The notes beneath the pieces were generated by a model, which saw only the letters and a program-made list of their open reading frames with translations, was not told the origin of the DNA and did not search any database. Shown here in pieces: positions 1 through 64,000 of a stretch of DNA of 64,000 nucleotides (the first letter of the stretch is position 1; each line of letters begins with the position of its first letter). Position numbers and translations under genes: made by a program. This stretch comes from Eubacteriales bacterium (GTDB lineage Bacteria > Bacillota > Clostridia > Oscillospirales > CAG-382): assembly GCA_045541355.1 (NCBI GenBank), contig JAZQIW010000071.1, positions 7,795-71,794 on the forward strand, read 5' to 3'.

Positions 1-5
1 AAAGA

Positions 6-722
6 ATGAAGGATAACCGTTTTGAACGATTTGAAATGCTTGTCGGAAAAGAAAAGGCGGCAAAGCTTTGCGAAAAGAAGGTCATAGTTTTCGGAGTCGG
101 AGGAGTCGGCGGATATGTCTGCGAGGCTCTTGCAAGAAGCGGCGTCGGAAGAATAGATGTTGTTGACAACGATGATGTCAGCATAACAAATATCAACCGA
201 CAGATTATTGCTGTTACGGACACGGTGGGCATGAAAAAAACAAAGGCTGCCGCGAATCGCTTAAAGAGTATAAACCCCGATATTACGGTGCGGGAGTATG
301 ATATGTTTTACCTTCCCGAAACGGCGGATGAAATTGATTTGTCGGAGTATGACTATATAGTTGATGCTGTGGATACCGTCAGCGCAAAGCTTGAGCTTGC
401 AAAACGGGCACAGCAGCTCGGCATTCCAATTGTATCATCAATGGGAACGGGGAATAAGCTTGACCCGACAAGAATTGTGGTTACCGATATATATAAAACA
501 AAGGTGTGTCCTCTTGCAAGGGTGATGCGAAACCTTTGTAAAAAGAACGGCATTAAAAAGCTGACGGTAGTTTATTCGGAGGAAGAGCCGCTGCAGCCGC
601 ATTTTCAACCGCAGGATAATGAAAACCCAAATAAATCCATTCCCGCAAGCAGTGCGTTTGTACCGCCTGCGGCAGGACTTACAATAGCAAGCGTTGTTGT
701 AAGAGAGCTAATCGGATTGTAG
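6..722 (+). CDS. tcdA: tRNA threonylcarbamoyladenosine dehydratase (ThiF/MoeB E1-like fold, TcdA/CsdL type)
   Basis: 238-aa ORF. Rossmann motif VFGVGGVGG followed by VDNDDV..NINRQ is typical of ThiF-family enzymes. Size and single-domain layout fit TcdA. Confidence 0.75.
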   Translation: MKDNRFERFEMLVGKEKAAKLCEKKVIVFGVGGVGGYVCEALARSGVGRIDVVDNDDVSITNINRQIIAVTDTVGMKKTKAAANRLKSINPDITVREYDMFYLPETADEIDLSEYDYIVDAVDTVSAKLELAKRAQQLGIPIVSSMGTGNKLDPTRIVVTDIYKTKVCPLARVMRNLCKKNGIKKLTVVYSEEEPLQPHFQPQDNENPNKSIPASSAFVPPAAGLTIASVVVRELIGL

Positions 723-1003
723 TTAAAAGGCTTCGGAAAACCGAGGCTTTGGCTTGTTGCAAAACCCGTTACAAAATTCTTTGCGTTGCTTTCTTCTAAG
801 AAAGCGACCGAGTTTCCAAAGGCGAGAAGCCTTTGCTCGCTGTCCGCAGACAGCGAAAATCCTGTGCTTATCAAAAGCGCAGGAAAGATGAATTTTTTGC
901 CCTTGTAGGGCAAAAAAGAGGAAAACCCTCGCCGGGGGTTTTCCTGAAATATGCAAAATGTTCTGCTAAACAGAGTGAGGCTTCGGAAAACCGAAGCTTT
1001 TTG
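723..1003 (+). other. hairpin-dense intergenic region with about eight consecutive stem-loops
   Basis: Stems read directly at 728-750, 785-808, 819-833, 839-854, 861-883, 893-917, 920-944 and 978-1002. The first and last are near-identical copies of aggcttcggaaaaccgaRgcttt. Confidence 0.5.
978..1003 (+). terminator. rho-independent terminator
   Basis: gcttcgg-aaaa-ccgaagc stem followed by TTTTT. Confidence 0.7.
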
Positions 1004-1031
1004 ATTATAAAAATTTGTTGAATTTGTCATA

Positions 1032-1060
1032 TTGACAATATATGTTATTGGTAATATAAT
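1032..1060 (+). promoter_or_regulatory. sigma-A type promoter for the cohesin/dockerin gene
   Basis: Exact TTGACA (1032-1037), 17-nt spacer, TATAAT (1055-1060), about 60 nt upstream of the ATG at 1123. Confidence 0.7.
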
Positions 1061-1122
1061 GTATACGGCGAAGTAAATCAAGATGGTGTTGCGGCATTTG
1101 CCGCAGGAAAGGAGACACAATC

Positions 1123-4100
1123 ATGAAACGCATTTTAAAACTCTTGTCGATGCTTGCGCTGGCAGCAGTACTTGTTTCGACGGCAGCTTTCGCAATTGAC
1201 GATGTCGATTTTGAAAGCATGTCAGCTGAGGAATATGCCGAATGGAAGGCAGATTACCTCGCATCGGAGGATGATACCGATGCATCACTCATGGCGAGCG
1301 GAATGATCAGAAATGACTATATCGAAGCCTATATTAACGATGCGGGTCATTACACAATGGGTACAACCGGCGGTAATCCCAACAGTACAACCGATAATAA
1401 TAAGCTTCTCCTTTACGGTCATCCGGGCAGTAGTACAACAGAAACACTCATTGTAGTTGATGGTTATGAGGAGTATTTCAACACCTCAAATACAACTCTC
1501 TATGTAGATGAAGCATATGCAGTATCTGTTGACACAATTTCCGGTGTTGAAGTAACACAGATTATTTCTCTCATTGAAAACGAGTATACAGGTAAGCCCG
1601 ACGTTGCCGAGATTAAATATATTCTTAAGAACACAGGCACAACCTCAAAGCAGATAGGCGCACGTATCATGCTCGATACAATGCTTGGAAGCAATGACGG
1701 TGCTCCCTTTAAGATTCCCGGTGTCGGAGATGTTACAACAGAAAAGGAATACCACGGTGACGATATCCCCGAATACTGGCAGGCAGTTGACAGCCTTACA
1801 AATTACAGTGTTATTTCCACAGGTGACTTCTATAAGAATATTGCCGAAAGACCTGACAAGGTACAGTTTGCGGCATGGCCCGATATTCATGGCTCACGCT
1901 GGGATTATCATGTTAGTTCTTCAAATTATGTCACAAGAGACAGTGCCGTTGCAGCATACTTCAACCCCAAGACAGTTCTTCCCGGTCAGACAAGAACAGT
2001 AGTTACATACTACGGTCTTAGCGAATTTGAACCTGTTTACGGTGAAGTAAGTGCAATTCTCAATGCACCTGCAAACCTCTATGCAAATGAAAACGGCGGT
2101 TATGAAAATAACCCCTTTGTAGTTACTACATATATCGATAATGCATCCGAATATGACCTTGATAACGTCAATGTCAGAATCGAGCTTCCCGAGGAGCTTG
2201 AAATTGAAGGCGGCGACGCTACAACAAAGCGTATATACAATCTTTATTCGGGCAGTAACACATCAGTATCCTGGAGAGTAAGAGCTCTTCCCATGGATGA
2301 AGAAACGGAAGTTACAATCAGAGTAGTTGTTTCAAGCAATGAGCTTGATGAGGATATTGTAGTTGAAAAGGTGCTTACTCTTGCAGAAATTGAAGAGGAA
2401 GAGGACAGAACACGTACAATTTCCTTTGACCTTAACGGTGCACCCGGCACACCTCCCGAACCCCAGATAGTTCCCATAGGCGGCAAGGGTGTTGAGCCTC
2501 AGAAGCCCACACGTGCAGGCTATGTGTTTGCAGGCTGGTATCCCAACAGCCAGTGCGTTGGATTTGAATGGTTCAGCCACAGAAACACAGGCAGACATAA
2601 CAGAGTTGATGAGGATATCACGCTTTATGCAAAGTGGAGACGCGGCGGTGCAAGCCTCAGCTTCCTTTATGACTTCCTCAACAGCGGCGCAAACTTTAAC
2701 GATACATACGAAATCTCCAACGAATACTTTGATATTCTTACACAGGGTCTTAGCAACGGTAAGAGACAGAGCCTTCTCCAGAAGAGTAAGAAGGGTTGGA
2801 ACGGCTCCTGCTACGGTATGGGCGTTACCGAAGCACTTATGATGTCAGGTCTTCTCAGCCCCGACTTCTATGATCCCGATGTAAGCACGGTAAGAGAGCT
2901 TGATGCACCCGTATATGACTCAAGAGTCAACGGCATGATAAACTTCTATCAGCTTTCTCAGCACCTTGCAGATCCTAACCATGAAAGAACCGAGTACGAT
3001 AAGTACAGAGAACAGGATGCAGCTATTTCCGACCTTGTTGAATACGCACAGAATATCGAAGGCGTAGAGGACTATATCTGCATGATAGCCGAAATCAAGC
3101 TTCCTCATAATAAGGGCAGCCATGCTCTCATGGTTTACGGCATTGAAGAGGAAGATAACGGCGATTACAGAATTAAGCTTTTTGAATCCAATGAAAATGA
3201 AAGCCTTGAGGCTTCCTATATGATTGTTCCCGAAGACCTTTCGGATGCAACCTTCTACTGTGATTGGAGCGATGACTGGAACGGCATTTCCGTTTCCGAA
3301 AGAACACTCTCCATCCGCGGTCTTATCGAACAGGATGTTTATAATACAGTAAGCCTTCAGGAAGAGCTTATCGACAGAGGCTATGAAATTGCCCCCGCAT
3401 CACTCTTTGCTGACAGCGAATATGATGTTATAACAACCTCCTTCAATAACCCCATCGTTGAGGACGAAGACGGATATTTTGCCGAATTTGACGGCACAGA
3501 TGTCAGCGGCGACCTTGAGCCCGAATATGTTTCATATCTCGGTATCGACGGCGGTCTTGAAATGGCATTTGAAAACAGAGAATTCTATACAATATACTGC
3601 GGCGATGACAATACGGAAGAAAAGTATGAGGTTACTCTTCTTCTTGCAGGCAGCGAATATATCAGCGTAGAATCCGATGTTATGTTTACGGTTTCGGTTT
3701 CCACATATGAAGGTATTGTGGTTTCTCCCGATGAAGAAGCTAACGTGAAAATTTCCGTTACAAGAGACGAGGTTCCCGTAGGCTCCTTCTATGTTCAGTC
3801 TCTCACAGAGGAGCTTTATCTCGAATACTATGACGGTGAATACGGCATCAGCAGCTACGGCGGCTTTGTTGACGGTGTTGTAGGTATTACAAACGATAAC
3901 AGCTATAATGAAATTGAGCTTGACTCATCCTCAGACTATTACAGCGCAAACTATGAGGATATTGACAACGGCATTTCAATTCTTAATGTTGACGGCGAGA
4001 CGGTTGAAGAGCTTGAAATGGTTTATAACGTAAGCTTCTACACATACGGCGGCACATTCGTAGAGGATGCAGTCAATGTAAGAAGCGGCGAATGCGTTGA

Positions 4101-5286
4101 TGAACCCGATGAGCCTGAATTTGAAGGCTTTGTATTCGGCGGATGGTATAAGACTGCTGATTGTGTTGACGGCGAGGAATGGGATTTCGAAGAAGACGAA
4201 ATCACAGAGGATACAATTATTCATGCTAAGTGGCTTGCAGATGAAGACTTTATGCACAGCGTTATCTTCAGAGCAGAAGGCTTTGATGATATTATTGTGC
4301 TTGTAAGAGACGGACGCGACCTTGAAGACGTTCCCGAGGTTCCTTATAAGGAAGGTTACGAAGGACAGTGGGATATTGATGAATTTACAAATATCACCTC
4401 AAGCATGATAGTAAACGCACTTTACTATGCGGCAGTTGAAGCACCTGTTGCAGATCCCGAGGGCGGCGTTTATGAAGAAGAAATATATGTCAGCCTCTAT
4501 ACATATACAGATGGTGCAGATATCTACTATACTCTTGATGGCAGCGACCCGAGAGAAGAGGGCGTTCTGTATACAGAAGAAATTCTGATTTCCAAATCAA
4601 CGGTTCTCAAGGCATATGCTGCTCTTGACGGAGAGCCTGACAGTGCTGTTATGGTTGAAGAGTATATCATTGATAACACAGACTCAATTACTCTTGAGGT
4701 TGACTATGTTGAAAGCGCAAGAGTAGGCACAGAGGTTGTTGTAAACCTTAATGTGACAGAAAACCCCGGCTTTGGCGGTATGGCATATGATGTAGTTTAT
4801 GATAACTCGGTGCTTGAGCTTGTTTCCTACGAAAAGGAAATCGCTTCCGAAATCAGCGTAGACTCGGGCGACATCTATGATGATAAGATGAACTTCCAGT
4901 ATGCAGGCACAAGCAATGTTGAAGAAGAGGGCGTGCTTGTAAGCTTCACCTTCAGAATCAAGGAGGATGCACCCGAGGGCTTTACGGAAATTTATGTAGT
5001 GCCCGATGAAGCAGCATTCTTCGGATATGACGGCTATGAAGAAATTGACCTTGTGCCCGAATGTATCGGCGGCGGTATCAATGTTATCTTCTATACACCC
5101 GGTGACTCTAACGGTGACGGTGTTGTAAATAACAGAGACGCGGCAAGAATACTCCAGTACCTTGCAGGCTGGGATGTTGAGTGCGTTGAGGCTGCTCTTG
5201 ACGTAAACGGCGACGGCATTGTTAATAACAGAGACGCGGCAAGAATACTTCAGTATCTTGCAGGCTGGGATGTTGAACTCCACTAA
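1123..5286 (+). CDS. secreted multidomain cellulosome-type protein with Listeria-Bacteroides (Flg_new) repeats, a possible Cys/His peptidase-like module, a CHB_HEX_C-like domain, a cohesin and a C-terminal type I dockerin
   Basis: RBS aggagac. Signal peptide MKRILKLLSMLALAAVLVSTAAFA. GW..Y/..AKW repeat modules. IYYTLDGSDP motif. Cohesin-like block VGTEVVVNLNVTENPGFGGMAYDVVYDNSVLELV. Duplicated dockerin loop GDSNGDGVVNNRDAARILQYLAGW / DVNGDGIVNNRDAARILQYLAGW. Confidence 0.85.
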   Translation: MKRILKLLSMLALAAVLVSTAAFAIDDVDFESMSAEEYAEWKADYLASEDDTDASLMASGMIRNDYIEAYINDAGHYTMGTTGGNPNSTTDNNKLLLYGHPGSSTTETLIVVDGYEEYFNTSNTTLYVDEAYAVSVDTISGVEVTQIISLIENEYTGKPDVAEIKYILKNTGTTSKQIGARIMLDTMLGSNDGAPFKIPGVGDVTTEKEYHGDDIPEYWQAVDSLTNYSVISTGDFYKNIAERPDKVQFAAWPDIHGSRWDYHVSSSNYVTRDSAVAAYFNPKTVLPGQTRTVVTYYGLSEFEPVYGEVSAILNAPANLYANENGGYENNPFVVTTYIDNASEYDLDNVNVRIELPEELEIEGGDATTKRIYNLYSGSNTSVSWRVRALPMDEETEVTIRVVVSSNELDEDIVVEKVLTLAEIEEEEDRTRTISFDLNGAPGTPPEPQIVPIGGKGVEPQKPTRAGYVFAGWYPNSQCVGFEWFSHRNTGRHNRVDEDITLYAKWRRGGASLSFLYDFLNSGANFNDTYEISNEYFDILTQGLSNGKRQSLLQKSKKGWNGSCYGMGVTEALMMSGLLSPDFYDPDVSTVRELDAPVYDSRVNGMINFYQLSQHLADPNHERTEYDKYREQDAAISDLVEYAQNIEGVEDYICMIAEIKLPHNKGSHALMVYGIEEEDNGDYRIKLFESNENESLEASYMIVPEDLSDATFYCDWSDDWNGISVSERTLSIRGLIEQDVYNTVSLQEELIDRGYEIAPASLFADSEYDVITTSFNNPIVEDEDGYFAEFDGTDVSGDLEPEYVSYLGIDGGLEMAFENREFYTIYCGDDNTEEKYEVTLLLAGSEYISVESDVMFTVSVSTYEGIVVSPDEEANVKISVTRDEVPVGSFYVQSLTEELYLEYYDGEYGISSYGGFVDGVVGITNDNSYNEIELDSSSDYYSANYEDIDNGISILNVDGETVEELEMVYNVSFYTYGGTFVEDAVNVRSGECVDEPDEPEFEGFVFGGWYKTADCVDGEEWDFEEDEITEDTIIHAKWLADEDFMHSVIFRAEGFDDIIVLVRDGRDLEDVPEVPYKEGYEGQWDIDEFTNITSSMIVNALYYAAVEAPVADPEGGVYEEEIYVSLYTYTDGADIYYTLDGSDPREEGVLYTEEILISKSTVLKAYAALDGEPDSAVMVEEYIIDNTDSITLEVDYVESARVGTEVVVNLNVTENPGFGGMAYDVVYDNSVLELVSYEKEIASEISVDSGDIYDDKMNFQYAGTSNVEEEGVLVSFTFRIKEDAPEGFTEIYVVPDEAAFFGYDGYEEIDLVPECIGGGINVIFYTPGDSNGDGVVNNRDAARILQYLAGWDVECVEAALDVNGDGIVNNRDAARILQYLAGWDVELH
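5113..5277 (+). repeat. internal duplicated dockerin segments (two about 69-bp copies, 96 bp apart)
   Basis: ggYgacggYRttgtWaataacagagacgcggcaagaatactYcagtaYcttgcaggctgggatgttga occurs at 5113 and 5209. It encodes the two Ca-binding F-hand repeats. Confidence 0.85.
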
Positions 5287-5302
5287 AGAAAAAATAAAAA
5301 TT

Positions 5303-5332
5303 AAGGGTTCCGGCTTTTGCCGAAACCCTTTT
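5303..5332. terminator. bidirectional rho-independent terminator between convergent genes
   Basis: aagggttccggc-tttt-gccgaaaccctt stem, A-rich on the left and T-rich on the right. Confidence 0.75.
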
Positions 5333-5349
5333 GCTGTGCCGTTGTTTAG

Positions 5350-5907
5350 TTAATAGACCTCTGTGCCGCGGTATAAATAGCGGTCAATGTTTTGAACTAT
5401 GCTTTCCCAGTATTCGTCGTCACACTCATCGGTAAGGGAAAAATCAATCAGCTCGCATCCCTCGGAAATGTATTCAAGAACAGGCTTGTATTCTCCTCTT
5501 GAGTCTGTAAGCACCCATATGTCACTTGGTGCACCGCCGAGAATAAGAATGGACGCTTTGTATGCTCTGTACGGGCTTATACCTGCCTCAAGACAGGCGT
5601 AAAGAAAATTGAAGCTGTCATAGTCAAGCTCGGAGGGGATTTCGTTTTCGTATATCTCTATGTCACCTTCGTAAAGAGAAATCGCCTCAACAATGTAAGC
5701 AAGGTCCAGACCGCTTTGGTCAATGTAAGTGCTTATAAAGCTCTGTGTTGATGATAATAGCTTGTATATTCCCGAAACCTCGGTTGAAAAATCGGGAAGC
5801 TTTGCTATTTTCCCGTCGTAAATTGCGAAAAACTCACCGTCGGCATAGAAAAGCTCGTCAGAATACTTTTGTGCCTTGAGATTTATAAGGTTAATCATGT
5901 TTTCCAT
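5350..5907 (-). CDS. hypothetical acidic cytoplasmic protein
   Basis: 185-aa ORF with RBS aaggagc 6-7 nt upstream. No TM segment or signal peptide. No family recognised. Confidence 0.55.
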   Translation of the reverse strand: MENMINLINLKAQKYSDELFYADGEFFAIYDGKIAKLPDFSTEVSGIYKLLSSTQSFISTYIDQSGLDLAYIVEAISLYEGDIEIYENEIPSELDYDSFNFLYACLEAGISPYRAYKASILILGGAPSDIWVLTDSRGEYKPVLEYISEGCELIDFSLTDECDDEYWESIVQNIDRYLYRGTEVY

Positions 5908-6006
5908 AAAAGCCGCTCCTTGTTTTTTGTTGCGGGAGATATTTTACTATATTTCAGCATAGTTGTCAAGACGTAACGGCATATTGTGCCGTAAATGTTA
6001 AAACCC

Positions 6007-6024
6007 TTTTACGTCAACGTAAAA
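6007..6024. promoter_or_regulatory. perfect inverted repeat TTTTACGT-CA-ACGTAAAA (candidate operator)
   Basis: 8+8 nt perfect palindrome 27 nt upstream of the -35 of the AraC gene promoter. Confidence 0.35.
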
Positions 6025-6050
6025 ACAAGCGACAGCATGGGTACGTGTTG

Positions 6051-6079
6051 TTGACAAAAACGGACTTTTGTGATAAAAT
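6051..6079 (+). promoter_or_regulatory. sigma-A type promoter
   Basis: TTGACA (6051-6056), 17-nt spacer ending in TGa, TAAAAT (6074-6079). Confidence 0.6.
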
Positions 6080-6122
6080 TTTATACGAAAAACAAATTCT
6101 TTTTTTCTTGGAGATAAAGAAA

Positions 6123-6890
6123 ATGAGTATTTTTGAAGCAACCTTTCATAGGGGAGGATACCTACAGTTTGATAAGGGCTGGCAGCACCCCGTGAGAGTG
6201 ATGGATGTCAATGAAATAATATACGTTGTAAAAGGCAACGTGTATATATTTGAAGAGGACAGAAGGTTTGAACTTCATAAGGGCGACTGTATTGTTCTTG
6301 AAAAGGGAAAACGCCATGGCGGATATGAGGGCTCCGAAAAGGATGTCGGTATTTATTGGTTCGAGTTTTTTTCGGACACCAAGGCACTTTCATCAATGAA
6401 GCACGTAGGCTTTGGCTTGTCCGAGTCCTTTCTTTCACTTGCACGGCTTCTTACATACAGCGCAAATGTTCCTTCTTTTCCCGGTGAAGCCAAGGACTGC
6501 TATATTCGCCTTTTGCTCAATGAAATAAGTGCGGCATCGGCAAGGAATAAGAATAACGCATACCCCGTCTGCGGAATTATTGCCGAGTGGATAAGACTTA
6601 ACAGCGATAGAAAAATAGAGGTCGATGAGCTGTCAAAAAACTTCGGCTATAATAAGGATTATATATCGCGTGCATTCAAACGCAATTTCGGCGTAAGCCT
6701 TAAAAGCTATATAGATGCTGAACGTTCAAATTATGTCAAGGGCTTGCTTTTGACAACTGCCTATCCGCTTAAGCAGGTGTCGCAGATGGCGGGCTTTCCA
6801 AACTATAAAAGCTTTCTTAAATTTTTCGGATATCATAATAATGAAACACCGTATGAGTTCAGACGTAAGTATTTTAACAGCATAAAATAG
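6123..6890 (+). CDS. AraC family transcriptional regulator (cupin sensor + HTH)
   Basis: ATG at 6123 preceded by ggagat. N-terminal cupin-like region. C-terminal double-HTH pattern (ELSKNFGYNKDYISRAFKRNFG ... QVSQMAGFPNYKSFLKFF). Confidence 0.8.
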   Translation: MSIFEATFHRGGYLQFDKGWQHPVRVMDVNEIIYVVKGNVYIFEEDRRFELHKGDCIVLEKGKRHGGYEGSEKDVGIYWFEFFSDTKALSSMKHVGFGLSESFLSLARLLTYSANVPSFPGEAKDCYIRLLLNEISAASARNKNNAYPVCGIIAEWIRLNSDRKIEVDELSKNFGYNKDYISRAFKRNFGVSLKSYIDAERSNYVKGLLLTTAYPLKQVSQMAGFPNYKSFLKFFGYHNNETPYEFRRKYFNSIK

Positions 6891-6918
6891 AGCCTTGAAA
6901 GGGAGTTGTAAAAAGGAC

Positions 6919-7968
6919 ATGAGTTTCAAAAGAAATATTTTTTCAAATCCTAATATCAGAATGATTGCCGCAGGGCTTGTCTGCTTTGCTGCATCCGTTT
7001 TGTATGCTCCCGAAAGCGGTTTTCTGAGAACCCTGCCCTTTATGTGGATTTGCGGCTTTGTGTGTGAATTGCTCGGTGTATCTTTTGCCTTTTGTTCCTG
7101 CGTTGGCGGTGTTCTTTCGTTATGCGTGCACCTTGCCTTTGGAAAGAGCGTTGAAATGTCGGTGCTTTGCAGTGCCTTTGCTGCTTTTCTTGTGCTTGCG
7201 GGGCATTATGCATCAAAGCTTTTGAGATTTCTGAAACAGGGCAGCGCGGGTAAAAGCAGAAGTAAGTGCCTGCTGTTTTTGACGCTGTCTGTATTGGTGC
7301 CCTTTGTGTTGAATGCTGTTTTTTGCGGAAATGTGGTTTCGAGCATACTTTGCGATGCTGCAAATACAAGATACATTGAAACAAATTACGGCGATAAAGT
7401 GGAAATAAGCTATACAAGCTACGACCTTAAAAGCCGAGAGTACCGTACATATATATCATTCAATGACGGTACAACCGTTGTGGGTGTCGATGATGAGTGC
7501 TTTGTTTCAAAGAACACAGATGGCTGCCGAGACTATTATGAAGATAAAATGCTTTATGAAGCAGAGAAAAAACTTTCGACGCTTGTTGCAAAAAAAGTGG
7601 ATGCATTTGAGGTGACAAGCTCAAATATCGTTTTTGAAAAAGACGAAATTCTGCCCGTTGATGCAGTAATCGATGATTATATGAACAGGGCAGGGTATGT
7701 CGTCAGCTTTTACGGCTTTGTGAATAATAAGGCTGAGTTTTCGTCTATGTGTAAAGCCTGCGTTGAAGAACTGAAAGACGAGGGCTTTGAATTTTGTGAA
7801 ATAGTGTTCTGCGGAGGAAATGCATCACAGGTGCTTTATAGTGCCACTGTGAATCAGACCAATATTCCGGCAGATATCAATAAACTGATAAAGGATTTTG
7901 AAGAATCTGACGTCGAGAAGTACGGAGTTACCGAAATGACGGTGCTTGACTATTGGAATAATAAGTGA
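6919..7968 (+). CDS. hypothetical polytopic membrane protein with soluble C-terminal domain
   Basis: Long ORF with about 4-5 hydrophobic segments in the first 150 aa. Start is uncertain: 6895 TTG or 6919 ATG. Confidence 0.55.
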   Translation: MSFKRNIFSNPNIRMIAAGLVCFAASVLYAPESGFLRTLPFMWICGFVCELLGVSFAFCSCVGGVLSLCVHLAFGKSVEMSVLCSAFAAFLVLAGHYASKLLRFLKQGSAGKSRSKCLLFLTLSVLVPFVLNAVFCGNVVSSILCDAANTRYIETNYGDKVEISYTSYDLKSREYRTYISFNDGTTVVGVDDECFVSKNTDGCRDYYEDKMLYEAEKKLSTLVAKKVDAFEVTSSNIVFEKDEILPVDAVIDDYMNRAGYVVSFYGFVNNKAEFSSMCKACVEELKDEGFEFCEIVFCGGNASQVLYSATVNQTNIPADINKLIKDFEESDVEKYGVTEMTVLDYWNNK

Positions 7969-7978
7969 ATTGCCTGAA

Positions 7979-8005
7979 GGCCACGGATTTGGTTCCGTGG
8001 CTTTC
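7979..8005 (+). terminator. rho-independent terminator
   Basis: ggccacgga-tttggt-tccgtggc followed by TTT. Confidence 0.65.
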
Positions 8006-8152
8006 GGCGCGAAAAGAAGAAAATAACAGGGAACAAAGAATTGAAAGAGACGTCTAAGAAGGTAGTGCACCGCTTTGAGTCGGCTTGGTAAATATTGCCG
8101 AAAAACGATGCAGAAAATGATAAAATATATATAATAAATTGCTTAAAAACCA

Positions 8153-8181
8153 TTGACAAATATAACGTTTGGGGTTATAAT
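8153..8181 (+). promoter_or_regulatory. sigma-A type promoter of the surface-protein operon
   Basis: Exact TTGACA (8153-8158), 17 nt, TATAAT (8176-8181). Confidence 0.7.
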
Positions 8182-8238
8182 ATAGTGAATATAAATGTAT
8201 AAGTCTATGGGTGTAAGCTTTTTTCGGAGGTGAGGTAT

Positions 8239-9219
8239 TTGAAAAAAGGCTTAAAGGTTGTCGGAATAATTCTGGCAGTCTTGGTGCTTATAATGACTTT
8301 GGCAGTCGGAGCATTCCGGATATTCTTACCCGAGTACTTTAAAGCAGGTGTCACTGCGGTTAAGGAGCTTGGCGTTGTCGGAACCGTAAAATGGGCAAAG
8401 ACCTTGATTGAAAGCGGTAAGTTTGACAGCGAACAGTATGAGAAGAACCGTGAAGATAACGATAAACAATTGATTGATACAGTGAATAAACACGGCCTTG
8501 TTCTTTCAGGTGAACAGCTTGATGCAGTCAATTCCATGGAACTGACTGATGAGGAAAAGGAAGAGCTTCTTACACAGCAGCTTCTCGGAACGGTTGATGT
8601 GTCGGGAATGAATACAAATGCTTCCGATACCGATAAGGGCAAAGAACAGGAGAGCACCGGAGGAGAGCCCGACAGCATAGGTGATGCGGATAATGCAAAG
8701 CCGAAAGATGAGGGTTCAAAGGCAGAGAATACGCCTGAGCAAAATGCTGCACAGGATAAAAAACCTGCGAGTGACACGGTAGCTCCTCAGACAAATCAGA
8801 ATCCCTCAAATACAAATACTCAGAAAACGGAACAACAGGGAACAGAACAGAATAAAAACCCCGCAGCAGGTATTACCGATGAGAGAGTCGCAAGACTTGT
8901 TGCAAGGATGTATGTTCTTAAATCCCAGTATACCGGTTCTGTTGAAGGGATTGTAGCAAGCATGAAGGCTGATTACATGAGTCTTCCTGCCGACCAAAGA
9001 ACGACAAGTGCCAAGGCGGGCATTGCAACGAGCTATATGGGACAGATAAATGCCCTTGAAGCGCAGTGCGATGCACAGGTTGATGCGATAGTAACAGAGC
9101 TGAGACAGGTGCTTAAGGAAACGGGCGGCGATGCTTCGCTTGCCGATGCAATTGTTACGGCGTATGCCAACGAAAAACAGGCAACCAAGTCATATTACAT
9201 AAACAGATATGCTGATTAA
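8239..9219 (+). CDS. membrane-anchored protein with low-complexity acidic/polar linker and helical C-terminal domain
   Basis: GGAGG at 8226-8230, TTG at 8239 (the track starts at GTG 8230). Single N-terminal TM VVGIILAVLVLIMTLAVGAF. D/E/Q/N/T-rich middle. No family recognised. Confidence 0.6.
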   Translation: MKKGLKVVGIILAVLVLIMTLAVGAFRIFLPEYFKAGVTAVKELGVVGTVKWAKTLIESGKFDSEQYEKNREDNDKQLIDTVNKHGLVLSGEQLDAVNSMELTDEEKEELLTQQLLGTVDVSGMNTNASDTDKGKEQESTGGEPDSIGDADNAKPKDEGSKAENTPEQNAAQDKKPASDTVAPQTNQNPSNTNTQKTEQQGTEQNKNPAAGITDERVARLVARMYVLKSQYTGSVEGIVASMKADYMSLPADQRTTSAKAGIATSYMGQINALEAQCDAQVDAIVTELRQVLKETGGDASLADAIVTAYANEKQATKSYYINRYAD

Positions 9220-9249
9220 AAAAATTTACATAAAGAGAGGATGCAAACA

Positions 9250-12200
9250 ATGAGAACAAAGAAAATCTTGACAGTAGTGCTTGCGATAGCAATGCTGCTC
9301 CAGACATTTGTGATTTCAGGATTTGCGGTAGACACAAGCGGTTTTATCGATTTTCCCGATGACTGGTCAACAGAGGCTATGACAGCCGCAGTTGAAAACG
9401 GTCTTTTGGAGGGAACAAGTCCTAACACAATTGAGCCGTCAAAGAAGCTTACAAGAGCAGAATTTGCGGCATTTATCAGTAGAGCCTTCGGAGCCACAGT
9501 AGAGGGCGACATCAAGCACTTCAAGGATGTAAGTAAGGACGACTGGTTCTACTCCTCCGTAGCAAAGAGCTACCAGATGGGAGTTATGTTCGGAACCGGC
9601 GCCGACACATTCTCACCCAATGCTTACATGAAGAGAGGCGATGTGTTCCTCAGTATCGCGAGACTTCTTTTCGTAAGCAATGAGGACACAAGCGTGCTCG
9701 ATGAATTTTCCGATAAAGATAAGATTGACTCATGGTCTGTTCAGGCAATAGCCGGTCTTGTACATGAGGGCTACATCTCGGGTTACGAGGATGGCACACT
9801 CAAAACAAATAACAATATAACAAGAGCCGAGCTTGCTCAGCTGTTCCACAATATGTTTTCTACATATATTAGTGAACCCGGTGAGTATACGAGCGTTGCA
9901 AAGAACGGTTCTGTTGTAGTAAGAAGCGAAGATGTAATTCTTAAGGACGTAACTGTTAACGGCGACCTTATTATCGCAGACGGTGTCGGCGACGGTGACT
10001 TCACACTTGAAAATGTTGAAGTTCTCGGCAAGATTATCGTTCGAGGCGGTGAAGGTACAGTTTCCTTTGTTGGCGTTGAGTCAAAGGGTAATGTAATTAT
10101 CAATGACGTAAACGGCACGGTTAACTTCCATAACTACCGTACAGACGTACCCTTCTTTGAAAACCTTGTTGAAAATACACGTGCAATCTTCCTTGAAAAG
10201 GTTGATGATCAGGAAATCAAGCCCAGTACCTCCGGCAGCAGTGGCAGTGGCGGTGGCGGTTCTTCCTCTTCCACAAAGAAAACCCTTATATTCGAAATTG
10301 ATGACCGCGGTGATGACATAGAAAAGGTAACACTTAAGAATTCTCCCGGTTATGTAATTACATATGACGATGTTCCCGACATTGATGAGATTGATGAAAC
10401 CTTCCTCGGTTGGGCAATCGTAAACGGCGGCAGAGTCGGCTCGATTGTTAATAACGGTTTCTTTGTAGACAGGACTCTCCGTTCGGTAGTTGGTTCGGCA
10501 GTAAATAAAAAGACATACAGCGCTATTTATGAATACACCGTAATCTTCCATACCGATGACGGTGATGTTGAAGAAATCAAGGTTAAGTCCTACGAGCGTA
10601 TCGATGAAGATGATATTCCCGAAACACCCGCAGGTATCCAGATAGGCTGGACAAGAAACGATAACCTTGAAGATCCCGATGAAAACTATTCCGAAATCAC
10701 AAGCGAAGAGCTTGCTGATGATGCACTCATTGATATCCTCGATGATTTTGATATAGAAAAGGGCGAAAGAGTTCTCGAGCTCTATCCTGCATATAAGGAT
10801 TACAGTGTAAAGTTTGTTGACTATGAAGAAAACGAGCTTGAAACATATACAATTGTTGGCAGACAGACTCTTGATGAAGTTCCTTCTCCTTACCTTCTCG
10901 GCTATGACCTTCTCGGTTGGTCGCTTGAAAAGGTTGATAAGGACTCTGCAGATAACGCATCTGCCGTAGACTTCACAGAGGATGAGCTCCTTAACACTAA
11001 TGTTGAAGACATCGATGACGGAGATACAAGCATTGTTCTCTATCCCGTATACGGTGCTAAGACATATAACATTACATTCACACGTAACGGCGAAACAATC
11101 GGCACAGCAAGCAAGAAGGCAAACACAAAGCTTGAAGAGGCTGAAGTTCCCGTAGCAGCAATTCCCGGTTGGAGCTCAGACGAATGGGTTTGGGTATTCA
11201 ACGGCACACCTTATACAAACGATGAACTTTTAAATACAAACGTTGAAGTTCTCTTTGAAGAGGTTGATAAGGACTATACAGGTACAATTGAAGTAGAACT
11301 TTCCGCAACAATGGAAGCTCTTACATATGATGTTACATTTAAGTATGTAATTGACGGCAACGAAACAATTGTAGCTACAATGGAAAAGATTGCAGGTACA
11401 GTTCTTTCCGCACCCGGTGAAGCAGAAGTTGAAGCAACCTCAATCGGTTATGACTTTGAAAGCTGGCAGTACGGTGCAAAGACACTTTCACCCGAGGATA
11501 TTTCAGCAGACGTAATCGAAAAGGTATTCCTTGAAGATTATGCGCCTGTTCTCGTTGCAAATCTGGTAGCTAAGACATATTCTGTTAAGTTTATGGACGG
11601 CACCGATGAAATTGGCGAAGATTCTGCAGAGGCAGGTAACGTTCTTGAAAATGTTCCCGATGCTTCAAAGGTTGGTTATGACTTTGAAAACTGGACATAT
11701 AACGGCGAGGATGTAACCTCTGACGATCTTGAAAATAAGAACGTTGAAGAACTCTTCGGTAATGATACAGAGCCTTCTCTCGAGGCGGTTTATACACCTT
11801 GGACATACGAAATCACATTCGTAGACGGCGCTGATGAAATGGGAACAGATACAGTGGTTGCAGGCAATAAGGCTGCAAACGTTCCCGAAACAGATAAGAC
11901 AGGTTATACATTTGTAGGCTTCACATACGGTGGTGAAGATATTACAGATGCACTTGAAAACGATGTTGTTGAAGACATCTTCGGTGAAGAAACAGCACCT
12001 GTTGTTGAAGCAGTTTATACACCCTGGACATACGAAATCACATTCGTGGACGGCGCTGATGAAATCGGTTCTGATTCAGTTGTTGCAGGTAATAAGGTTG
12101 TAAGCATTCCCGAAACAGATAAGATGGGCTTTACATTCGTAGGCTTTGAATTCGACGGTGAAGATATTACAGACGCACTTGAAAATGATGTTGTTGAAGA

Positions 12201-15200
12201 TATCTTCGGCGAAGAAACAGCACCTGTTGTTGAAGCAGTATACGAAGCTTGGACATACGAAATCACATTCGTAGACGGTGCTGATGAAATGGGAACTGAT
12301 ACAGTGCTTGCAGGCAATAAGGCAGCAAATGTTCCCGAAACAGAAAAGACAGGCTTTACATTTGTAAAATGGACATTCGACGGCGAAGATATAACAGACG
12401 CACTCGAAAACGATAATGTTGAAGATATCTTCGGCGAAGAAACAGCACCTGTTGTTGAAGCAGAATACGAAGCTTGGACATACGAAATCACATTCTATGA
12501 TGATGACGAAGTAACTGTTCTTGATACTATTACAATTGAAGCAGGTAATGTTATAGACGCTATGCCCGAAGATCCCGACAGAATGGGTTATGATTTCGCA
12601 GCATGGTGGTATGACGGTGAAGTAATTTCCGGTGTTACTCTTCTTAATTATGAAGTACAGGAAATCTTCGGCGAAGAAACAGAGCCTGAGATTTTCGCAA
12701 GTTACAGCCCTTGGCTCTATACAATTAACTTCTATGAAGATGCATCAACTCTTCTTGATACCGTAGAAATCTATTCCGGCAATAAGATTGCATCTGTTCC
12801 CGAAGTTGACGTAGAAAATATGACCTTCCTCGGCTGGTCCGAAACAGAAGGTGCAACAAGTGCAGAATATACATCTGATGAACTCGTTGCTGATAACGTA
12901 GAAGCTCTCTTCGGCGAAAAGACAGAGATTGACTTCTATGCAGTATTGGCAATGGAAGGCGACGGCTTCCTCACAGTTGAGCATTACTTTGAACAGCTTG
13001 ACGGTTCTTATACACTTGAAGAAACCGATCCCGATGAAGAAGTTCTTGCAGGCGGTACAGCAGTTGAGGCTGTTGACTATGTAATCGAGAGCGAATCTCA
13101 TGAAGTAAATCTTCTCCATGCAGATAACGTGCTCACAGGCACTATCACTTCCGGTGCAACAACAACACTTAAGCTCTACTATGACCTTGTAGAATACGAA
13201 CTCTACTTCTATGATATGGGTGAGCCAATTCATGATGACCCCATCATGGTTAAGCACGGTTCAACATTTGCAGACTATGAAGACGAAATCGCCGATACTC
13301 TTGACGGTTATTCCTTGTGGTATGAAATCGGTTACGGTAAGAGCTATGATGATGTTTACGTAGAAAATAACGTATCCGAAGACGGTTACGGTGATGAACT
13401 CGACGAAGAAAACAACCACGCAATCCACTATAACTGGTATATTGCAACGATTGACGGCGAAGAGTTCGAGTACGAAGAAATTATAAGAAATGAAGAAAAT
13501 GAACTCGAAACAATCGGCACCTATTCCGATTATGCAGAAGACTATGTATTCACAAGAAATACAGATGTTTATGCAAAGGTCAAGGATTTAATCGTAATTG
13601 TTGAAATGCCCGAGCTTGTTGAAGGCGAACAGCTTACACTTCATATTCCTTACGAGGATGATACAAGATTTATCGACTCAATCCGTGACGGTGTGTTCTA
13701 TAATGCACATGTTACAGACTTTGTTGACAGACTCAAGCTTGAAGAAAAGATTATGACAAAGCTTGAAGATGCAAACCTTGTTGAACTCAGCGAGGATGAT
13801 GAGTACGAAATCAAGAATGTCAACTCCTTCATGGTAGAATTCTATAAGATGATGGGCGGCAAGGAAGCGTTTGCTGAATGGCTGTGGGACATCGTTGAAG
13901 ACGAAGTGAAGAATGAGCTTAACGATGAATGGCTTGAGATTTATGAAGAAGTTAAGGATGGCAGAGGTTCAGAAGAGGCACTTCGTGATTTCTTCGAATA
14001 CGGTAATGAGCACTACGATGGAGTGGCTCCCGCCGATGCCGTTGCAAAGTATTATGCATCCGAACGCTTCGTTGAAGAAGCAACTCATGATGAAGAATTT
14101 GCAGTAACCAAGGATAATGAGTTTATTATGCTCAAGGTTGATGAAAAGATTTCTTCACTCAGATACATCGATGATGTTATTAATGAATATGCAGGCGACA
14201 GAATTCCCGAGAGACTTGTTGATAAGCTTCCCAAGGAAGAGCTCAAGCATGTATACGAGCGTGAAGTTGAAGAATTCCTTGTTTCACTTGAGGATGCCAT
14301 TGATCATGCTCATGCAACAGGCGAAGAAGTATATGTGGAAAGCGGTATCGTATTTGACGTTAACCTTGTAGAGGATCTTCTCATTCCTCTCTATGACTAT
14401 GCAGTTAATATGCATCAGGATGTTGTTGATAAGACAATTGAATCCGATAGAAGAGAAGCAGAAATCTTTGCAAAGATTTACTCTAAGAATGATTACGCAC
14501 CCGGCCTTGTAGCATTTGCAGATCCTGAAGAATACCTCACAAAGGTAGCAGACAGAGACAGAACAGACTCTACAAGCGGTTATAAGATTCGCGCGTTTGC
14601 TGAAATCTATGAAGAAGTTCTCAAACCCGCAAGCGTTCAGACGGCAGATGCACTTCTCTGGATTGCAGATGCAGATGCAAGCGGTATTGACTTTGACAGT
14701 GATATCCGTCCTAAGTTTGAGGATAATAAGCATATCATAATCAGCGTTAATAACCACCTTCTCTCAATGTCTGAAGACTATGCAGAAAACGGATTCCCCG
14801 AAGACCTCAATGTTTACTATGATGACCTTGTTTCCAATGAATACATTGAAAAGGCACTTGAAGGTAAGCTTCCCGACGGTATTCAGGGTTACATTGAAAA
14901 GCTTGTTAATAATAATATCGTTGAAAACGTATTCGTGAGAATTCTCAATAAGTTCGGCGTTAAGGGCGAAGCTCTTCTCGGTCAGATGAACGGCAGAGTA
15001 GTTAAGGAGCTTGATGAAGAAACCTTCGATGAGTACCTTGATGAAGTATCTCTCGCATTTGAGGAAAGCGACGAAGGCGTTGTTAACGGTAAGATGACAA
15101 CAGACCATGTAATCGGTAAGATGGAATCCAAGATTGATGAAGAAAACAGCCTCAAGGGTGTAAATGTAATATATTACAGAACTCTTGCAGACTCGGCTCT

Positions 15201-15204
15201 CTAA
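9250..15204 (+). CDS. giant cell-surface protein with signal peptide, three N-terminal SLH domains, at least 11 Listeria-Bacteroides (Flg_new)-type modules and a long acidic helical C-terminal region
   Basis: Second ATG (9250) is better spaced from agagagga. Signal peptide MRTKKILTVVLAIAMLLQTFVISGFA. SLH signatures (TRAEFAAFISRAF, KRGDVFLSIARLL, TRAELAQLFHNMF). Repeated Y.V.F...G..........GY.F.GW modules. Confidence 0.85.
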   Translation: MRTKKILTVVLAIAMLLQTFVISGFAVDTSGFIDFPDDWSTEAMTAAVENGLLEGTSPNTIEPSKKLTRAEFAAFISRAFGATVEGDIKHFKDVSKDDWFYSSVAKSYQMGVMFGTGADTFSPNAYMKRGDVFLSIARLLFVSNEDTSVLDEFSDKDKIDSWSVQAIAGLVHEGYISGYEDGTLKTNNNITRAELAQLFHNMFSTYISEPGEYTSVAKNGSVVVRSEDVILKDVTVNGDLIIADGVGDGDFTLENVEVLGKIIVRGGEGTVSFVGVESKGNVIINDVNGTVNFHNYRTDVPFFENLVENTRAIFLEKVDDQEIKPSTSGSSGSGGGGSSSSTKKTLIFEIDDRGDDIEKVTLKNSPGYVITYDDVPDIDEIDETFLGWAIVNGGRVGSIVNNGFFVDRTLRSVVGSAVNKKTYSAIYEYTVIFHTDDGDVEEIKVKSYERIDEDDIPETPAGIQIGWTRNDNLEDPDENYSEITSEELADDALIDILDDFDIEKGERVLELYPAYKDYSVKFVDYEENELETYTIVGRQTLDEVPSPYLLGYDLLGWSLEKVDKDSADNASAVDFTEDELLNTNVEDIDDGDTSIVLYPVYGAKTYNITFTRNGETIGTASKKANTKLEEAEVPVAAIPGWSSDEWVWVFNGTPYTNDELLNTNVEVLFEEVDKDYTGTIEVELSATMEALTYDVTFKYVIDGNETIVATMEKIAGTVLSAPGEAEVEATSIGYDFESWQYGAKTLSPEDISADVIEKVFLEDYAPVLVANLVAKTYSVKFMDGTDEIGEDSAEAGNVLENVPDASKVGYDFENWTYNGEDVTSDDLENKNVEELFGNDTEPSLEAVYTPWTYEITFVDGADEMGTDTVVAGNKAANVPETDKTGYTFVGFTYGGEDITDALENDVVEDIFGEETAPVVEAVYTPWTYEITFVDGADEIGSDSVVAGNKVVSIPETDKMGFTFVGFEFDGEDITDALENDVVEDIFGEETAPVVEAVYEAWTYEITFVDGADEMGTDTVLAGNKAANVPETEKTGFTFVKWTFDGEDITDALENDNVEDIFGEETAPVVEAEYEAWTYEITFYDDDEVTVLDTITIEAGNVIDAMPEDPDRMGYDFAAWWYDGEVISGVTLLNYEVQEIFGEETEPEIFASYSPWLYTINFYEDASTLLDTVEIYSGNKIASVPEVDVENMTFLGWSETEGATSAEYTSDELVADNVEALFGEKTEIDFYAVLAMEGDGFLTVEHYFEQLDGSYTLEETDPDEEVLAGGTAVEAVDYVIESESHEVNLLHADNVLTGTITSGATTTLKLYYDLVEYELYFYDMGEPIHDDPIMVKHGSTFADYEDEIADTLDGYSLWYEIGYGKSYDDVYVENNVSEDGYGDELDEENNHAIHYNWYIATIDGEEFEYEEIIRNEENELETIGTYSDYAEDYVFTRNTDVYAKVKDLIVIVEMPELVEGEQLTLHIPYEDDTRFIDSIRDGVFYNAHVTDFVDRLKLEEKIMTKLEDANLVELSEDDEYEIKNVNSFMVEFYKMMGGKEAFAEWLWDIVEDEVKNELNDEWLEIYEEVKDGRGSEEALRDFFEYGNEHYDGVAPADAVAKYYASERFVEEATHDEEFAVTKDNEFIMLKVDEKISSLRYIDDVINEYAGDRIPERLVDKLPKEELKHVYEREVEEFLVSLEDAIDHAHATGEEVYVESGIVFDVNLVEDLLIPLYDYAVNMHQDVVDKTIESDRREAEIFAKIYSKNDYAPGLVAFADPEEYLTKVADRDRTDSTSGYKIRAFAEIYEEVLKPASVQTADALLWIADADASGIDFDSDIRPKFEDNKHIIISVNNHLLSMSEDYAENGFPEDLNVYYDDLVSNEYIEKALEGKLPDGIQGYIEKLVNNNIVENVFVRILNKFGVKGEALLGQMNGRVVKELDEETFDEYLDEVSLAFEESDEGVVNGKMTTDHVIGKMESKIDEENSLKGVNVIYYRTLADSAL
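11800..12499 (+). repeat. in-frame 225-bp tandem repeats (three near-identical units plus the start of a fourth)
   Basis: tggacatacgaaatcacattc occurs at 11800, 12025, 12250 and 12475. gaagaaacagcacctgttgttgaagcag occurs three times. Encodes WTYEITFVDGADE.G.D.V.AGNK... Confidence 0.9.
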
Positions 15205-15243
15205 TACCAATTAAAGGCTAAGACACAAACTAAACTTACTACT

Positions 15244-15273
15244 TTTGAGCAGATGGGAAACCGTCTGCTCAAA
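15244..15273 (+). other. intergenic stem-loop without T-tract between the two SLH genes
   Basis: tttgagcaga-(10 nt loop)-tctgctcaaa, a 10-bp perfect stem. Not followed by a U-run, so probably a partial terminator or mRNA stabiliser. Confidence 0.4.
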
Positions 15274-15294
15274 CTGTAAGAGAGGAAAAAATTA

Positions 15295-18200
15295 ATGAAT
15301 ATTAAACGAATACTTTCGGTTGTTCTTGTTTTTGCAATGATTTGTTCGCCGATTATATCCTATGCCGATGACATTGTTGCAGCACAGACACCCTCTGTAA
15401 CCGATGCTGCAGTAACAAGTGCATCAGGTGAACAAACAACAGTAAATGAGAATAATGCACTTAAAGCAAATATTGTGTTTTCTGATATTCCTGCCGATGC
15501 CCCGTACTATGATTCGGTAAAGAAGCTTGTGGAAAACGGTGTCATTAACGGATATCCCGACGGCACATTCAAGCCCGATGGCGGCGTTACAAGAGCTGAG
15601 ATGTGTAAGATGGTAAATCTTACCCTCAGATATACCTCTACCGAGGGCGCGGTCGGTTTCCCCGATGTAACTCCGAATGATTGGTACTATTCTTATGCAA
15701 TTGCTGCACAGAAGGCAGGATATATTCAGGGCTATGAGGATTTAACCTTCAGAGCCTCCAATAACATCACACGTCAGGAAGTGTGTGCAATTCTTTGCAG
15801 ACTCTTAAAGCCCATGGATCTCGGACTTGCTGTGACGGTAAGTGATACAGTTGATGATTGGGCAAAGGAATATGTAAGACTTGTTGTTCAGAATTTTCTC
15901 ATGCCTTTGGAAGAGAATAATACCTTCAGAGCAACAGAGGTTATAAAGAGACACGAGCTTGCATCTGTTCTTTCGGGTCTTGTAATCGGACCTGTTGAGA
16001 CAATAACAGCAAATGTCAGATTTTTTGTTGACGGCACTCAGTACGGCGAAACTCAGACCTTAGCTGTCGGACTTTGTGCAAAGGTACCCGCTGATCCCGT
16101 TTCAAGCGATACAACACTGCATTTTGCAGGCTGGAGAGCAGTGGGAACAGAGGATGTTGTTGATGTTGAGAGCCTTATCGTAACGGCAGACGTCGACTAT
16201 GAGGCGGTGTTTACCGAGAAAACCCATAGCGTAAAGTTCTATAACAGAGGCCGCCTTTATAAGAACCTTTCTGTTGGTCATAAGGGCATAGTAAGAGCAC
16301 CGGCAGATCCTAAGGTTGACGGTTTTATTTTCAAGGGCTGGGCTCTTGAGGAAGACGGAGCTGTTCTTGATCTCAGACGCTTCATAATCATAGAAGATGT
16401 CAAGCTCTATGCCGTTTATGAAAAGGGCACAGAGGATGATGAGGAAGAGGAAGAAGAGGAAGAGCCTGTTTACTATAATGTAAGATTTAAGGTAAACGGA
16501 AAGACTGTTCTTACACAGGAGGTTCTTGAGGGCTCCTATCCTACGGCTCCCGATGACCCTGAGGTTGAAGGCATGAAGTTTGTCGGCTGGTCCTTGAAGA
16601 ATGGCAGTACAGACGATATTATTTCTAACTTCAGACAGGTGATTGTTCTTGGAAACCTTGATATTTATGCTGTATTTGTAGAGGACGAAGAAGAGCCTGT
16701 ATTCTTTGATGTAACCTTCCATGTTGAAGGACAGCAGAGCTTTAAACAGTCGGTGCTTGAAGGTCTTTCTCCCACACAGCCTGAGGATCCCGAAGAAATA
16801 GAGGGCAAGACCTTTGTGGGTTGGTCGCTCAGGGCAGGAAACTCAACCGATATTATCACAAACTTCAAGGATATTCTCGTTTATAAGCCGTTGGATATTT
16901 ATGCTGTGTTTGTTGAAAAGGAAGAAGAGCCTGTTTATTATGAGGTAACCTTCCATGTTGACGGCAAGACGTCTAAGCAGGAGGTGCTTGAAGGTCTTTC
17001 ACCCTCGCAGCCTGCAAACCCTGTTGTTGAAGGAAAGAAGTTTGTCGGCTGGTCGCTTAGGGCAGATAATCAGGATGATTTGATTACAAGCTTTAAGGAT
17101 ATAATTGTTCTCGGTAACCTTAATATTTATGCTATCTTTGTAGTTGAGGAAGAAGAACCGGTATTCCATGATGTAACCTTCTATGTAGAAGGAAAGGTTG
17201 CTTCAAAGCAATCTGTGCTTGAAGGTTCATCACCGACAATGCCAGGTAATCCTTCACTTGACGGATACGTGTTTATGGGCTGGTCTCTTAAGAAGGGCAG
17301 TCAGTCGGATATTGTTACAAACTTCAAGAGTATTGTTGTTAAAGCACCTGTCAATATGTATGCGGTGTTTGTTGAGGAAGAAAAAGACCCTGTTTACTAT
17401 GATGTAAACTTCTATGTTGACGGTAAGGTTGTTTCTACTCAGAGCGTGCTTGAGGGTATGTCTCCGAGAAAACCCGGTAATCCTACCTATGAGGATATGA
17501 TTTTTGTCGGCTGGTCGACAATTAAGAATAATCAGTCAGGACTTATTTCAAGCTTCTCCGACATCAAGGTGAACTCTAATATGAGTATATATGCTTTGTT
17601 TAAGGAAAAGCCTGTGTATACAGTAAGCTTCTATGTTGACGGGGTTGTTACATCCACTCAGAGAGTGCTTGAAGGCTCCTATCCTCAGAAGCCTCAGACA
17701 CCTTCGCTTGACGGCATGGATTTTGTAGGCTGGTCAACTGTAAAGAATAATATAAGCGGCCTTATTTCAAGCTTTTCAAGCATTGAGGTGACGGGCGATA
17801 TGAGTATATATGCCATATTCAACGAAAAGCCTGTGTATACAGTAAGCTTCTATGTTGACGGTAAGGTTGCCTCTACCCAGAGAATAGTTGAAGGTAAGTC
17901 TCCCGAAAAGCCTCAGACACCCGCAAAAGACGGATTTAAGTTTATCGGCTGGTCTTTAAGAAGAGATAGTAAGAATGATATCATTTCCAACTTCTCGGCT
18001 ATTTCCGTAACCTCAAATATGAGCATATACGCAGTATTTGAAGAAGAGGAAAAGGAAGAGGTTTATTATACAGTAAGCTTCTATGTAGACGGAAAGGTTG
18101 ATTCTACTCAGAGAGTGCTTGAAGGATCATCACCCGTAAAGCCTGCTGACCCCAACCTTGATGGGTATGACTTTATAGGCTGGTCAACCGTGAAGAACAA

Positions 18201-18837
18201 TAATAGCGGACTCATTTCTGATTTTTCCGATGTAACGGTAAATAAGAACATGAGTATATACGCGTTGTTTGAAGAAAAGGAAGTTGAGCTTAAATACTTT
18301 AATGTCTTCTTTAGAGTAGACGGCGAGGTTTATTATAAGCAGGAGGTGCTTGAAGGCTCCTCACCCACAGCTCCCGATGATCCGGAAAAGAACGGCGAAA
18401 CCTTTACCGGCTGGTCCTTAAGAGAAAACGGAAGCATCATAGATGACTTTGATGATATTGTTGTTACAAAGCATATTGATATATATGCGGTGTTCTTCAG
18501 TAACCCCAATTCCGATGAGCTGATTGGAATGCTTGAAAGAGGTAAGACACAGCTTAATGGCTTGAGAATGTCAAATAGCAGCCATAAGAGTGCAAGGACT
18601 GTTATTGTAAGCTGTATAGGTAAGGTTCTTACTGATGCAAAAGCCGGTATTAAGATATCAAAGAGCTATGTAACAAGAGAATATAGCTCAGACGTAAATG
18701 AGGTCAAGAGAATTGTCAACGGCATGAGCCAGACAGAGCGTTCAAACTTTGTAAATATAGTTACAAGGAATGTTGATAAGGATGTTCAGGACTTCTTGAT
18801 GGATTACTTTGATATTGATATGTCATCTATCACATAA
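15295..18837 (+). CDS. cell-surface protein with signal peptide, three SLH domains, 11 tandem Listeria-Bacteroides-type modules with poly-Glu linkers and a C-terminal helical domain
   Basis: RBS agagagga. Signal peptide MNIKRILSVVLVFAMICSPIISYA. SLH signatures (TRAEMCKMVNLTL, TRQEVCAILCRLL). Repeats of the form PVYY.V.F.V.GK....Q.VLEG..P..P..P...G..FVGWS......IYA.F. Confidence 0.85.
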   Translation: MNIKRILSVVLVFAMICSPIISYADDIVAAQTPSVTDAAVTSASGEQTTVNENNALKANIVFSDIPADAPYYDSVKKLVENGVINGYPDGTFKPDGGVTRAEMCKMVNLTLRYTSTEGAVGFPDVTPNDWYYSYAIAAQKAGYIQGYEDLTFRASNNITRQEVCAILCRLLKPMDLGLAVTVSDTVDDWAKEYVRLVVQNFLMPLEENNTFRATEVIKRHELASVLSGLVIGPVETITANVRFFVDGTQYGETQTLAVGLCAKVPADPVSSDTTLHFAGWRAVGTEDVVDVESLIVTADVDYEAVFTEKTHSVKFYNRGRLYKNLSVGHKGIVRAPADPKVDGFIFKGWALEEDGAVLDLRRFIIIEDVKLYAVYEKGTEDDEEEEEEEEPVYYNVRFKVNGKTVLTQEVLEGSYPTAPDDPEVEGMKFVGWSLKNGSTDDIISNFRQVIVLGNLDIYAVFVEDEEEPVFFDVTFHVEGQQSFKQSVLEGLSPTQPEDPEEIEGKTFVGWSLRAGNSTDIITNFKDILVYKPLDIYAVFVEKEEEPVYYEVTFHVDGKTSKQEVLEGLSPSQPANPVVEGKKFVGWSLRADNQDDLITSFKDIIVLGNLNIYAIFVVEEEEPVFHDVTFYVEGKVASKQSVLEGSSPTMPGNPSLDGYVFMGWSLKKGSQSDIVTNFKSIVVKAPVNMYAVFVEEEKDPVYYDVNFYVDGKVVSTQSVLEGMSPRKPGNPTYEDMIFVGWSTIKNNQSGLISSFSDIKVNSNMSIYALFKEKPVYTVSFYVDGVVTSTQRVLEGSYPQKPQTPSLDGMDFVGWSTVKNNISGLISSFSSIEVTGDMSIYAIFNEKPVYTVSFYVDGKVASTQRIVEGKSPEKPQTPAKDGFKFIGWSLRRDSKNDIISNFSAISVTSNMSIYAVFEEEEKEEVYYTVSFYVDGKVDSTQRVLEGSSPVKPADPNLDGYDFIGWSTVKNNNSGLISDFSDVTVNKNMSIYALFEEKEVELKYFNVFFRVDGEVYYKQEVLEGSSPTAPDDPEKNGETFTGWSLRENGSIIDDFDDIVVTKHIDIYAVFFSNPNSDELIGMLERGKTQLNGLRMSNSSHKSARTVIVSCIGKVLTDAKAGIKISKSYVTREYSSDVNEVKRIVNGMSQTERSNFVNIVTRNVDKDVQDFLMDYFDIDMSSIT
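16003..18503 (+). repeat. array of 11 in-frame repeat modules of 70-78 aa (219-231 bp)
   Basis: tatacagtaagcttctatgt recurs at 17617, 17836 and 18067. The protein-level periodicity was read directly from the translation. Confidence 0.85.
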
Positions 18838-18858
18838 AAAAGTATAAAAATAAGCTTT

Positions 18859-18895
18859 GCAAGAATATGGGGTAACACCCGTATTCTTGCTTTTT
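18859..18895 (+). terminator. rho-independent terminator
   Basis: gcaagaata...tattcttgc stem followed by TTTTT. Confidence 0.75.
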
Positions 18896-18985
18896 GTTTG
18901 CCCTTTTAATTGTTCGTAAACTGTTGCAATTTTTGAAAAAAATGGTAAAATTAAACTATATATAAAATGCGAAGGAGTATGGGAA

Positions 18986-21160
18986 ATGGGAAGACTTTGG
19001 TATAATAAGTGCGCAGATGTATGGGATGAAGCGCTGCCTGTCGGAAATGGCAGAATAGGTGCAATGGTTTACGGCTCGGCACTTTGTGATAGACTTCAGC
19101 TTAATGAAGAGACGCTTTGGTCCGGAAATCCAACATTTATGAATAAAAATCATACCATGGATGAAATGCTCGCAATACGTTCTCTTGTAAAAAGAGGAGA
19201 GTACGATAAGGCGGATGAGCTTGCAGCGAAAACCATGTTCGGTGCCGCAACGCAGCACTATGTTTCCTACGGAAATATGTTTGTTGAAATGCTATTTGGT
19301 AACGGTCTTAAACAGTATAAAGCGGGAGCAGGAGTCGAAAGCCATATAAAGGACTATTGCCGCGAGCTTGATTTGGATACGGGCATTGTGCGCACTACCT
19401 TTAAGGTTAATGATTTTGATATTACAAAGGAGTGCTTTGTATCTCTTGCCGATGATGTGCTTGTAATGAATGTGTACTCGGCAGGAGGAAAAGGCTTTGA
19501 CCTTCACGTGTATACGGCACCCGAGCTTGAAGCGAGTACAACTGCAAAAAAAGGCTTGCTGACGACGATGGGTAGATGCCCTTGCGAATGTGATGACTTT
19601 GGAAATCAGATATATGATGAGCGTGAAAGCATTCATTTCTGTAACAGAATAGCCCTTGTCGGAAGTAAGTATACCCATGGAGGAGGCGGAGGACTCTGGA
19701 TGCACTGGGATAAGGTGACTGTAATAATGTCGCTTAAAACAAGCTTTAACGGCTTTGATAAAATGCCTGTTTCAGAGGGTAAGGAGTATGTGAATGCAAG
19801 CCTTGAAACGCTTGAGGCTGCCAAAAAATATAGCTATGAAGAGCTTCGAGCGAGACATATATCAGAATATAAAAAGCTGTATGACAGAGTTGAAATCGGC
19901 TTTGACTGCGAAAAATATGATGATGAGCCGACAGACTTAAGAATAGTTAAAGCGGGAGAAGGCAGAGAGGACTTGAGCCTTGTAAAAGACCTTTTTGACT
20001 TTGGCCGTTACCTTACAATTTGTGCAAACGCTAAAGGAACACAGCCTGCAAATCTTCAGGGTATCTGGAATTACCATGTGATGTCGCCCTGGAGATGTAA
20101 TTATACAATGAATATCAATACCGAGATGAATTACTGGCCGACAGAAACAGTAAATCTTCCCGAATGTCATATGCCGCTTATGAATATGATAAAGGAGCTT
20201 GCTTCAAAGGGAAACAGAATAGGACTTTCGGGCTGGTGCTCGTGGCATAACAGCGATATCTGGAGATTTAATGTTGAAGCATCAAACGGGCCTATGTGGG
20301 GATTTTGGCCAATGGGAGGCTTCTGGTGTGTGAGACATATCTGGGAGCATTATATCCATACACAGGATAAGGCATTCTTGGAGGAAATGTATCCAATCAT
20401 GGTGGGTGCTGTTGATTTCCTTGATGATTGGATGTATGAGAATGAAAACGGAAAGCTTGTTACATGCCCTTCCACATCCCCCGAGAATAACTTTCTTTAT
20501 AATGGAAGAGAATGTGCTGTTTGTGAAGCAAGCGCTATGGATATGTCAATAATCCATGACCTTCTTTCAAAGACCGTCAAGGCAAGTAAGGTACTTGGAA
20601 AAGACGCTGAACGTTTTGAAAATATGCTTGGAAGGCTGGAAAAAGTGAAGATAGGAGAAGACGGCAGAATACTTGAATGGGGCAGAGCTCTTGAGGAAAG
20701 CGAACCCGGTCACAGACACGTTTCCCATCTTTACTTCCTGTATCCTTCGGATATATTCAATACACAGGAATATAAGGACGCAGCAAGGAAAACGCTCGAC
20801 TTCAGAATGAGTCATGGCGGAGGACATACAGGATGGTCAAATGCATGGATTTCGGCACTTTATGCACGCCTTGGCGACGGTGAAAAGGCGGCATGGCATA
20901 TAAGGAATATGTTTAAGAACTCAATTTATTTGAATATGCTTGATTCTCACCCGCCGTTCCAGATTGACGGTAACTTCGGCATTACTGCCGCAATATGTGA
21001 AATGCTTGTTCAAAGCCATGACGGGAACGTAAAGCTCCTTGCGGCAATTCCTAAGGCATGGGAAAAGGGCGGCTTTGTAAGAGGATTTAAGATACGTGAC
21101 GGCAGAACCCTTAGCTTTGAATGGAAAGACGGTAAGGTAGTAAAAGAGCAGATAATTTGA
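18986..21160 (+). CDS. glycoside hydrolase family 95 (alpha-L-fucosidase type), no signal peptide
   Basis: N-terminus W..ALPVGNGRIGAMVYG....RLQLNEETLWSG is the GH95 N-terminal signature as I recall it. About 720 aa is typical for the family. Confidence 0.75.
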   Translation: MGRLWYNKCADVWDEALPVGNGRIGAMVYGSALCDRLQLNEETLWSGNPTFMNKNHTMDEMLAIRSLVKRGEYDKADELAAKTMFGAATQHYVSYGNMFVEMLFGNGLKQYKAGAGVESHIKDYCRELDLDTGIVRTTFKVNDFDITKECFVSLADDVLVMNVYSAGGKGFDLHVYTAPELEASTTAKKGLLTTMGRCPCECDDFGNQIYDERESIHFCNRIALVGSKYTHGGGGGLWMHWDKVTVIMSLKTSFNGFDKMPVSEGKEYVNASLETLEAAKKYSYEELRARHISEYKKLYDRVEIGFDCEKYDDEPTDLRIVKAGEGREDLSLVKDLFDFGRYLTICANAKGTQPANLQGIWNYHVMSPWRCNYTMNINTEMNYWPTETVNLPECHMPLMNMIKELASKGNRIGLSGWCSWHNSDIWRFNVEASNGPMWGFWPMGGFWCVRHIWEHYIHTQDKAFLEEMYPIMVGAVDFLDDWMYENENGKLVTCPSTSPENNFLYNGRECAVCEASAMDMSIIHDLLSKTVKASKVLGKDAERFENMLGRLEKVKIGEDGRILEWGRALEESEPGHRHVSHLYFLYPSDIFNTQEYKDAARKTLDFRMSHGGGHTGWSNAWISALYARLGDGEKAAWHIRNMFKNSIYLNMLDSHPPFQIDGNFGITAAICEMLVQSHDGNVKLLAAIPKAWEKGGFVRGFKIRDGRTLSFEWKDGKVVKEQII

Positions 21161-21211
21161 TTTTTCGTGCGGCAGAGAGCTGTATTATACTTGAAAAAGG
21201 AGGCGTGGATT

Positions 21212-23620
21212 TTGCAATATATATTCTCGGAAAGCAGACGTGAAGTTCACGCCTCAGTCAGAGAAATGTGCGAATTTCTTTATAGAACGGGCAATGTGTA
21301 TTCGGGCGGAACGGATATTACCGGGAATGCCATGCTTGTCGGAGCAAGAATACATAGAGAGCTTCAGAGCAGATATAAAAAAGAATACCCCGGCTATGAG
21401 TCGGAGTATCACGTGAAGTATTGTGAGGAATATGACGGCTTTGAATATGAAATAGCCGGAAGTATTGACGGTATTCTTCAAAAGGGCGATGCTACACTTA
21501 TTGATGAATTTAAGACAACAAGCGTTGAGCTTGAAAAGCTGGAGTGGGATACCGTAAAGGCATATTCGGCACAGCTTATGTGCTACGGCTTTATGTATGC
21601 GGCAAATAATTCACTGAACTTTATAACATTGAGACTTACATATTATAACTATGATGACGATGATGTAAAGACGCTTGAGAGGGAGTTTACCTTTACAGAG
21701 CTGAGAGGGTGGTTTGATGAGTTTTTGGCACTTCATGTGAAGTGGGCAAAGCTTGTGTATGAGCATAAGATGCGCCGTAATGAGTCGCTTCGTTCTCTTA
21801 CGTTTCCCTTTAAAGAATATAGATATGGCCAGCGTGGACTTTCGGCAAAAATATATAGGTGTATAAGGGATGCAAAACGGCTTTTTGCCGAGGCACCTAC
21901 GGGAATCGGAAAAACCGTTTCAACGCTGTTCCCCTCGCTGAAAGCACTTGGAGAAGAGATAGGTGATAAGGTCTTTTACTTGTCGGCAAAGAATGTAGGG
22001 GCTATAACTGCACAGGATACCTTGTCTCTGTTTTGCAGCAAGGGTGCTGTCATAAAATATATTACTCTAACTTCAAAGGAAAAAATATGTCCGAAGCAGC
22101 GAAATTGCCTGCCGAGTGAATGTGAGTATTCAAAGGGACACTATGATAGGGTAAATGATGCCTTGTATGCTTTGGTGAGCGAGAATAATGTTGTGACAAA
22201 GCAGCTTGTCCTTGAATATGCCGAAAAATATAAGGTGTGCCCGTTTGAGCTTCAGCTTGATGTATCCGAATATTGCGATGTGGTTGTTGGGGACTATAAT
22301 TATGTCTTTGATATGAGGGCAAAGCTCCAAAGGTATTTTTCCGACGGCGGCGATTATATAACCCTTGTTGATGAGGCGCATAACCTTGTGGATAGGGCAA
22401 GGGAGATGTACTCAGCTTCCATTTCATATTTGTTTATAAAGAAATTTCATAAGCATTTCAAGGGGATGCGAAGGCTTGTCGGAAGCCTTAATAAATGCCT
22501 TTCAAGAATGAAAAAGTACCATGAGGCAATGATACTTGCCAATAAAACACAGCTTAAAATACCCTTTTCCGAAAATGATATCGAGCCTTTCAGAAATTTT
22601 TGCGAGGCGTATAGACAGTTTCTTGCAAAGGAAGGAAACGATGAGGTAAAGAAGAATACCCTTGAGCTGTTCTTTGAAATGAGCTTTTTTGTTGAAATTT
22701 TTGATATAGAGACAGTTTTTCAGGAGGACTATATTGATTTTTGCGAGGTGGGCGGGGATGATACGGTGATCAAGCTGTTTTGTGCCGATCCGTCACGCCA
22801 GATAAAGCTCGCTACAAATAAAATGCGCTCATGTGTGTTTTTTTCGGCAACACTTACCCCTTCCGAGTATTATATAAAGATGCTCGGTGCCGACATTGAG
22901 GAGGATGAAATTATAAATGTCCCGTCTCCTTTCCCTAAAGAAAACCTTCTGTGCTGTGTCTATAAAAATATCTCAACAAGATATAAGGATAGACAAAACA
23001 GCCTTGTTTCGGTTTGCGAAATTATAAAATGCGCCATTGATAGTAAAACAGGGAATTTCCTTGCTTTCTTTCCTTCATACGGATATATGAAGGAGGTTTA
23101 TGATGAATTCTGCGTTCTATACCCCGATGTTCAAACTGTCATCCAGACACAGAATATGACAAATGAAGAGCGCGAGGAGTTTTTGTCCTGCTTTGCAGAA
23201 AGTCCAAAAGCCACTCTTGTCGGCTTTGCCCTTTGCGGAGGAGTTTTTTCCGAGGGTGTTGACCTTACGGGAGATAGACTTTCGGGTGCTGTCATTGTGG
23301 GAACGGGACTTCCGTCGGTAAGCTTCGAGAGGGATATGCTGAAAACGCATTTTGATAAGACAATCGGCGAGGGAATGGGATATAATTATGCATATACCTA
23401 TACGGGACTTAACCGCGTGTATCAGGCGGGAGGACGTGTTATCAGAACAAAGACTGACACGGGTTTTGTAATTCTTGCCGATGATAGATATGCAAAGCTT
23501 TCCCATAAGCGTACCTTTCCCGAGACATGGTCGGGTGCAAAAACAATCCTTAGTATTGATAAGCTTTCAGAAACGCTGGAAAGTTTCTGGAATGGATTTG
23601 AAGAAAAAAATAACCGCTGA
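21212..23620 (+). CDS. fusion of a RecB-family PD-(D/E)XK nuclease domain and an XPD/DinG-type Fe-S SF2 DNA helicase
   Basis: AAAGGAGG then TTG at 21212. Nuclease motifs GSIDG ... LIDEFK (DEFK 21503-21514) ... QLMCYGFMY. Walker A APTGIGKT. Four-Cys cluster CPKQRNC..C...CPFE. DEAH (22370-22381). Motif VI QAGGRVIR. Confidence 0.8.
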   Translation: MQYIFSESRREVHASVREMCEFLYRTGNVYSGGTDITGNAMLVGARIHRELQSRYKKEYPGYESEYHVKYCEEYDGFEYEIAGSIDGILQKGDATLIDEFKTTSVELEKLEWDTVKAYSAQLMCYGFMYAANNSLNFITLRLTYYNYDDDDVKTLEREFTFTELRGWFDEFLALHVKWAKLVYEHKMRRNESLRSLTFPFKEYRYGQRGLSAKIYRCIRDAKRLFAEAPTGIGKTVSTLFPSLKALGEEIGDKVFYLSAKNVGAITAQDTLSLFCSKGAVIKYITLTSKEKICPKQRNCLPSECEYSKGHYDRVNDALYALVSENNVVTKQLVLEYAEKYKVCPFELQLDVSEYCDVVVGDYNYVFDMRAKLQRYFSDGGDYITLVDEAHNLVDRAREMYSASISYLFIKKFHKHFKGMRRLVGSLNKCLSRMKKYHEAMILANKTQLKIPFSENDIEPFRNFCEAYRQFLAKEGNDEVKKNTLELFFEMSFFVEIFDIETVFQEDYIDFCEVGGDDTVIKLFCADPSRQIKLATNKMRSCVFFSATLTPSEYYIKMLGADIEEDEIINVPSPFPKENLLCCVYKNISTRYKDRQNSLVSVCEIIKCAIDSKTGNFLAFFPSYGYMKEVYDEFCVLYPDVQTVIQTQNMTNEEREEFLSCFAESPKATLVGFALCGGVFSEGVDLTGDRLSGAVIVGTGLPSVSFERDMLKTHFDKTIGEGMGYNYAYTYTGLNRVYQAGGRVIRTKTDTGFVILADDRYAKLSHKRTFPETWSGAKTILSIDKLSETLESFWNGFEEKNNR

Positions 23621-23657
23621 CGGAGAAATACCGCCGGCGGTTTTGTACTTAAATGAT

Positions 23658-25319
23658 TTATAATAATGTAACCTTGCTGTTAATGGCTGAAAATAGAGCG
23701 TTGATGGAAGCGGCGATAATGTCGTTGTGAATACCGACACCCCATCTTATCTGACCGTCAATTGTAATGCTTACATAACAGACAGCCTGTGAGGATGAAC
23801 CCTCGGAAAGAGAGTGCTCGCTGTATGTCAGATTTGAAAAATTAATACCGAGACAGTGCTTGATTGCGTTGCTGACGGCATCAAGACGGCCGTTGCCCGA
23901 GGCGGTAATAAGCCTTGGAGTGCCGTTTACTTTAATTGTGACATTTGCAAATATGTCGGGTGTTCTGACAAACTCGTAGTCTATAAGCTCAATAGGAGTG
24001 TTTATGTTTACAAACTTTTCGCAGAAAACCCTGTAAACCTCTTGGATTGAAAGCTCCTTGTGACCGAGATCCGAGGCGTGCTTTACCGCATATCCCACAG
24101 CCTCTCGCATTCTTCTGGGAATAACGAAGCCGTAGTGATGCTCGAGAAGATATCCTATACCGCCCTTGCCCGACTGGGAATTTATGCGGATAACATCTGT
24201 TTCGTATTCACGACCGATGTCCTTTGGGTCAATGGGAAGATAGGGTACACTCCATGTTTCAAGAGCATTTTGCTCGTGGAAGGATAAACTCTTTGCAATG
24301 GCATCCTGATGAGAACCTGAAAAGGCGGCAAAGACAAGCTTTCCGGAATATGGAGAACGCTCATGGATGTTCATTTTTGTAACACCCTCATAAAGCTCGC
24401 ATATTTCGGGCATATCCGAAAAATCAAGACCCGGCTCTATGCCTTGGGCGTATAAATTCATTGCAACCGTAACAATGTCTGCATTGCCTGTTCTCTCGCC
24501 GTTTCCGAAAAGAGTTCCTTCAATTCTCTCAGCGCCAGCAAGAAGCCCCATTTCACAGTCTGCAACCGCACAGCCTCTGTCATTGTGGGGATGAAGTGAT
24601 ATAATAACGCTGTCTCTGTACTTGAGATTTTTGCACATATATTCAACCTGATTTGCATAAACGTGGGGCATGGAAACCTCAACCGTAACAGGAAGATTGA
24701 TAATGGCCTTTCTGTCGGGAGACGGCTTCCATATGTCAAGAACTGCATTTGATATTTCAAGAGCAAAATCGGGCTCTGTCGCCGAAAAGGACTCAGGTGA
24801 ATATTCAAACCTTATGTTGCCGGAAAAATCCTTTGCACACTCATTAATTAAGGCTGCACCTTCTGTGGCTATTTCAATAATCTCTTCTTTTGACTTTTTG
24901 AAAACCTGCTCACGCTGAATAAAGCTTGTTGGGTTGTATAGGTGAACAATTGCGTTCTTTGCTCCCCTGATACATTCAAACGTCTTTTTGATAATATGCT
25001 CTCTTGACTGTGTCAAAACCTGAATTGTAACATCGTCGGGAATGAGATTGTCGTCAATCAGCTTCCTGATAAAATTGAATTCCGTGTCGGAAGCCGCAGG
25101 GAATCCTACTTCAATTTCCTTAAAGCCTATGGAAAGAAGCATCTTGAAAAAGTCCAGCTTTTCGTCAAGACTCATGGGAACAGTAAGTGCTTGATTTCCG
25201 TCACGAAGATCCACAGAGCACCATATGGGGGCTTTGTCTATATAATTTTTTCTTGCCCATTCCATTTCTCCCGAAGGAGCAGGGAAAAACTGCCTTGTGT
25301 ACTTTGAACTGTTTTTCAT
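23658..25319 (-). CDS. leuA: 2-isopropylmalate synthase (long LeuA form)
   Basis: 553 aa. DLRDGNQ motif, HPHNDRG motif and a C-terminal LeuA dimerisation/regulatory region. Confidence 0.85.
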   Translation of the reverse strand: MKNSSKYTRQFFPAPSGEMEWARKNYIDKAPIWCSVDLRDGNQALTVPMSLDEKLDFFKMLLSIGFKEIEVGFPAASDTEFNFIRKLIDDNLIPDDVTIQVLTQSREHIIKKTFECIRGAKNAIVHLYNPTSFIQREQVFKKSKEEIIEIATEGAALINECAKDFSGNIRFEYSPESFSATEPDFALEISNAVLDIWKPSPDRKAIINLPVTVEVSMPHVYANQVEYMCKNLKYRDSVIISLHPHNDRGCAVADCEMGLLAGAERIEGTLFGNGERTGNADIVTVAMNLYAQGIEPGLDFSDMPEICELYEGVTKMNIHERSPYSGKLVFAAFSGSHQDAIAKSLSFHEQNALETWSVPYLPIDPKDIGREYETDVIRINSQSGKGGIGYLLEHHYGFVIPRRMREAVGYAVKHASDLGHKELSIQEVYRVFCEKFVNINTPIELIDYEFVRTPDIFANVTIKVNGTPRLITASGNGRLDAVSNAIKHCLGINFSNLTYSEHSLSEGSSSQAVCYVSITIDGQIRWGVGIHNDIIAASINALFSAINSKVTLL

Positions 25320-25339
25320 TTCACTTCTCCGTTAACTTT

Positions 25340-25370
25340 AAAAATAAAAAAACTGCCGTGTATGCGACAG
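25340..25370 (-). terminator. candidate leader terminator/attenuator about 30 nt upstream of leuA
   Basis: On the minus strand, CTGTCG-CATACA-CGGCAG (6 bp, one G-U pair) is followed by TTTTTTT. It lies inside a roughly 165-nt leader. Confidence 0.4.
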
Positions 25371-25494
25371 AGAATAAAACGTTTTGGGGAGGTGTCGAGT
25401 CATTCTTCTCTGAGGCGCATTTTCGTAACTTCTTATATGCCTGTATGCCTGCCCATACCAAACGGTAGATAAAATACCTTATACTTTTATAGAA

Positions 25495-25523
25495 ATTATA
25501 TATCTTTTGTAGATTGTTGTCAA
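25495..25523 (-). promoter_or_regulatory. sigma-A type promoter of leuA
   Basis: Minus strand reads TTGACA (25523-25518), 17 nt, TATAAT (25500-25495). Confidence 0.65.
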
Positions 25524-25635
25524 GTCCTTTTGTTTTTTTTACTAATTTTCACGCTTTATTTAAAAAAGTGCCTTGTTTGCTTTGCAAGCTTGTTTTATAA
25601 TATATGATGTAATTATATATTTGGGAGATAATAAC

Positions 25636-26826
25636 ATGAATACACATAATTCGAGAAAGCTTCATAGCCTTGTAATATTCAGAAATATACTGAATGATGA
25701 GACGGTAAAAAAGCTTTTGAGCCTGTTTGATTGTGATGAAACAAATAAAAATGAGCTTACGGATAAATATTGTGATTTTGCCCGCAGTGTTCTTATAAAC
25801 GGAGGAAATTTGTCACAGCATTTTCTAAGGCTCATTCTTGAGGATGAAAACTTTTATACATCATATAAAATCACGGGAAAAGGCGACCCGGAGCTGCTTG
25901 AGCCTCTTCTTGAAAGAGAATTGTCGGTGATTGAATATCTCTCAAGATATGAGGGTGAGCAAATAAGAACCTTTACAGGTGATAAGGGGCTTGCAAGATG
26001 GAAAACCGAGGAAATAGATTTTTCTGAGGTTTATCATAAACGCCTTGGGGAGATTCACCGCAGAGGCTTTGGCATATATGCAAAGTATCATATGTTTATT
26101 CTCGGCGATGACGGAGAAATTGTTCCCATAAAGAACCCCGACCCCCAGAAGCTGTCCGAGCTTTCGGGATATGAACGTGAAAGGAACCTTATTATTGCAA
26201 ATACAAAGGCACTACTTGAAGGAAAAAGTGCAAATAACGTGCTTCTTTACGGCGATGCGGGAACGGGCAAGAGCAGTACGGTAAAGGCGATAGGAAATGA
26301 GTTTAAGGATATGGGGCTTAGGATAATCGAGCTTAAGAAGGAGCAGCTTCATTTAATACCCGCGCTCCTCGACCATATATCCGAAAAGCCCTTGAAGTTT
26401 ATTCTGTTTATTGATGACCTGACCTTCTCAAGTGATGATAAGGATTTCTGTGCACTTAAAGCAACCCTTGAAGGCGGTGTCAGCACAAGAGGCAATAATA
26501 CAATAATCTACGTAACAAGTAATCACCGCCACCTTGTTAAAGAGACTAATGCCGACAGACAGGGAGATGAAATTTCAATAGGCGATAAGATTCAGGAAAT
26601 TGTCAGCCTTTCTGCAAGATTCGGTCTCACAATTACCTACTCAAAGCCCGATAAGGATTTGTACTGCAGAATAGTAAAGGACCTTGCCGACGCCAAGGGG
26701 GTTGAGCTTGACCAAGAAAAGCTCTTTGTAAAAGCCGAGGCGTTTGCCATCCGTCACGGAGGCAGAAATCCGAGAACGGCAAAACAGTTTATAGATCTTC
26801 TTGTTTCGGGTGTCGAAAGCATATAA
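25636..26826 (+). CDS. AAA-type ATP-binding protein (DUF815-like)
   Basis: ATG at 25636 after gggagat. Walker A GDAGTGKSS and Walker B FILFIDDL. Overall layout resembles the conserved clostridial DUF815 ATPases. Confidence 0.6.
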   Translation: MNTHNSRKLHSLVIFRNILNDETVKKLLSLFDCDETNKNELTDKYCDFARSVLINGGNLSQHFLRLILEDENFYTSYKITGKGDPELLEPLLERELSVIEYLSRYEGEQIRTFTGDKGLARWKTEEIDFSEVYHKRLGEIHRRGFGIYAKYHMFILGDDGEIVPIKNPDPQKLSELSGYERERNLIIANTKALLEGKSANNVLLYGDAGTGKSSTVKAIGNEFKDMGLRIIELKKEQLHLIPALLDHISEKPLKFILFIDDLTFSSDDKDFCALKATLEGGVSTRGNNTIIYVTSNHRHLVKETNADRQGDEISIGDKIQEIVSLSARFGLTITYSKPDKDLYCRIVKDLADAKGVELDQEKLFVKAEAFAIRHGGRNPRTAKQFIDLLVSGVESI

Positions 26827-26880
26827 AATCGGAAAAACTGCATAAACTGTAAAAGATAAATATGCATTTTGGAGGAAAAA

Positions 26881-27936
26881 ATGGCACTGTATGTTATTCT
26901 TGGTGTTCTGATGTTCGGGGTGCTGATTTTTGTACATGAGCTCGGACACTTTCTCGCGGCAAAGGCGTGTGGTGTGGGAATCTATGAATTTTCCATAGGC
27001 ATGGGCCCGAAAATTGTGTCGCATAAGGGGAAAGACGATGTTTTGTATGCTCTTCGTCTTTTGCCAATAGGCGGCTTTGTCAGTATGCACGGCGAGGACG
27101 ATGACGAGCCTGTCGACGATGAAACCTCGCTTAATAAAAAAAGTATACCCAAACGCTTTTTGATAATAGGCGCAGGAGCTGCAATGAATATTATTCTCGG
27201 ACTTGTCATAGCAGCCTTTCTTGTGATTTTCGGCGAAACACTTTATTCCACCACAATTGAACGCTTCAATTTCGGCGATGAAAACGGAAATCTTATTCCC
27301 ATGCAGGAGTATATGGGACTTGAAGTGGGCGACGAAATTGTAAAGGTCGGCTCAAGAAGAATAAATGTGCGCCATGACCTTGTGTATGAGGCAATGAATG
27401 TAGGTTCAAAAAAGGTTGACATAACTGTTATAAGAGACGGCGAGAGGGTAGTGGTTGAGGATTTTGAATTTCCAACATTTACCGAAAAGGGAGTTGTGCT
27501 TGGAAATGCCAATTTCTTTGTGCCGACCGTTCTCGAAAAGACTCCCCTTGAGGTAGTAAAACAAACTTTTTGTCAGTCTGTGGCAGTAATAAGAATGATA
27601 TGGACCTCTCTTATTGATACACTGTCCGGAAAATACGGTGCCGAGGCAGTATCGGGCCCTGTCGGAGTTGTCAGCGAAATGAAGCAGACGGTAAAATACG
27701 GACCCTCGTCATTTTTCTTTTTTGTTATGATAATTACCATGAATCTCGGCGTTGTAAATCTCTTGCCGTTTCCCGCTCTTGACGGAGGAAGATTGCTTTT
27801 TCTTGTGATTGAGGCGGTCAGGGGAAAACCAATAAAACCGAAATATGAAGCTGCCGTCAACTTTGCAGGACTTGCACTTCTTATGGCACTTATGGTATTT
27901 GTAACCTTCAGCGATATTGTAAAAATTGTAAAGTGA
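26881..27936 (+). CDS. rseP: RIP site-2 zinc metalloprotease (M50, RseP/RasP)
   Basis: HELGHF zinc motif in TM1, a central PDZ-like segment and NLLPFPALDGG near the C-terminus. Confidence 0.9.
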   Translation: MALYVILGVLMFGVLIFVHELGHFLAAKACGVGIYEFSIGMGPKIVSHKGKDDVLYALRLLPIGGFVSMHGEDDDEPVDDETSLNKKSIPKRFLIIGAGAAMNIILGLVIAAFLVIFGETLYSTTIERFNFGDENGNLIPMQEYMGLEVGDEIVKVGSRRINVRHDLVYEAMNVGSKKVDITVIRDGERVVVEDFEFPTFTEKGVVLGNANFFVPTVLEKTPLEVVKQTFCQSVAVIRMIWTSLIDTLSGKYGAEAVSGPVGVVSEMKQTVKYGPSSFFFFVMIITMNLGVVNLLPFPALDGGRLLFLVIEAVRGKPIKPKYEAAVNFAGLALLMALMVFVTFSDIVKIVK

Positions 27937-27947
27937 GGAGAATAAGC

Positions 27948-29000
27948 ATGGAAAGAAGAAAAACAAGAAGTGTAAAAATAGCAAACAAAAATCTCGGCTC
28001 ACAGCATGATATTCTCATTCAGTCCATGACATATACCAAAACAGAGGATAAAGAGGCAACGCTTTCGCAGATTCAGTCTCTTGAGAAGGCAGGCTGTGAT
28101 ATTGTGCGCTTCAGCGTTCCGAATGAGGCGTGCGCCGAAAGTATTCCTTACCTTAAAGAAAACAGTAATATTCCCCTCGTTGCCGATATTCATTTTGATT
28201 ATAGACTTGCTCTTCTTTCTATCGAAAGAGGCATAGATAAAATAAGGATAAATCCCGGCAATATCGGCTCAGACGATAGGGTGAAGGCGGTTGCCGATGC
28301 CTGTAAGGCAAAAAATATTCCGATAAGAATAGGCGTTAACGGCGGCTCGCTTGAAAAGCATATTTTAAATAAATACGGTGCACCTACCCCTGAGGCTCTT
28401 TGCGAGAGTGCGATGTATCACGTAAAGCTGCTTGAAAAATTCGACTTTTATGATACCGTAGTTTCCATCAAGTCCTCGGATGTTGCATCCACCATTAAGG
28501 CAAATAAGCTTTTTGCACAAATGACCGATTACCCGATTCACCTGGGAGTTACAGAGGCAGGAACGGAAAGAAGCGGTCTTATAAAATCAAGCGCGGGAAT
28601 AGGTGCTCTTTTGTGCGAGGGAATAGGGGATACTCTCAGAGTTTCGCTTTCGGATGATGTTGTAAAAGAGGTTGAGGCAGCGAAGGATTTGCTTCGGGTT
28701 CTCGGCATAAGAAAGGGAGTAAGGGTTGTGTCCTGTCCCACTTGTTCAAGATGCTCCATTGATGTTTTCTCGGCGGCAAAGAAGCTTGAAGAGACACTTA
28801 AGGATAAGGATTGGGATATAAAAATTGCAGTAATGGGCTGTGCAGTAAACGGTCCCGGTGAGGCAAGGGAAGCCGATATAGGAGTTGCAGGCGGAGTCGG
28901 TGAAGCCCTTCTATTCAAGAAGGGCGAGATTGTGGGAAAAATTCCCATGGAAGATATATATGATGTGCTTTTGAGAGAAGCAGAGAAAATGGCAAAATAA
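27948..29000 (+). CDS. ispG: 4-hydroxy-3-methylbut-2-enyl diphosphate synthase
   Basis: IQSMT, RINPGNIG and C-terminal CPTCSRC...GC.VNGPGE motifs. Conserved rseP-ispG-polC neighbourhood. Confidence 0.9.
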   Translation: MERRKTRSVKIANKNLGSQHDILIQSMTYTKTEDKEATLSQIQSLEKAGCDIVRFSVPNEACAESIPYLKENSNIPLVADIHFDYRLALLSIERGIDKIRINPGNIGSDDRVKAVADACKAKNIPIRIGVNGGSLEKHILNKYGAPTPEALCESAMYHVKLLEKFDFYDTVVSIKSSDVASTIKANKLFAQMTDYPIHLGVTEAGTERSGLIKSSAGIGALLCEGIGDTLRVSLSDDVVKEVEAAKDLLRVLGIRKGVRVVSCPTCSRCSIDVFSAAKKLEETLKDKDWDIKIAVMGCAVNGPGEAREADIGVAGGVGEALLFKKGEIVGKIPMEDIYDVLLREAEKMAK

Positions 29001-29025
29001 TTAAAGAATAAGGATGTACATATAA

Positions 29026-32000
29026 ATGCAGAAACCTTTTTTGGAGTTGTTTCATAAATATGAGCCTTCCGATGGTGAAAGAAATGTTATTTCAACAATA
29101 ACCGGGTATTCGGCAAAGGCGGATAAAGAGGCAAGAATTATATCCTGTGACGTAGCTTTTCAGGGCTATGTCCCTTTCTCTGTGCTCTTAAATATAGAGA
29201 ATAATATAGCAAAGGCATATGACCTTTCAAGAATGGAAATACATCCAAGCTTTAATAATTTGCAGTTTGATGTTTGCTATATTGAACACGTTTTCATTGA
29301 GCTTTCGAGAAGAAGTGCTGCATCCAACGGATTTTTCTCGGGTGCGTTTATAGAAAAGCTTAACGGCTCCGAGGTTTCCGAGGATGCCGATACAGTATTC
29401 ATTTCACTTCAAAACGGCGGTAAAAGCCTTCTTGTCAGCGGCGGCGCAGATGAGATGATTTCCGATATTATCGAGGAAATGTTCGGCGAGAGAAAGAGGG
29501 TGGAGTTCTGTGGAATAACAGAGCTTTCCTATGATGACCTTGCAGGAATAGACTCACTTCCCGAAATACATATTCCCGTGCCGGAGGATGTAAAGGAGGC
29601 AGAGCTTGAGCGAAAGGCTGCCTCTACCATGAATTCCGTCAGCGCAAGGGATAATAAGCAGGCATTTGCCGAGGTCGATGTGGAAAACGCGGTAGTTGTC
29701 AGCGGAAACATGACCTTTGATATATCCGAAATCGAAAATCTGTACAGTACCGTTAAGGATATTAATGTAATACCCATAAGAAATGCAAACCTTGATGCAG
29801 GAAGCTTTACGGTTTGCGGAGAGGTTTTCGGCTATGAAAAGAAGCTTACAAAAAAGCAGGATAAATGTATAGTAAACTTTTATATAACCGATAATGATGC
29901 ATCAGCCGTCGTAAAAATGTTCTATCCCGTTGAAAAGGATGCGGAATACGGTAAGATTTCCGACGGAAAATGTATAATAATGAAGGCAAAGGCACAGGTG
30001 GATAAGTTTGACGGAAACCTTTGTCTGAGTCCTTTGGCAATAGGGCTTGTAAAAAGAATCAAAAAAACAGATACGGCAGAGGAAAAGAGGGTGGAGCTTC
30101 ACCTTCATACCATGCTTTCCACCATGGATAGTGTTTTTTCCTGCAGCGATGTTATTAAAACCGCCGTCAGATACGGACATAAGGCTGTTGCCATAACCGA
30201 CCACGGTAATGTTCAGGCATTCCCCGAAATACTTGCGGCAAAGCGTAAGCAAAAGGCGGATATCAAGGTGCTTTACGGAATCGAAAGCTATTTTGTGGAT
30301 GATACGGCAAAGGCGGTTTTCGGTGAGAGGGATGCGGACTTTTCAAAGGATAGATTCTGCGTCTTTGATATAGAAACAACAGGTCTTTCGGCAAAGGAAT
30401 GTAAAATAACGGAAATAGGTGCGGTAATATATTGCGGCTCAGAGATTGTAGATACCTTTGAAAGCTTTGTAAATCCTCATGAAAAGCTGACACAGCAGAT
30501 ATCTGAGCTTACTGGAATAACCGACGATATGCTTGCGGATGCACCTGATATTGAAGAGGTTCTTCCAAGGTTTCTTGAGTTTTCTGAGGATTGTATATAT
30601 GTTGCCCATAACGCAACCTTTGATATCGGCTTTATTTCAAAGGCAGCAGAGGATATGGGAATTGATTTCAGACCTACATATATTGATACAGTATCCGTTT
30701 CAAGATACGTGAACGGCGACCTTAAGAAGCATACCCTTGACGCTGTCGGAAAGTATTTCGGACTTGGTGACTTCAATCATCATAGAGCCTTTGAGGATGC
30801 TCATATGCTGGCGCTTATTTTTGCAAAGCTTGTAGAAAAGCTTGATACAGAGGGTATTTCAACATTAAGCCGAATGGCAGAGACCATGAGCGGCAGCTGT
30901 GACCCCAAGAAAATAAAAAGCTATCATCAGATTATACTGGTTAAGAACCTGACGGGTCTTAAGAATCTGTATAAGCTTGTTTCTTACTCGTATCTTGATT
31001 ATTACCATAGACACCCGAGAATACCGAAAACAGTGCTTGAACAGCATAGAGACGGCCTTATAATAGGCTCTGCGTGTGAAGCCGGCGAATTGTATCAGGC
31101 AGTTCTCGGAGGAAAGCCCTGGGCAGACCTTTGCGAGATTGCAAAGTTCTATGATTATCTTGAAATACAACCCCTTGGAAATAATCAGTTTATGATTGAT
31201 AAAGGGATTGTTCAGGGTAAGGAATCGCTTATTGAAATTAATAAAACAATAATAAAGCTTGGTGATGAGCTTGGTATACCCGTTGTTGCGACGGGTGATG
31301 TACACTTCAATGAGCCGGGAGATGAAATCTTCAGACAGATTCTCCTTGCGGGACAGAAGTTTGCGGATGCCGATAAGCATATTCCTCTTTATTATAGGAC
31401 AACCGAGGAAATGCTCTCTGAGTTTGATTATCTTGAACCCGAAAAGGCATATGAATTGGTTGTCACCAATACAAATAAAATCGCGGATATGATAGAGGAT
31501 ATTCTGCCTATCCCCGATGGCTCATTTACCCCTCATCTTGACGGGGCAGAGGAGGAGCTTACATCAAATTGCTATAAATATGCCCATGAGCTTTACGGCG
31601 ATCCGCTTCCCGAAATTGTTGAAACAAGACTGAAACGCGAGCTTGATTCAATTATAAGTAACGGCTTTGCCGTGCTTTATGTAATTGCAAGACGTCTGGT
31701 AAAGTATAGCGAGGAAAACGGATACCTTGTCGGCTCAAGAGGCTCTGTCGGCTCGTCTTTTGCCGCAACAATGGGCGGTATCTCCGAGGTTAACCCTCTT
31801 TCACCCCATTACAGATGTGCAAACTGTAAATACTCGGAATTTATAACAGACGGCTCTGTCGGCTCAGGCTTTGACCTTCCACCAAAACCCTGCCCGAAAT
31901 GCGGTACCGAAATGATGGGTGACGGACATGAAATCCCCTTTGAAACCTTTCTTGGCTTCCATGGCGATAAGTCGCCCGATATTGACCTTAATTTCTCTGG

Positions 32001-33513
32001 CGATGTTCAGGGAAAGGTTCATAAGTATACCGAAGAGTTGTTTGGTGCCGAAAACGTCTTCCGCGCAGGGACTCTCGGAACCGTTGCCGATAAGAATGCA
32101 TACGGTTATGTTAAAAAGTATCTTGAAGAAAGGGGACTTACACTCAATAAGGCAGAGGAACAACGCCTTACCAATGGATGCGTCGGCGTCAAGAAAACAA
32201 CCGGACAGCACCCGGGAGGCATCATAGTTGTTCCAAAGGAATATGAGGTTTATGACTTTACCCCCATTCAGCATCCTGCCGATGACCCCAACAGTAATAT
32301 CGTTTCAACTCACTTTGCCTTCAAGTTCCTGCATGATACCATTTTAAAGCTTGATGAGCTCGGACACGATGTGCCTACAAAATATAAAATGATGGAACGC
32401 TTTACGGGGCTTAATGTGCTTGAACTGCCCATGTATGACCCTGAGGTTATGGAGCTTTTCATTTCCACAAAGTCTCTCGGAGTAAACCCTGAGGATATAG
32501 GAAGTAATGTCGGAACCTTCGGACTTCCCGAATTCGGTACAAAGTTTGTACGCCAGATGATAGAGGACTCAAAGCCTCAGAACTTCTCAGACCTTCTTCA
32601 GATTTCGGGACTTTCCCACGGTACAGACGTATGGCTTGGAAATGCACAGGATCTCATAAAAGACGGAACCTGTACCATTTCAAATGTTATTGCAACGAGA
32701 GATAATATCATGGTGCGCCTTATTCAGTACGGACTGGAAAACGGAACGGCATTCAAAATCATGGAGGACGTACGAAAGGGTAAGGGACTCAAGCCCGAGT
32801 ATATTGAAACCATGAAGGAGCACGGTGTTCCCGATTGGTATATCGATTCCTGCCAAAAAATCAAATATATGTTCCCCAAGGCTCATGCTGCGGCATATGT
32901 AATGTCGGCACTGAGACTCGGCTGGTTCAAGGTACATAGACCGTTGGAGTTTTATGCGGCGTTCCTGTCGGTAGCTCCGGGAGGCTTTGATGCCGAAATA
33001 TGCTGTAAGGGAAAACAGGCGGTGTCAGATTTTATTGATGAAACGGAAAAGAAGATAAAGGATAAGACAGCGTCTCCCAAGGATGCCGATATGATACCCG
33101 TTCTTCAAATGGTAAATGAGGCATATGCAAGGGGTATAAAGTTTTTAAAGCCAAGCCTTGCAAAATCTCACGCATCATGGTTTTTGCCTGAAGACGGGGC
33201 AATAAGATGTCCGTTCAGCTCAATGGGCGGACTTGGCGAAGCAGCGGCACAGTCGATTTACGAGGCGTGCAGTAAGGAGGAAATCCTGTCTGTTGAGGAT
33301 TTGCGAATGAAGGCGGAAATATCAAAGGCTGTTGTTGAGATTATGAGAAAGAACGGCGTTTTTGATGATATTTCTGAGACCAATCAGCTTGATTTGTTTG
33401 GCTCTGTTGCATCAAATGCACCTGTTGCCGAAACTAAAAAGGAAGTTAAAAAGGCGGCAAAGCCTGCCTCCTCCGACAGCGATGATAATGATGAACAAAT
33501 CAGCTTGTTCTAA
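29026..33513 (+). CDS. polC: DNA polymerase III PolC-type (PHP + 3'-5' exonuclease + polymerase core)
   Basis: 1495 aa. ELHLHT PHP motif, exonuclease motif FDIETTG and H..FD, zinc-finger CxxC...CPKC, and QLDLF clamp motif near the end. Confidence 0.95.
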   Translation: MQKPFLELFHKYEPSDGERNVISTITGYSAKADKEARIISCDVAFQGYVPFSVLLNIENNIAKAYDLSRMEIHPSFNNLQFDVCYIEHVFIELSRRSAASNGFFSGAFIEKLNGSEVSEDADTVFISLQNGGKSLLVSGGADEMISDIIEEMFGERKRVEFCGITELSYDDLAGIDSLPEIHIPVPEDVKEAELERKAASTMNSVSARDNKQAFAEVDVENAVVVSGNMTFDISEIENLYSTVKDINVIPIRNANLDAGSFTVCGEVFGYEKKLTKKQDKCIVNFYITDNDASAVVKMFYPVEKDAEYGKISDGKCIIMKAKAQVDKFDGNLCLSPLAIGLVKRIKKTDTAEEKRVELHLHTMLSTMDSVFSCSDVIKTAVRYGHKAVAITDHGNVQAFPEILAAKRKQKADIKVLYGIESYFVDDTAKAVFGERDADFSKDRFCVFDIETTGLSAKECKITEIGAVIYCGSEIVDTFESFVNPHEKLTQQISELTGITDDMLADAPDIEEVLPRFLEFSEDCIYVAHNATFDIGFISKAAEDMGIDFRPTYIDTVSVSRYVNGDLKKHTLDAVGKYFGLGDFNHHRAFEDAHMLALIFAKLVEKLDTEGISTLSRMAETMSGSCDPKKIKSYHQIILVKNLTGLKNLYKLVSYSYLDYYHRHPRIPKTVLEQHRDGLIIGSACEAGELYQAVLGGKPWADLCEIAKFYDYLEIQPLGNNQFMIDKGIVQGKESLIEINKTIIKLGDELGIPVVATGDVHFNEPGDEIFRQILLAGQKFADADKHIPLYYRTTEEMLSEFDYLEPEKAYELVVTNTNKIADMIEDILPIPDGSFTPHLDGAEEELTSNCYKYAHELYGDPLPEIVETRLKRELDSIISNGFAVLYVIARRLVKYSEENGYLVGSRGSVGSSFAATMGGISEVNPLSPHYRCANCKYSEFITDGSVGSGFDLPPKPCPKCGTEMMGDGHEIPFETFLGFHGDKSPDIDLNFSGDVQGKVHKYTEELFGAENVFRAGTLGTVADKNAYGYVKKYLEERGLTLNKAEEQRLTNGCVGVKKTTGQHPGGIIVVPKEYEVYDFTPIQHPADDPNSNIVSTHFAFKFLHDTILKLDELGHDVPTKYKMMERFTGLNVLELPMYDPEVMELFISTKSLGVNPEDIGSNVGTFGLPEFGTKFVRQMIEDSKPQNFSDLLQISGLSHGTDVWLGNAQDLIKDGTCTISNVIATRDNIMVRLIQYGLENGTAFKIMEDVRKGKGLKPEYIETMKEHGVPDWYIDSCQKIKYMFPKAHAAAYVMSALRLGWFKVHRPLEFYAAFLSVAPGGFDAEICCKGKQAVSDFIDETEKKIKDKTASPKDADMIPVLQMVNEAYARGIKFLKPSLAKSHASWFLPEDGAIRCPFSSMGGLGEAAAQSIYEACSKEEILSVEDLRMKAEISKAVVEIMRKNGVFDDISETNQLDLFGSVASNAPVAETKKEVKKAAKPASSDSDDNDEQISLF

Positions 33514-33522
33514 ATAAAAACT

Positions 33523-33554
33523 AAGGCACTCTGCTTTTGGCAGAGTGCCTTTTA
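33523..33554. terminator. bidirectional rho-independent terminator
   Basis: aaggcactctgc-tttt-ggcagagtgcctt stem flanked by A-run and T-run. Confidence 0.8.
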
Positions 33555-33575
33555 TGTGTTAAAGCGTTTTTTGAA

Positions 33576-35009
33576 TCAGTTGAAGAAGGAATTTTCGCTG
33601 TGGGTGCTGACCGATAGGACAAGTCCCGTTGCTATAAAACAGCTGAGAACAGAAGAGCCGCCGTAGCTGAGGAAGGGATAAGTTATACCGATAACAGGCA
33701 TTACTCCAAGACACATTCCGACGTTTTCTACAACCTGAATCATAAGCATGGAAGCAACACCTACGCATATGTAGCAACCTGTTGTATTTCCGCAGGAGAG
33801 TGCAATTTTGAATACACGGTATATCATAAAGCAGGTAAGAGCAAGAATGATTAACGCACCGATAAGCCCGAATTCCTCACAGATTGTTGAAAATATCATG
33901 TCTGTATGCTTTGCGGGAAGATGGTCGTCAATTCCTTGAGTAACCGTTCCGTTGGTGTAGCCTGTGCCGAATATGCCGCCGTTGCCGATAGCTGTCTGGC
34001 TTCTAAGCTGCTGATACCTGATTCCGACACCGAGCGGGTCTATTGATTCGTCAAAGCAGAGCATAATTCTGTTTCTCTGATACTCACTTAAGTGAGCCCA
34101 TATAAAAGGAGATACACATAAAAGAAAAGCACCGCCTGCAACATAGTACCAAATGCTTATTCCTGCAGCAAAGCACATACATATAAAGATGCAAAGGAAA
34201 ATGGTGAGTGAGCCGAGGTCGCGCTGGAGAAGTACAAGCGAAAAGATGATAAGTGCATGAATGCCGAGCGTTAAAACTGTGGAGAACTTGTGCATTCTGT
34301 CGCGTACCTGTGATAGATGCACGGCAAAGCTGTAAATAAATAAAAGCTTTGCAAACTCCGACGGCTGAATTTTTATAAAACCAAGGTCAATCCAGTTGGC
34401 GTTGGTGGACTCTGTTACGCTGCTTCCGAAAATATATGTTATAAGTAATAGAGCAGCATTTATGGCAATTATGTACCTGTATTGCGATGCAAGTGAGCGA
34501 TAGTCTATAACCGAAAGCAACAGAGAAACACCGATGCCGAGGATTATGGCAAAGCATTGAATTATAACAAACTTAGCTGACTCAAAGGAAAGCGCCGCAC
34601 TGTGAACGGCAAAAACACCGCATAATGCAAGCAGTAAAACCGAGATTGAAAAGGGAATATCAATTGCCGCAAGATGTGTTTTGACGGTGGAAACCAACCA
34701 CATTTTCTTTTTTTCAATGGGGTCCTTGGGGGCTGTGGGAATCGGGGGAGCCGCCTTGAAGGTAAGATCCCTGACGGCGTGCCGTCGCCTCTTGGGTGCA
34801 GAAACGGCGCCTCGCCTTTCGGCTTCAATTGGTGTCAGAAGTCTGCCGGTGTTGGAGGTGTCAACACTTGATGCGGTCATGATGCTGATGTGAAGCTCGT
34901 CGGAAAAGGATTTTCGCGTTATGCTTGAGCTTTTCGCCTCGGAATTCTTGCCCTTGTAATTCTTTATAACCTTAACAGTGTTCTTTTTGATTGTATACTT
35001 CCTCTGCAA
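33576..35009 (-). CDS. SEDS family peptidoglycan glycosyltransferase (FtsW/RodA/SpoVE) with a basic N-terminal extension of about 115 aa
   Basis: AAAGGAGGG then TTG at 35009. About 10 TM core with conserved C-terminal LPVIGITYPFLSYGGSS motif. An alternative internal ATG at 34703 has no RBS. Confidence 0.8.
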   Translation of the reverse strand: MQRKYTIKKNTVKVIKNYKGKNSEAKSSSITRKSFSDELHISIMTASSVDTSNTGRLLTPIEAERRGAVSAPKRRRHAVRDLTFKAAPPIPTAPKDPIEKKKMWLVSTVKTHLAAIDIPFSISVLLLALCGVFAVHSAALSFESAKFVIIQCFAIILGIGVSLLLSVIDYRSLASQYRYIIAINAALLLITYIFGSSVTESTNANWIDLGFIKIQPSEFAKLLFIYSFAVHLSQVRDRMHKFSTVLTLGIHALIIFSLVLLQRDLGSLTIFLCIFICMCFAAGISIWYYVAGGAFLLCVSPFIWAHLSEYQRNRIMLCFDESIDPLGVGIRYQQLRSQTAIGNGGIFGTGYTNGTVTQGIDDHLPAKHTDMIFSTICEEFGLIGALIILALTCFMIYRVFKIALSCGNTTGCYICVGVASMLMIQVVENVGMCLGVMPVIGITYPFLSYGGSSVLSCFIATGLVLSVSTHSENSFFN

Positions 35010-35145
35010 TGTCGACCCTCCTTTCAAAAACATATAAATATTATACAACCAATTTTGAAATAAGTAAATATCAAAATATAAATTTTATATATTGTCCTTG
35101 CAAATGTCATAACTTGTTGATATAATTTTTTTAGAGGTGAAATAC

Positions 35146-35802
35146 ATGAGTGAATATATAAATGAAGGCGCAGATATTTTCAATGAAGAACCGCAAAAGA
35201 AACAGCATATTGTAATAAGAATACTTAAATGGATAGGCGTTGGCATAATACTTCTGATTGTTGTGCTTCTTTTTTATCGCTGTGTTACAAGCATGGATCA
35301 TGGCATAACAAAAAAAGTGCTTGTCAACCAAAAATTCGTTGATGAATATAGTGGTAACCCCGATACATTTACCGTGGAAAAATACGGTATGCAGTCACCT
35401 TGGGTGCAGATTCGTCAGGGTAGACTTATAGAATTTAATCACCTTTATTTTGTTCCCATGACAAACCAGCTTCAGTTCTCGATGAAATGGAATCAAGACC
35501 TTCCTCAGTGTGAATATGAGGGCTTTCCTTTTGAAATCTTCCTTGTGGATGATGAGGGAAATGAATACGGTGACTATTGGTTTGAGCTCGCAAGCCGCGA
35601 AAGATACCGCTATGCAAGAATATGCTTTGAAAATGTGGAAATCAGAAAAAATGAGCTTGATGAGAACGGTAATAATATTCGCCGCCCCTTTGTCCTCGTT
35701 ATAAAAATGATTAAACAGGACGGCTCGTTTGAGGAAATCTGTAAATTTGATCTCTATGACGGCAGTAATGTCTATCGTAATGTTGATTTTAGCGTTGAAT
35801 AG
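35146..35802 (+). CDS. hypothetical single-pass membrane protein
   Basis: agaggtga RBS then ATG at 35146. One TM WIGVGIILLIVVLLF. Family unknown. Confidence 0.55.
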   Translation: MSEYINEGADIFNEEPQKKQHIVIRILKWIGVGIILLIVVLLFYRCVTSMDHGITKKVLVNQKFVDEYSGNPDTFTVEKYGMQSPWVQIRQGRLIEFNHLYFVPMTNQLQFSMKWNQDLPQCEYEGFPFEIFLVDDEGNEYGDYWFELASRERYRYARICFENVEIRKNELDENGNNIRRPFVLVIKMIKQDGSFEEICKFDLYDGSNVYRNVDFSVE

Positions 35803-35924
35803 TCAGTTGAAAAGTGAAAGACTTTTCCACCTTTTCTTTGGAAAAAGAAAAGGCTAACAAGAAGAAACCGTAATAGCACCGCTTCTGTAAGGGTGCTTTC
35901 CGAATAAAAATACTCGATTAAGAG

Positions 35925-35960
35925 CTTCGCCGATGTCTTAGGCTGACATCGGCGAATTTT
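35925..35960 (+). terminator. rho-independent terminator
   Basis: ttcgccgatgtc-ttaggc-tgacatcggcgaa followed by TTTT. Confidence 0.75.
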
Positions 35961-36123
35961 AATTAATAATGTATTCCCCGACTGCTTGAATTAATGGCGG
36001 TCGGGGAAGGCTGTAATTGAGAAAATCACATTAAAAATTTGTTTTATAAAGGAATGTTCTTGCTTTAATTTGTTTTTTTGGGCTTTTTTTAAGAAAAAGC
36101 GAAAAATAATCGTCGTAGAAAAA

Positions 36124-38493
36124 CTAAATAACCCTGATGACACAGGCAGAGGCATCATCGGTTCTTCCGCCGATATTCTTTGCACGTTCAATAAGTTCAC
36201 CGGCAAGAAGGGCGGGGTCGCTTGATGAGTCAAGGCGAATAAGCTCAGAGAGCCAGCGAGCATCGCTGTCTGATGTAATAACGCCGTCTGAAACCATAAT
36301 AATTACATCGCCCTTTTCGAGGGAAAAGCGGGTGCTTTCTGCACTGAATGAGGGGATTATACCGACCGGAGGGGTTTCCGAGGCTATTTTATAGAGGCGG
36401 GAATTTCTGAGAACAAAAGATGGCGCGGCACCTGCCTTTATGAAGTAGGCACTTGCATTAAGCTTGTCTACTTCGAGTAAATCAACGGTTGAAAAGGTCT
36501 CGTCGCTTTTTGATAAAAGCAGATTGTTGAGCATTTCAAGACAGACGTTTTTTGCAGTACCCGCACAGAGTAGCTTTTCAAGAAAAATGCAGGTAAGACG
36601 GGATGTTGCCGCCGCCACTTTTCCGCAGCCCATCCCATCTGCGATAATAGAATAAAAGTACCCCTTGTCTGTGTCAAAAAAGCTGACGGTATCACCGCTG
36701 ACTGTACCCTCTTGCTTTGAAATACAGCACTGGGCATACTCCAGCGAAAGAATATCGCCTCTTGTAAATTTCATTATCATGTCAGCACTGTCCGAGATGT
36801 CAAAGGCTGGCTCTGAAATTTTCATATTGCATTCCTTTGAGAGATATGAAGACAGCTCAGAGGAGGTACATGGAATTTTGTCGGCGGCGATTCCGTGAAT
36901 GAAAATCTCCTTGTTTCTTGTTCCAAGTACCTCGGCATATGAAAACTCAACGCCGATTTTTTTAAGAGCCGTTCCGATGAGCTTTTCAAGGCGAGCATCG
37001 CGCAGGCTGTTTTCCTTGTCAGTTTTTGACGTTGCTTTGATCAGATGTGACATGGAGTTGTAAAGATTTGCAACCGTGCCTGTTCTGTTAGCCTTCATTG
37101 TAAGGAAGCATAGCTCGCTGTAATGCTCTGATATGTATTTGTAAAGCTCAGAAGACTTTATGCACTTATCAAGAAGCATTTTTGACAGGTCGTTTTCTTC
37201 AAACCTACCCTCACTGAGTAAAGTAATCACTCTGCTTCTTACAGCCCTAAGGTTGCACTCTTTTTTTGCGTAGCAGAAAGAACTCAAGGAACATGAGGCA
37301 CAGGTGTCTCTGAAGGCATTGTCGAAAATGTCGCCTGTTTCTGCACTTGATGGATTTTTTAAGTGATTGGAAAGCTTGAAGAGGATGGAGGATAAACCCG
37401 ATAAAGACTCAGAAACTCTGTCAAACTCATCCTTTCCGGATGTGGCTTGCCTTGAAGAAATTCGAGCTTTTGATAAGCTTCTTTTGGATTTGAATAGCCT
37501 TGCTGCTTTGTCGCCGAATAATAAAAAAAATAGGCTTGCTGCGCAGGAATATGGGAGAAATTCGGATAGAGCAGAAAAGCCGAATAGATATGAGGCTATA
37601 AAGAAAACCGAAAGGGAAAAGCAGGAAAGACTGATAAATACGCTTTTGGTAAAGAGAAAACCCGATATAAGTCCCGCGACACCAAGCGGCGCACTTGATA
37701 GTGGATTTGAGCAGGCAAACCCGAGGATAAATCCCGCTACACAGCCATAAACAGGGCCTCTTGCCCTCGAAAAGCAAAGGGTGAGAAAGCAGGTGTAAAT
37801 CAGGGCAAAATCAATTCCGAAAAGATTAACGCGGCAGATGGCAGGAACGGTGCAGAGGGTGATTGCGTATAAGGATAAAAGGCGGTAGCTTTCAGAAAAT
37901 CCGTTTTCCTTGCCGCATAAAACGGGATAGAATAAATACGTGCAGCTTACCGATAGACAGACGTAGGTAAGAAAGGAAAACACCTCGTCGGCAGAGATTG
38001 TTTTTGTAAAAAGACTGCAAGCACCAATAAATAAGGAAACGGTAAAGGCGGTGATAATTCTGATTTGCGGTTTTTCGGAAAAGCTGCCGGACGTCAGGTT
38101 TTTTCGTGTGAAGTAAAGAAGAAAAAAAGTAATGAACTCAATTATGGCACCCGTTCCCGAAAATAGACAGGAGATGGCAGAGCCTATGTAAAATAAAAGC
38201 GCACGGGAAGCATCTGCACAGCATAGTGCACCGAGGGCAAAGGGGGAGAGAAGTCCGGATGGACGAGAAAGACCTAAAAGCAGGGAAAGAAATATGCTTT
38301 CAAACGCCTTTATAAATGAAGAGGAATGCTTTTGCGCCGCTTCCTTTACCTGTCGGTCATAGGGACATAAGCACCTGAAAATAACGGAACCGAGACACCT
38401 TAGATTTGAACGAATTCTCCCGAGTATGTTGCCGTAAATACTGCTTTTTGATTTTTTTGTAAAAATTGAATTGTTTTGTTGGTTGTACTGCAT
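36124..38493 (-). CDS. spoIIE: stage II sporulation protein E (polytopic membrane PP2C phosphatase)
   Basis: About 10 N-terminal TM segments. C-terminal PP2C motifs SGDT..F, IADGMGCG and MVSDGV. Start placed at ATG 38493 (MQYNQQ) after gaaggga. Confidence 0.85.
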   Translation of the reverse strand: MQYNQQNNSIFTKKSKSSIYGNILGRIRSNLRCLGSVIFRCLCPYDRQVKEAAQKHSSSFIKAFESIFLSLLLGLSRPSGLLSPFALGALCCADASRALLFYIGSAISCLFSGTGAIIEFITFFLLYFTRKNLTSGSFSEKPQIRIITAFTVSLFIGACSLFTKTISADEVFSFLTYVCLSVSCTYLFYPVLCGKENGFSESYRLLSLYAITLCTVPAICRVNLFGIDFALIYTCFLTLCFSRARGPVYGCVAGFILGFACSNPLSSAPLGVAGLISGFLFTKSVFISLSCFSLSVFFIASYLFGFSALSEFLPYSCAASLFFLLFGDKAARLFKSKRSLSKARISSRQATSGKDEFDRVSESLSGLSSILFKLSNHLKNPSSAETGDIFDNAFRDTCASCSLSSFCYAKKECNLRAVRSRVITLLSEGRFEENDLSKMLLDKCIKSSELYKYISEHYSELCFLTMKANRTGTVANLYNSMSHLIKATSKTDKENSLRDARLEKLIGTALKKIGVEFSYAEVLGTRNKEIFIHGIAADKIPCTSSELSSYLSKECNMKISEPAFDISDSADMIMKFTRGDILSLEYAQCCISKQEGTVSGDTVSFFDTDKGYFYSIIADGMGCGKVAAATSRLTCIFLEKLLCAGTAKNVCLEMLNNLLLSKSDETFSTVDLLEVDKLNASAYFIKAGAAPSFVLRNSRLYKIASETPPVGIIPSFSAESTRFSLEKGDVIIMVSDGVITSDSDARWLSELIRLDSSSDPALLAGELIERAKNIGGRTDDASACVIRVI

Positions 38494-38534
38494 TTTTTGT
38501 TTCCCTTCTCTTGAAAAGTCCTTGTCTTTGTTAT

Positions 38535-38568
38535 ATAATAACACTGTAAGCAAAAAATATTTGTCGAA
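38535..38568 (-). promoter_or_regulatory. candidate Spo0A-dependent spoIIE promoter with a 0A box overlapping a -35-like hexamer and a 21-nt spacer
   Basis: Minus strand reads TTCGACA (complement of the 0A-box consensus TGNCGAA, 38562-38568), 21 nt, TATTAT (38540-38535). Confidence 0.4.
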
Positions 38569-38720
38569 GTAGAGTAAGGACAAAAAATGTTTGTAAATAA
38601 GGCTTTTTGATGTTCACAAAATATTTTCAAATAAATTGAAATAAATATTGCTTTTGCAAATATTTTATGCTATAATGCTAAAGTACGATAAAAACGACAG
38701 TTGATAAGGAGTGAAAATAA

Positions 38721-38921
38721 ATGAAGCAGGGAATCCATCCTGAATACGTTGAAGCAACGGTAAGGTGCGCTTGCGGTGAAACATTCACAACTCGTTCCAC
38801 AAAGTCCGAGCTCAGAGTTGATATCTGTTCCAAGTGCCATCCTTTCTTCACAGGTAAGCAGAAGTTCGTAGATGCAGGCGGACGTGTTGACAAGTTCAAG
38901 AAGAAGTTTAATCTTGACTAA
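38721..38921 (+). CDS. rpmE: 50S ribosomal protein L31 (Zn-binding C+ form)
   Basis: [10 protein letters not shown]-terminus with CxC...CSKCHPF cysteines. 66 aa. Confidence 0.95.
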
Positions 38922-38934
38922 TCAAAAAACATTT

Positions 38935-38960
38935 AAAGACGGTTATTGCCGTCTTTTTTT
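38935..38960 (+). terminator. rho-independent terminator
   Basis: aaagacgg-ttattg-ccgtcttt followed by a T-run. Confidence 0.8.
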
Positions 38961-39067
38961 GTTATTTATAATAAACTGACATCAAGTGACAGATTTTGCA
39001 AAAACGGGATGCTATAATACCCTTGCCGTAAAAAAATGGTAAAAAACAAAAAAGAGATGATATACTA

Positions 39068-39649
39068 ATGATAAAAGAACAAATCAAGATAGCCGACAGG
39101 CTGAATGAAAAGTATAACTCCAAGGAATATAAGGACTTGGTTTATGATCTTGAGAGCTGCATAATTGATATGTATTATCCGGAAAGCAAGGAGAATGATA
39201 CGGGAAAAGTGCAGGCAGCACGCGGAAAGGCAAAAATTGCATCGGTTATGCTTGATGAGATAGAAGAAAAAAGAGTGTTTGAAACTGTAAGACCTATACT
39301 TGTTGAGCTTGGAATCACACCCTCCGTCAAGGGCATGAGAATAATTGAGAGATGCGTGATAGAATGTGCAAGACTTGCGGTTGAGAATAAAAGGTATAAT
39401 ATGTCAGAGATTTATGAGACGGCAGGGAAGTTTTTTTCAATAACACCGCATAACGCAGAAAGACTTGCAAGGTATGCCTGTGATAAAGTCAGACCGACAA
39501 GAAACATAGTAATTAAATATCCTTTTCTTGAAGTGCTTACACATAGAACTGTCGAAAATGTAACAGTCAAAGAGCTGTGCGATGTGCTTGTCAGGTATGT
39601 TGTAGTAAAATGTAAATTCAGACAGAGAGGCACGTCAAGGCAGGATTAA
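39068..39649 (+). CDS. Spo0A C-terminal (DNA-binding) domain-like protein lacking a receiver domain
   Basis: GITPSVKGMRIIERCVIECA ... ITPHNAERLARYACDKV resembles the Spo0A_C helix-turn-helix core. No phospho-acceptor region is present. Confidence 0.45.
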   Translation: MIKEQIKIADRLNEKYNSKEYKDLVYDLESCIIDMYYPESKENDTGKVQAARGKAKIASVMLDEIEEKRVFETVRPILVELGITPSVKGMRIIERCVIECARLAVENKRYNMSEIYETAGKFFSITPHNAERLARYACDKVRPTRNIVIKYPFLEVLTHRTVENVTVKELCDVLVRYVVVKCKFRQRGTSRQD

Positions 39650-39668
39650 ATGAATAAAATATAATGGT

Positions 39669-39706
39669 AAAGCAGGCATAGCAGTATGGAGTAATGCCTG
39701 CTTTTT
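39669..39706 (+). terminator. rho-independent terminator
   Basis: aaagcaggcat-(14 nt)-atgcctgcttt followed by TT. Confidence 0.7.
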
Positions 39707-39793
39707 CTATGAATTAAGCAGTTGCAAAAAGAGCACGGATGTGGTATACTTTGCATTGTAAATCACATTTGAAAAAGGAAAAGAAGTGCCTTT

Positions 39794-40708
39794 ATGATTG
39801 AAGTATACCCGAGCTACTATAATAAATTCAAATGTATCGCCGATAGGTGCCGCCATAATTGCTGTATAGGCTGGGAAATAGATGTTGATGAAAAAACACT
39901 TTGCTTTTATAATACCCTTGACGGCGAAATGGGTGATAAAATAAGAAGAAGCATTGATGCAGAGTCTGCAAGCTTTACCCTTTGCGATGGGGAAAGATGT
40001 CCCATGCTTAATGAGAACGGACTTTGTGACATAATGCTGAAATACGGCCATGATGCCCTTTGCGATATATGCCGTAATCACCCGAGGTTTTCAAATGTTT
40101 ATTCCGGATTTTGCGAGACAGGGCTCGGACTGTGCTGTGAAGAAGCGGCAAGAATTGTACTTTCCGAAAAAGAGCCGTTTGTTGTACAATTGCCTGAGAA
40201 GGCGGTTCTTTCCGAGAGAGAAAAAGAATTTTTCGGTATACGAAATGAAATATTTGAAACTCTTCAAAATAGACAAAAGACCGTTTATCAACGCCTTTGT
40301 GACCTTGCAAAGAGCTTTGAACTTGATTTTCGCTTTGATATTGAAAAGCTCAGAAACACATACCTTTGCCTCGAAAGACTTGATGAAGCATGGACAGAAC
40401 GATTGAACGAACTAAGCTGCTTTTGCTTTGATGAAAAGGTGTTTTCGGAAGAGAAGTATCAGCTGCCCTTTGAGCAGCTTTCGGTGTACTTTGTTTTCCG
40501 ACACCTGACGGATGCCGTGTGGTACGGCGATTTCAGACAAAGAGTGGGCTTTGTTCTTGAAAGTGTGTATCTTTTGGGCGCACTTGTAGAAAAACGAAGC
40601 AGAAACGGCTCATTTGAAGAAATGGTTGATCTTGTCCGAATGTATTCAGCCGAGATTGAATATTCAACGGAAAATGTAGATTCACTTCTCGAACAAATGG
40701 TAATATAG
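39794..40708 (+). CDS. Cys-rich FliB-like (flagellin lysine-N-methylase family) protein
   Basis: N-terminal F.C....C...CC.GW.I.VD..T motif and a second cluster CP.L...GLC.I matches my memory of the FliB / YkgJ-type Zn/Fe-chelating family. Confidence 0.4.
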   Translation: MIEVYPSYYNKFKCIADRCRHNCCIGWEIDVDEKTLCFYNTLDGEMGDKIRRSIDAESASFTLCDGERCPMLNENGLCDIMLKYGHDALCDICRNHPRFSNVYSGFCETGLGLCCEEAARIVLSEKEPFVVQLPEKAVLSEREKEFFGIRNEIFETLQNRQKTVYQRLCDLAKSFELDFRFDIEKLRNTYLCLERLDEAWTERLNELSCFCFDEKVFSEEKYQLPFEQLSVYFVFRHLTDAVWYGDFRQRVGFVLESVYLLGALVEKRSRNGSFEEMVDLVRMYSAEIEYSTENVDSLLEQMVI

Positions 40709-40789
40709 AAGCATTTGGCCTTCCCGATGGGAAGGCTTTGCTGTTTGTTATATATTTTGGTAAAAAAATAAAAATATGGCGTAATGTGC

Positions 40790-40818
40790 TTGCAATTATA
40801 TCATATGTGGGTTATAAT
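40790..40818 (+). promoter_or_regulatory. sigma-A type promoter
   Basis: TTGCAA (40790-40795), 17 nt, TATAAT (40813-40818). Confidence 0.6.
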
Positions 40819-40878
40819 TAATTTGAATACGGATATCTTAATAAACTAATGAGAAGTCATAAGAAAGGAGCAGGATAA

Positions 40879-43863
40879 ATGAGAAAAGAAAACCCAAATC
40901 CATACCATCTTATCGATGATGAAATTCACTGGCCGGGTCACCATGAAGAAAGCGGATGGGATACCGATCATAGAGGTGCAGGTGCTTTTTACGGACAAAC
41001 ATATGAATACAGAACAGTAAAAAGCATTGGAAACGAGTTTCCCACCTTCAGGAGAAGAAATATCACCGAAGAAGTAAAGGGCGTTGTTACTCTCGAGGGT
41101 ACATATCGGATTGTGTCGGGAGACGGCTTTTACTTTGGCTTCTGGGGAAATAAGGGAAATGAAACAGAGGCATTTGTTTTAAGACAGAAGGATGGCTTTA
41201 TATATGCAGGTGATAAAAGGGCGTATCAATCCGATAATGCGTGGCATTACGTAAAGCTTGTTCTTGATATTGATAAGGGAGAATGTAAGCTTCACCTTGA
41301 TGGAAAATACCTTAAAACTCTTGCATTTACCGGAAAAGCAACAAGCCTTTGCCGTTTCCAGTTCGGTTATGAAGAGGGAAGCGTCGGCGAGGCTATGTTC
41401 TATGCTGACCTTGAGGTTTATAAAAACTATATTTTCCTTGACTCGCTTGTGCCCAAATATGAAGGGAATCTTCCCGAGGAATATGAAATCGAAAAAAGCG
41501 GCAAGGCTGTAATCGGCAGACGCCGTTACAGTCCCACTTCAAAGTATTCAAGCTATTATGTAAAAGCTTACAGCGGCAGCAACACAGTCATAAGCCGTGT
41601 CTTTGAAAGGGCAGAAGGAAATGTTTGTTTTGAAATGAAATATTATATTCCGAGAGCAGGAGGAAAGCTGACGGTCAGCCTTCTCAGCTCCGAATGTGAG
41701 GTTGTTTCAATTTATGATGAGCTTTGCGAAATACGCTGTAAAGACGGCGCTCTTCGCAGCCATTCGCCCAACGTCTGGCAGACTCTCAGAATTGAAGCCG
41801 ACACCAATACAAACACCGCCCTTGTGCGCCTTAACGGAAAGGTTTGCTCTACTATCAGCTTTGATAATTACGCGGAATATATAGATAAGGTGAGAATCGG
41901 CTTTGTTTGCGAAAAGGCACTTGAGCTTCAGATTTCCGACCTTAAGGCTTTTGTAATTCCTCCCTATCCCGCTGATTATGTACCCGAACCCGTAATACCA
42001 AAGAAGAAGGGCGATTACTATGTGGGTATGAATATCTGCTCACTTTGGAGAGAGGGCTCGCATTACGGCTGGGATTGTATTACACCCTTCCCCGAGAATA
42101 AGCCGCTTTTGGGATACTATGATGAGGGCATAACGGAAACTGCCGACTGGGAGCTTAAATGGATGGCAGAGCACGGCCTTGATTTTCAGCTTTACTGCTG
42201 GTATGCAAGCGAAAGTCATATGCCTATGCTAAAGACCATGCTTTCCGAAGAAATCCACGGCGGACATATGCTTGCAAAATACGGCGATAAGGTAAAGATA
42301 GCACTTCTTTGGGAGGCAGATACAGGTAAGCCCTCCTGTTTTGAGGATGTAAAGAATTACTTTGTGCCTTACTTTATAGACTACTTCTTCTCGGATCCAA
42401 GATATATGCAGATAGACGGAAAGGCAATCATGTCTATATATGCACCCGATAAGCTTGCAAGGGATCTCGGTGGACCGCAGGTTGTTAAAAGGTGTATTGA
42501 ATACCTCAGAAAAGAGGTCAAAAAGCTTGGGTATAAAGACCTTATAGTTATGTGCTGCGGTGATAATAAACCCATTTATAAGGAATGCGGAATTGAAGCT
42601 GTTCACGCGTATAATTGGGGCATTAACGGCTGGGATGTTGAGTTTACAAAGGGTAGAATTCTCGGAAATATCAGAGAAGGCTCTACCCATACCGTACCTA
42701 CCGTTTCCATGGGCTTTAACCATGCCGGCTGGACAGGCATCCGTACCCCTGTTCTCGAGCCTTGTGATATGCATACTCTTCTTGAATGGTCAAAGGATGA
42801 GATTCTTACAAAGCAGGATAAGAATAGCTGGAAATCAAAGCTCGTAATGCTCTCTACCTGGAACGAATACGGTGAGGGAACATATATGATGCCTGCGGGT
42901 GTTCACGGCTTTGGCTATCTCGATGCACTCAGAGCTTCCTTCCTTGAGGATGTGCCCCATGTTGATGTAGCTCCAAATCAGGATCAGCTTGACAGAATAT
43001 GTATTCTTCATCCTCAGGACAGAATACTTCTTGCCCCGCAGGATAATATGACCAAAGATACAACCGAATATCCCATAATTAAAAAATACGAATTTAAGAC
43101 AAAGCAAGACCTTGAAAAGTGGGAAATCCATCAGCTTACAAGCTATGAAATTCGTGACGGAAAGCTCTGCGGACATTCCGAGCAGGCAGATCCGTATATG
43201 ATTTTGAAGGACGATGATTTTCTTCCTGTTTCCACCGAAAAAATCGGAAAGATTGTTGCACATTGCCGAACCTATAAGCCTGTGGATGCTACTTGCTGTA
43301 TTCAGTGTTTCTTTAAGTTCAATAAGGAAAACTGGCATAATTGGCCTATTTCCAGACTTTCTGTGCCCGATAAGGTTGTGCCTCTCACCCTTGATCCAAA
43401 GAATGAGCATAAATTCCCTTGGCATGAAACGATATACGGCTTCCGCTTTGACCCTGTGTTCATGGAGGGCGATTTTGAGCTTGAAAGCATCGAGTTCTAT
43501 GCAGCACCCGAGCATAAGCTTCTAAAGATTGACGGTAAAATTTATGACCTTGCGCAGATGCCGTATGAGGAAGACGGAACGGTGTATATTCCGTTTGACA
43601 CCAAGAGTGAGCTTAAAAAGCTTGACAATATGTACTATGAGTGGAGCCATACACTTGAGACCCTTACTGTTTACGGCGTAAAGACAGCGGTATTTACAAA
43701 GGATAGCGATGAGGCAGTAATTGACGGGGAAACGGTAAAGCTTGTAAAGCCCTTTACCTTTGTTGACGGTATACCGCATATTCAGGCAGATGTGCTTTGT
43801 GAGCTGATTGATAAAAAGCTTAGCTTTGATGAATTTGAAGTACGCCTTGATTCTAAAAAATAA
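40879..43863 (+). CDS. leaderless multidomain protein with two N-terminal beta-sandwich (LamG-like) modules, a WbsX/GH99-like catalytic domain, a beta-sandwich and a copper-amine-oxidase-N-like C-terminal domain
   Basis: aaggagc RBS. Core motifs GYYDEG..E.ADWELKWMAEHGLDF..YCWY and STWNEYGEGTYM resemble the WbsX/GH99-like fold. C-terminal KIDGK...DGTVYIPFD...VIDGETVKL pattern. No signal peptide. Confidence 0.55.
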   Translation: MRKENPNPYHLIDDEIHWPGHHEESGWDTDHRGAGAFYGQTYEYRTVKSIGNEFPTFRRRNITEEVKGVVTLEGTYRIVSGDGFYFGFWGNKGNETEAFVLRQKDGFIYAGDKRAYQSDNAWHYVKLVLDIDKGECKLHLDGKYLKTLAFTGKATSLCRFQFGYEEGSVGEAMFYADLEVYKNYIFLDSLVPKYEGNLPEEYEIEKSGKAVIGRRRYSPTSKYSSYYVKAYSGSNTVISRVFERAEGNVCFEMKYYIPRAGGKLTVSLLSSECEVVSIYDELCEIRCKDGALRSHSPNVWQTLRIEADTNTNTALVRLNGKVCSTISFDNYAEYIDKVRIGFVCEKALELQISDLKAFVIPPYPADYVPEPVIPKKKGDYYVGMNICSLWREGSHYGWDCITPFPENKPLLGYYDEGITETADWELKWMAEHGLDFQLYCWYASESHMPMLKTMLSEEIHGGHMLAKYGDKVKIALLWEADTGKPSCFEDVKNYFVPYFIDYFFSDPRYMQIDGKAIMSIYAPDKLARDLGGPQVVKRCIEYLRKEVKKLGYKDLIVMCCGDNKPIYKECGIEAVHAYNWGINGWDVEFTKGRILGNIREGSTHTVPTVSMGFNHAGWTGIRTPVLEPCDMHTLLEWSKDEILTKQDKNSWKSKLVMLSTWNEYGEGTYMMPAGVHGFGYLDALRASFLEDVPHVDVAPNQDQLDRICILHPQDRILLAPQDNMTKDTTEYPIIKKYEFKTKQDLEKWEIHQLTSYEIRDGKLCGHSEQADPYMILKDDDFLPVSTEKIGKIVAHCRTYKPVDATCCIQCFFKFNKENWHNWPISRLSVPDKVVPLTLDPKNEHKFPWHETIYGFRFDPVFMEGDFELESIEFYAAPEHKLLKIDGKIYDLAQMPYEEDGTVYIPFDTKSELKKLDNMYYEWSHTLETLTVYGVKTAVFTKDSDEAVIDGETVKLVKPFTFVDGIPHIQADVLCELIDKKLSFDEFEVRLDSKK

Positions 43864-43908
43864 AACTTTTGCTTATACTACTCTTTTTAATGGAAAGGAA
43901 AGCTTATT

Positions 43909-46900
43909 ATGAAGCAGGATAACAGAAGAACAAAGGACGCAGTATATGTCGTAGAAGACCTGTATATGCATGAAAAAAATCATCAGATTCCTTCGGGATA
44001 TGACCTTGATGCAAGGGGCGCAAAATATCCGAATAACATCTTTTGGAATAGAGGATATACCCTTGAAACGGATGATAGCCTTAATGCAAATGCCACTCTT
44101 TCGAGACGCTTTATGCCCATAAGAGAAGGCAGGGCAGGGCTGAATTTCATTTTCAGCATAGAAAGAGGAGACGGCTTTTTTATTGAATTTCTCGATACCG
44201 AAGATAAGCCCGCGTTTACTCTTACCCAGAAAAACGATATGTTTTACTGGAATGAAACAAGGCTGGCTGTTGAGGCTTCAAAAAAGACTCATAGCATGAC
44301 AGTGGAGTTTGATATAGAAAAAAAGAAAGCGCTTGTTTGCTTTGGCGGTAAATACGTCGGAACATATTGCCTTCTTTCTGAAAATATTGCAAGATATATC
44401 GCAGGCTACCGTAATGGTGCAAAGGGTAAATGTGTTCTTAAGCAGACACACCTGCATATAAACTATATTGTAAATGACAGAAATGAAGTTCATGCTGACG
44501 GAAATCTTGCTTACGGCTGGGAGCTTGATAAGCAGCAGGGAACAGATGCATATGTCAGCTATTATTATGAGGGAGTAAAGCATTATACAAATGTTATGAC
44601 CGCAGAGGCGGGGAAAAATGCTGTCTGCCGCAGAAGCTTTGACAAGGCTGACGGAAATATCTGCTTTGAAATAAAGTATCTTACAAAGACAGAGGATAAA
44701 GAGGGCGTAAGTTTTTCACTTACCGCAGACGGAAAAGACATTGTTGCCGTTTCAGATACGGGAACAAAGCTCCTTTCACCCGATGGTGAGCTTCTTCGTA
44801 AGCATAATCCTTATGTCTGGCAAACCCTTAATGTCATGGCTGATACAAATACCCACATAGCAAGCATTTCTCTTAACGGCAAAAAGTGCGGCGAATTTGC
44901 TTTTGATAAGGAATGCTGCGGCTTTGACGGCATAAAGCTTTCATACTCGCCCGAAAACGGCGGCATCATGAAGTTCAGCGATGTGTTTGTTTATGAAATT
45001 CAGCCCGAGCCCGAGGATTATCCGAAGCCTCCCGTTCTTCCCGAAAAGGATGATAGATATTTTACCGGTATGAATATTTGCTCGCTTTGGAGACACGGTG
45101 AACACGTAGGCTGGGATGCAATAAGTGCATTCAAGGATAACCTTACATATCTCGGCTTCTATGACGAGGGCCTCAGAGAGGTTGCCGACTGGGAAATCAA
45201 GTGGATGGCAGAGCATGGTGTAGACTGTGAGTTTTATTGCTGGTATGCAAGCCAGACTAAGGCTCCGAATATGAAAACAATGCTGTCCGATGCAATTCAT
45301 AACGGACATTTCAAGGCAAAGTACGCTGATTATATGAAGCTTGCACTTATATGGGAAGCCGGTGCCGGCTGTCCTGCTTCTCCGAGTGAGGTTGAAAAGT
45401 ATTATATACCTTATTTCGAGGACTATTTCTTTACCGATCCGAGATATTTCCAAATAGACGGCGTTGCTATAATGGCAATTTATAATATCGAAAAGGTTGC
45501 ACGCGACCTTGGCGGCTATGATAAGGTAAGGGAGGTTGTAGAGCTTCTTCGTGCATCTGTCAAGAGATGCGGATACCGAGATCTTGCAATTCTTACCTGC
45601 GGAGAACCGAGTGAAAACAGAAAATTTGCAGGAGTCGATTCTGTTTATGCTTATAACTGGGGACATTACAGCTATGATCCCGATTATCAGAAGAGTAGAA
45701 TGCAAAACCAGATTGATAGCGGCATTCTCCATGTTGTGCCTACTGTTTCCGTAGGATATAACGATGTGGCATGGAGAAAGGCAAGATACCCAATGCTTGA
45801 ATGTGAGGATATGAAGAAGGTGCTTGACTGGTTTAAGAGTGATTTGCTTCCTTCCTATTCCAATCTTGATGAGCAGTGGAAGAAAAAGCTGATTATGCTC
45901 TCTACCTGGAACGAGTACGGTGAAGGTACATATATGTGCCCGAATAATCTTAATGGCTTTGGCTATCTTAATGAGGTCAGAAAGGCGCTTACTAAAAACG
46001 GTGATGCATATGAGTCGGATGTGCCCTCGGAAAAGGTGCTTGACAGACTCGGCTATATGTATCCCAAAGGACGTAGACTTTTAAGTGCTCTTCTTTATAC
46101 AAGCAAGGAATGTCCCGAAAAGTTAGTTGAGGAATATAGGTTTGACACACCCGAGGCGATGAATAAAATTGAGTGCTTAAATGACGTTGAGCTTTCCTTT
46201 GAGGACGGCAAAGTGTGCGGAAAAGCCAACGCTAATGACCCGCAGATTATTTTTGATGTCGATATTGACGCACAAAAGGTTGACGGCATAGGCATAAAAT
46301 TTGTTTCTGCTGCGGGAAATTCGAAATTGAATAGGGAAAATCCCATTACTTCTCCCGTACAGATGTTCTTCATGAGAGAAGAAGATGCAGGATTTAGCAG
46401 CAAAAGAATTTTTGAGGTTGATTTAATGGCTCCCGATAAATCACTTGTGATGCTGACAAAGGAAAACCCCGAATGGAATGGCAGAATTACCCGTTTAAGA
46501 ATCGACCCGACACCCGCGAAGGGTATCTTTGAAATCGAAAGCTTAAAGACACTCAGCTTTGATGACGGTAAGATAAGATACAAAACCTTTGTTGATAATG
46601 CTGAGTATGACTGTCATTTCAGAACAAAGATGGTGGATGGAAAACTCTTTATCAGCTTTGAACCCCTTCGCCATATCCATGTGCTTACAAGAACTTACTT
46701 TGAGTGGGATGACGAAGAGCAGACTTTGATGATTAAGTCCTACAACGATAAAACTTCATATTGGACAATGGGTAAGGATACAGCACTTGTTGACGGAAAG
46801 ACTGTTAAGCTTCCTGCAAAGCTTGAGCTTTATGATGGACTTCCTTATCTTCCGCTTGATGAATTCTGTATGGCTGCAGAATGTGAGTATAGCGTTGATG

Positions 46901-46941
46901 GCGACAGAATTGATATCAAAACCTGTATAAATAAAATATAA
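43909..46941 (+). CDS. paralog of the preceding gene with the same LamG-like / WbsX-GH99-like / CuAO-N-like architecture
   Basis: Collinear with 40879-43863 over the whole length (GMNICSLWR.G.H.GWD, WMAEHG.D, PTVS.G.N, LSTWNEYGEGTYM). No signal peptide. Confidence 0.55.
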   Translation: MKQDNRRTKDAVYVVEDLYMHEKNHQIPSGYDLDARGAKYPNNIFWNRGYTLETDDSLNANATLSRRFMPIREGRAGLNFIFSIERGDGFFIEFLDTEDKPAFTLTQKNDMFYWNETRLAVEASKKTHSMTVEFDIEKKKALVCFGGKYVGTYCLLSENIARYIAGYRNGAKGKCVLKQTHLHINYIVNDRNEVHADGNLAYGWELDKQQGTDAYVSYYYEGVKHYTNVMTAEAGKNAVCRRSFDKADGNICFEIKYLTKTEDKEGVSFSLTADGKDIVAVSDTGTKLLSPDGELLRKHNPYVWQTLNVMADTNTHIASISLNGKKCGEFAFDKECCGFDGIKLSYSPENGGIMKFSDVFVYEIQPEPEDYPKPPVLPEKDDRYFTGMNICSLWRHGEHVGWDAISAFKDNLTYLGFYDEGLREVADWEIKWMAEHGVDCEFYCWYASQTKAPNMKTMLSDAIHNGHFKAKYADYMKLALIWEAGAGCPASPSEVEKYYIPYFEDYFFTDPRYFQIDGVAIMAIYNIEKVARDLGGYDKVREVVELLRASVKRCGYRDLAILTCGEPSENRKFAGVDSVYAYNWGHYSYDPDYQKSRMQNQIDSGILHVVPTVSVGYNDVAWRKARYPMLECEDMKKVLDWFKSDLLPSYSNLDEQWKKKLIMLSTWNEYGEGTYMCPNNLNGFGYLNEVRKALTKNGDAYESDVPSEKVLDRLGYMYPKGRRLLSALLYTSKECPEKLVEEYRFDTPEAMNKIECLNDVELSFEDGKVCGKANANDPQIIFDVDIDAQKVDGIGIKFVSAAGNSKLNRENPITSPVQMFFMREEDAGFSSKRIFEVDLMAPDKSLVMLTKENPEWNGRITRLRIDPTPAKGIFEIESLKTLSFDDGKIRYKTFVDNAEYDCHFRTKMVDGKLFISFEPLRHIHVLTRTYFEWDDEEQTLMIKSYNDKTSYWTMGKDTALVDGKTVKLPAKLELYDGLPYLPLDEFCMAAECEYSVDGDRIDIKTCINKI

Positions 46942-46997
46942 TCCTATTGTATTGGCGTTTGCGTGAATATGGTTGGTAAAAACGGATAACAAAAAGC

Positions 46998-47037
46998 ATC
47001 CTCCCGTGGTATATAAAAGTATCATGGGAGGATTTTT
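46998..47037 (+). terminator. rho-independent terminator
   Basis: atcctccc...gggaggat stem followed by TTTTT. Confidence 0.7.
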
Positions 47038-47180
47038 GTGCTGTTCCAAAAAAATGAGGGTATAGCGCTTCTGCGTAAGTTTTTACAAAAAAAACATATT
47101 TTTTGCACAAAAAAAGTAACACATAAAGTTGCTTTGGTGCTATACTTTATAGCAGTTTGATATAATTTGCAGGTGAAAAA

Positions 47181-48053
47181 ATGATAGAACTTAAAATAAC
47201 CGATGTAAGACCTCTTTCGGGGGATAGCGGCTTTCTCATAGATGACGGAGAAACCTCGGTGCTGTATGATACGGGCTTCGGCTTTACGGGGGATAGGCTT
47301 GCGGAAAACATAAAGAAAGAGCTTGGCGAGAGAAGGCTTGATTATATTTTTCTCACCCACTCTCATTATGACCATGCCTTGGGAGCGGTTTATGTACAGA
47401 AAATGTATCCCGAAGCTAAGATTGTGGCGGGTGAATATGCTGCAAGAATTTTTGAAAAACCCTCGGCAAAGTCCACAATGCGCCGTCTTGACAGAAGGTT
47501 TGCACGTAAATGCGGAGTGTATGAATATGAGGACCTTATAGATAACCTTAAGGTTGATATTGCCGTAAATGACGGCGATAAGGTAAAGGCAGGTAAAATG
47601 ACTTTTACCGTCATTAATCTTCCGGGACATACAAAATGCTCAGTCGGCTTTTATCTTGAGGAGAATAAGCTTCTTCTCAACTCCGAAACCCTCGGTGTAT
47701 ATTTCGGAGAAAATACAATTCTTCCTATATGCCTTGTGGGCTATAAGATGTCCCTCGACTCTTTTAAAAGGGTGGAGGGATTGGATATAGAGAATATGCT
47801 TGTTCCTCACTACGGACTTCTTGATAAAAAGCAGACAAGCTTCTTCCTTGAGAACTCCGAAAAGGTGCTGAGACAAACCGCCGAGCACGTAAAGGAAATC
47901 TTTTCGGCAGGCGGAACGGCAAACGATGCTCTTAAATTCTTTGAACAGAACTTCTATACCGAAACCATTCGACCGACATACCCGATAGATGCATTTTTGC
48001 TTAATACAGGTATTATGATTGAGCTGATAAAAAAAGAGCTTATTGATGCTTGA
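47181..48053 (+). CDS. MBL-fold metallo-hydrolase
   Basis: LTHSHYDH motif (HxHxDH) at the expected position. 290 aa. Confidence 0.75.
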   Translation: MIELKITDVRPLSGDSGFLIDDGETSVLYDTGFGFTGDRLAENIKKELGERRLDYIFLTHSHYDHALGAVYVQKMYPEAKIVAGEYAARIFEKPSAKSTMRRLDRRFARKCGVYEYEDLIDNLKVDIAVNDGDKVKAGKMTFTVINLPGHTKCSVGFYLEENKLLLNSETLGVYFGENTILPICLVGYKMSLDSFKRVEGLDIENMLVPHYGLLDKKQTSFFLENSEKVLRQTAEHVKEIFSAGGTANDALKFFEQNFYTETIRPTYPIDAFLLNTGIMIELIKKELIDA

Positions 48054-48074
48054 TTTTTGTTTTTGTTGCAAAAC

Positions 48075-48108
48075 CGCAAAGCTATACACGGCTTTGCGTG
48101 TTTTTTTT
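48075..48108 (+). terminator. rho-independent terminator
   Basis: cgcaaagc-tatacacg-gctttgcg followed by T8. Confidence 0.7.
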
Positions 48109-48202
48109 GAATGTGTTAGTCTGATATTATATAGATTGTACCTAAAATCGCATTGACTTACAAAATAATTCCAAGTATAATGATGAAAAAAGGAGTGATC
48201 GC

Positions 48203-49522
48203 ATGCTTAAAATCGGATATATAGGTCTTGGTAATAGAGGAATGGGTATGCTTGCAACTGTGATTGATTCTTTTAAAAATGTAATTATTGCAGGAGTATG
48301 TGACCTGTATGAGGATAGAGTCCGGGCGGGAATTGATATGGTTCGTGAAAAATGCGGCTATGAGCCTTTGGGTACAACAGACAGCGATGAAATAATGAAG
48401 CTTGATGTTGATGCTGTGATGGTAATGGCTTCGTGGGAGGCACATATTCCTCTTGCAATTGCTTCAATGAAATCGGGAAAGCACGTTGCAATGGAGGTTG
48501 CAGGTGCTTACAGCATTGAGGATTGTTATAGACTTGTAAGAACCGGCGAAGAAACGGGAATGGGCTGTATGCTGCTTGAAAACTGCTGCTACGGAAGAAC
48601 CGAGCTTGCTGTTCTCAATATGGTGCGTGAGGGACTGTTCGGGGAAATCGTGCATTGCAGCGGCGGATATTTTCATGACCTTAGAACAGAGGTTGCAATT
48701 GGTCCCATAACACGTCATTACAGAAATAGGAATTACTATTCAAGATGCTGTGAAAACTATCCCACACATGAGCTTGGTCCCATTGCAAAGGTGCTTGATA
48801 TAAACAGAGGAAACAGAATGGTCTCGCTGGTATCTGTTTCATCTAAGGCAAGAGGTCTTAAGGAATATGCCTTAGCTGAGGGTAAAAGGCTTCATGCAAT
48901 GCTTGATAACAGCGAGGATCGCAATACAACCGTAAGCTATTACGGCAGAAATTATCCCCTCAATGATGAAATACTCGTCTCTTATGATAAGGCTAACTCC
49001 CGCGAGGTTGCTCAAGGGGATATTGTAAATACAATTATTACCTGTGCAGACGGCTCGACAATTGCTCTTACCCTTGACACAACCCTTCCGAGAGCCTATT
49101 CCAGAGGCTTTACCGTAAGAGGCACAAAGGGTATGTATATGGAAGATAATAATTCTGTGTATGTTGACGGTGATAAGGAGATGGAAAAAGCACACTTCAG
49201 CTGGCAGAAATATTGGGATAACGGTAAGGAGTACATTGAAAAATATAAGCATGGCATTTGGGAAAAGTACGGAGACGCTGCGGCAAATTCCGGACATGAC
49301 GGAATTGACTACATGGTGCTTGCGGCATTCTTTGAGGCACTTGAAAAGAAAGCTCCCTTCCCGATAGATGTGTATGATGCGGCAAGCTGGATGTGTATTA
49401 CCTGCCTTTCGGAACAGTCTATAAAGCAGGGCGGAGCACCGGTTGCAATTCCGGACTTTACGAGTGGAAAGTGGACAATGTATAAGAAAGAGGATTACGG
49501 TCTCGATTTTGCCCTTGATTAA
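48203..49522 (+). CDS. Gfo/Idh/MocA-family NAD-binding protein, GH109-like (possible NAD-dependent glycosidase)
   Basis: Rossmann KIGYIGLGNRG. Length about 440 aa. LENCCYGR.ELAVLNMVREGLFGEIVHC.GGY.HDLR resembles GH109 as I recall it. No signal peptide. Confidence 0.5.
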   Translation: MLKIGYIGLGNRGMGMLATVIDSFKNVIIAGVCDLYEDRVRAGIDMVREKCGYEPLGTTDSDEIMKLDVDAVMVMASWEAHIPLAIASMKSGKHVAMEVAGAYSIEDCYRLVRTGEETGMGCMLLENCCYGRTELAVLNMVREGLFGEIVHCSGGYFHDLRTEVAIGPITRHYRNRNYYSRCCENYPTHELGPIAKVLDINRGNRMVSLVSVSSKARGLKEYALAEGKRLHAMLDNSEDRNTTVSYYGRNYPLNDEILVSYDKANSREVAQGDIVNTIITCADGSTIALTLDTTLPRAYSRGFTVRGTKGMYMEDNNSVYVDGDKEMEKAHFSWQKYWDNGKEYIEKYKHGIWEKYGDAAANSGHDGIDYMVLAAFFEALEKKAPFPIDVYDAASWMCITCLSEQSIKQGGAPVAIPDFTSGKWTMYKKEDYGLDFALD

Positions 49523-49622
49523 TTTCAAAATATTTGCGGCAGTACAAAAAAATGTGCTGCCGTGTTGCATTTTTTGATAAAAAGTGTTAGAATAGCATAA
49601 CTTAAAGCATTGGAGATAATTT

Positions 49623-50348
49623 ATGTCAAAGACAAGAAGAATATATTTTTTAAGACTTGCAGGAAGACTGATTGTGCTTCTGATGTTTGTTCTTCTGATG
49701 ATATATGACAGAGAAGAATTTGAAATATTAAAGGGCATGAATTTTTTTAGGGGCTTTTCGGTTCTTCATGTTCTCTGGGGTATATGGATGCTGGATATGG
49801 TGCTTCAGCTCATTCCCGTAAAGGCGTATATATCAATCGGCTCTCAGAAGGTGTTTCAATCTCTTTTCCGCCCGATAAAGGAAAAGGTCAATAGGCAAAG
49901 CCTGAAAAAACATATTGTTGATACAACAAAGTCGGCATATGTGGTGATGCTTGTATGGGTAATGCTGAATATAGGTGTTGGTATTCTCCACCTTGGCGGC
50001 GTAATTGATAGCGCAGATGTGCTTCTCATATCTTCTGTGTTTTATGTTTGTGACCTTGTGTGCGTTCTCATATGGTGTCCCTTCAGACTTATTATGAAGA
50101 ATAAATGCTGTACCACCTGCCGTATTTTCAATTGGGATCACTTAATGATGTTTTCGCCCCTTGCGACGGTATGCGGGTTTTATGGATGGACTCTGTTTGG
50201 ATTTTCGTTTGTAATCTTTGTTGTGTGGGAGGTTTGCGTTCTTGTGTATCCCGAAAGGTTCTGGGAGAACAGTAATATGGCACTCAAGTGCTCGGAGTGT
50301 ACCGATAAGCTCTGCACTCAGTATTGCAGAAAGCTTAGAGATAAATAA
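49623..50348 (+). CDS. hypothetical polytopic membrane protein with Cys-rich segments
   Basis: ggagat RBS. About 5-6 TM segments. CCTTC motif in a loop and C-terminal CSECTDKLCTQYC. Confidence 0.55.
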   Translation: MSKTRRIYFLRLAGRLIVLLMFVLLMIYDREEFEILKGMNFFRGFSVLHVLWGIWMLDMVLQLIPVKAYISIGSQKVFQSLFRPIKEKVNRQSLKKHIVDTTKSAYVVMLVWVMLNIGVGILHLGGVIDSADVLLISSVFYVCDLVCVLIWCPFRLIMKNKCCTTCRIFNWDHLMMFSPLATVCGFYGWTLFGFSFVIFVVWEVCVLVYPERFWENSNMALKCSECTDKLCTQYCRKLRDK

Positions 50349-50354
50349 AATATA

Positions 50355-50386
50355 AGCAAGCGGCGTTTAAACACCGCTTGCTTTTT
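50355..50386. terminator. bidirectional rho-independent terminator
   Basis: agcaagcgg-(10 nt)-ccgcttgct followed by TTTT. Confidence 0.75.
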
Positions 50387-50422
50387 GTATATGTCATGTT
50401 AAACTTAAACGGTCGTAAGCAA

Positions 50423-51184
50423 CTACTGTCTTTTTCCGGCCCTGTATTGCTTTGCAGAAATACCGGTTGCCTTTTTAAAGGCATGGGAAAAGTAGCATAA
50501 ATCATCAAAACCGCATCTTTCAGCTATTTTGTTGATTGGCTCGCCGGAGGTTATGATTAATCTTTTTGCAAGGTCAATGCGCTGCTTTTTTACAAAATTC
50601 ATTATGGTGTAGCCCGTTTGCTTTTTGAAAACAGAGCATATGTATTGGGGTGCAAGGTGAACGTGGGAGGCAATTGACTCAAGAGAAAGCTTTGACTGAA
50701 GGTTGTCAAGTATGAATTGCTTTATCGCCTTTACATGTGGGTTTTCAATATCTGTTACAGACTCGCAAAGCCCGCAGTAAATGTAGAAAAATGCACAAAG
50801 GCATTTTTCTCTCTTCTTTGATGATATACTTGAAAAATCCTTTTTAACGCTCTCAAGCAGATATATTATGTCGGGATTTACACATTTGGGAATGTAACCC
50901 TCTATTTCACACTCTGCTTTTTTTGAAAAGGTTATGTTGAAGGAGGCATATCGGCAGGGCTTGTCGGAATAAAGTCTTTTGCGAGTGCTGCCCTTTGGGA
51001 ACAGAATTGCATCTCCGCTAAAAAGCCTGATGTAATTCCCGTTGTAAAAATAATGCATTTCTCCCTCAATGCATATTGTTAAGTCGAGATACGGAAGAAC
51101 CGTTTCCTCAAGTGCATCAACCGAGCTTTTTGTTTCAAAATTGTAAATCAATATTTGTGCATCGCTTCTTGTAAAACCTCTCAT
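50423..51184 (-). CDS. AraC family transcriptional regulator
   Basis: aaggtgatg RBS. Cupin-like N-terminus. C-terminal HTH pair (SIASHVHLAPQYICSVFKK ... IAERCGFDDLCYFSHAFKK). Confidence 0.8.
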   Translation of the reverse strand: MRGFTRSDAQILIYNFETKSSVDALEETVLPYLDLTICIEGEMHYFYNGNYIRLFSGDAILFPKGSTRKRLYSDKPCRYASFNITFSKKAECEIEGYIPKCVNPDIIYLLESVKKDFSSISSKKREKCLCAFFYIYCGLCESVTDIENPHVKAIKQFILDNLQSKLSLESIASHVHLAPQYICSVFKKQTGYTIMNFVKKQRIDLAKRLIITSGEPINKIAERCGFDDLCYFSHAFKKATGISAKQYRAGKRQ

Positions 51185-51397
51185 ATGTCATCACCTTTTT
51201 TATTGTACTATAATTGTTATAAAAAAGCAATTGATTTTGATGTAAAATCCGAAATATCTTGAAATCACGTGTTGTTAAATCTTAAAATAAGACAATAAAT
51301 GCATAAAACAAATTAATATTAAACATTCAAAGCAGCCGACTTGTTTGATATAATTTAATAAAAGAAAAAGTAATAAGCTTTGATTGGAGTTGATAGA

Positions 51398-52180
51398 GTG
51401 ATTAAGTACGGAGTTGCGGATTACGGACTGCTTGTCTGGTATGGAAATTACTATGATTACGATGAAAGAATTGATATGGTGAGAGGTCTTGGCTTTGACG
51501 GTCTTGAAAGGCTTTATACCGTAACGGCTGAGGAGGCATTGACAAAGGCGGCACGCTTAAAGAAGCTTGGAATGTCATTTGCCACCGTTCATGCACAGGA
51601 TGTGGAACGCTCAATTAAATGGACAGCTGCCATGGGAGGACAGTATGTGTGGCTCAATGTCATGGGAGGAAACTGCGGAAGAGGTAGAGATTATTTCGGA
51701 CAGAGCTTTAATGACTATATCAGGCAGATTAATGAAATGACAAGAGTTTGTAAAAGCTATGGTATTGATGCAGTTCTTCATAACCATATGGGAGCTCCTG
51801 CGGAAAGTCAGGCTGAGGTTGAGGAAATTCTCGAAAGATGCCCTGATGTAAAGCTTTTGTTTGATGTTGGACATATGGCTGTTGCGGGCGGTGATGTCAG
51901 ATATATGGTTGAAAAATACTATGACAGAATTGCCGCATATCACTTTAAGGGCTGGAAAATCAGCGAAACTCCTGACCATAAGGATTGGGATAGAAGAGGA
52001 CACTTTTGCGGACTTGTGCAGGGTGACTTTAATGTGGATAATGAGTATGTGTTCAAGTATGCAGTTAAAAAAGGCTTTGACGGTTGGATGTTTATTGAAC
52101 ATGATACACACCTTCAGGATCCCAAAATTGACCTTAAGGAAAGCCTTGATGTTATGAAGAAGTGGAGAGAAGAAGCATGA
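51398..52180 (+). CDS. sugar phosphate isomerase/epimerase (xylose isomerase-like TIM barrel)
   Basis: tggag RBS then GTG at 51398. Pattern HNH...E, FDVGH, IEHD is typical of the AP endonuclease 2 / xylose isomerase-like barrel. Confidence 0.7.
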   Translation: MIKYGVADYGLLVWYGNYYDYDERIDMVRGLGFDGLERLYTVTAEEALTKAARLKKLGMSFATVHAQDVERSIKWTAAMGGQYVWLNVMGGNCGRGRDYFGQSFNDYIRQINEMTRVCKSYGIDAVLHNHMGAPAESQAEVEEILERCPDVKLLFDVGHMAVAGGDVRYMVEKYYDRIAAYHFKGWKISETPDHKDWDRRGHFCGLVQGDFNVDNEYVFKYAVKKGFDGWMFIEHDTHLQDPKIDLKESLDVMKKWREEA

Positions 52181-53205
52181 AAAAGATAAGACTTGGTATG
52201 GTGGGTCTTGGCAGAGCAGGCTATTCAATGCACCTTCCCGAGCTTCGCGGCAAGGAGGAAATGTTTGAAATATATGCCGTTTGTGATGTTGAAGCCGACA
52301 GACGTGAAAACATGAGAAAACTCTATGGCTGTAAGACATACGAAAGGGTAGAGGACCTTGTTGAAGATCCTCTCGTTGATGTTGTTGATATCGCAACACG
52401 TTCATGTGACCACTTCAAACACGCAAAGACAGCACTTGATGCAGGAAAGCTTGTTTTCCTTGAAAAGCCCATGTGTACAACCTATGAGGATGCAAAGACG
52501 CTCATGGAAATAGCCGAAAAGTATGGCGAAAGACGTGTGTTTGTGCGCCATAACAGACGCTTTGAGGCAAAGTTTATGCAGCTTAATAAGCTTATAGATT
52601 CCGGAATACTCGGTGATGTGTATTATATAAAGCGCTCAGAATCAGGCTATGACAGACGCTGTGACTGGCAGACACTTATGCAGTACGGCGGAGGCCAGCT
52701 TCTTAACTGGGGACCTCACCTTGTTGATCAGGCACTTCAGCTGTGCGGCGGAGACTATAAGAGAATGATGTCGGTTACGCGTCAGATTGCAGCCGCAGGT
52801 GATTGTGAGGACTACGTAAGTGCGACCTTTGAGGGCATTAACTCCCGTCAGGTTGTAATTGAAATAAGCGGCGGCACTGCTCTTGCAGTACCTCAATATG
52901 TTGTTTACGGCACTCGCGGAACGCTCTATGATAACGGCGAGACCTTTACACTTAATGTTCTTCCCGAGGACTATGTTTTCCCGCCCGTAAAATCCAACCC
53001 CCATACACCCGAAGGCGCACAGTTCCACCCCAATCCAACCCCCCCGTTTGAAAAACGTGAGATTAAGTGGGATACCAATAGCCTTGACCATACATGGACA
53101 TACCTGTATGATGCCGTTGTAAACGGAAAGGATTATCCCATTAAGACCGCACAAGCTCTTAAGGTTATGGAAACGCTTATTGAAATCAAGAATCAGAATA
53201 AGTAA
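52177..53205 (+). CDS. Gfo/Idh/MocA family oxidoreductase
   Basis: ATGA start/stop overlap with the upstream gene (52177-52180). Rossmann IRLGMVGLGRAG. EKP motif FLEKPM. Confidence 0.8.
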   Translation: MKKIRLGMVGLGRAGYSMHLPELRGKEEMFEIYAVCDVEADRRENMRKLYGCKTYERVEDLVEDPLVDVVDIATRSCDHFKHAKTALDAGKLVFLEKPMCTTYEDAKTLMEIAEKYGERRVFVRHNRRFEAKFMQLNKLIDSGILGDVYYIKRSESGYDRRCDWQTLMQYGGGQLLNWGPHLVDQALQLCGGDYKRMMSVTRQIAAAGDCEDYVSATFEGINSRQVVIEISGGTALAVPQYVVYGTRGTLYDNGETFTLNVLPEDYVFPPVKSNPHTPEGAQFHPNPTPPFEKREIKWDTNSLDHTWTYLYDAVVNGKDYPIKTAQALKVMETLIEIKNQNK

Positions 53206-53220
53206 TTGATGTGTTTAATA

Positions 53221-53253
53221 TATCCCTGCCGCACTTGTCTGAGGCAGGGATTT
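53221..53253 (+). terminator. rho-independent terminator
   Basis: atccctgcc-(12 nt)-ggcagggat followed by TTT. Confidence 0.65.
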
Positions 53254-53288
53254 TGCTGCTAAAAAAGAATGTTTTCTTTGAGATTTCA

Positions 53289-53317
53289 TTGACAAAAACC
53301 GCCACCGGTGGTAAAAT
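53289..53317 (+). promoter_or_regulatory. sigma-A type promoter with an embedded 10-bp palindrome CCACCGGTGG
   Basis: TTGACA (53289-53294), 17 nt, TAAAAT (53312-53317). The perfect palindrome at 53302-53311 fills the spacer next to the -10. Confidence 0.6.
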
Positions 53318-53352
53318 GGATTGAAATATGTGCTAACGATGGAGGAAACTTT

Positions 53353-54141
53353 ATGAGACTTGGAAGAATATGCTTTGACCATTCTGCGGAAGGTTATAAA
53401 AAGGTAAAAGCAGCGGGACTTGATTTTGTTGAAATCTGCTGTAATTATGACCATGACGTAAAGGGTATTATAGAGATAAGAGATACAATTAAAGATGCCA
53501 TAAATCAAAGCGGCGTTGATGTTTCCTGCCTTGGAAAGTGGAATCATGAGCTGTTGAAGGACGGCAAAATTAATTATGAGCAGCTTGACTCTTATAAAGC
53601 TCTTCTGGATACAGCTGTTTTTCTCGGAGCAAAAACCTTTGTTTGCGGCTGTAATTATGATGACAGCATCAGCCTTTATCGTAATTATACAAACGCAATT
53701 GAGGCACTCGGCGCACTTACTGAGCACGCAAAGGGTAAAAACATAAAGGTTGCCGTGCAGAACTGTGATTGGAATAACTTTATTGTAAGACCGGAGCAAT
53801 GGAATATTGTGCTTGGCGAAAACCCTGACCTTTGGATTAAGTTTGACCCGTCACATGCCTATAACAGACATGATAATTACCTGGATGAGCTTGCTGATTG
53901 GTGTCATAGAATTGCCCATATTCATATCAAGGGTACAACTCATGCAGGAACAAAAGGAGAAATAGACGATCCGCCGGCAGGAATGGATGATTTAAATTGG
54001 AGATCTGTTTTTGCTGTACTGTATTCAAGAGGGTATGACGGAGACCTTAGCCTTGAACCTCACTCCACAACATGGAGAGGCGAGCTTGGAGAAGCGGGCG
54101 TTGCCTTTTCAAGGGACTATATAAGAAAATATATGCTTTAA
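53353..54141 (+). CDS. sugar phosphate isomerase/epimerase (xylose isomerase-like TIM barrel)
   Basis: ggagga RBS then ATG at 53353. VQNC, FDPSH, HIHIKG and LEPH pattern. Confidence 0.7.
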   Translation: MRLGRICFDHSAEGYKKVKAAGLDFVEICCNYDHDVKGIIEIRDTIKDAINQSGVDVSCLGKWNHELLKDGKINYEQLDSYKALLDTAVFLGAKTFVCGCNYDDSISLYRNYTNAIEALGALTEHAKGKNIKVAVQNCDWNNFIVRPEQWNIVLGENPDLWIKFDPSHAYNRHDNYLDELADWCHRIAHIHIKGTTHAGTKGEIDDPPAGMDDLNWRSVFAVLYSRGYDGDLSLEPHSTTWRGELGEAGVAFSRDYIRKYML

Positions 54142-54145
54142 AAAA

Positions 54146-54165
54146 ATGCGGTCGAAAGACCGCAT
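54146..54165. terminator. bidirectional terminator hairpin between convergent genes
   Basis: atgcggtc-gaaa-gaccgcat with an A-run on the left and TT on the right. It sits exactly between the two stop codons. Confidence 0.65.
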
Positions 54166-55194
54166 TTAGCTTTGTGTGGGGGAGTTTTTCTTTATCTTTT
54201 TCTTTTTAAGACTGACTCTCATAAAGCTTTCTCTGTACTCAATGGGAGTCATGCCGCGGTATTTTTTGAACATCCTTGTGAAATGCTCGGCGCTGTCCAG
54301 CCCTAAAAGATATGCAATGTTTTTGACGGGAATATGGGTGTTGAGCAAAAAATGACGTGCTCTTTGCATTCGGATTTGCTTGATAATGTCGGTGAAGCTG
54401 ACACCGGTTTTGGCTTTGATTATTCTGTGAAGCTGACTTTTTGAGTATCCGAAACGAAGGGCAGTATCCTCAAGTGTGATTTTGTCAAAGTTGTCATTTA
54501 TGTACCTGACTATATCGTCGGGCGAATGGTCGTCTGCGTGCCTGCTTTTTCCTTGCTTGCGGCTGTACTCATGACGAGTAAATCGGGTCAGATACAGGAG
54601 AAACTCGGAAATGCGGTTTTCAAAGTAGAGGTTTTCAAATAAATCAACGTGCCGATTGAGCTTTATGTTCAGCTCAACAAGTGTCTGTGTAAGCTCATGA
54701 ATGTCGATTGAAGAATTGTCTGAAGTACTGATAACGGTGTATATGTCGTTTTTAATCAGACTCGTCAGGTAGTTTCCGGGATCGTATGCCTCAAAGCCCT
54801 TTGCAATGCTGCTGAGCCAATCTTTTTTTAAGATAAAATTATAGCTTAAAGAGTCATTTGGGCAAATATAAGCATGACCGATTTTGGGAGACATGATAAG
54901 TAGGTCACCCTCATGAAGCACGGTCTTTTTTCCGTCAATATATTCATATAACTCACCCTTTTTTACGTAGTTTATTTCATAAAAGTCGTGATTGTGGTAT
55001 ACTGTATTGTCATCGACACGCATTTGTGTAATAATGGCGTTTCTCAAAGGGTTGGAGTCGCGTTCGGCAAAATAATAGGTGATTGGAGAGGGTGGAATGT
55101 TTGCTTTCTCAACAATCTTTTCAAGCTGTACAAGGAGTTCGTTTTCTTTTACTATAACAGGCTCCTGAGTTGTTTTCTTTGTGTTTACAGACAT
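54166..55194 (-). CDS. AraC family transcriptional regulator
   Basis: gaggtgaag RBS. Cupin N-terminal domain. HTH pair (LEDTALRFGYSKSQLHRIIK ... IAYLLGLDSAEHFTRMFKK). Confidence 0.8.
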   Translation of the reverse strand: MSVNTKKTTQEPVIVKENELLVQLEKIVEKANIPPSPITYYFAERDSNPLRNAIITQMRVDDNTVYHNHDFYEINYVKKGELYEYIDGKKTVLHEGDLLIMSPKIGHAYICPNDSLSYNFILKKDWLSSIAKGFEAYDPGNYLTSLIKNDIYTVISTSDNSSIDIHELTQTLVELNIKLNRHVDLFENLYFENRISEFLLYLTRFTRHEYSRKQGKSRHADDHSPDDIVRYINDNFDKITLEDTALRFGYSKSQLHRIIKAKTGVSFTDIIKQIRMQRARHFLLNTHIPVKNIAYLLGLDSAEHFTRMFKKYRGMTPIEYRESFMRVSLKKKKIKKNSPTQS

Positions 55195-55358
55195 CCCGGC
55201 ACTTCACCTCACATTCTTTGTTAATTATACATCAAATGACAAAAAAAGTCAAGAAAAAAATTTTTTATGCAAAAAAAAGTCATTGAATGAGTAACGCGTA
55301 TGTGATATTCTAATAATAGAAATTATAAGGGCTATTGTTAGAGTAAGGATGTGAAAAA

Positions 55359-56192
55359 ATGATTTGCCTGTTATCTCCAATGAAGCTTGAAGAATGTAGC
55401 CTGTATTGTTTTGGCGTTGGAAAGGCTTCCTGCAAATATGAAACAAAGGAACGCTTTTACGAGCTGTATTTAATAACAGCAGGGGAAGGGCAGATGGTTT
55501 CTTCCGACAATACGGTTCCCGTCAAAAAAGGCGATATTTATATCTCCTTTCCTTTTGAAAAACAAAAGCTTGTGTCAAATGATGGCTGTGAGATTGAATA
55601 TGATTATTTGAACTTCAGCGTTCATTCCAAACGGTTTGCATCTGAGTTTAACAGATTCAGCGTGGATTATTCATCAACCGTTTCGCACGTTCTTAACAGT
55701 GAAGAGCTAAGTAAAACAATCAGAAGTATATCTAAAGAACTTGAATTGTCGACGGAGGGATATTCGTACGAGCTTGTTTCGCTGTTTTGCAGCCAGATGC
55801 TTGTTTATATAATGAGAATATTCGGCGAGAGAAGCGCCGATGATTATAATCATTGCAGAAATGATTTTGGTCTTTGCGGTATGGTTATGAACTATATTGA
55901 CCAGAATGTTGGCACAATGAAGAGCCTGAAGAATATGGCGTCGGATATCGGATATAATTACAGTTATCTTTCATACGTATTCAGAAAAACAACCGGAACA
56001 ACGCTTAACAGCTATTATAAGTCGAGAAGGATGGACGCGGCAAGAACGCTTTTGGATGAAGGCGGTCTTTCCGTATCAAAGGTTGCAGAGCTTATGAATT
56101 ACTCGACGGTATATGCGTTCAGTAAAGCCTTTAAAGAATACTTCGGTATTTCACCCAGTAAGTATCTCGGTAAGGGTTCTTCAAAAGAATAG
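55359..56192 (+). CDS. AraC family transcriptional regulator
   Basis: Cupin-like N-terminus. HTH pair (NMASDIGYNYSYLSYVFRK ... VAELMNYSTVYAFSKAFKE). Divergent from the preceding AraC gene. Confidence 0.8.
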   Translation: MICLLSPMKLEECSLYCFGVGKASCKYETKERFYELYLITAGEGQMVSSDNTVPVKKGDIYISFPFEKQKLVSNDGCEIEYDYLNFSVHSKRFASEFNRFSVDYSSTVSHVLNSEELSKTIRSISKELELSTEGYSYELVSLFCSQMLVYIMRIFGERSADDYNHCRNDFGLCGMVMNYIDQNVGTMKSLKNMASDIGYNYSYLSYVFRKTTGTTLNSYYKSRRMDAARTLLDEGGLSVSKVAELMNYSTVYAFSKAFKEYFGISPSKYLGKGSSKE

Positions 56193-56198
56193 AATTTT

Positions 56199-56225
56199 CA
56201 CCCGACACAAGTCGGGTGTTTTTTT
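56199..56225 (+). terminator. rho-independent terminator
   Basis: cacccgac-acaa-gtcgggtg followed by T7. Confidence 0.85.
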
Positions 56226-56358
56226 GGTTTTGGTATATTAAAATATAAACGATAATTTTTTCACAATCTGCCTAAAATTTACAAAATATACGTATTTACA
56301 TACCTAAATTGTGGTAAAATAAATTGGTTATTGATAAAACAGTATAGGAGGTGCCCAT

Positions 56359-56736
56359 ATGGGAAAGACATACGGAAAGAAAACATGGCTGATTCCAGAT
56401 TGTTTTCTCAACTCTGTTTCAAAAAACGAAAGCATAAGCCACGAAGCAATCTGCGTGCTAAATACATCCGATAAGGATGCAACAATCAATCTTACACTGT
56501 TCTATGAGGACAGAGATAAGATTGAGGGCGATTTTGTTTCCTTCTGCAAGGCAGGAAGAACACATCATATAAGACTTGATAGAATCGTCGGTAAGAGCGG
56601 GGAGAAGATTGCGCGTGATGTTCCCTATGCAATTCTTGTTGAATCCGATACAGATGTAGTCTGCCAATATTCAAGACTTGATACAAGTGAGGTCGAAATG
56701 GCACTTATGACTACCATGGCATACCCTGTTGAATAA
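56359..56736 (+). CDS. ASRT-family protein (Anabaena sensory rhodopsin transducer-like beta-sandwich)
   Basis: aggaggtg RBS. 125 aa. ISHEAICVLNTSDKDATINLTLFYEDRD ... GRTHHIRLD ... VVCQYSRLDT...MALMTTMAY aligns with my recollection of the ASRT family over its full length. Confidence 0.55.
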   Translation: MGKTYGKKTWLIPDCFLNSVSKNESISHEAICVLNTSDKDATINLTLFYEDRDKIEGDFVSFCKAGRTHHIRLDRIVGKSGEKIARDVPYAILVESDTDVVCQYSRLDTSEVEMALMTTMAYPVE

Positions 56737-56776
56737 AGAATAATAAAAAAACATAAAATAAAGGAGCTGTCACAAA

Positions 56777-57349
56777 ATGGCACAGGTATTAATTGAAACA
56801 TCAGCACGTCACGTGCATCTCACAGCTGAACATATCGAAATTCTTTTCGGTAAGGGACATGAACTTACACATAAGAAGGATCTCAGTCAGCCCGGTCAGT
56901 TTGCGTGTGAAGAAAGAGTAACGGTTGTAGGTCCCAAGAAGGAGCTTGCAGGCGTTAGTATCCTTGGTCCCGCAAGACCTGCTTCTCAGGTTGAGCTTTC
57001 CCTCACAGATGCAAGAAGCATCGGAGTTGCCGCACCCATAAGAGAGTCAGGCGATGTTGCAGGCTCAGGTGCATGTAAGCTTGTTGGTCCTTGCGGTGAG
57101 GTTGAACTTTCCGAAGGCGTAATCGCTGCAAAGCGTCATATACATACAACTCCCGACGTTGCTGCTGAATGGGGCGTTTCCGATAAGCAGGTTGTTTCCG
57201 TAAAGGTTGAATCCGACGGCAGAAGCCTTGTGTTCGGCGATGTTGTAGTAAGAGTAAGCGAAAAGTTTGCACCTGCAATGCATATTGATACAGACGAATC
57301 AAACGCCGCTTCCTGCACACCCGGCATGATGGGAGAAATTATTAAATAA
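56777..57349 (+). CDS. pduL: phosphate acyltransferase PduL (phosphate propanoyl/acetyl-transferase)
   Basis: Two PduL half-domain signatures, ETSARHVHLT and AAKRHIHTT. 190 aa with no N-terminal extension. Confidence 0.85.
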   Translation: MAQVLIETSARHVHLTAEHIEILFGKGHELTHKKDLSQPGQFACEERVTVVGPKKELAGVSILGPARPASQVELSLTDARSIGVAAPIRESGDVAGSGACKLVGPCGEVELSEGVIAAKRHIHTTPDVAAEWGVSDKQVVSVKVESDGRSLVFGDVVVRVSEKFAPAMHIDTDESNAASCTPGMMGEIIK

Positions 57350-57391
57350 ATGCAAAATGCAAAATGCAAAATGTAAAATGTAAGGTGCAAA
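57350..57391 (+). repeat. heptanucleotide tandem repeat (ATGCAAA x3, ATGTAAA, ATGTAAG, GTGCAAA)
   Basis: Read directly. It begins at the base after the pduL stop codon. Confidence 0.9.
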
Positions 57392-57475
57392 GTGATTTGG
57401 GAATTTTGTTCCGAAAAAAACGTTTTCAAGTAAATTGAAATAAAGATTTTCAAATAAAGAAAGGATGTAGAACAC

Positions 57476-58168
57476 ATGAATTACACATCAGAAGTAAATG
57501 AAATGTGCTGTGTAGCCAAGGGTCCTCATCACGGTCCCGCGCCTATCCCCGAAGAAGGCAGATGGGTACAGGCTAAGGAAATTTCCGATATATCCGGTTT
57601 TACACACGGTATCGGTTGGTGCGCACCTCAGCAGGGTGCATGTAAGCTCTCCCTCAACGTAAAGAACGGTATCATCGAAGAAGCACTCGTTGAAACAATC
57701 GGTTGCTCCGGTATGACACACTCTGCAGCTATGGCTGCTGAAATTCTTCAGGGTAAGACAATCCTTGAAGCACTTAATACAGACCTTGTTTGCGATGCTA
57801 TCAATACAGCAATGCGCGAACTCTTCCTCCAGATTGTATACGGACGTTCACAGTCCGCATTCTCCGAAGACGGTCTTTCCGTAGGCGCAGGTCTTGAAGA
57901 CCTTGGTAAGGGTCAGAGAAGCCAGGTTGGTACAATGTACGGCACAAAGGCTAAGGGCGTAAGATATCTTGAAATGGCTGAAGGCTATGTAACAAGAATG
58001 GCACTTGACGAAGACGATCAGGTTATCGGTTACGAATTCGTAGCACTCGGTAAGATGACAGACTTCATCAAGAAGGGCGATGACCCCAACACCGCATACG
58101 AAAAGTCCAAGGGCACATACGGCAGATTCGATGATGCTGCAAAGTACATCGATCCCAGAAAAGAATAA
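57476..58168 (+). CDS. IscU/NifU N-terminal-like Fe-S scaffold-fold protein with a C-terminal extension of about 100 aa
   Basis: aaaggatg RBS. Spacing ACKLSLNV..G.I.EA.VETIGCSGMTHSAAMAAE...GKT..EAL ... LVCDAI mirrors the three-Cys IscU pattern. Confidence 0.6.
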   Translation: MNYTSEVNEMCCVAKGPHHGPAPIPEEGRWVQAKEISDISGFTHGIGWCAPQQGACKLSLNVKNGIIEEALVETIGCSGMTHSAAMAAEILQGKTILEALNTDLVCDAINTAMRELFLQIVYGRSQSAFSEDGLSVGAGLEDLGKGQRSQVGTMYGTKAKGVRYLEMAEGYVTRMALDEDDQVIGYEFVALGKMTDFIKKGDDPNTAYEKSKGTYGRFDDAAKYIDPRKE

Positions 58169-58187
58169 TCGAGGGAGGTAAATAGAA

Positions 58188-59186
58188 ATGGCATTATTTG
58201 AAAGCTACGAAAGAAGAATTGACAAAATAAATGCAGTTCTTGCCGAATACGGTATTAAGTCCGTTGAGGAATGTAAAGAAATCACCCTCGCTAAGGGTAT
58301 CGACTGCGATAAAATCGTAAGAGAAACACAGCCTATCTGCTTTGAAAATGCAGTTTGGGCATATACAGTAGGTGCTGCTATTGCAATCAAGAAGGGTTGC
58401 GTAAAGGCAGCAGACGCAGCTGCTGCAATCGGTATAGGCCTTCAGGCTTTCTGTATAAACGGCTCTGTTGCTGAAAACAGAAAGGTAGGTCTCGGCCACG
58501 GTAACCTCGGCGCAATGCTTCTTTCCGAAGAAACAGAGTGCTTCTGCTTCCTTGCAGGTCACGAGTCCTTTGCAGCTGCTGAAGGTGCAATCAAGATTGC
58601 TCTTAATGCTAATAAGGTTAGAACAAAGCCTCTCAGAGTTATCCTTAACGGTCTCGGTAAGGACGCTGCATTCATCATTTCCAGAATCAACGGCTTCACA
58701 TATGTAAAGACAGAGTTTGATCCTGCTACTGAAGAAGTTAAGATTGTAGATGAACACGCATACTCCAAGACAGCAAGAGCTAACGTTCGTTGCTACGGCG
58801 CAGACAGCGTTCCCGAAGGCGTTGCTATCATGAGACTTGAAAATGTTGGCGTTTCCATCACAGGTAACTCCACAAACCCCACAAGATTCCAGCATCCCGT
58901 TGCAGGCACCTACAAGAAGTGGTGTAACGAAAACGGCAGAAAGTACTTCTCTGTTGCTTCCGGCGGCGGTACAGGTAGAACGCTCCATCCCGATAACATG
59001 GCAGCAGGCCCTGCTTCCTACGGTATGACAGATACAATGGGTAGAATGCACGGCGACGCTCAGTTCGCAGGCTCTTCTTCCGTTCCTGCACACGTAGAAA
59101 TGATGGGTCTCATCGGCATGGGTAATAATCCTATGGTAGGTGCTACAGTTGCAGTGGCTGTTGCTGTTGAAGAAGCGTCTAAGTAA
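58188..59186 (+). CDS. GGGtGRT-family protein (function unknown)
   Basis: gggagg RBS. 332 aa. Eponymous motif GGGTGRT encoded at 58962-58982 within SVASGGGTGRTLHPDN, followed by a Gly/Met-rich C-terminus. Confidence 0.7.
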   Translation: MALFESYERRIDKINAVLAEYGIKSVEECKEITLAKGIDCDKIVRETQPICFENAVWAYTVGAAIAIKKGCVKAADAAAAIGIGLQAFCINGSVAENRKVGLGHGNLGAMLLSEETECFCFLAGHESFAAAEGAIKIALNANKVRTKPLRVILNGLGKDAAFIISRINGFTYVKTEFDPATEEVKIVDEHAYSKTARANVRCYGADSVPEGVAIMRLENVGVSITGNSTNPTRFQHPVAGTYKKWCNENGRKYFSVASGGGTGRTLHPDNMAAGPASYGMTDTMGRMHGDAQFAGSSSVPAHVEMMGLIGMGNNPMVGATVAVAVAVEEASK

Positions 59187-59275
59187 TTCCTTGATTTTCA
59201 AGGCTTTTGGGACTTTTTGAAAATTCCTTAAAGCATCGAAAAAAATCCGATTACTGAAATTAAATATTAAAAAAG

Positions 59276-59327
59276 TTGGACACATCATTTGTGTATTTTT
59301 GCATGGTGATGTGTCCAATATTTTTTT
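59276..59327 (+). terminator. rho-independent terminator
   Basis: ttggacacatca-(19 nt)-tgatgtgtccaa, a 12-bp stem, followed by a T-run. Confidence 0.8.
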
Positions 59328-59348
59328 GCATATAAGGGGGATTTTTCG

Positions 59349-59462
59349 ATGAAAAAGATTAAGATGAAAAGAGGAACAACGCTCACTTTCGAAGAGGGCT
59401 GTGATAAGTATCTTGAGTACTGCAGACAGAGGAATTTAAGAGAAGGAACTATAAGACATTAA
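59349..59462 (+). pseudogene. 37-codon remnant of a tyrosine recombinase/integrase N-terminus
   Basis: MKKIKMKRGTTLTFEEGCDKYLEYCRQRNLREGTIRH then stop. This resembles the SAM-like N-terminal domain of clostridial phage-type integrases. No catalytic domain follows. Confidence 0.5.
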
Positions 59463-59776
59463 TGCAGGATAAAATCAATCAGATTTGTACAAGTAAATAA
59501 AGTACTTTGGGCGGATATTCCGTCCTTTTCTTTTGTCATTGTATAAGATTCACCCTTTTATAGTGCCCTTTCAAAACTTGTAAAAAAACGGTAAAAATAG
59601 CTATTGTTTTATGTTTGTTTATTGAAAAAATGTTCTTTGTTTATTGATTTTTCTGTAATTATATGATATACTGGAATATAAAATCAGGCGGACTATACAT
59701 TTGTGATGTTAAATGGTGTATAGACGGATGATATTTTATGTTAAAATTACTATCTTATGAAAGAAGATGCATGTAG

Positions 59777-62074
59777 TTGGCAATAACCTACGAAAGAAAA
59801 AAACAAAGACAAAATAACATTGTTTATACCGTTGTTACGGCGGTATTGATATGTGCCGTTTTCTTGGCAATGGTTACGTCTTTTTATATAAAGGCAGAAA
59901 ATGATGCCTATGAGATGCTCCACATCCAGACAAAGCAAATTAAGGATCATCTTGAACTGCAGCTGGAGTCTGATAGAGAAAATCTTGTAACAATGGCAAA
60001 CTTTGCCTCAAAGCTTTATACTAACGGGGAAAGCTATGATATCATGTTTGAGTCCTTCAAGTCCATAGGTCTCATATCAAATATCGGTATTCTTAATCCG
60101 GATAATACTTTTGTTACCAAAATGGGAGAACTTGATCTTAATGGTATTATTTCCTTTGAAGACGAAGCTGCAAGGGGAGAGTATATAAGCGGCAGAATTC
60201 CCGACCTTACAGGCGCAGGCAAAGATATTGTCAGAAGTGCTGTGCCCATTAAAGTAAACGGTGAAACGGTTGGAATTCTTTACGGTGTAATTCAGCTTGA
60301 TGTTATAGGCGAAAAGTATAATGCTATGGCAAAAGAGCTTAATGCTCAGCTTTTTGTATATGATAAAGAAACAGGAAAATTTGTTATTGATACCATTAAT
60401 GATAAACCGGGTGAACTGTCAGACTTTAAGGATAGAGCTTATAATGATGACTATTCTTATGAAGCTTTGGCACAAGGCAATAAGGGATTTTCTTCATTTA
60501 AGTCAATCATTACCGGTGAGGATTTGTATATCCATTATTCTACCATTGAAGATTTTGACTGGGGAATCATACTTGCCCGTTATGAAACACAGGTTTTTGA
60601 GGAAACACATAAGATTTCATATAGTGTTATGATAATTTTTGTAGTGATTATTCTCATTATGGCTGTATATCTTGAACTTATACTTAAGAATGAAAAGAAC
60701 AGGGCAAAGTTGAATTCCGAGTCTTCTTCAATAAGACACCTTCTCCTTGAGATTAACCAAAACCATGAAAATATAAATACGGCTCTTAAGAGAATAAAGG
60801 AATTTTCAAGTGCACGTTCCTGCTTTTTCGCCGATACCGATGGAGAGTACTATAACTATATCAAACCCTCGTTAAAGGAAAAAGAGATAAAGGGCGAGGA
60901 AAAAACATATTTAATAGGCGAGTTGTTCAGATATGCGGCAAATGTGCATACAGACAGCCTTGTGACAGGCTTTATGCAGATTCTCCCTAACGGACATCTT
61001 GCAAAGACAAATCCCGAACTTTACGAATTTCTTACCGGGCATGATATCAGAGATATATCCTTTGCAATTATCTCTGATAAAAATAATCATGTAAGTATTC
61101 TCGGTACAATTAACCCTAAAAAGAGCATCTTTATAAGTAAGCTTATCGGCGATGTTGCAGTATGCTTCTCAATTGCTATTTATAATAAGAAACACCTTAA
61201 TAAAACTGAACTTGCCGCAACAACCGACTCTCTTACGGGAGCAATGAACAGGGTTGCTTATAAAAAGGATATTCTTGTATTTGATGAAGAAAATCCTGAA
61301 GATTTTTCGTGCATTTATATTGACGTAAATGAGCTTCATATCAGAAATAATAAGTACGGTCACGCCGCAGGTGACGAAATGCTTATCTTTATTGCAAACT
61401 CCTTGAAGGAAGTGTTCTACGGACAGAGCATTTACCGCATGGGCGGTGATGAATTTCTTGTATTTGCAAAGAAAATATCCCATGACGTTGTCAAACAGAA
61501 TATTGAGACCTTTGTAGAGCAGCTTAAACCCAAAGGCTATAATGTTGCAATAGGTATGTCCTTCAGAAGCTGTAATATCAACTGCGAAGAAATGGTTCGT
61601 GAAGCTGAGATAAGAATGTATGAAGCAAAGGCTTTGTACTATCAGAATAAGGAACAGCCATCGGTTTCTGAGGATTCAAATACGAATTTCAGCCAGATGA
61701 AGACAGGTATCAGAGAAATTGATACAATGATTTCCGTGCTTAAAGAACACTATAACGGCATATACAGAGTGTCTCTTGATACCGACAGTGCACAGGGAAT
61801 TCTTATGCCTTCATATCTGGGCTACGGTGAAACTGATACAAGCTTTTCAAATGTGCTGAAAAAGTATATCAGTGACTATGTACATCCCGATTTTCACCGT
61901 GCAGTTACCACTTTCCTGAACTTTGATGCAATAAAACGTCAGTTGCTTGACGGTAAAGCTGTGTCAATTACATATAAAAAGGTAAACGGAGAAACAGTAA
62001 TTCTCAGTGTACATAATCTTGATGATAACAGCGGTGATGTAAAGGATACTCTTTGGGTATTCGCAAGAGAATAA
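59777..62074 (+). CDS. membrane sensor diguanylate cyclase (Cache-like periplasmic domain, TM, GAF/PAS-like domain, GGDEF, extra C-terminal domain)
   Basis: Two TM segments flank a roughly 250-aa extracytoplasmic domain. GGDEF core YGHAAGDEML ... YRMGGDEFLVF. The TTG start at 59777 is uncertain. Confidence 0.8.
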   Translation: MAITYERKKQRQNNIVYTVVTAVLICAVFLAMVTSFYIKAENDAYEMLHIQTKQIKDHLELQLESDRENLVTMANFASKLYTNGESYDIMFESFKSIGLISNIGILNPDNTFVTKMGELDLNGIISFEDEAARGEYISGRIPDLTGAGKDIVRSAVPIKVNGETVGILYGVIQLDVIGEKYNAMAKELNAQLFVYDKETGKFVIDTINDKPGELSDFKDRAYNDDYSYEALAQGNKGFSSFKSIITGEDLYIHYSTIEDFDWGIILARYETQVFEETHKISYSVMIIFVVIILIMAVYLELILKNEKNRAKLNSESSSIRHLLLEINQNHENINTALKRIKEFSSARSCFFADTDGEYYNYIKPSLKEKEIKGEEKTYLIGELFRYAANVHTDSLVTGFMQILPNGHLAKTNPELYEFLTGHDIRDISFAIISDKNNHVSILGTINPKKSIFISKLIGDVAVCFSIAIYNKKHLNKTELAATTDSLTGAMNRVAYKKDILVFDEENPEDFSCIYIDVNELHIRNNKYGHAAGDEMLIFIANSLKEVFYGQSIYRMGGDEFLVFAKKISHDVVKQNIETFVEQLKPKGYNVAIGMSFRSCNINCEEMVREAEIRMYEAKALYYQNKEQPSVSEDSNTNFSQMKTGIREIDTMISVLKEHYNGIYRVSLDTDSAQGILMPSYLGYGETDTSFSNVLKKYISDYVHPDFHRAVTTFLNFDAIKRQLLDGKAVSITYKKVNGETVILSVHNLDDNSGDVKDTLWVFARE

Positions 62075-62088
62075 CGGAGGATTTGTAC

Positions 62089-62469
62089 GTGATTCTTCAG
62101 CTGATAAAGTTTGCAGTAGTGGGCGTTATTGCAGCAGTTGTGGATGTAGGGGTGCTTGTTGCACTGAAAGAGCTTTTGCATATTGATGTTCTTGTCGCTT
62201 CGGCACTTTCCTTTACTGCATCTGTTGTGGTTAATTACATATTAAGCATGAGCTTTGTGTTTAAAAGCAAAAATCGAAGTAAGCTTCGTGAATTTGTGCT
62301 GTTTGTGCTTCTCAGCATCGGCGGACTTTGCCTTAACCAATTCATTTTGTGGGTAGGCGTAAACTTTACGAAGATTTACTACCTTGTAATCAAATTCCTT
62401 GCCATGGTAATTGTGCCCGTGTACAATTTTGTAACAAGAAAGATTTTTCTTGAGTCCAAAGAAAAATGA
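62089..62469 (+). CDS. GtrA family membrane protein
   Basis: acggagga RBS then GTG at 62089. About 125 aa with four TM segments. LIKFAVVGVIAAVVDVGVL N-terminus is typical of GtrA. Confidence 0.7.
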   Translation: MILQLIKFAVVGVIAAVVDVGVLVALKELLHIDVLVASALSFTASVVVNYILSMSFVFKSKNRSKLREFVLFVLLSIGGLCLNQFILWVGVNFTKIYYLVIKFLAMVIVPVYNFVTRKIFLESKEK

Positions 62470-62478
62470 GTGTGAATT

Positions 62479-63021
62479 ATGAATAGTATCTTCAAAAAAG
62501 ACCTTTACCGCTACTATGGTGAAAAAGGCGAGCCTTTCCTTAAAAGAGTGTTCCGTCCCTTGGAAATTAAATACATAGCAATGTTCAGAAAGGCAAATAA
62601 ATGCTCTTTTTTGCCTCTTAAGCTTTACTATATGTTGAGACTTAGACGCCTTTCGGCAAAGACACATATACAGATTCCTGCACGCACAAAAATCGGAGAA
62701 GGATTTTATATCGGACATACGGGAAGAGTTATTATAAATCCAAATGCGGTTTTGGGTAAGAACGTGAATCTTGGAACAGGTGTTACAATCGGTGCTGAAA
62801 ACCGTGGGAAAAGAAAAGGTGCTCCCACGATTTCGGATAATTGCTGGATAGGAACCAATGCGGTTGTTGTGGGGAACGTAAAGATTGGCAGCGATGTTCT
62901 TATAGCACCTCTTGCCTATGTTAATTTTGATGTACCCGACCATAGCATCGTTGTGGGAAATCCTGCACGAATAATTGAAAGAGAAAATGCTACCGAGGGA
63001 TATATTGATAACCGTGTGTGA
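62479..63021 (+). CDS. left-handed beta-helix O-acetyltransferase (serine acetyltransferase-like, polysaccharide-type)
   Basis: Hexapeptide repeats IGEGFYIGH.GRVIINPNAVLGKNVNLGTGVTIG ... IGTNAVVVGNVKIGSDVLIAP. Confidence 0.8.
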   Translation: MNSIFKKDLYRYYGEKGEPFLKRVFRPLEIKYIAMFRKANKCSFLPLKLYYMLRLRRLSAKTHIQIPARTKIGEGFYIGHTGRVIINPNAVLGKNVNLGTGVTIGAENRGKRKGAPTISDNCWIGTNAVVVGNVKIGSDVLIAPLAYVNFDVPDHSIVVGNPARIIERENATEGYIDNRV

Positions 63022-63064
63022 TGTTTTCGGTAAAACGCAGTAAGTACTTTTCGGAGGTGAGAAC

Positions 63065-64000
63065 TTGGCTTTTAAGGATTCAAGAATAAAGCATAACCTG
63101 ATGTCGTCACTTGTGTATCAGGTAGTTCTCATATCCTTGAGCTTTCTGCTTCCGAGACTGTATCTTGAAAACTTCGGCTCAGAGGTAAACGGTGTACTTT
63201 CCACAATAAAGCAGATTTTTACATACCTGTGCCTTCTTGAAGCGGGCGTAGGACTTGCCACAACTCAGGCACTTTATAAGAGAATAGGCGAGAAGGATTA
63301 TGAAAGTGCAAGTGCCGTTCTTTCAGCAACCCATTCCTATTATAAAAGAACAGGCGTAATATATGCTGCAATAGTCCTTGCAATTGGGGTGGTGTACGCA
63401 TATTTTGTTCCCACATCAATAGACAGTAATGTGCTGTTTGTTATGGTAATATTAAATGCAATCCCTTCGCTTTTCAACTATTTTGTGCAGTCAAAGTACA
63501 GAATCCTCATGGAGGTTGACGGCAGAAAATATGTAATAAATAACTCGGAAACATTTTTACAGCTTGCATCAAATGCAGGTAAGATATTGGTGCTGTTTCT
63601 CACAGACAGCCTTGTTCTCATACAGCTTGTGTATTGCGTTATAGCACTTTTTCAGCTTGGCTTTCTTTATTTTTACGCAAAACGCAGATATACATGGCTG
63701 GACCTTAAGGCAAAGCCTGATTTTCAAGCAATATCACAGAAAAACTCGGTGCTTGTGCATCAGCTTTCGGGAATGGTGTTCAATAATACCGATGTAATAC
63801 TTATTTCCGTTCTCTGCGATTTTAAAGCGGTAAGTATTTATGCAATATATAACATCTTCTTTTCACAGGTGCAGAACTTTATAACAAGTGTTGTTTCTTC
63901 TTTTACCTTTGCACTGGGTCAGATGTTCAATACCGACAGAGAAAAGTTTGATAAGCTGTTTAATGTTTACGAAACCTTTTATATAACCGCAAACTTTATT
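63065..64000 (+). CDS. polysaccharide flippase (MOP/Wzx-like), 3' end outside the window
   Basis: ggaggtga RBS then TTG at 63065. The frame stays open to the window end. Multiple TM segments and an N-terminal pattern typical of oligosaccharide flippases. Not in the ORF track because no stop codon is reached. Confidence 0.55.
   Translation, partial: MAFKDSRIKHNLMSSLVYQVVLISLSFLLPRLYLENFGSEVNGVLSTIKQIFTYLCLLEAGVGLATTQALYKRIGEKDYESASAVLSATHSYYKRTGVIYAAIVLAIGVVYAYFVPTSIDSNVLFVMVILNAIPSLFNYFVQSKYRILMEVDGRKYVINNSETFLQLASNAGKILVLFLTDSLVLIQLVYCVIALFQLGFLYFYAKRRYTWLDLKAKPDFQAISQKNSVLVHQLSGMVFNNTDVILISVLCDFKAVSIYAIYNIFFSQVQNFITSVVSSFTFALGQMFNTDREKFDKLFNVYETFYITANFI

What the first reader, a model, noticed from the sequence alone, without database searches (positions are those of the whole stretch)
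40879..46941. Tandem leaderless roughly 1000-aa paralogs with a WbsX/GH99-like core flanked by lectin-like and stalk-like domains
Seen in sequence. Two adjacent genes 45 nt apart encode collinear proteins of 994 and 1010 aa. The central domain is strongly conserved (GMNICSLWR, WMAEHG.D...YCWY, PTVS.G.N, LSTWNEYGEGTYM). The N-terminal beta-sandwich regions are more divergent. Established knowledge. G[FY]YD...ADWE..WMAEHG and WNE.GEG resemble the WbsX / GH99-like (endo-mannosidase fold) superfamily. The C-terminal 100 aa resemble copper amine oxidase N-terminal-like domains, which are normally found on exported clostridial proteins. Inference. Neither protein has a signal peptide, so both would be cytoplasmic, which is odd for this domain mix. 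The duplication with divergent putative binding modules suggests two specificities of an uncharacterised glycan-active enzyme.
Basis: partly seen in the sequence, partly recalled or inferred. Interest (0 to 1): 0.62.

Follow-up and report, generated by a model that had tools for sequence, protein, structure and literature searches.

The report
Paired cytoplasmic GH99-like glycan enzymes
Two neighbouring genes of an uncultured gut Clostridium encode large enzymes that have no export signal. Their core is a distant relative of the sugar-chain-cutting GH99 endo-mannosidases, and they belong to an uncharacterised family present in up to eleven or more copies per genome in this bacterial lineage.

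Summary
ORFs 40879-43863 (994 aa) and 43909-46941 (1010 aa) are collinear paralogs, 36% identical and 45 nt apart, in one promoter-to-terminator unit. Independent metagenome contigs span the junction, so the pair is not an assembly artefact.

- **Core.** It passes Pfam WbsX. Its AlphaFold model finds only GH99 structures as its top 36 PDB matches (TM about 0.6). A broadened profile hits BtGH99 at E 3.5e-8 and places the invariant WNEYGEG on the catalytic FNEWHEG.
- **C-terminus.** It passes Pfam Cu_amine_oxidN1.
- **Export.** No signal peptide is possible, because in-frame stops lie 1 and 7 codons upstream of the two start codons.

New findings:
- The pair is not a recent duplication. The two genes sit in different deep clades of a family with 518 loci, all listed hosts being uncultured gut Clostridia, and with at least 11 copies in some genomes.
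- One sister clade carries a signal peptide and SLH anchor, and has half the cysteine content.
- Promoters are vegetative in type. The nearest orthologs lie beside sugar-catabolic genes.

Most likely these are cytoplasmic endo-glycosidases that act on imported oligosaccharides, with different specificities. The substrate is unknown. This is an uncharacterised variant of a known kind, of moderate interest.

The parts
40717..40737 (+). Terminator-like hairpin that ends the upstream Cys-rich gene and isolates the pair from it
   Evidence: 9-pair stem, 6 GC pairs, followed by a T-rich tail
40790..40818 (+). Sigma-A-type promoter, TTGCAA-17-TATAAT, for the two-gene unit
   Evidence: The same type of promoter stands upstream of P0001 orthologs in other MAGs.
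40864..40870 (+). Ribosome-binding site AAAGGAG, 8 nt before the ATG. An in-frame TAA at 40876-40878 excludes any N-terminal extension.
40879..43863 (+). Gene 1, 994 aa (P0001), leaderless GH99-like multidomain protein
40879..41958 (+). Gene 1 residues 1-360: two tandem beta-sandwich (ConA/LamG/galectin-like) domains, N1 1-190 and N2 191-360
   Evidence: Model secondary structure is all-beta. Foldseek matches are galectin-8 tandem, CBM22 tandem, laminin LG and sialidase lectin domains. There is a weak PF06439 hit, E 0.067.
41959..43053 (+). Gene 1 residues 361-725: (beta/alpha)8 barrel, WbsX / GH99-like catalytic core
   Evidence: Pfam PF14307, E 5e-17. Core model pLDDT 88.5. GH99 structures fill the top 36 hits, TM 0.53-0.60 normalised to the query. 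Profile hit to BtGH99.
42862..42879 (+). Codons for N662-E663-Y-G-E666-G667, the putative catalytic Glu-x-x-Glu motif of gene 1
   Evidence: Invariant in 37 full-length and 43 core sequences, and in the more distant set A4. It aligns on BtGH99 N-E-W-H-E-G.
43054..43518 (+). Gene 1 residues 726-880: further beta-sandwich domain, family unknown
   Evidence: secondary structure; no Pfam hit
43519..43860 (+). Gene 1 residues 881-994: copper amine oxidase N1-like ('stalk') domain
   Evidence: Pfam PF07833, 25.7 bits against a cut-off of 24.2, residues 884-985
43892..43899 (+). RBS-like GGAAAGGA for gene 2, inside the 45-nt spacer. No promoter or terminator was called in the spacer, so the genes are probably co-transcribed.
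43909..46941 (+). Gene 2, 1010 aa (P0002), collinear paralog with the same five-domain order
45001..46104 (+). Gene 2 GH99-like core (residues 365-732)
   Evidence: Pfam PF14307, E 1.8e-14; 49% identical to the gene 1 core
45910..45927 (+). Codons for N668-E669-Y-G-E672-G673, the putative catalytic motif of gene 2
46591..46905 (+). Gene 2 copper amine oxidase N1-like domain (residues 895-999)
   Evidence: Pfam PF07833, 30.6 bits against a cut-off of 24.2
46998..47033 (+). Strong terminator-like hairpin (15 pairs) that closes the two-gene unit

Best explanation
The two genes form one vegetatively expressed, two-gene transcription unit. Each encodes a cytoplasmic, roughly 1000-aa glycan-active enzyme.

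Each protein has five domains in the same order:
1. A first ConA/LamG-like beta-sandwich.
2. A second ConA/LamG-like beta-sandwich.
3. A (beta/alpha)8 barrel distantly homologous to GH99 endo-alpha-mannosidases.
4. A third beta-sandwich.
5. A copper-amine-oxidase-N1-like domain.

The barrel keeps the GH99 Glu-x-x-Glu pair: E663/E666 in gene 1 and E669/E672 in gene 2. In GH99 these are the general base and the acid.

I infer that the proteins are endo-acting glycoside hydrolases for alpha-linked glycans, which is the range of the GH99/GH71 clan. I infer that they work inside the cell on oligosaccharides that have been imported. The SLH-anchored, signal-peptide-bearing sister clade of the same family would do the corresponding job on the cell surface.

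The two genes come from two anciently separated lineages of the family. They differ most in the accessory domains, so they probably recognise different substrates.

Shown here: the fold, the homology, the motif conservation, the lack of any export signal, the family structure and the promoter type. Inferred: hydrolase activity, substrate class, the role of the accessory domains and the different specificities.
For: **Homology and fold**
- Pfam PF14307 passes its threshold.
- The full-length model has pLDDT 91 and pTM 0.88. This implies one compact assembly rather than beads on a string.
- For the core model, the 36 best PDB matches are all GH99, at E 6e-10 to 8e-8 and TM 0.53-0.65. GH71 comes next.
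- Profile A4 hits BtGH99 at E 3.5e-8 over about 260 residues. WNEYGEG aligns on FNEWHEG, and the Y414, W441, E479, Y578, P607 and G612 equivalents are also matched.
- In BxGH99, E333 is the general base and E336 the catalytic acid (PMC6055899).
- N662, E663, E666 and G667 are invariant across all alignments.

**Cytoplasmic location**
- In-frame stops lie 1 and 7 codons upstream of the start codons, and there is no hydrophobic segment.
- About 60 family members start at the same conserved beta-strand, with a strong RBS.
- Exported relatives form essentially one clade with clear signal or lipoprotein peptides and SLH domains.
- Cysteine is 2.1% in leaderless forms against 1.0% in exported forms over the homologous span, p 6.5e-13. 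This fits the known cysteine depletion of Gram-positive secreted proteins.

**Catabolic rather than biosynthetic or sporulation role**
- Sigma-A-type promoters are conserved upstream of orthologs.
- AraC regulators are the commonest neighbours.
- The nearest orthologs lie beside GH109, GH29 fucosidase, an MFS transporter, DUF4432 and a xylose-isomerase-like TIM barrel.
- The window itself has leaderless GH109 and GH95 genes nearby.
- A leaderless member stands directly upstream of an SLH-anchored member, behind one AraC gene, in L001, L013 and L024.
Against: - No activity of any PF14307 protein is documented in the papers I could search. WbsX is named a glycosyltransferase in O-antigen loci.
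- The immediate neighbourhood of the 56 leaderless loci is mostly unconserved housekeeping. AraC genes account for only 7 of 87 neighbours, and there is no recurrent transporter. That is unusual for a catabolic glycosidase.
- Pfam's GH99 model itself does not hit, even at E 10. Identity to GH99 is 13-15%, so substrate and mechanism cannot be transferred.
- The Cu_amine_oxidN1 domain is otherwise typical of exported Firmicute proteins.
- The cysteine contrast rests on essentially one exported clade and is not corrected for phylogeny.
- No transcript or protein evidence was found.
Confidence: 0.6

Rival explanations
1. Biosynthetic role. As the Pfam name WbsX suggests, the proteins would act on the cytoplasmic face in the synthesis or remodelling of a cell-wall, S-layer or capsular glycan, as a transferase, transglycosylase or trimming enzyme. 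They would not be involved in nutrient catabolism.
For: - The Pfam family is named for an O-antigen glycosyltransferase. wbsX mutants of Burkholderia gladioli are predicted to have an altered O-antigen.
- A cytoplasmic location fits glycan assembly.
- Many loci lie among housekeeping genes without transporters.
- The host has many SLH surface proteins that could be glycosylated.
Against: - The same core occurs in a signal-peptide plus SLH clade that works outside the cell, where nucleotide sugars are absent.
- The fold and catalytic motif are those of hydrolases, GH99 and GH71.
- No Wzx/Wzy, polyprenyl-phosphate transferase or nucleotide-sugar genes were seen beside the family genes.
- AraC regulators and catabolic glycosidases are the recurrent neighbours.
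- Eleven or more paralogs per genome is unusual for a biosynthetic step.
Confidence: 0.15
2. Non-classical export. The leaderless proteins would reach the cell surface or the medium without a Sec signal, for example by holin-dependent or lysis-dependent release. There, the lectin-like and stalk-like domains would do what they normally do on exported proteins.
For: - The domain repertoire of beta-sandwich binding modules and Cu_amine_oxidN1 is typical of exported clostridial proteins.
- Exported paralogs keep exactly the same module order.
Against: - The lineage plainly uses ordinary signal peptides and SLH anchors when it exports this enzyme type.
- Cysteine content is twice as high in the leaderless forms. 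C387 and C440 are invariant in both groups.
- No holin or dedicated secretion gene is adjacent.
- A pTM of 0.88 indicates that the accessory domains pack into one body rather than forming an extended stalk.
Confidence: 0.12
3. Sporulation-linked. Mother-cell-made, leaderless proteins would be deposited on, or would modify, the spore surface glycan. The pair lies 2.3 kb from spoIIE and next to a Spo0A_C-like gene.
For: - Spore coat and exosporium proteins need no signal peptide.
- The neighbours are spoIIE and a Spo0A_C-like gene.
Against: - A terminator separates the pair from the upstream genes, and the promoter is TTGCAA-17-TATAAT, a sigma-A type.
- Orthologs in other MAGs carry the same promoter type but have no sporulation neighbours.
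Confidence: 0.03
4. Assembly duplication artefact.
For: None found.
Against: - The copies are 36% identical at the protein level.
- Contigs from three runs in two independent studies span the junction.
- Each gene has its own orthologs, at 75% and 70% identity, in other MAGs.
Confidence: 0

Closest known systems
GH99 endo-alpha-1,2-mannosidases/mannanases (BtGH99 4acy/4acz/4ad0, BxGH99, human MANEA)
   Same: - Both have a (beta/alpha)8 barrel. GH99 structures are the best structural matches, at TM about 0.6.
- The profile-to-sequence hit has E 3.5e-8.
- The N-E-x-x-E-G-T motif with both catalytic glutamates is conserved, as are several other aligned barrel residues.
   Different: - Identity is only 13-15%, and Pfam's GH99 model does not match.
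- GH99 enzymes are single-domain proteins of about 350-380 aa that are secreted, periplasmic or in the Golgi. These proteins are about 1000 aa, have five domains and are cytoplasmic.
- The substrate is unknown.
Pfam PF14307 Glyco_tran_WbsX (NCBI name 'glycoside hydrolase family 99-like domain-containing protein')
   Same: - Both proteins exceed the gathering score.
- NCBI already gives family members this name.
   Different: - The match is partial. The best stretch covers only profile positions 252-350, in two stretches.
- Classical WbsX proteins are small cytoplasmic proteins, or domains of O-antigen glycosyltransferases in Gram-negatives.
- Here the domain is embedded between lectin-like and stalk-like modules in Clostridia.
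GH71 alpha-1,3-glucanases (Agn1p 8yfh/9m6l)
   Same: - They are the second-best structural class, at TM 0.45-0.49.
- A weak Pfam PF03659 hit falls on the same motif region.
   Different: The hit is far below Pfam's threshold (16 bits against 34). GH71 enzymes are fungal and secreted.
SLH-anchored paralogs of the same family (for example P0122 in L001, 1551 aa)
   Same: They have the same order of lectin-like domains, core, beta domain and Cu_amine_oxidN1 domain. The core is 37-50% identical.
   Different: They add a signal or lipoprotein peptide, three SLH repeats and extra CBM_4_9 modules. Cysteine content is half as high, and they form a separate clade.
Intracellular counterparts of extracellular endo-glycanases in Firmicutes, for example the intracellular GH10 xylanase IXT6 of Geobacillus stearothermophilus (recalled from memory, not checked here)
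   Same: The logic is the same: an exported endo-enzyme paired with a leaderless paralog that finishes imported oligosaccharides.
   Different: The enzyme family is different. Those systems sit in clear utilisation loci with ABC transporters, which is not seen here.

Membership tests
Pfam PF14307 (WbsX / GH99-like) | Whole-protein HMM score above the gathering cut-off of 25.1 bits | tested here: met
   57.4 bits (P0001) and 48.8 bits (P0002). Core alone scores 62.7 and 54.4 bits. Coverage of the profile is partial.
CAZy GH99 | Sequence membership: match to the family model Pfam PF16317 Glyco_hydro_99 | tested here: not met
   No PF16317 hit for either core, even at E <= 10. No phmmer or hmmsearch hit of the family-only profiles to GH99 chains. 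Only the broadened profile A4 reaches BtGH99, at E 3.5e-8.
CAZy GH99 | (beta/alpha)8 barrel fold like BtGH99, BxGH99 and MANEA | tested here: met
   The top 36 Foldseek PDB hits are all GH99, E 6e-10 to 8e-8, TM 0.53-0.65, on a model with pLDDT 88.5.
CAZy GH99 | Catalytic Glu-x-x-Glu pair (BxGH99 E333 base, E336 acid) | tested here: met
   HMM alignment puts WNEYGEG on BtGH99 FNEWHEG. E663 and E666 are invariant. Roles are from PMC6055899. The Bt/Bx residue equivalence is from memory.
CAZy GH99 | Endo-alpha-1,2-mannosidase or mannanase activity with retention of configuration | not testable with these tools
   Needs an enzyme assay.
Pfam PF07833 Cu_amine_oxidN1 ('stalk domain') | HMM score above the gathering cut-off of 24.2 bits | tested here: met
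   25.7 bits (residues 884-985) and 30.6 bits (residues 895-999). Both are just above threshold.
Sec-exported / cell-wall-anchored clostridial glycosidases | N-terminal signal or lipoprotein peptide | tested here: not met
   In-frame stops lie 1 and 7 codons upstream. N-terminal hydropathy is -0.5 and 0.3, against 1.9-3.4 in exported paralogs.
Sec-exported / cell-wall-anchored clostridial glycosidases | SLH or another wall-anchoring module | tested here: not met
   No SLH, LysM, CW_binding or sortase motif in the Pfam scan. SLH is present only in the long paralogs.
ConA-like lectin / LamG superfamily (N-terminal domains) | Beta-sandwich fold matching lectin or CBM structures | tested here: inconclusive
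   The model is all-beta for residues 1-360. Foldseek hits include galectin-8, CBM22 tandem, laminin LG45 and sialidase lectin domains, but TM is low because the whole 994-aa model was the query. PF06439 hits only at E 0.067.

The most novel reading that the evidence does not exclude
The leaderless roughly 1000-aa proteins would be the founding members of a new glycoside hydrolase family, outside CAZy GH99. The family would use the GH99-type Glu-x-x-Glu machinery on a substrate class not yet assigned to any enzyme. Its expansion to at least 11 copies per genome, together with a surface-anchored sister clade, would mark the main nutrient niche of a widespread but uncultured lineage of gut Clostridia in humans, ruminants and chickens.
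Probability: 0.3. Interest if true: 0.6.

Novelty: new variant of a known kind. Interest (0 to 1): 0.38.

Why it matters
PF14307 is a large family, but I found no biochemical characterisation of it in the searchable literature. This subfamily is strongly expanded in uncultured gut Clostridia, including MAGs labelled Oscillospiraceae and Eubacteriales from human, ruminant and chicken gut samples.

Knowing its substrate would assign a function to hundreds of 'GH99-like' and 'stalk domain' annotations. It could also reveal which glycan these organisms specialise on.

The family has a clean split into a cytoplasmic clade and an SLH-anchored clade with the same module order. That makes it a natural system for studying how one multidomain glycosidase is adapted to two compartments. 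The finding gives concrete targets for testing: two proteins and two glutamates each.

Tried and rejected
- **Single-sequence and family-only profile searches of PDB sequences** found nothing relevant. Only the profile broadened with stand-alone 367-416-aa relatives reached GH99.
- **Foldseek with the whole 994-aa model** gave only low-TM beta-sandwich matches, with Cry protoxins and sialidases at the top. That result says nothing about the core, so a separate core model was needed.
- **Literature searches** for WbsX with 'glycoside hydrolase', for PF14307, for 'GH99-like' and for Cu_amine_oxidN1 gave no characterisation of this family.
- **A search for a conserved gene neighbourhood** found none beyond scattered AraC regulators and catabolic genes near the closest orthologs.
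- **The sporulation hypothesis** was rejected on promoter type and lack of synteny.
- **The assembly artefact hypothesis** was rejected.
- **The 3.1-kb 'skip' joints in read laying** rest on 20-42-nt sides at conserved core motifs. I read them as cross-matches of other paralogs in metagenomes, not as deletions.
- **No RNA runs** hold the gene.
An unverified note reports a third long copy and a short one.


Full report
**1. The observation**

The + strand carries two long ORFs, 40879-43863 (994 aa, P0001) and 43909-46941 (1010 aa, P0002), separated by 45 nt. BLASTP aligns them end to end at 36% identity and 53% positives.

Identity is uneven along the protein:
- first beta-sandwich: 23%
- second beta-sandwich: 31%
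- central core: 49%
- next beta domain: 22%
- C-terminal domain: 28%

The pair is bracketed by a terminator-like hairpin at 40717-40737 and a 15-pair hairpin at 46998-47033. A TTGCAA-17-TATAAT promoter lies at 40790-40818. AAAGGAG lies 8 nt before the first ATG, and GGAAAGGA 9 nt before the second. It therefore looks like one two-gene transcription unit.

Single contigs from three public metagenome runs in two studies cross the junction at about 99% identity. With only 36% identity between the copies, an assembly duplication is excluded.

**2. Domain identities**

Pfam gives PF14307 (WbsX) at 57.4 and 48.8 bits against a cut-off of 25.1. It gives PF07833 (Cu_amine_oxidN1) at 25.7 and 30.6 bits against a cut-off of 24.2. 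There is a sub-threshold GH71 hit on the WNEYGEG region. NCBIfam has no model.

An AlphaFold model built on 37 family sequences has pLDDT 91 and pTM 0.88. It shows these segments:
- two all-beta domains (1-190 and 191-360)
- a (beta/alpha)8 barrel (about 361-725)
- another beta-sandwich (726-880)
- an alpha/beta C-terminal domain (881-994)

The high pTM for a 994-residue chain means the relative positions of the domains are predicted with confidence. This is a compact body, not a string of modules.

Foldseek with the whole model returned only low-TM lectin, CBM and LamG-type matches. I therefore modelled the core alone on 43 sequences (pLDDT 88.5). Its 36 best PDB matches are all GH99: BtGH99, BxGH99 and human MANEA, at E 6e-10 to 8e-8, TM 0.53-0.65 and 13-15% identity. 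GH71 Agn1p follows.

**3. Sequence-level link to GH99 and the catalytic residues**

Family-only profiles did not reach any PDB sequence. A search with the core alone is restricted by length to 200-640-aa proteins. It found stand-alone relatives of 367-416 aa.

A profile that includes them (A4) hits BtGH99 (4acy/4acz/4ad0) at E 3.5e-8 over about 260 residues. In that alignment the family's S-T-W-N-E-Y-G-E-G-T lies on BtGH99 S-F-N-E-W-H-E-G-T. Counting along the printed chain gives E329 and E332.

In BxGH99 the equivalent E333 is the general base that activates O2, and E336 is the catalytic acid (PMC6055899). The Bt/Bx equivalence is from my memory.

N662, E663, E666 and G667 are invariant in every alignment made here, including the 25%-identical outlier P0159. 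Other aligned, conserved positions are Y414, W441, E479, Y578, P607 and G612. In P0002 the pair is E669/E672.

Pfam's own GH99 model does not match. The proteins are therefore homologous to GH99 but not members of it.

**4. Leaderless, and probably truly cytoplasmic**

An in-frame stop lies one codon before the ATG of gene 1 and seven codons before that of gene 2. The N-termini are hydrophilic, and no 19-residue window exceeds hydropathy 1.03.

Among 90 family ORFs in 79 fetched loci, about 60 are 985-1015 aa. These start within a few residues of the same conserved strand (x-Y-L-I-D-D). About 25 are 1150-1790 aa and begin with an obvious signal or lipoprotein peptide, usually followed by SLH repeats.

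On a FastTree of 85 members the long forms make up essentially one clade. The few apparent exceptions are ORF-calling extensions or contig-end truncations.

Over the homologous span the leaderless proteins have 2.1% cysteine and the exported ones 1.0% (Mann-Whitney p 6.5e-13). This is the direction expected from the known cysteine depletion of Gram-positive secreted proteins. However, the exported forms are one clade, so the test is not phylogenetically independent.

**5. The family and the meaning of 'tandem'**

The large protein database holds at least 332 clusters of this length and architecture. A few are named 'glycoside hydrolase family 99-like domain-containing protein' or 'stalk domain-containing protein' by NCBI.

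Among 185,579 species genomes, 518 loci encode a relative. All listed hosts are uncultured Clostridia, Eubacteriales or Oscillospiraceae MAGs from human, ruminant, deer and chicken gut. Up to 11 copies per MAG occur among the 80 best loci alone.

P0001 and P0002 fall on opposite sides of the deepest split of the tree. Their orthologs (75% and 70% identical) are not adjacent to each other in other MAGs. The pair is thus a juxtaposition of two old lineages, not a recent duplication. Tandem triplets of other members exist in L044 and L048.

**6. Context**

Immediate neighbours of 56 leaderless loci are mostly unrelated housekeeping genes. The commonest family is AraC, at 7 of 87.

The nearest orthologs do sit beside catabolic genes:
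- L003: a 78%-identical GH109-like gene and an MFS transporter
- L004: AraC
- L042 and L038: GH29 fucosidase and DUF4432
- L006: a xylose-isomerase-like TIM barrel

In L001, L013 and L024 a leaderless member is followed directly by an SLH-anchored member, behind a divergent AraC gene.

In the window, the pair is followed by an MBL hydrolase, a GH109-like protein, three AraC regulators, TIM-barrel isomerases and Gfo/Idh/MocA oxidoreductases. A GH95 gene lies upstream.

Upstream of P0001 orthologs there are sigma-A-type promoters and strong ribosome-binding sites. This argues against sporulation-specific expression, despite the nearby spoIIE gene.

**7. Explanation**

Best supported (about 0.6): cytoplasmic, endo-acting glycoside hydrolases with GH99-type catalytic machinery. 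They would work on imported oligosaccharides and be the intracellular counterparts of the SLH-anchored clade. The two genes would have different specificities.

Rivals:
- a biosynthetic or remodelling role, as the WbsX name suggests (0.15)
- non-classical export (0.12)
- a sporulation link (0.03)
- an assembly artefact (0)

The substrate is not predictable from these data. The GH99/GH71 relationship points to alpha-linked mannans or glucans. If the GH99 neighbouring-group mechanism is retained, a manno-configured 2-OH would be required.

**8. Novelty**

The proteins belong to a known, automatically annotated but biochemically uncharacterised Pfam family. Compared with characterised GH99 enzymes, three things are different: the five-domain architecture, the cytoplasmic location and the lineage-specific expansion. 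I rate this a new variant of a known kind, with moderate interest (0.38).

Noticed in passing
L001:8942-17657 (also L013, L024): An AraC regulator is divergently upstream of a leaderless 995-aa family member. That member is followed after 13 nt by a 1551-aa member with signal peptide, SLH repeats and CBM_4_9. This looks like an inside/outside enzyme pair under one regulator.
   Followed up: partly
L044:1648-10982 and L048:47-9321: Three leaderless family members stand in tandem in two other MAGs. The copies belong to different subclades.
   Followed up: partly
P0142, P0145, P0146, P0149: Stand-alone core-only relatives of about 400 aa have hydrophobic N-termini that look like signal peptides. 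Others (P0127) have none. The minimal form of the domain therefore also exists in both compartments.
   Followed up: no
window 48203-49522 and L003:6363-7697: The GH109-like NAD-dependent glycosidase downstream of the pair has a 78%-identical ortholog directly upstream of the P0001 ortholog in another MAG. The Cys-rich 304-aa protein (39794-40708) also recurs near family members in L042 and L009.
   Followed up: partly
window 1123-5286: A 1387-aa protein combines Listeria-Bacteroides repeats, a chitobiase C-terminal domain, a cohesin and a dockerin. This hints at cellulosome-like assembly in this organism.
   Followed up: no
window 9241-18837: Two giant SLH-anchored proteins (1987 and 1180 aa) carry Flg_new repeats. 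The organism has an S-layer-type wall to which SLH-bearing paralogs of the family could attach.
   Followed up: no
window 41804-46039 (read laying joints): Short metagenome contigs appear to 'skip' about 3.1 kb between equivalent core motifs of gene 1 and gene 2, with sides of 20-42 nt. These are most likely k-mer cross-matches from other paralogs or strains, not real deletions.
   Followed up: partly
window 39068-39649: A 193-aa protein has only a Spo0A C-terminal-like domain (E 5.7e-5, below Pfam's cut-off). It lies between spoIIE and the pair.
   Followed up: no
L021:42-4319: One member of a leaderless clade has a 433-aa N-terminal extension with no signal peptide. It may be a fusion with another domain or an ORF-calling artefact at the contig edge.
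   Followed up: no

What the first reader, a model, noticed from the sequence alone, without database searches (positions are those of the whole stretch)
56359..59186. Compact operon joining an ASRT-fold protein, PduL, an IscU-like protein and a GGGtGRT protein
Seen in sequence. Four co-directional ORFs have strong RBSs and gaps of 40, 126 and 19 nt. They are bracketed by strong terminators at 56199-56225 and 59276-59327. An AraC regulator gene lies immediately upstream. Established knowledge. PduL interconverts acyl-CoA and acyl-phosphate, and its two RH.H half-domain motifs are present. The IscU fold binds Fe-S clusters. GGGtGRT is a named but functionally uncharacterised family. ASRT-fold proteins have no assigned biochemical role outside cyanobacterial phototaxis. 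Inference. Two unknown-function families sit with an Fe-S scaffold-like protein and an acyl-phosphate-forming enzyme. This suggests an undescribed Fe-S-dependent catabolic or acyl-activating module feeding substrate-level phosphorylation, possibly tied to the sugar genes upstream. This PduL has no N-terminal encapsulation extension and the window has no microcompartment shell genes, so it is not a classical Pdu/BMC context.
Basis: partly seen in the sequence, partly recalled or inferred. Interest (0 to 1): 0.72.

Follow-up and report, generated by a model that had tools for sequence, protein, structure and literature searches.

The report
Composite operon around conserved GGGtGRT pair
The four genes are real and probably transcribed together, but only the last two (an IscU-like protein and a GGGtGRT protein) always travel together; that pair is an extremely conserved, abundant, iron-responsive module of anaerobes whose function is still unknown.

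Summary
Four co-directional ORFs lie at the stated coordinates with gaps of 40, 126 and 19 nt, Shine-Dalgarno sites and flanking terminators. All four family assignments are confirmed: ASRT, PduL/PTAC, a marginal IscU fold and GGGtGRT.

In 80 species-level loci the 230-aa IscU-like gene sits directly upstream of GGGtGRT in 77 of 77 testable cases. PduL is nearby in 7 of 80 and ASRT in none. The full four-gene order occurs only in a narrow clade. Other ASRT homologues sit in sugar isomerase/kinase/aldolase or Gfo/Idh/MocA loci, which fits the published sugar-sensor prediction.

The pair is 75-90% identical across phyla, including one archaeal MAG, although synonymous sites are saturated. It has no solved structural relative. 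Published work shows it is abundant and iron-dependent. A divergent clade of the pair always sits with phosphoglycerate mutases.

My best guess (about 0.4) is a two-subunit iron-sulfur metalloenzyme that acts on phosphorylated or acyl-phosphate C2-C3 intermediates, linked here to PduL. A role in Fe-S or iron handling is the main rival. No published function was found.

The parts
55359..56192 (+). AraC-family regulator immediately upstream (context; a second AraC gene lies at 54166-55194 on the - strand)
   Evidence: Pfam HTH_18, HTH_AraC and AraC_binding. The same gene precedes ASRT in L081, L082 and L084.
56199..56225 (+). Intrinsic terminator that closes the AraC gene
   Evidence: 8-bp stem with 6 GC pairs, followed by U7. 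dG -14.5 kcal/mol, z -3.7.
56312..56320 (+). Candidate extended -10 promoter element (TGgTAAAAT) for the four-gene unit; weak evidence
   Evidence: Read from the sequence. The consensus scan lists only a 9/12 site at 56260-56287.
56359..56736 (+). ASRT-family beta-sandwich protein (125 aa), a predicted small-molecule or sugar sensor. The SHEshChhN signature is SHEAICVLN at residues 27-35 (56437-56463).
   Evidence: PF07100 1.6e-38. PDB 2ii7 at 2e-17 and 1nc7 at 3e-16. Signature located. Homologues lie in sugar loci. Published prediction in PMC2739507.
56777..57349 (+). PduL-type phosphate acyltransferase (190 aa) without an encapsulation peptide. RHVH at 56807-56818 and RHIH at 57134-57145.
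   Evidence: PF06130 1.5e-79 and PRK15070 257 bits > 209. 5CUO 1e-40, aligned from residue 3. Motifs located.
57350..57475 (+). 126-nt spacer with no terminator and no promoter-like site. It begins with a heptamer repeat, (ATGCAAA)3(ATGTAAA)2.
57476..58168 (+). 230-aa IscU-like partner protein. Residues ~43-122 have an IscU fold with invariant C49, C56, C77 and C106. The C-terminal ~110 aa match no family.
   Evidence: NifU_N 23.4 bits. Profile against PDB matches IscU/NifU at 4e-5 over residues 57-113. All top Foldseek hits are ISCU/IscU/SufU, prob 1.0, TMt ~0.5. Invariant Cys, kept in the divergent clade. Directly upstream of GGGtGRT in 77/77 loci.
58188..59186 (+). GGGtGRT protein (332 aa). 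The model has a helical N-domain, a Rossmann-like alpha/beta domain, and a Gly/His-rich conserved segment (residues 259-305) that includes GGGTGRT at 58962-58982.
   Evidence: PF14057 4e-194. AF2 pLDDT 82, pTM 0.84. No Foldseek match in the PDB at E<=1e-3. No PDB sequence or profile match. Invariant residues.
59275..59327 (+). Intrinsic terminator that closes the unit
   Evidence: Hairpin of dG -25.2 kcal/mol, z -5.8, followed by a U run.

Best explanation
The locus is one probable transcription unit assembled from three evolutionary modules.

(1) ASRT module. The ASRT-like protein is a small-molecule, probably sugar, sensor. In other genomes it accompanies sugar-catabolic genes and AraC regulators. 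Here it sits at the edge of an AraC / Gfo-Idh-MocA / xylose-isomerase-like cluster.

(2) PduL module. This is a PduL-type phosphotransacylase with no microcompartment targeting peptide. It interconverts acyl-CoA and acyl-phosphate in the cytosol.

(3) Core module. The invariant IscU-like/GGGtGRT pair is the core. I infer that the two proteins form a heteromeric iron-sulfur metalloenzyme. The IscU-like subunit would hold a cluster on four invariant cysteines. GGGtGRT would supply a Rossmann-like domain, a glycine-rich loop after a beta-strand (SGGGTGRT, a likely phosphate-binding loop) and an invariant His/Asp/Glu/Cys constellation. The substrate is inferred to be a phosphorylated or acyl-phosphate C2-C3 intermediate of fermentative central metabolism. 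In this lineage the pair is co-transcribed with PduL, so acyl-phosphate and acyl-CoA pools are coupled to it.

Shown: gene structure, family membership, strict pairing, extreme purifying selection, lack of structural relatives, and the recurrent PduL and phosphoglycerate-mutase neighbours.

Inferred: complex formation, Fe-S binding, phosphate binding, substrate class, and any coupling to PduL or ASRT.
For: - Pairing. The IscU-like gene is directly upstream of GGGtGRT in 77/77 loci. The median gap is 17 nt, and distances between species correlate for the two genes (r 0.71). The genes overlap in the divergent clade.
- Constraint. The pair is 75-90% identical at the amino-acid level across Clostridia, Bacteroidota, Spirochaetes, Kiritimatiellae, Negativicutes and a Methanobacteriaceae MAG, while pS is 0.64-0.86. 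At 50% clustering of 15 billion proteins the family collapses to essentially two full-length clusters.
- Metal site. C49, C56, C77 and C106 are invariant on an IscU fold. In GGGtGRT, C202, H104, H125, E126, E132, H267, D269, D282, H288 and H302 are invariant.
- Iron dependence. The B. thetaiotaomicron orthologues BT0173-74 fall 11-13 fold in low iron (PMC10434189). The C. pasteurianum protein is 7.1-fold higher with iron, alongside PFOR and hydrogenase (PMC5395762).
- Abundance. The protein is highly expressed in gut and rumen proteomes.
- Link to phospho-metabolites. PduL lies immediately upstream in L007, L021, L023 and L066, and one SGNH-hydrolase gene away in L016, L028 and L048. GpmI lies 65 nt upstream in L080 and nearby in L035. 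All four divergent-clade members examined sit in an ApgM - IscU-like - GGGtGRT - 2-TM protein - His_Phos_1 operon, and L131 also carries GpmI.
- Genetics. Transposon insertions in BT0173-4 partly relieve glucose repression of Cur/Roc, as pfkA insertions do (bioRxiv 10.64898/2026.04.10.717545).
- Structure model. A beta-strand at 254-257 is followed by the SGGGTGRT loop at the edge of a Rossmann-like domain.
Against: - There is no biochemical evidence for a complex, a cluster or any substrate.
- In most genomes the pair stands alone among unrelated housekeeping genes.
- PduL linkage is confined to Oscillospirales-like genomes and could stem from a single ancestral event. GpmI adjacency in 2 of 80 loci is weak on its own.
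- B. thetaiotaomicron insertion mutants grow normally on glucose, and the Roc effect is only 2-fold.
- The most conserved segment of GGGtGRT is modelled with pLDDT below 50. The IscU-like model is poor overall, at pLDDT 56.
- The phosphate-loop reading of GGGTGRT rests on analogy only.
Confidence: 0.4

Rival explanations
1. The IscU-like/GGGtGRT pair is not a metabolic enzyme. It is an iron or Fe-S cluster handling system of anaerobes, acting as scaffold, carrier, storage or repair factor. The IscU-like protein would assemble or hold clusters, and GGGtGRT would be a nucleotide-dependent partner. PduL and ASRT would be unrelated neighbours.
For: - IscU fold with the cysteines retained.
- Strong iron-dependent expression in two phyla.
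- High abundance.
- Dispensable in vitro.
- Variable housekeeping context.
- A HydF-like GTPase near the pair in three loci, including Treponema, and rubredoxin next to it in Methanobacteriaceae.
- Extreme conservation would suit a protein that contacts many clients.
Against: - No neighbour family recurs in more than 6 of 80 loci, and none of the families I examined is a cysteine desulfurase.
- Scores against the IscU, NifU and SufU equivalog models are far below cut-off: 27 vs 188, 23.5 vs 192 and 19.9 vs 92.5.
- Four invariant Cys suggest a fixed rather than a transferable cluster (inference).
- From general knowledge, Fe-S assembly systems are usually maintained or induced in low iron, not repressed 12-fold.
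- This reading does not explain the PduL and phosphoglycerate-mutase neighbours.
Confidence: 0.3
2. The operon is an evolutionary juxtaposition with no functional coupling. ASRT belongs to the AraC/sugar regulon. PduL is simply the organism's cytosolic phosphotransacetylase. The pair is an independent, highly expressed bicistron that lost its own promoter in this clade.
For: - ASRT is in 0/80 and PduL in 7/80 of the pair's loci.
- The pair has its own near-consensus promoter and GAAAGGAG Shine-Dalgarno site in most genomes.
- ASRT homologues are in sugar loci.
- From my own knowledge, not checked here: PduL-type enzymes serve as housekeeping phosphotransacetylases outside microcompartments in some acetogens such as Moorella.
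- Integrase genes and remnants flank the pair, which suggests local rearrangement.
Against: - PduL linkage persists while PduL itself has diverged to 58-71% identity, and it occurs in two sub-architectures.
- The four-gene order is kept down to 79% ASRT and 82% PduL identity.
- Spacers are short and lack terminators.
Confidence: 0.25
3. One reading: all four proteins form one new Fe-S-dependent pathway that catabolises the sugar handled by the upstream genes and ends in substrate-level phosphorylation.
For: - Co-directional, tightly spaced genes between two terminators.
- AraC and sugar-enzyme genes lie upstream.
- The arrangement is conserved in L081-L085.
Against: - The four genes are not syntenic outside a narrow clade.
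- The pair occurs in about 600 or more species without these sugar genes.
- ASRT is a predicted binding or sensor protein, not an enzyme (PMC2739507).
Confidence: 0.08

Closest known systems
BT0173-BT0174 of Bacteroides thetaiotaomicron (GGGtGRT protein plus 'NifU' homologue)
   Same: The same two-gene pair, described as a pair. It is iron-dependent and dispensable in vitro, and its function is unassigned. Bacteroidota copies (Alistipes) of both genes are about 79-83% identical to the window's.
   Different: No PduL or ASRT is reported at that locus in the papers read; I did not inspect the locus itself. In the window the pair has no recognisable promoter of its own and follows PduL.
IscU / NifU N-terminal domain / SufU Fe-S scaffolds
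   Same: The fold of residues ~43-122. The GC(S/G)G cysteine motif and further invariant cysteines.
   Different: Only about 57 of 127 profile positions match. A ~13-residue segment before the last Cys is missing (my reading of the alignment). An extra invariant Cys is present. An unrelated 110-aa C-terminal half is added. No desulfurase neighbour was seen. Scores are far below the equivalog cut-offs.
PduL phosphate propanoyltransferase (Rhodopseudomonas palustris structure 5CUO)
   Same: Full-length PTAC match, both RHxH motifs, 1e-40 to 5CUO.
   Different: No encapsulation peptide and no shell genes in 64 kb. It scores below the BMC EutD model cut-off, 251 against 315.
ASRT / TM1070 (ASRAH superfamily; De Souza, Iyer and Aravind 2009)
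   Same: Full-length PF07100 match. The SHEshChhN ligand-pocket signature is present. Homologues sit in isomerase/kinase/aldolase loci, as that paper describes.
   Different: Here the gene is followed by PduL and the GGGtGRT pair. I did not see this neighbourhood described in the passages of that paper that I read.

Membership tests
GGGtGRT (PF14057) | Full-length match to the family profile above the gathering score | tested here: met
   644.3 bits against 27; residues 4-330 match profile positions 1-327 of 327.
GGGtGRT (PF14057) | Conserved GGGTGRT motif | tested here: met
   Residues 259-265. G259, G260, G261, T262, G263, R264 and T265 are invariant in 71 sequences that include the divergent clade.
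GGGtGRT / NifU-like gene pair (as BT0173-74) | A ~230-aa IscU-like gene directly adjacent and co-directional | tested here: met
   19-nt gap in the window. 77/77 loci have the pair, with a median gap of 17 nt.
PduL / PTAC (PF06130; NCBIfam PRK15070) | Profile match above the curated cut-offs and two RHxH half-domain motifs | tested here: met
   266 bits against 25 and 257 bits against 209. RHVH at residues 11-14 and RHIH at 120-123.
Microcompartment-associated PduL/EutD | N-terminal encapsulation peptide and neighbouring BMC shell genes | tested here: not met
   The alignment to 5CUO starts at residue 3. NF040837 scores 251 against a cut-off of 315. tblastn finds no PduA, EutM or EutN homologue in the window.
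ASRT (PF07100) | Profile match and the SHEshChhN strand-2 signature | tested here: met
   131.7 bits against 25. SHEAICVLN at residues 27-35. 2ii7 matches at 2e-17.
ASRT as rhodopsin transducer | Operon partner is a sensory rhodopsin | tested here: not met
   None of the ORFs in the unit or on either side of it that were scanned against Pfam is a rhodopsin. The rest of the window was not scanned.
IscU/NifU/SufU Fe-S scaffold | Profile match at equivalog level | tested here: not met
   TIGR03419 27 against 188, TIGR01999 23.5 against 192, TIGR01994 19.9 against 92.5. Pfam NifU_N only 23.4 against 22, over 57 residues.
IscU/NifU/SufU Fe-S scaffold | IscU fold with three cluster-ligand cysteines | tested here: inconclusive
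   All top Foldseek hits are ISCU/IscU/SufU, but the model has pLDDT 56. C49/C56, C77 and C106 are invariant, yet exact register with the IscU ligands is clear only for C77.
IscU/NifU/SufU Fe-S scaffold | Genomic association with a cysteine desulfurase | tested here: not met
   No neighbour family other than the pair recurs in more than 6 of 80 loci, and none of the recurrent families I examined is a desulfurase.
IscU/NifU/SufU Fe-S scaffold | Binds and transfers an Fe-S cluster | not testable with these tools
   Requires anaerobic purification and spectroscopy.

The most novel reading that the evidence does not exclude
The IscU-like/GGGtGRT pair is a structurally new iron-sulfur metalloenzyme of anaerobic central carbon metabolism, working at the phosphoglycerate or acyl-phosphate level. 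It is among the most conserved proteins of unknown function in gut and rumen anaerobes. The PduL-linked operon of this window and the phosphoglycerate-mutase-linked operon of the divergent clade would then be the first genomic clues to its substrate.
Probability: 0.3. Interest if true: 0.85.

Novelty: new variant of a known kind. Interest (0 to 1): 0.62.

Why it matters
They are among the abundant proteins of gut and rumen anaerobes and respond strongly to iron. They are more conserved across phyla than I would expect for almost any enzyme (general knowledge; housekeeping proteins were not compared here). They have no solved structural relative and no assigned function.

A locus that ties the pair to a defined enzyme (PduL), together with a second clade tied to phosphoglycerate mutases, narrows the search. 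It points to a testable class of substrates, namely phospho- or acyl-phosphate C2-C3 metabolites. It also suggests simple experiments in tractable hosts such as B. thetaiotaomicron.

If the pair proves to be an iron-handling system instead, that would still add a widespread component to anaerobe iron biology.

Tried and rejected
- **Riboswitch or leader upstream of the pair.** Rfam at E<=1 on 54000-60000, and at gathering score on seven loci, found nothing relevant.
- **Common operator upstream of the IscU-like gene.** In 70 loci only promoter and Shine-Dalgarno words are enriched. A TGTG-N6-CACA site occurs in just two related loci.
- **Natural IscU-like/GGGtGRT fusions.** The long 'proteins' in the libraries join GGGtGRT halves to unrelated proteins and look like assembly chimeras.
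- **Defence-system reading of the divergent-clade operon.** No PADLOC hits.
- **Remote homology of GGGtGRT.** phmmer and profile searches against PDB sequences, and Foldseek against the PDB, gave only insignificant Rossmann-like or USP-like partial matches. Best E was 8e-3 and best TMq 0.28.
- **Recent horizontal transfer as the cause of high identity.** Rejected because synonymous sites are saturated.
- **Annotated plasmid records (Vibrio, Persicobacter).** They carried no annotation. Pfam scans of their ORFs showed unrelated neighbours.
- **Viral contigs.** They carry the pair mostly at contig ends, which points to host flanks rather than phage genes.
Full report
**1. Observation**

The gaps are 40, 126 and 19 nt. 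Each start is preceded by a Shine-Dalgarno sequence.

An 8-bp GC-rich hairpin followed by U7 at 56199-56225 ends the upstream AraC gene. A long hairpin at 59275-59319 (dG -25.2 kcal/mol, z -5.8) followed by a U run ends the unit. The 126-nt spacer between PduL and the IscU-like gene has no terminator-like site or significant structure and no promoter-like site. On sequence grounds a single transcript is the simplest reading.

- ASRT, 131.7 bits.
- PTAC/PduL, 266 bits, and NCBIfam PRK15070, 257 bits against a cut-off of 209.
- NifU_N, only 23.4 bits against a cut-off of 22, over residues 57-113.
- GGGtGRT, 644 bits over the full length.

PduL has both RHxH motifs. It aligns to the R. palustris structure 5CUO from residue 3, so it has no N-terminal extension. 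The window holds no detectable shell-protein gene.

**2. Synteny: the cluster is a composite**

I examined the best 80 loci.
- In every locus that has DNA upstream of GGGtGRT (77 of 77), the 230-aa IscU-like gene lies directly upstream on the same strand. The median gap is 17 nt.
- PduL lies upstream in only 7 of the 80 loci. In four it is immediately adjacent (L007, L021, L023, L066). In three a 205-aa SGNH-type hydrolase lies between (L016, L028, L048).
- ASRT is in none of the 80 loci.

Searching from the ASRT side gave 40 metagenomic loci.
- Only the three closest have PduL after ASRT (94, 91 and 79% ASRT identity); two of them (L084, L085) extend far enough to show the pair as well, while L083 ends inside PduL. 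Two further contigs carry the window's own sequence.
- ASRT homologues of 51-72% identity lie instead between an FGGY sugar kinase and L-rhamnose isomerase, with a class II aldolase and an AraC regulator, or next to Gfo/Idh/MocA oxidoreductases.
- That is the isomerase/kinase/aldolase neighbourhood from which De Souza, Iyer and Aravind predicted in 2009 that solo ASRT-like proteins are intracellular sugar sensors (PMC2739507).
- The window protein carries their SHEshChhN pocket signature as SHEAICVLN.
- The genes upstream in the window are of the same kind: a GH109-like enzyme, three AraC regulators, two xylose-isomerase-like TIM barrels and a Gfo/Idh/MocA oxidoreductase.

No other neighbour of the pair recurs in more than 6 of the 80 loci. 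Those that do recur are housekeeping genes: a ClpP-like protease, YigZ, ClpC/McsAB, TyrS, a HydF-like GTPase and an integrase. In most genomes the pair has its own near-consensus promoter and a GAAAGGAG ribosome-binding site. The invariant unit is therefore the pair. PduL is a lineage-restricted addition and ASRT a still narrower one.

**3. The pair itself**

Conservation:
- Both proteins are 75-90% identical between the window and Alistipes, Treponema, Kiritimatiellae, Negativicutes, Erysipelotrichia and a Methanobacteriaceae MAG.
- Nucleotide identity is only 68-81%. The proportion of synonymous differences is 0.64-0.86 against other phyla, which is saturated. The conservation therefore reflects purifying selection (dN/dS at most about 0.1), not recent transfer.
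- In a library clustered at 50% identity from about 15 billion proteins, the full-length family collapses to essentially two clusters. The rest are fragments and chimeras.

GGGtGRT structure:
- AlphaFold2 gives a confident model, pLDDT 82 and pTM 0.84. It has a helical N-terminal domain and a Rossmann-like alpha/beta domain.
- The most conserved stretch, residues 259-305 (SGGGTGRT...HPDN...GRMH...GSSSVPAHVE), is modelled with pLDDT below 50. I take this to mean that it needs a partner or cofactor to fold.
- Foldseek finds no PDB match at E<=1e-3, with a best TM-score of 0.28. Sequence and profile searches of the PDB find nothing.

IscU-like partner:
- The model is poor overall (pLDDT 56), but every top Foldseek hit is ISCU, IscU or SufU.
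- Profile searches match IscU/NifU over residues ~43-113.
- Four cysteines (C49, C56, C77, C106) are invariant, including in the divergent clade.
- It falls far below the IscU, NifU and SufU equivalog cut-offs.
- Its C-terminal 110 residues match no family.
- None of the recurrent neighbour families examined is a cysteine desulfurase.

**4. Literature**

I found no assigned function. Papers up to 2026 call GGGtGRT poorly characterised or unclear. Useful facts from them:
- In B. thetaiotaomicron the same pair (BT0173-74) falls 11-13 fold in iron deficiency (PMC10434189).
- In C. pasteurianum the protein is 7.1-fold higher with iron, alongside PFOR and hydrogenase (PMC5395762).
- It is highly expressed in vivo in distantly related gut anaerobes and is detected in rumen metaproteomes together with 'NifU'.
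- In a screen for loss of glucose repression of Cur/Roc, insertions hit pfkA, an M16 peptidase locus and BT0173-4. The BT0173-4 effect was 2-fold, and growth on glucose was normal (bioRxiv 10.64898/2026.04.10.717545).

**5. A second context**

A divergent clade of GGGtGRT is 51-56% identical to the window protein. It also has the IscU-like partner (53% identical, with overlapping genes).

In all four members with enough flanking DNA, the pair sits in a conserved operon:
- an archaeal-type cofactor-independent phosphoglycerate mutase (NF003104, 517 and 491 bits against a cut-off of 489);
- the IscU-like gene;
- GGGtGRT;
- a ~320-aa protein whose hydrophobic N-terminus suggests two membrane helices (by eye; not run through a predictor);
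- a histidine-phosphatase (dPGM-like) protein.

One of these loci also has a bacterial GpmI. In the main clade, GpmI lies 65 nt upstream of the pair in L080 and nearby in L035.

Together with PduL and the Bacteroides phenotype, this points to phosphorylated or acyl-phosphate C2-C3 metabolites. It is a pointer, not proof.

**6. Mechanism**

I commit, at about 0.4, to the following.
- The pair is a heteromeric iron-sulfur metalloenzyme. The IscU-like subunit holds a fixed cluster on four cysteines.
- GGGtGRT provides a phosphate-binding glycine loop and a His/Asp/Glu/Cys site.
- The enzyme acts on a phospho- or acyl-phosphate intermediate of fermentation.
- In this clade it is co-transcribed with a cytosolic PduL that equilibrates acyl-CoA and acyl-phosphate.
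- An ASRT sugar sensor sits at the head of the unit.

The rivals are:
- An iron or Fe-S handling role for the pair (0.3). This is favoured by the IscU fold, the iron response and the variable context. It is disfavoured by the lack of a desulfurase neighbour, by repression in low iron and by the metabolic neighbours.
- Juxtaposition without functional coupling (0.25).

**7. Novelty**

All four families are catalogued, and the pair has been noticed before as BT0173-74. The window is therefore a variant of a known but uncharacterised kind.

What is new here:
- the ASRT-PduL-linked architecture;
- the demonstration of strict pairing;
- the measurement of how extreme the conservation is;
- the absence of any structural relative;
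- the phosphoglycerate-mutase-linked sister clade.

Noticed in passing
window 59349-59462 (+): A 37-aa ORF (MKKIKMKRGTTLTFEEGCDKYLEYCRQRNLREGTIRH*) is the truncated N-terminus of a tyrosine integrase. The full-length gene lies 167-448 nt downstream of GGGtGRT in L007, L008, L021 and L025. In IMG/VR, 39 'viral' contigs carry GGGtGRT, mostly close to a contig end. The 3' flank of the pair looks like an integration hot spot.
   Followed up: partly
window 57350-57383 (+): A heptamer tandem repeat, (ATGCAAA)3(ATGTAAA)2, starts right after the PduL stop codon at the beginning of the 126-nt spacer. No structure or known RNA family was found there.
   Followed up: partly
L123 3715-8606; L128 2572-8580; L131 391-6859; L133 301-5405: A divergent GGGtGRT/IscU-like clade sits in a conserved operon with ApgM-type phosphoglycerate mutase, a ~320-aa protein with a hydrophobic N-terminus and no family match, and a His_Phos_1 protein. 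L131 also has GpmI. In L123/L124 (the same element) an SSB-like ORF, an AAA_5 gene and an HTH gene lie nearby, and L123 also has a transposase; HTH genes also flank the operon in L128 and L131. No PADLOC hit.
   Followed up: partly
L080 7723-9225 and L035 5727-7277: The bacterial cofactor-independent phosphoglycerate mutase GpmI lies 65 nt upstream of the main-clade pair in L080, co-directional with it, and about 2 kb downstream of it in L035.
   Followed up: no
L016 8608-9234, L028 8615-9232, L048 ~1170-1784: A 205-208-aa GDSL/SGNH-type hydrolase (assigned from the N-terminal GDS motif, not run against Pfam) lies between PduL and the IscU-like gene in three Oscillospirales-like genomes.
   Followed up: no
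L101, L102, L106, L109, L110, L113-L115 around position 6000: ASRT homologues lie between an FGGY sugar kinase and L-rhamnose isomerase, with a class II aldolase and an AraC regulator. Pfam was run on L101, L106 and L109; the other loci are inferred from matching ORF layouts. This agrees with the 2009 sugar-sensor prediction and suggests rhamnose-type sugars as ligands.
   Followed up: partly
proteins P0241, P0253, P0272, P0333, P0247, P0249, P0254: Many database 'proteins' join part of GGGtGRT to unrelated proteins such as an ABC ATPase, a SusD-like protein or aspartokinase. They look like metagenome assembly chimeras made possible by the extreme conservation of this gene.
   Followed up: partly
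window 58194-59318 (-): A 374-aa antisense ORF covers the whole GGGtGRT gene. A similar antisense ORF appears in many of the related loci and distorted my naive ORF calls. It is very likely a shadow ORF, not a gene.
   Followed up: partly
L003 and L049, about 90 nt upstream of the IscU-like start: A TTGTGCAAATTCACAC palindrome (CRP/FNR- or Rex-like) overlaps the promoter of the pair in two related Acutalibacteraceae genomes only.
   Followed up: no
window 59777-62074 (+): A dCache-GGDEF diguanylate cyclase gene follows the unit. It has its own upstream region and shows no evident link to the unit.
   Followed up: no
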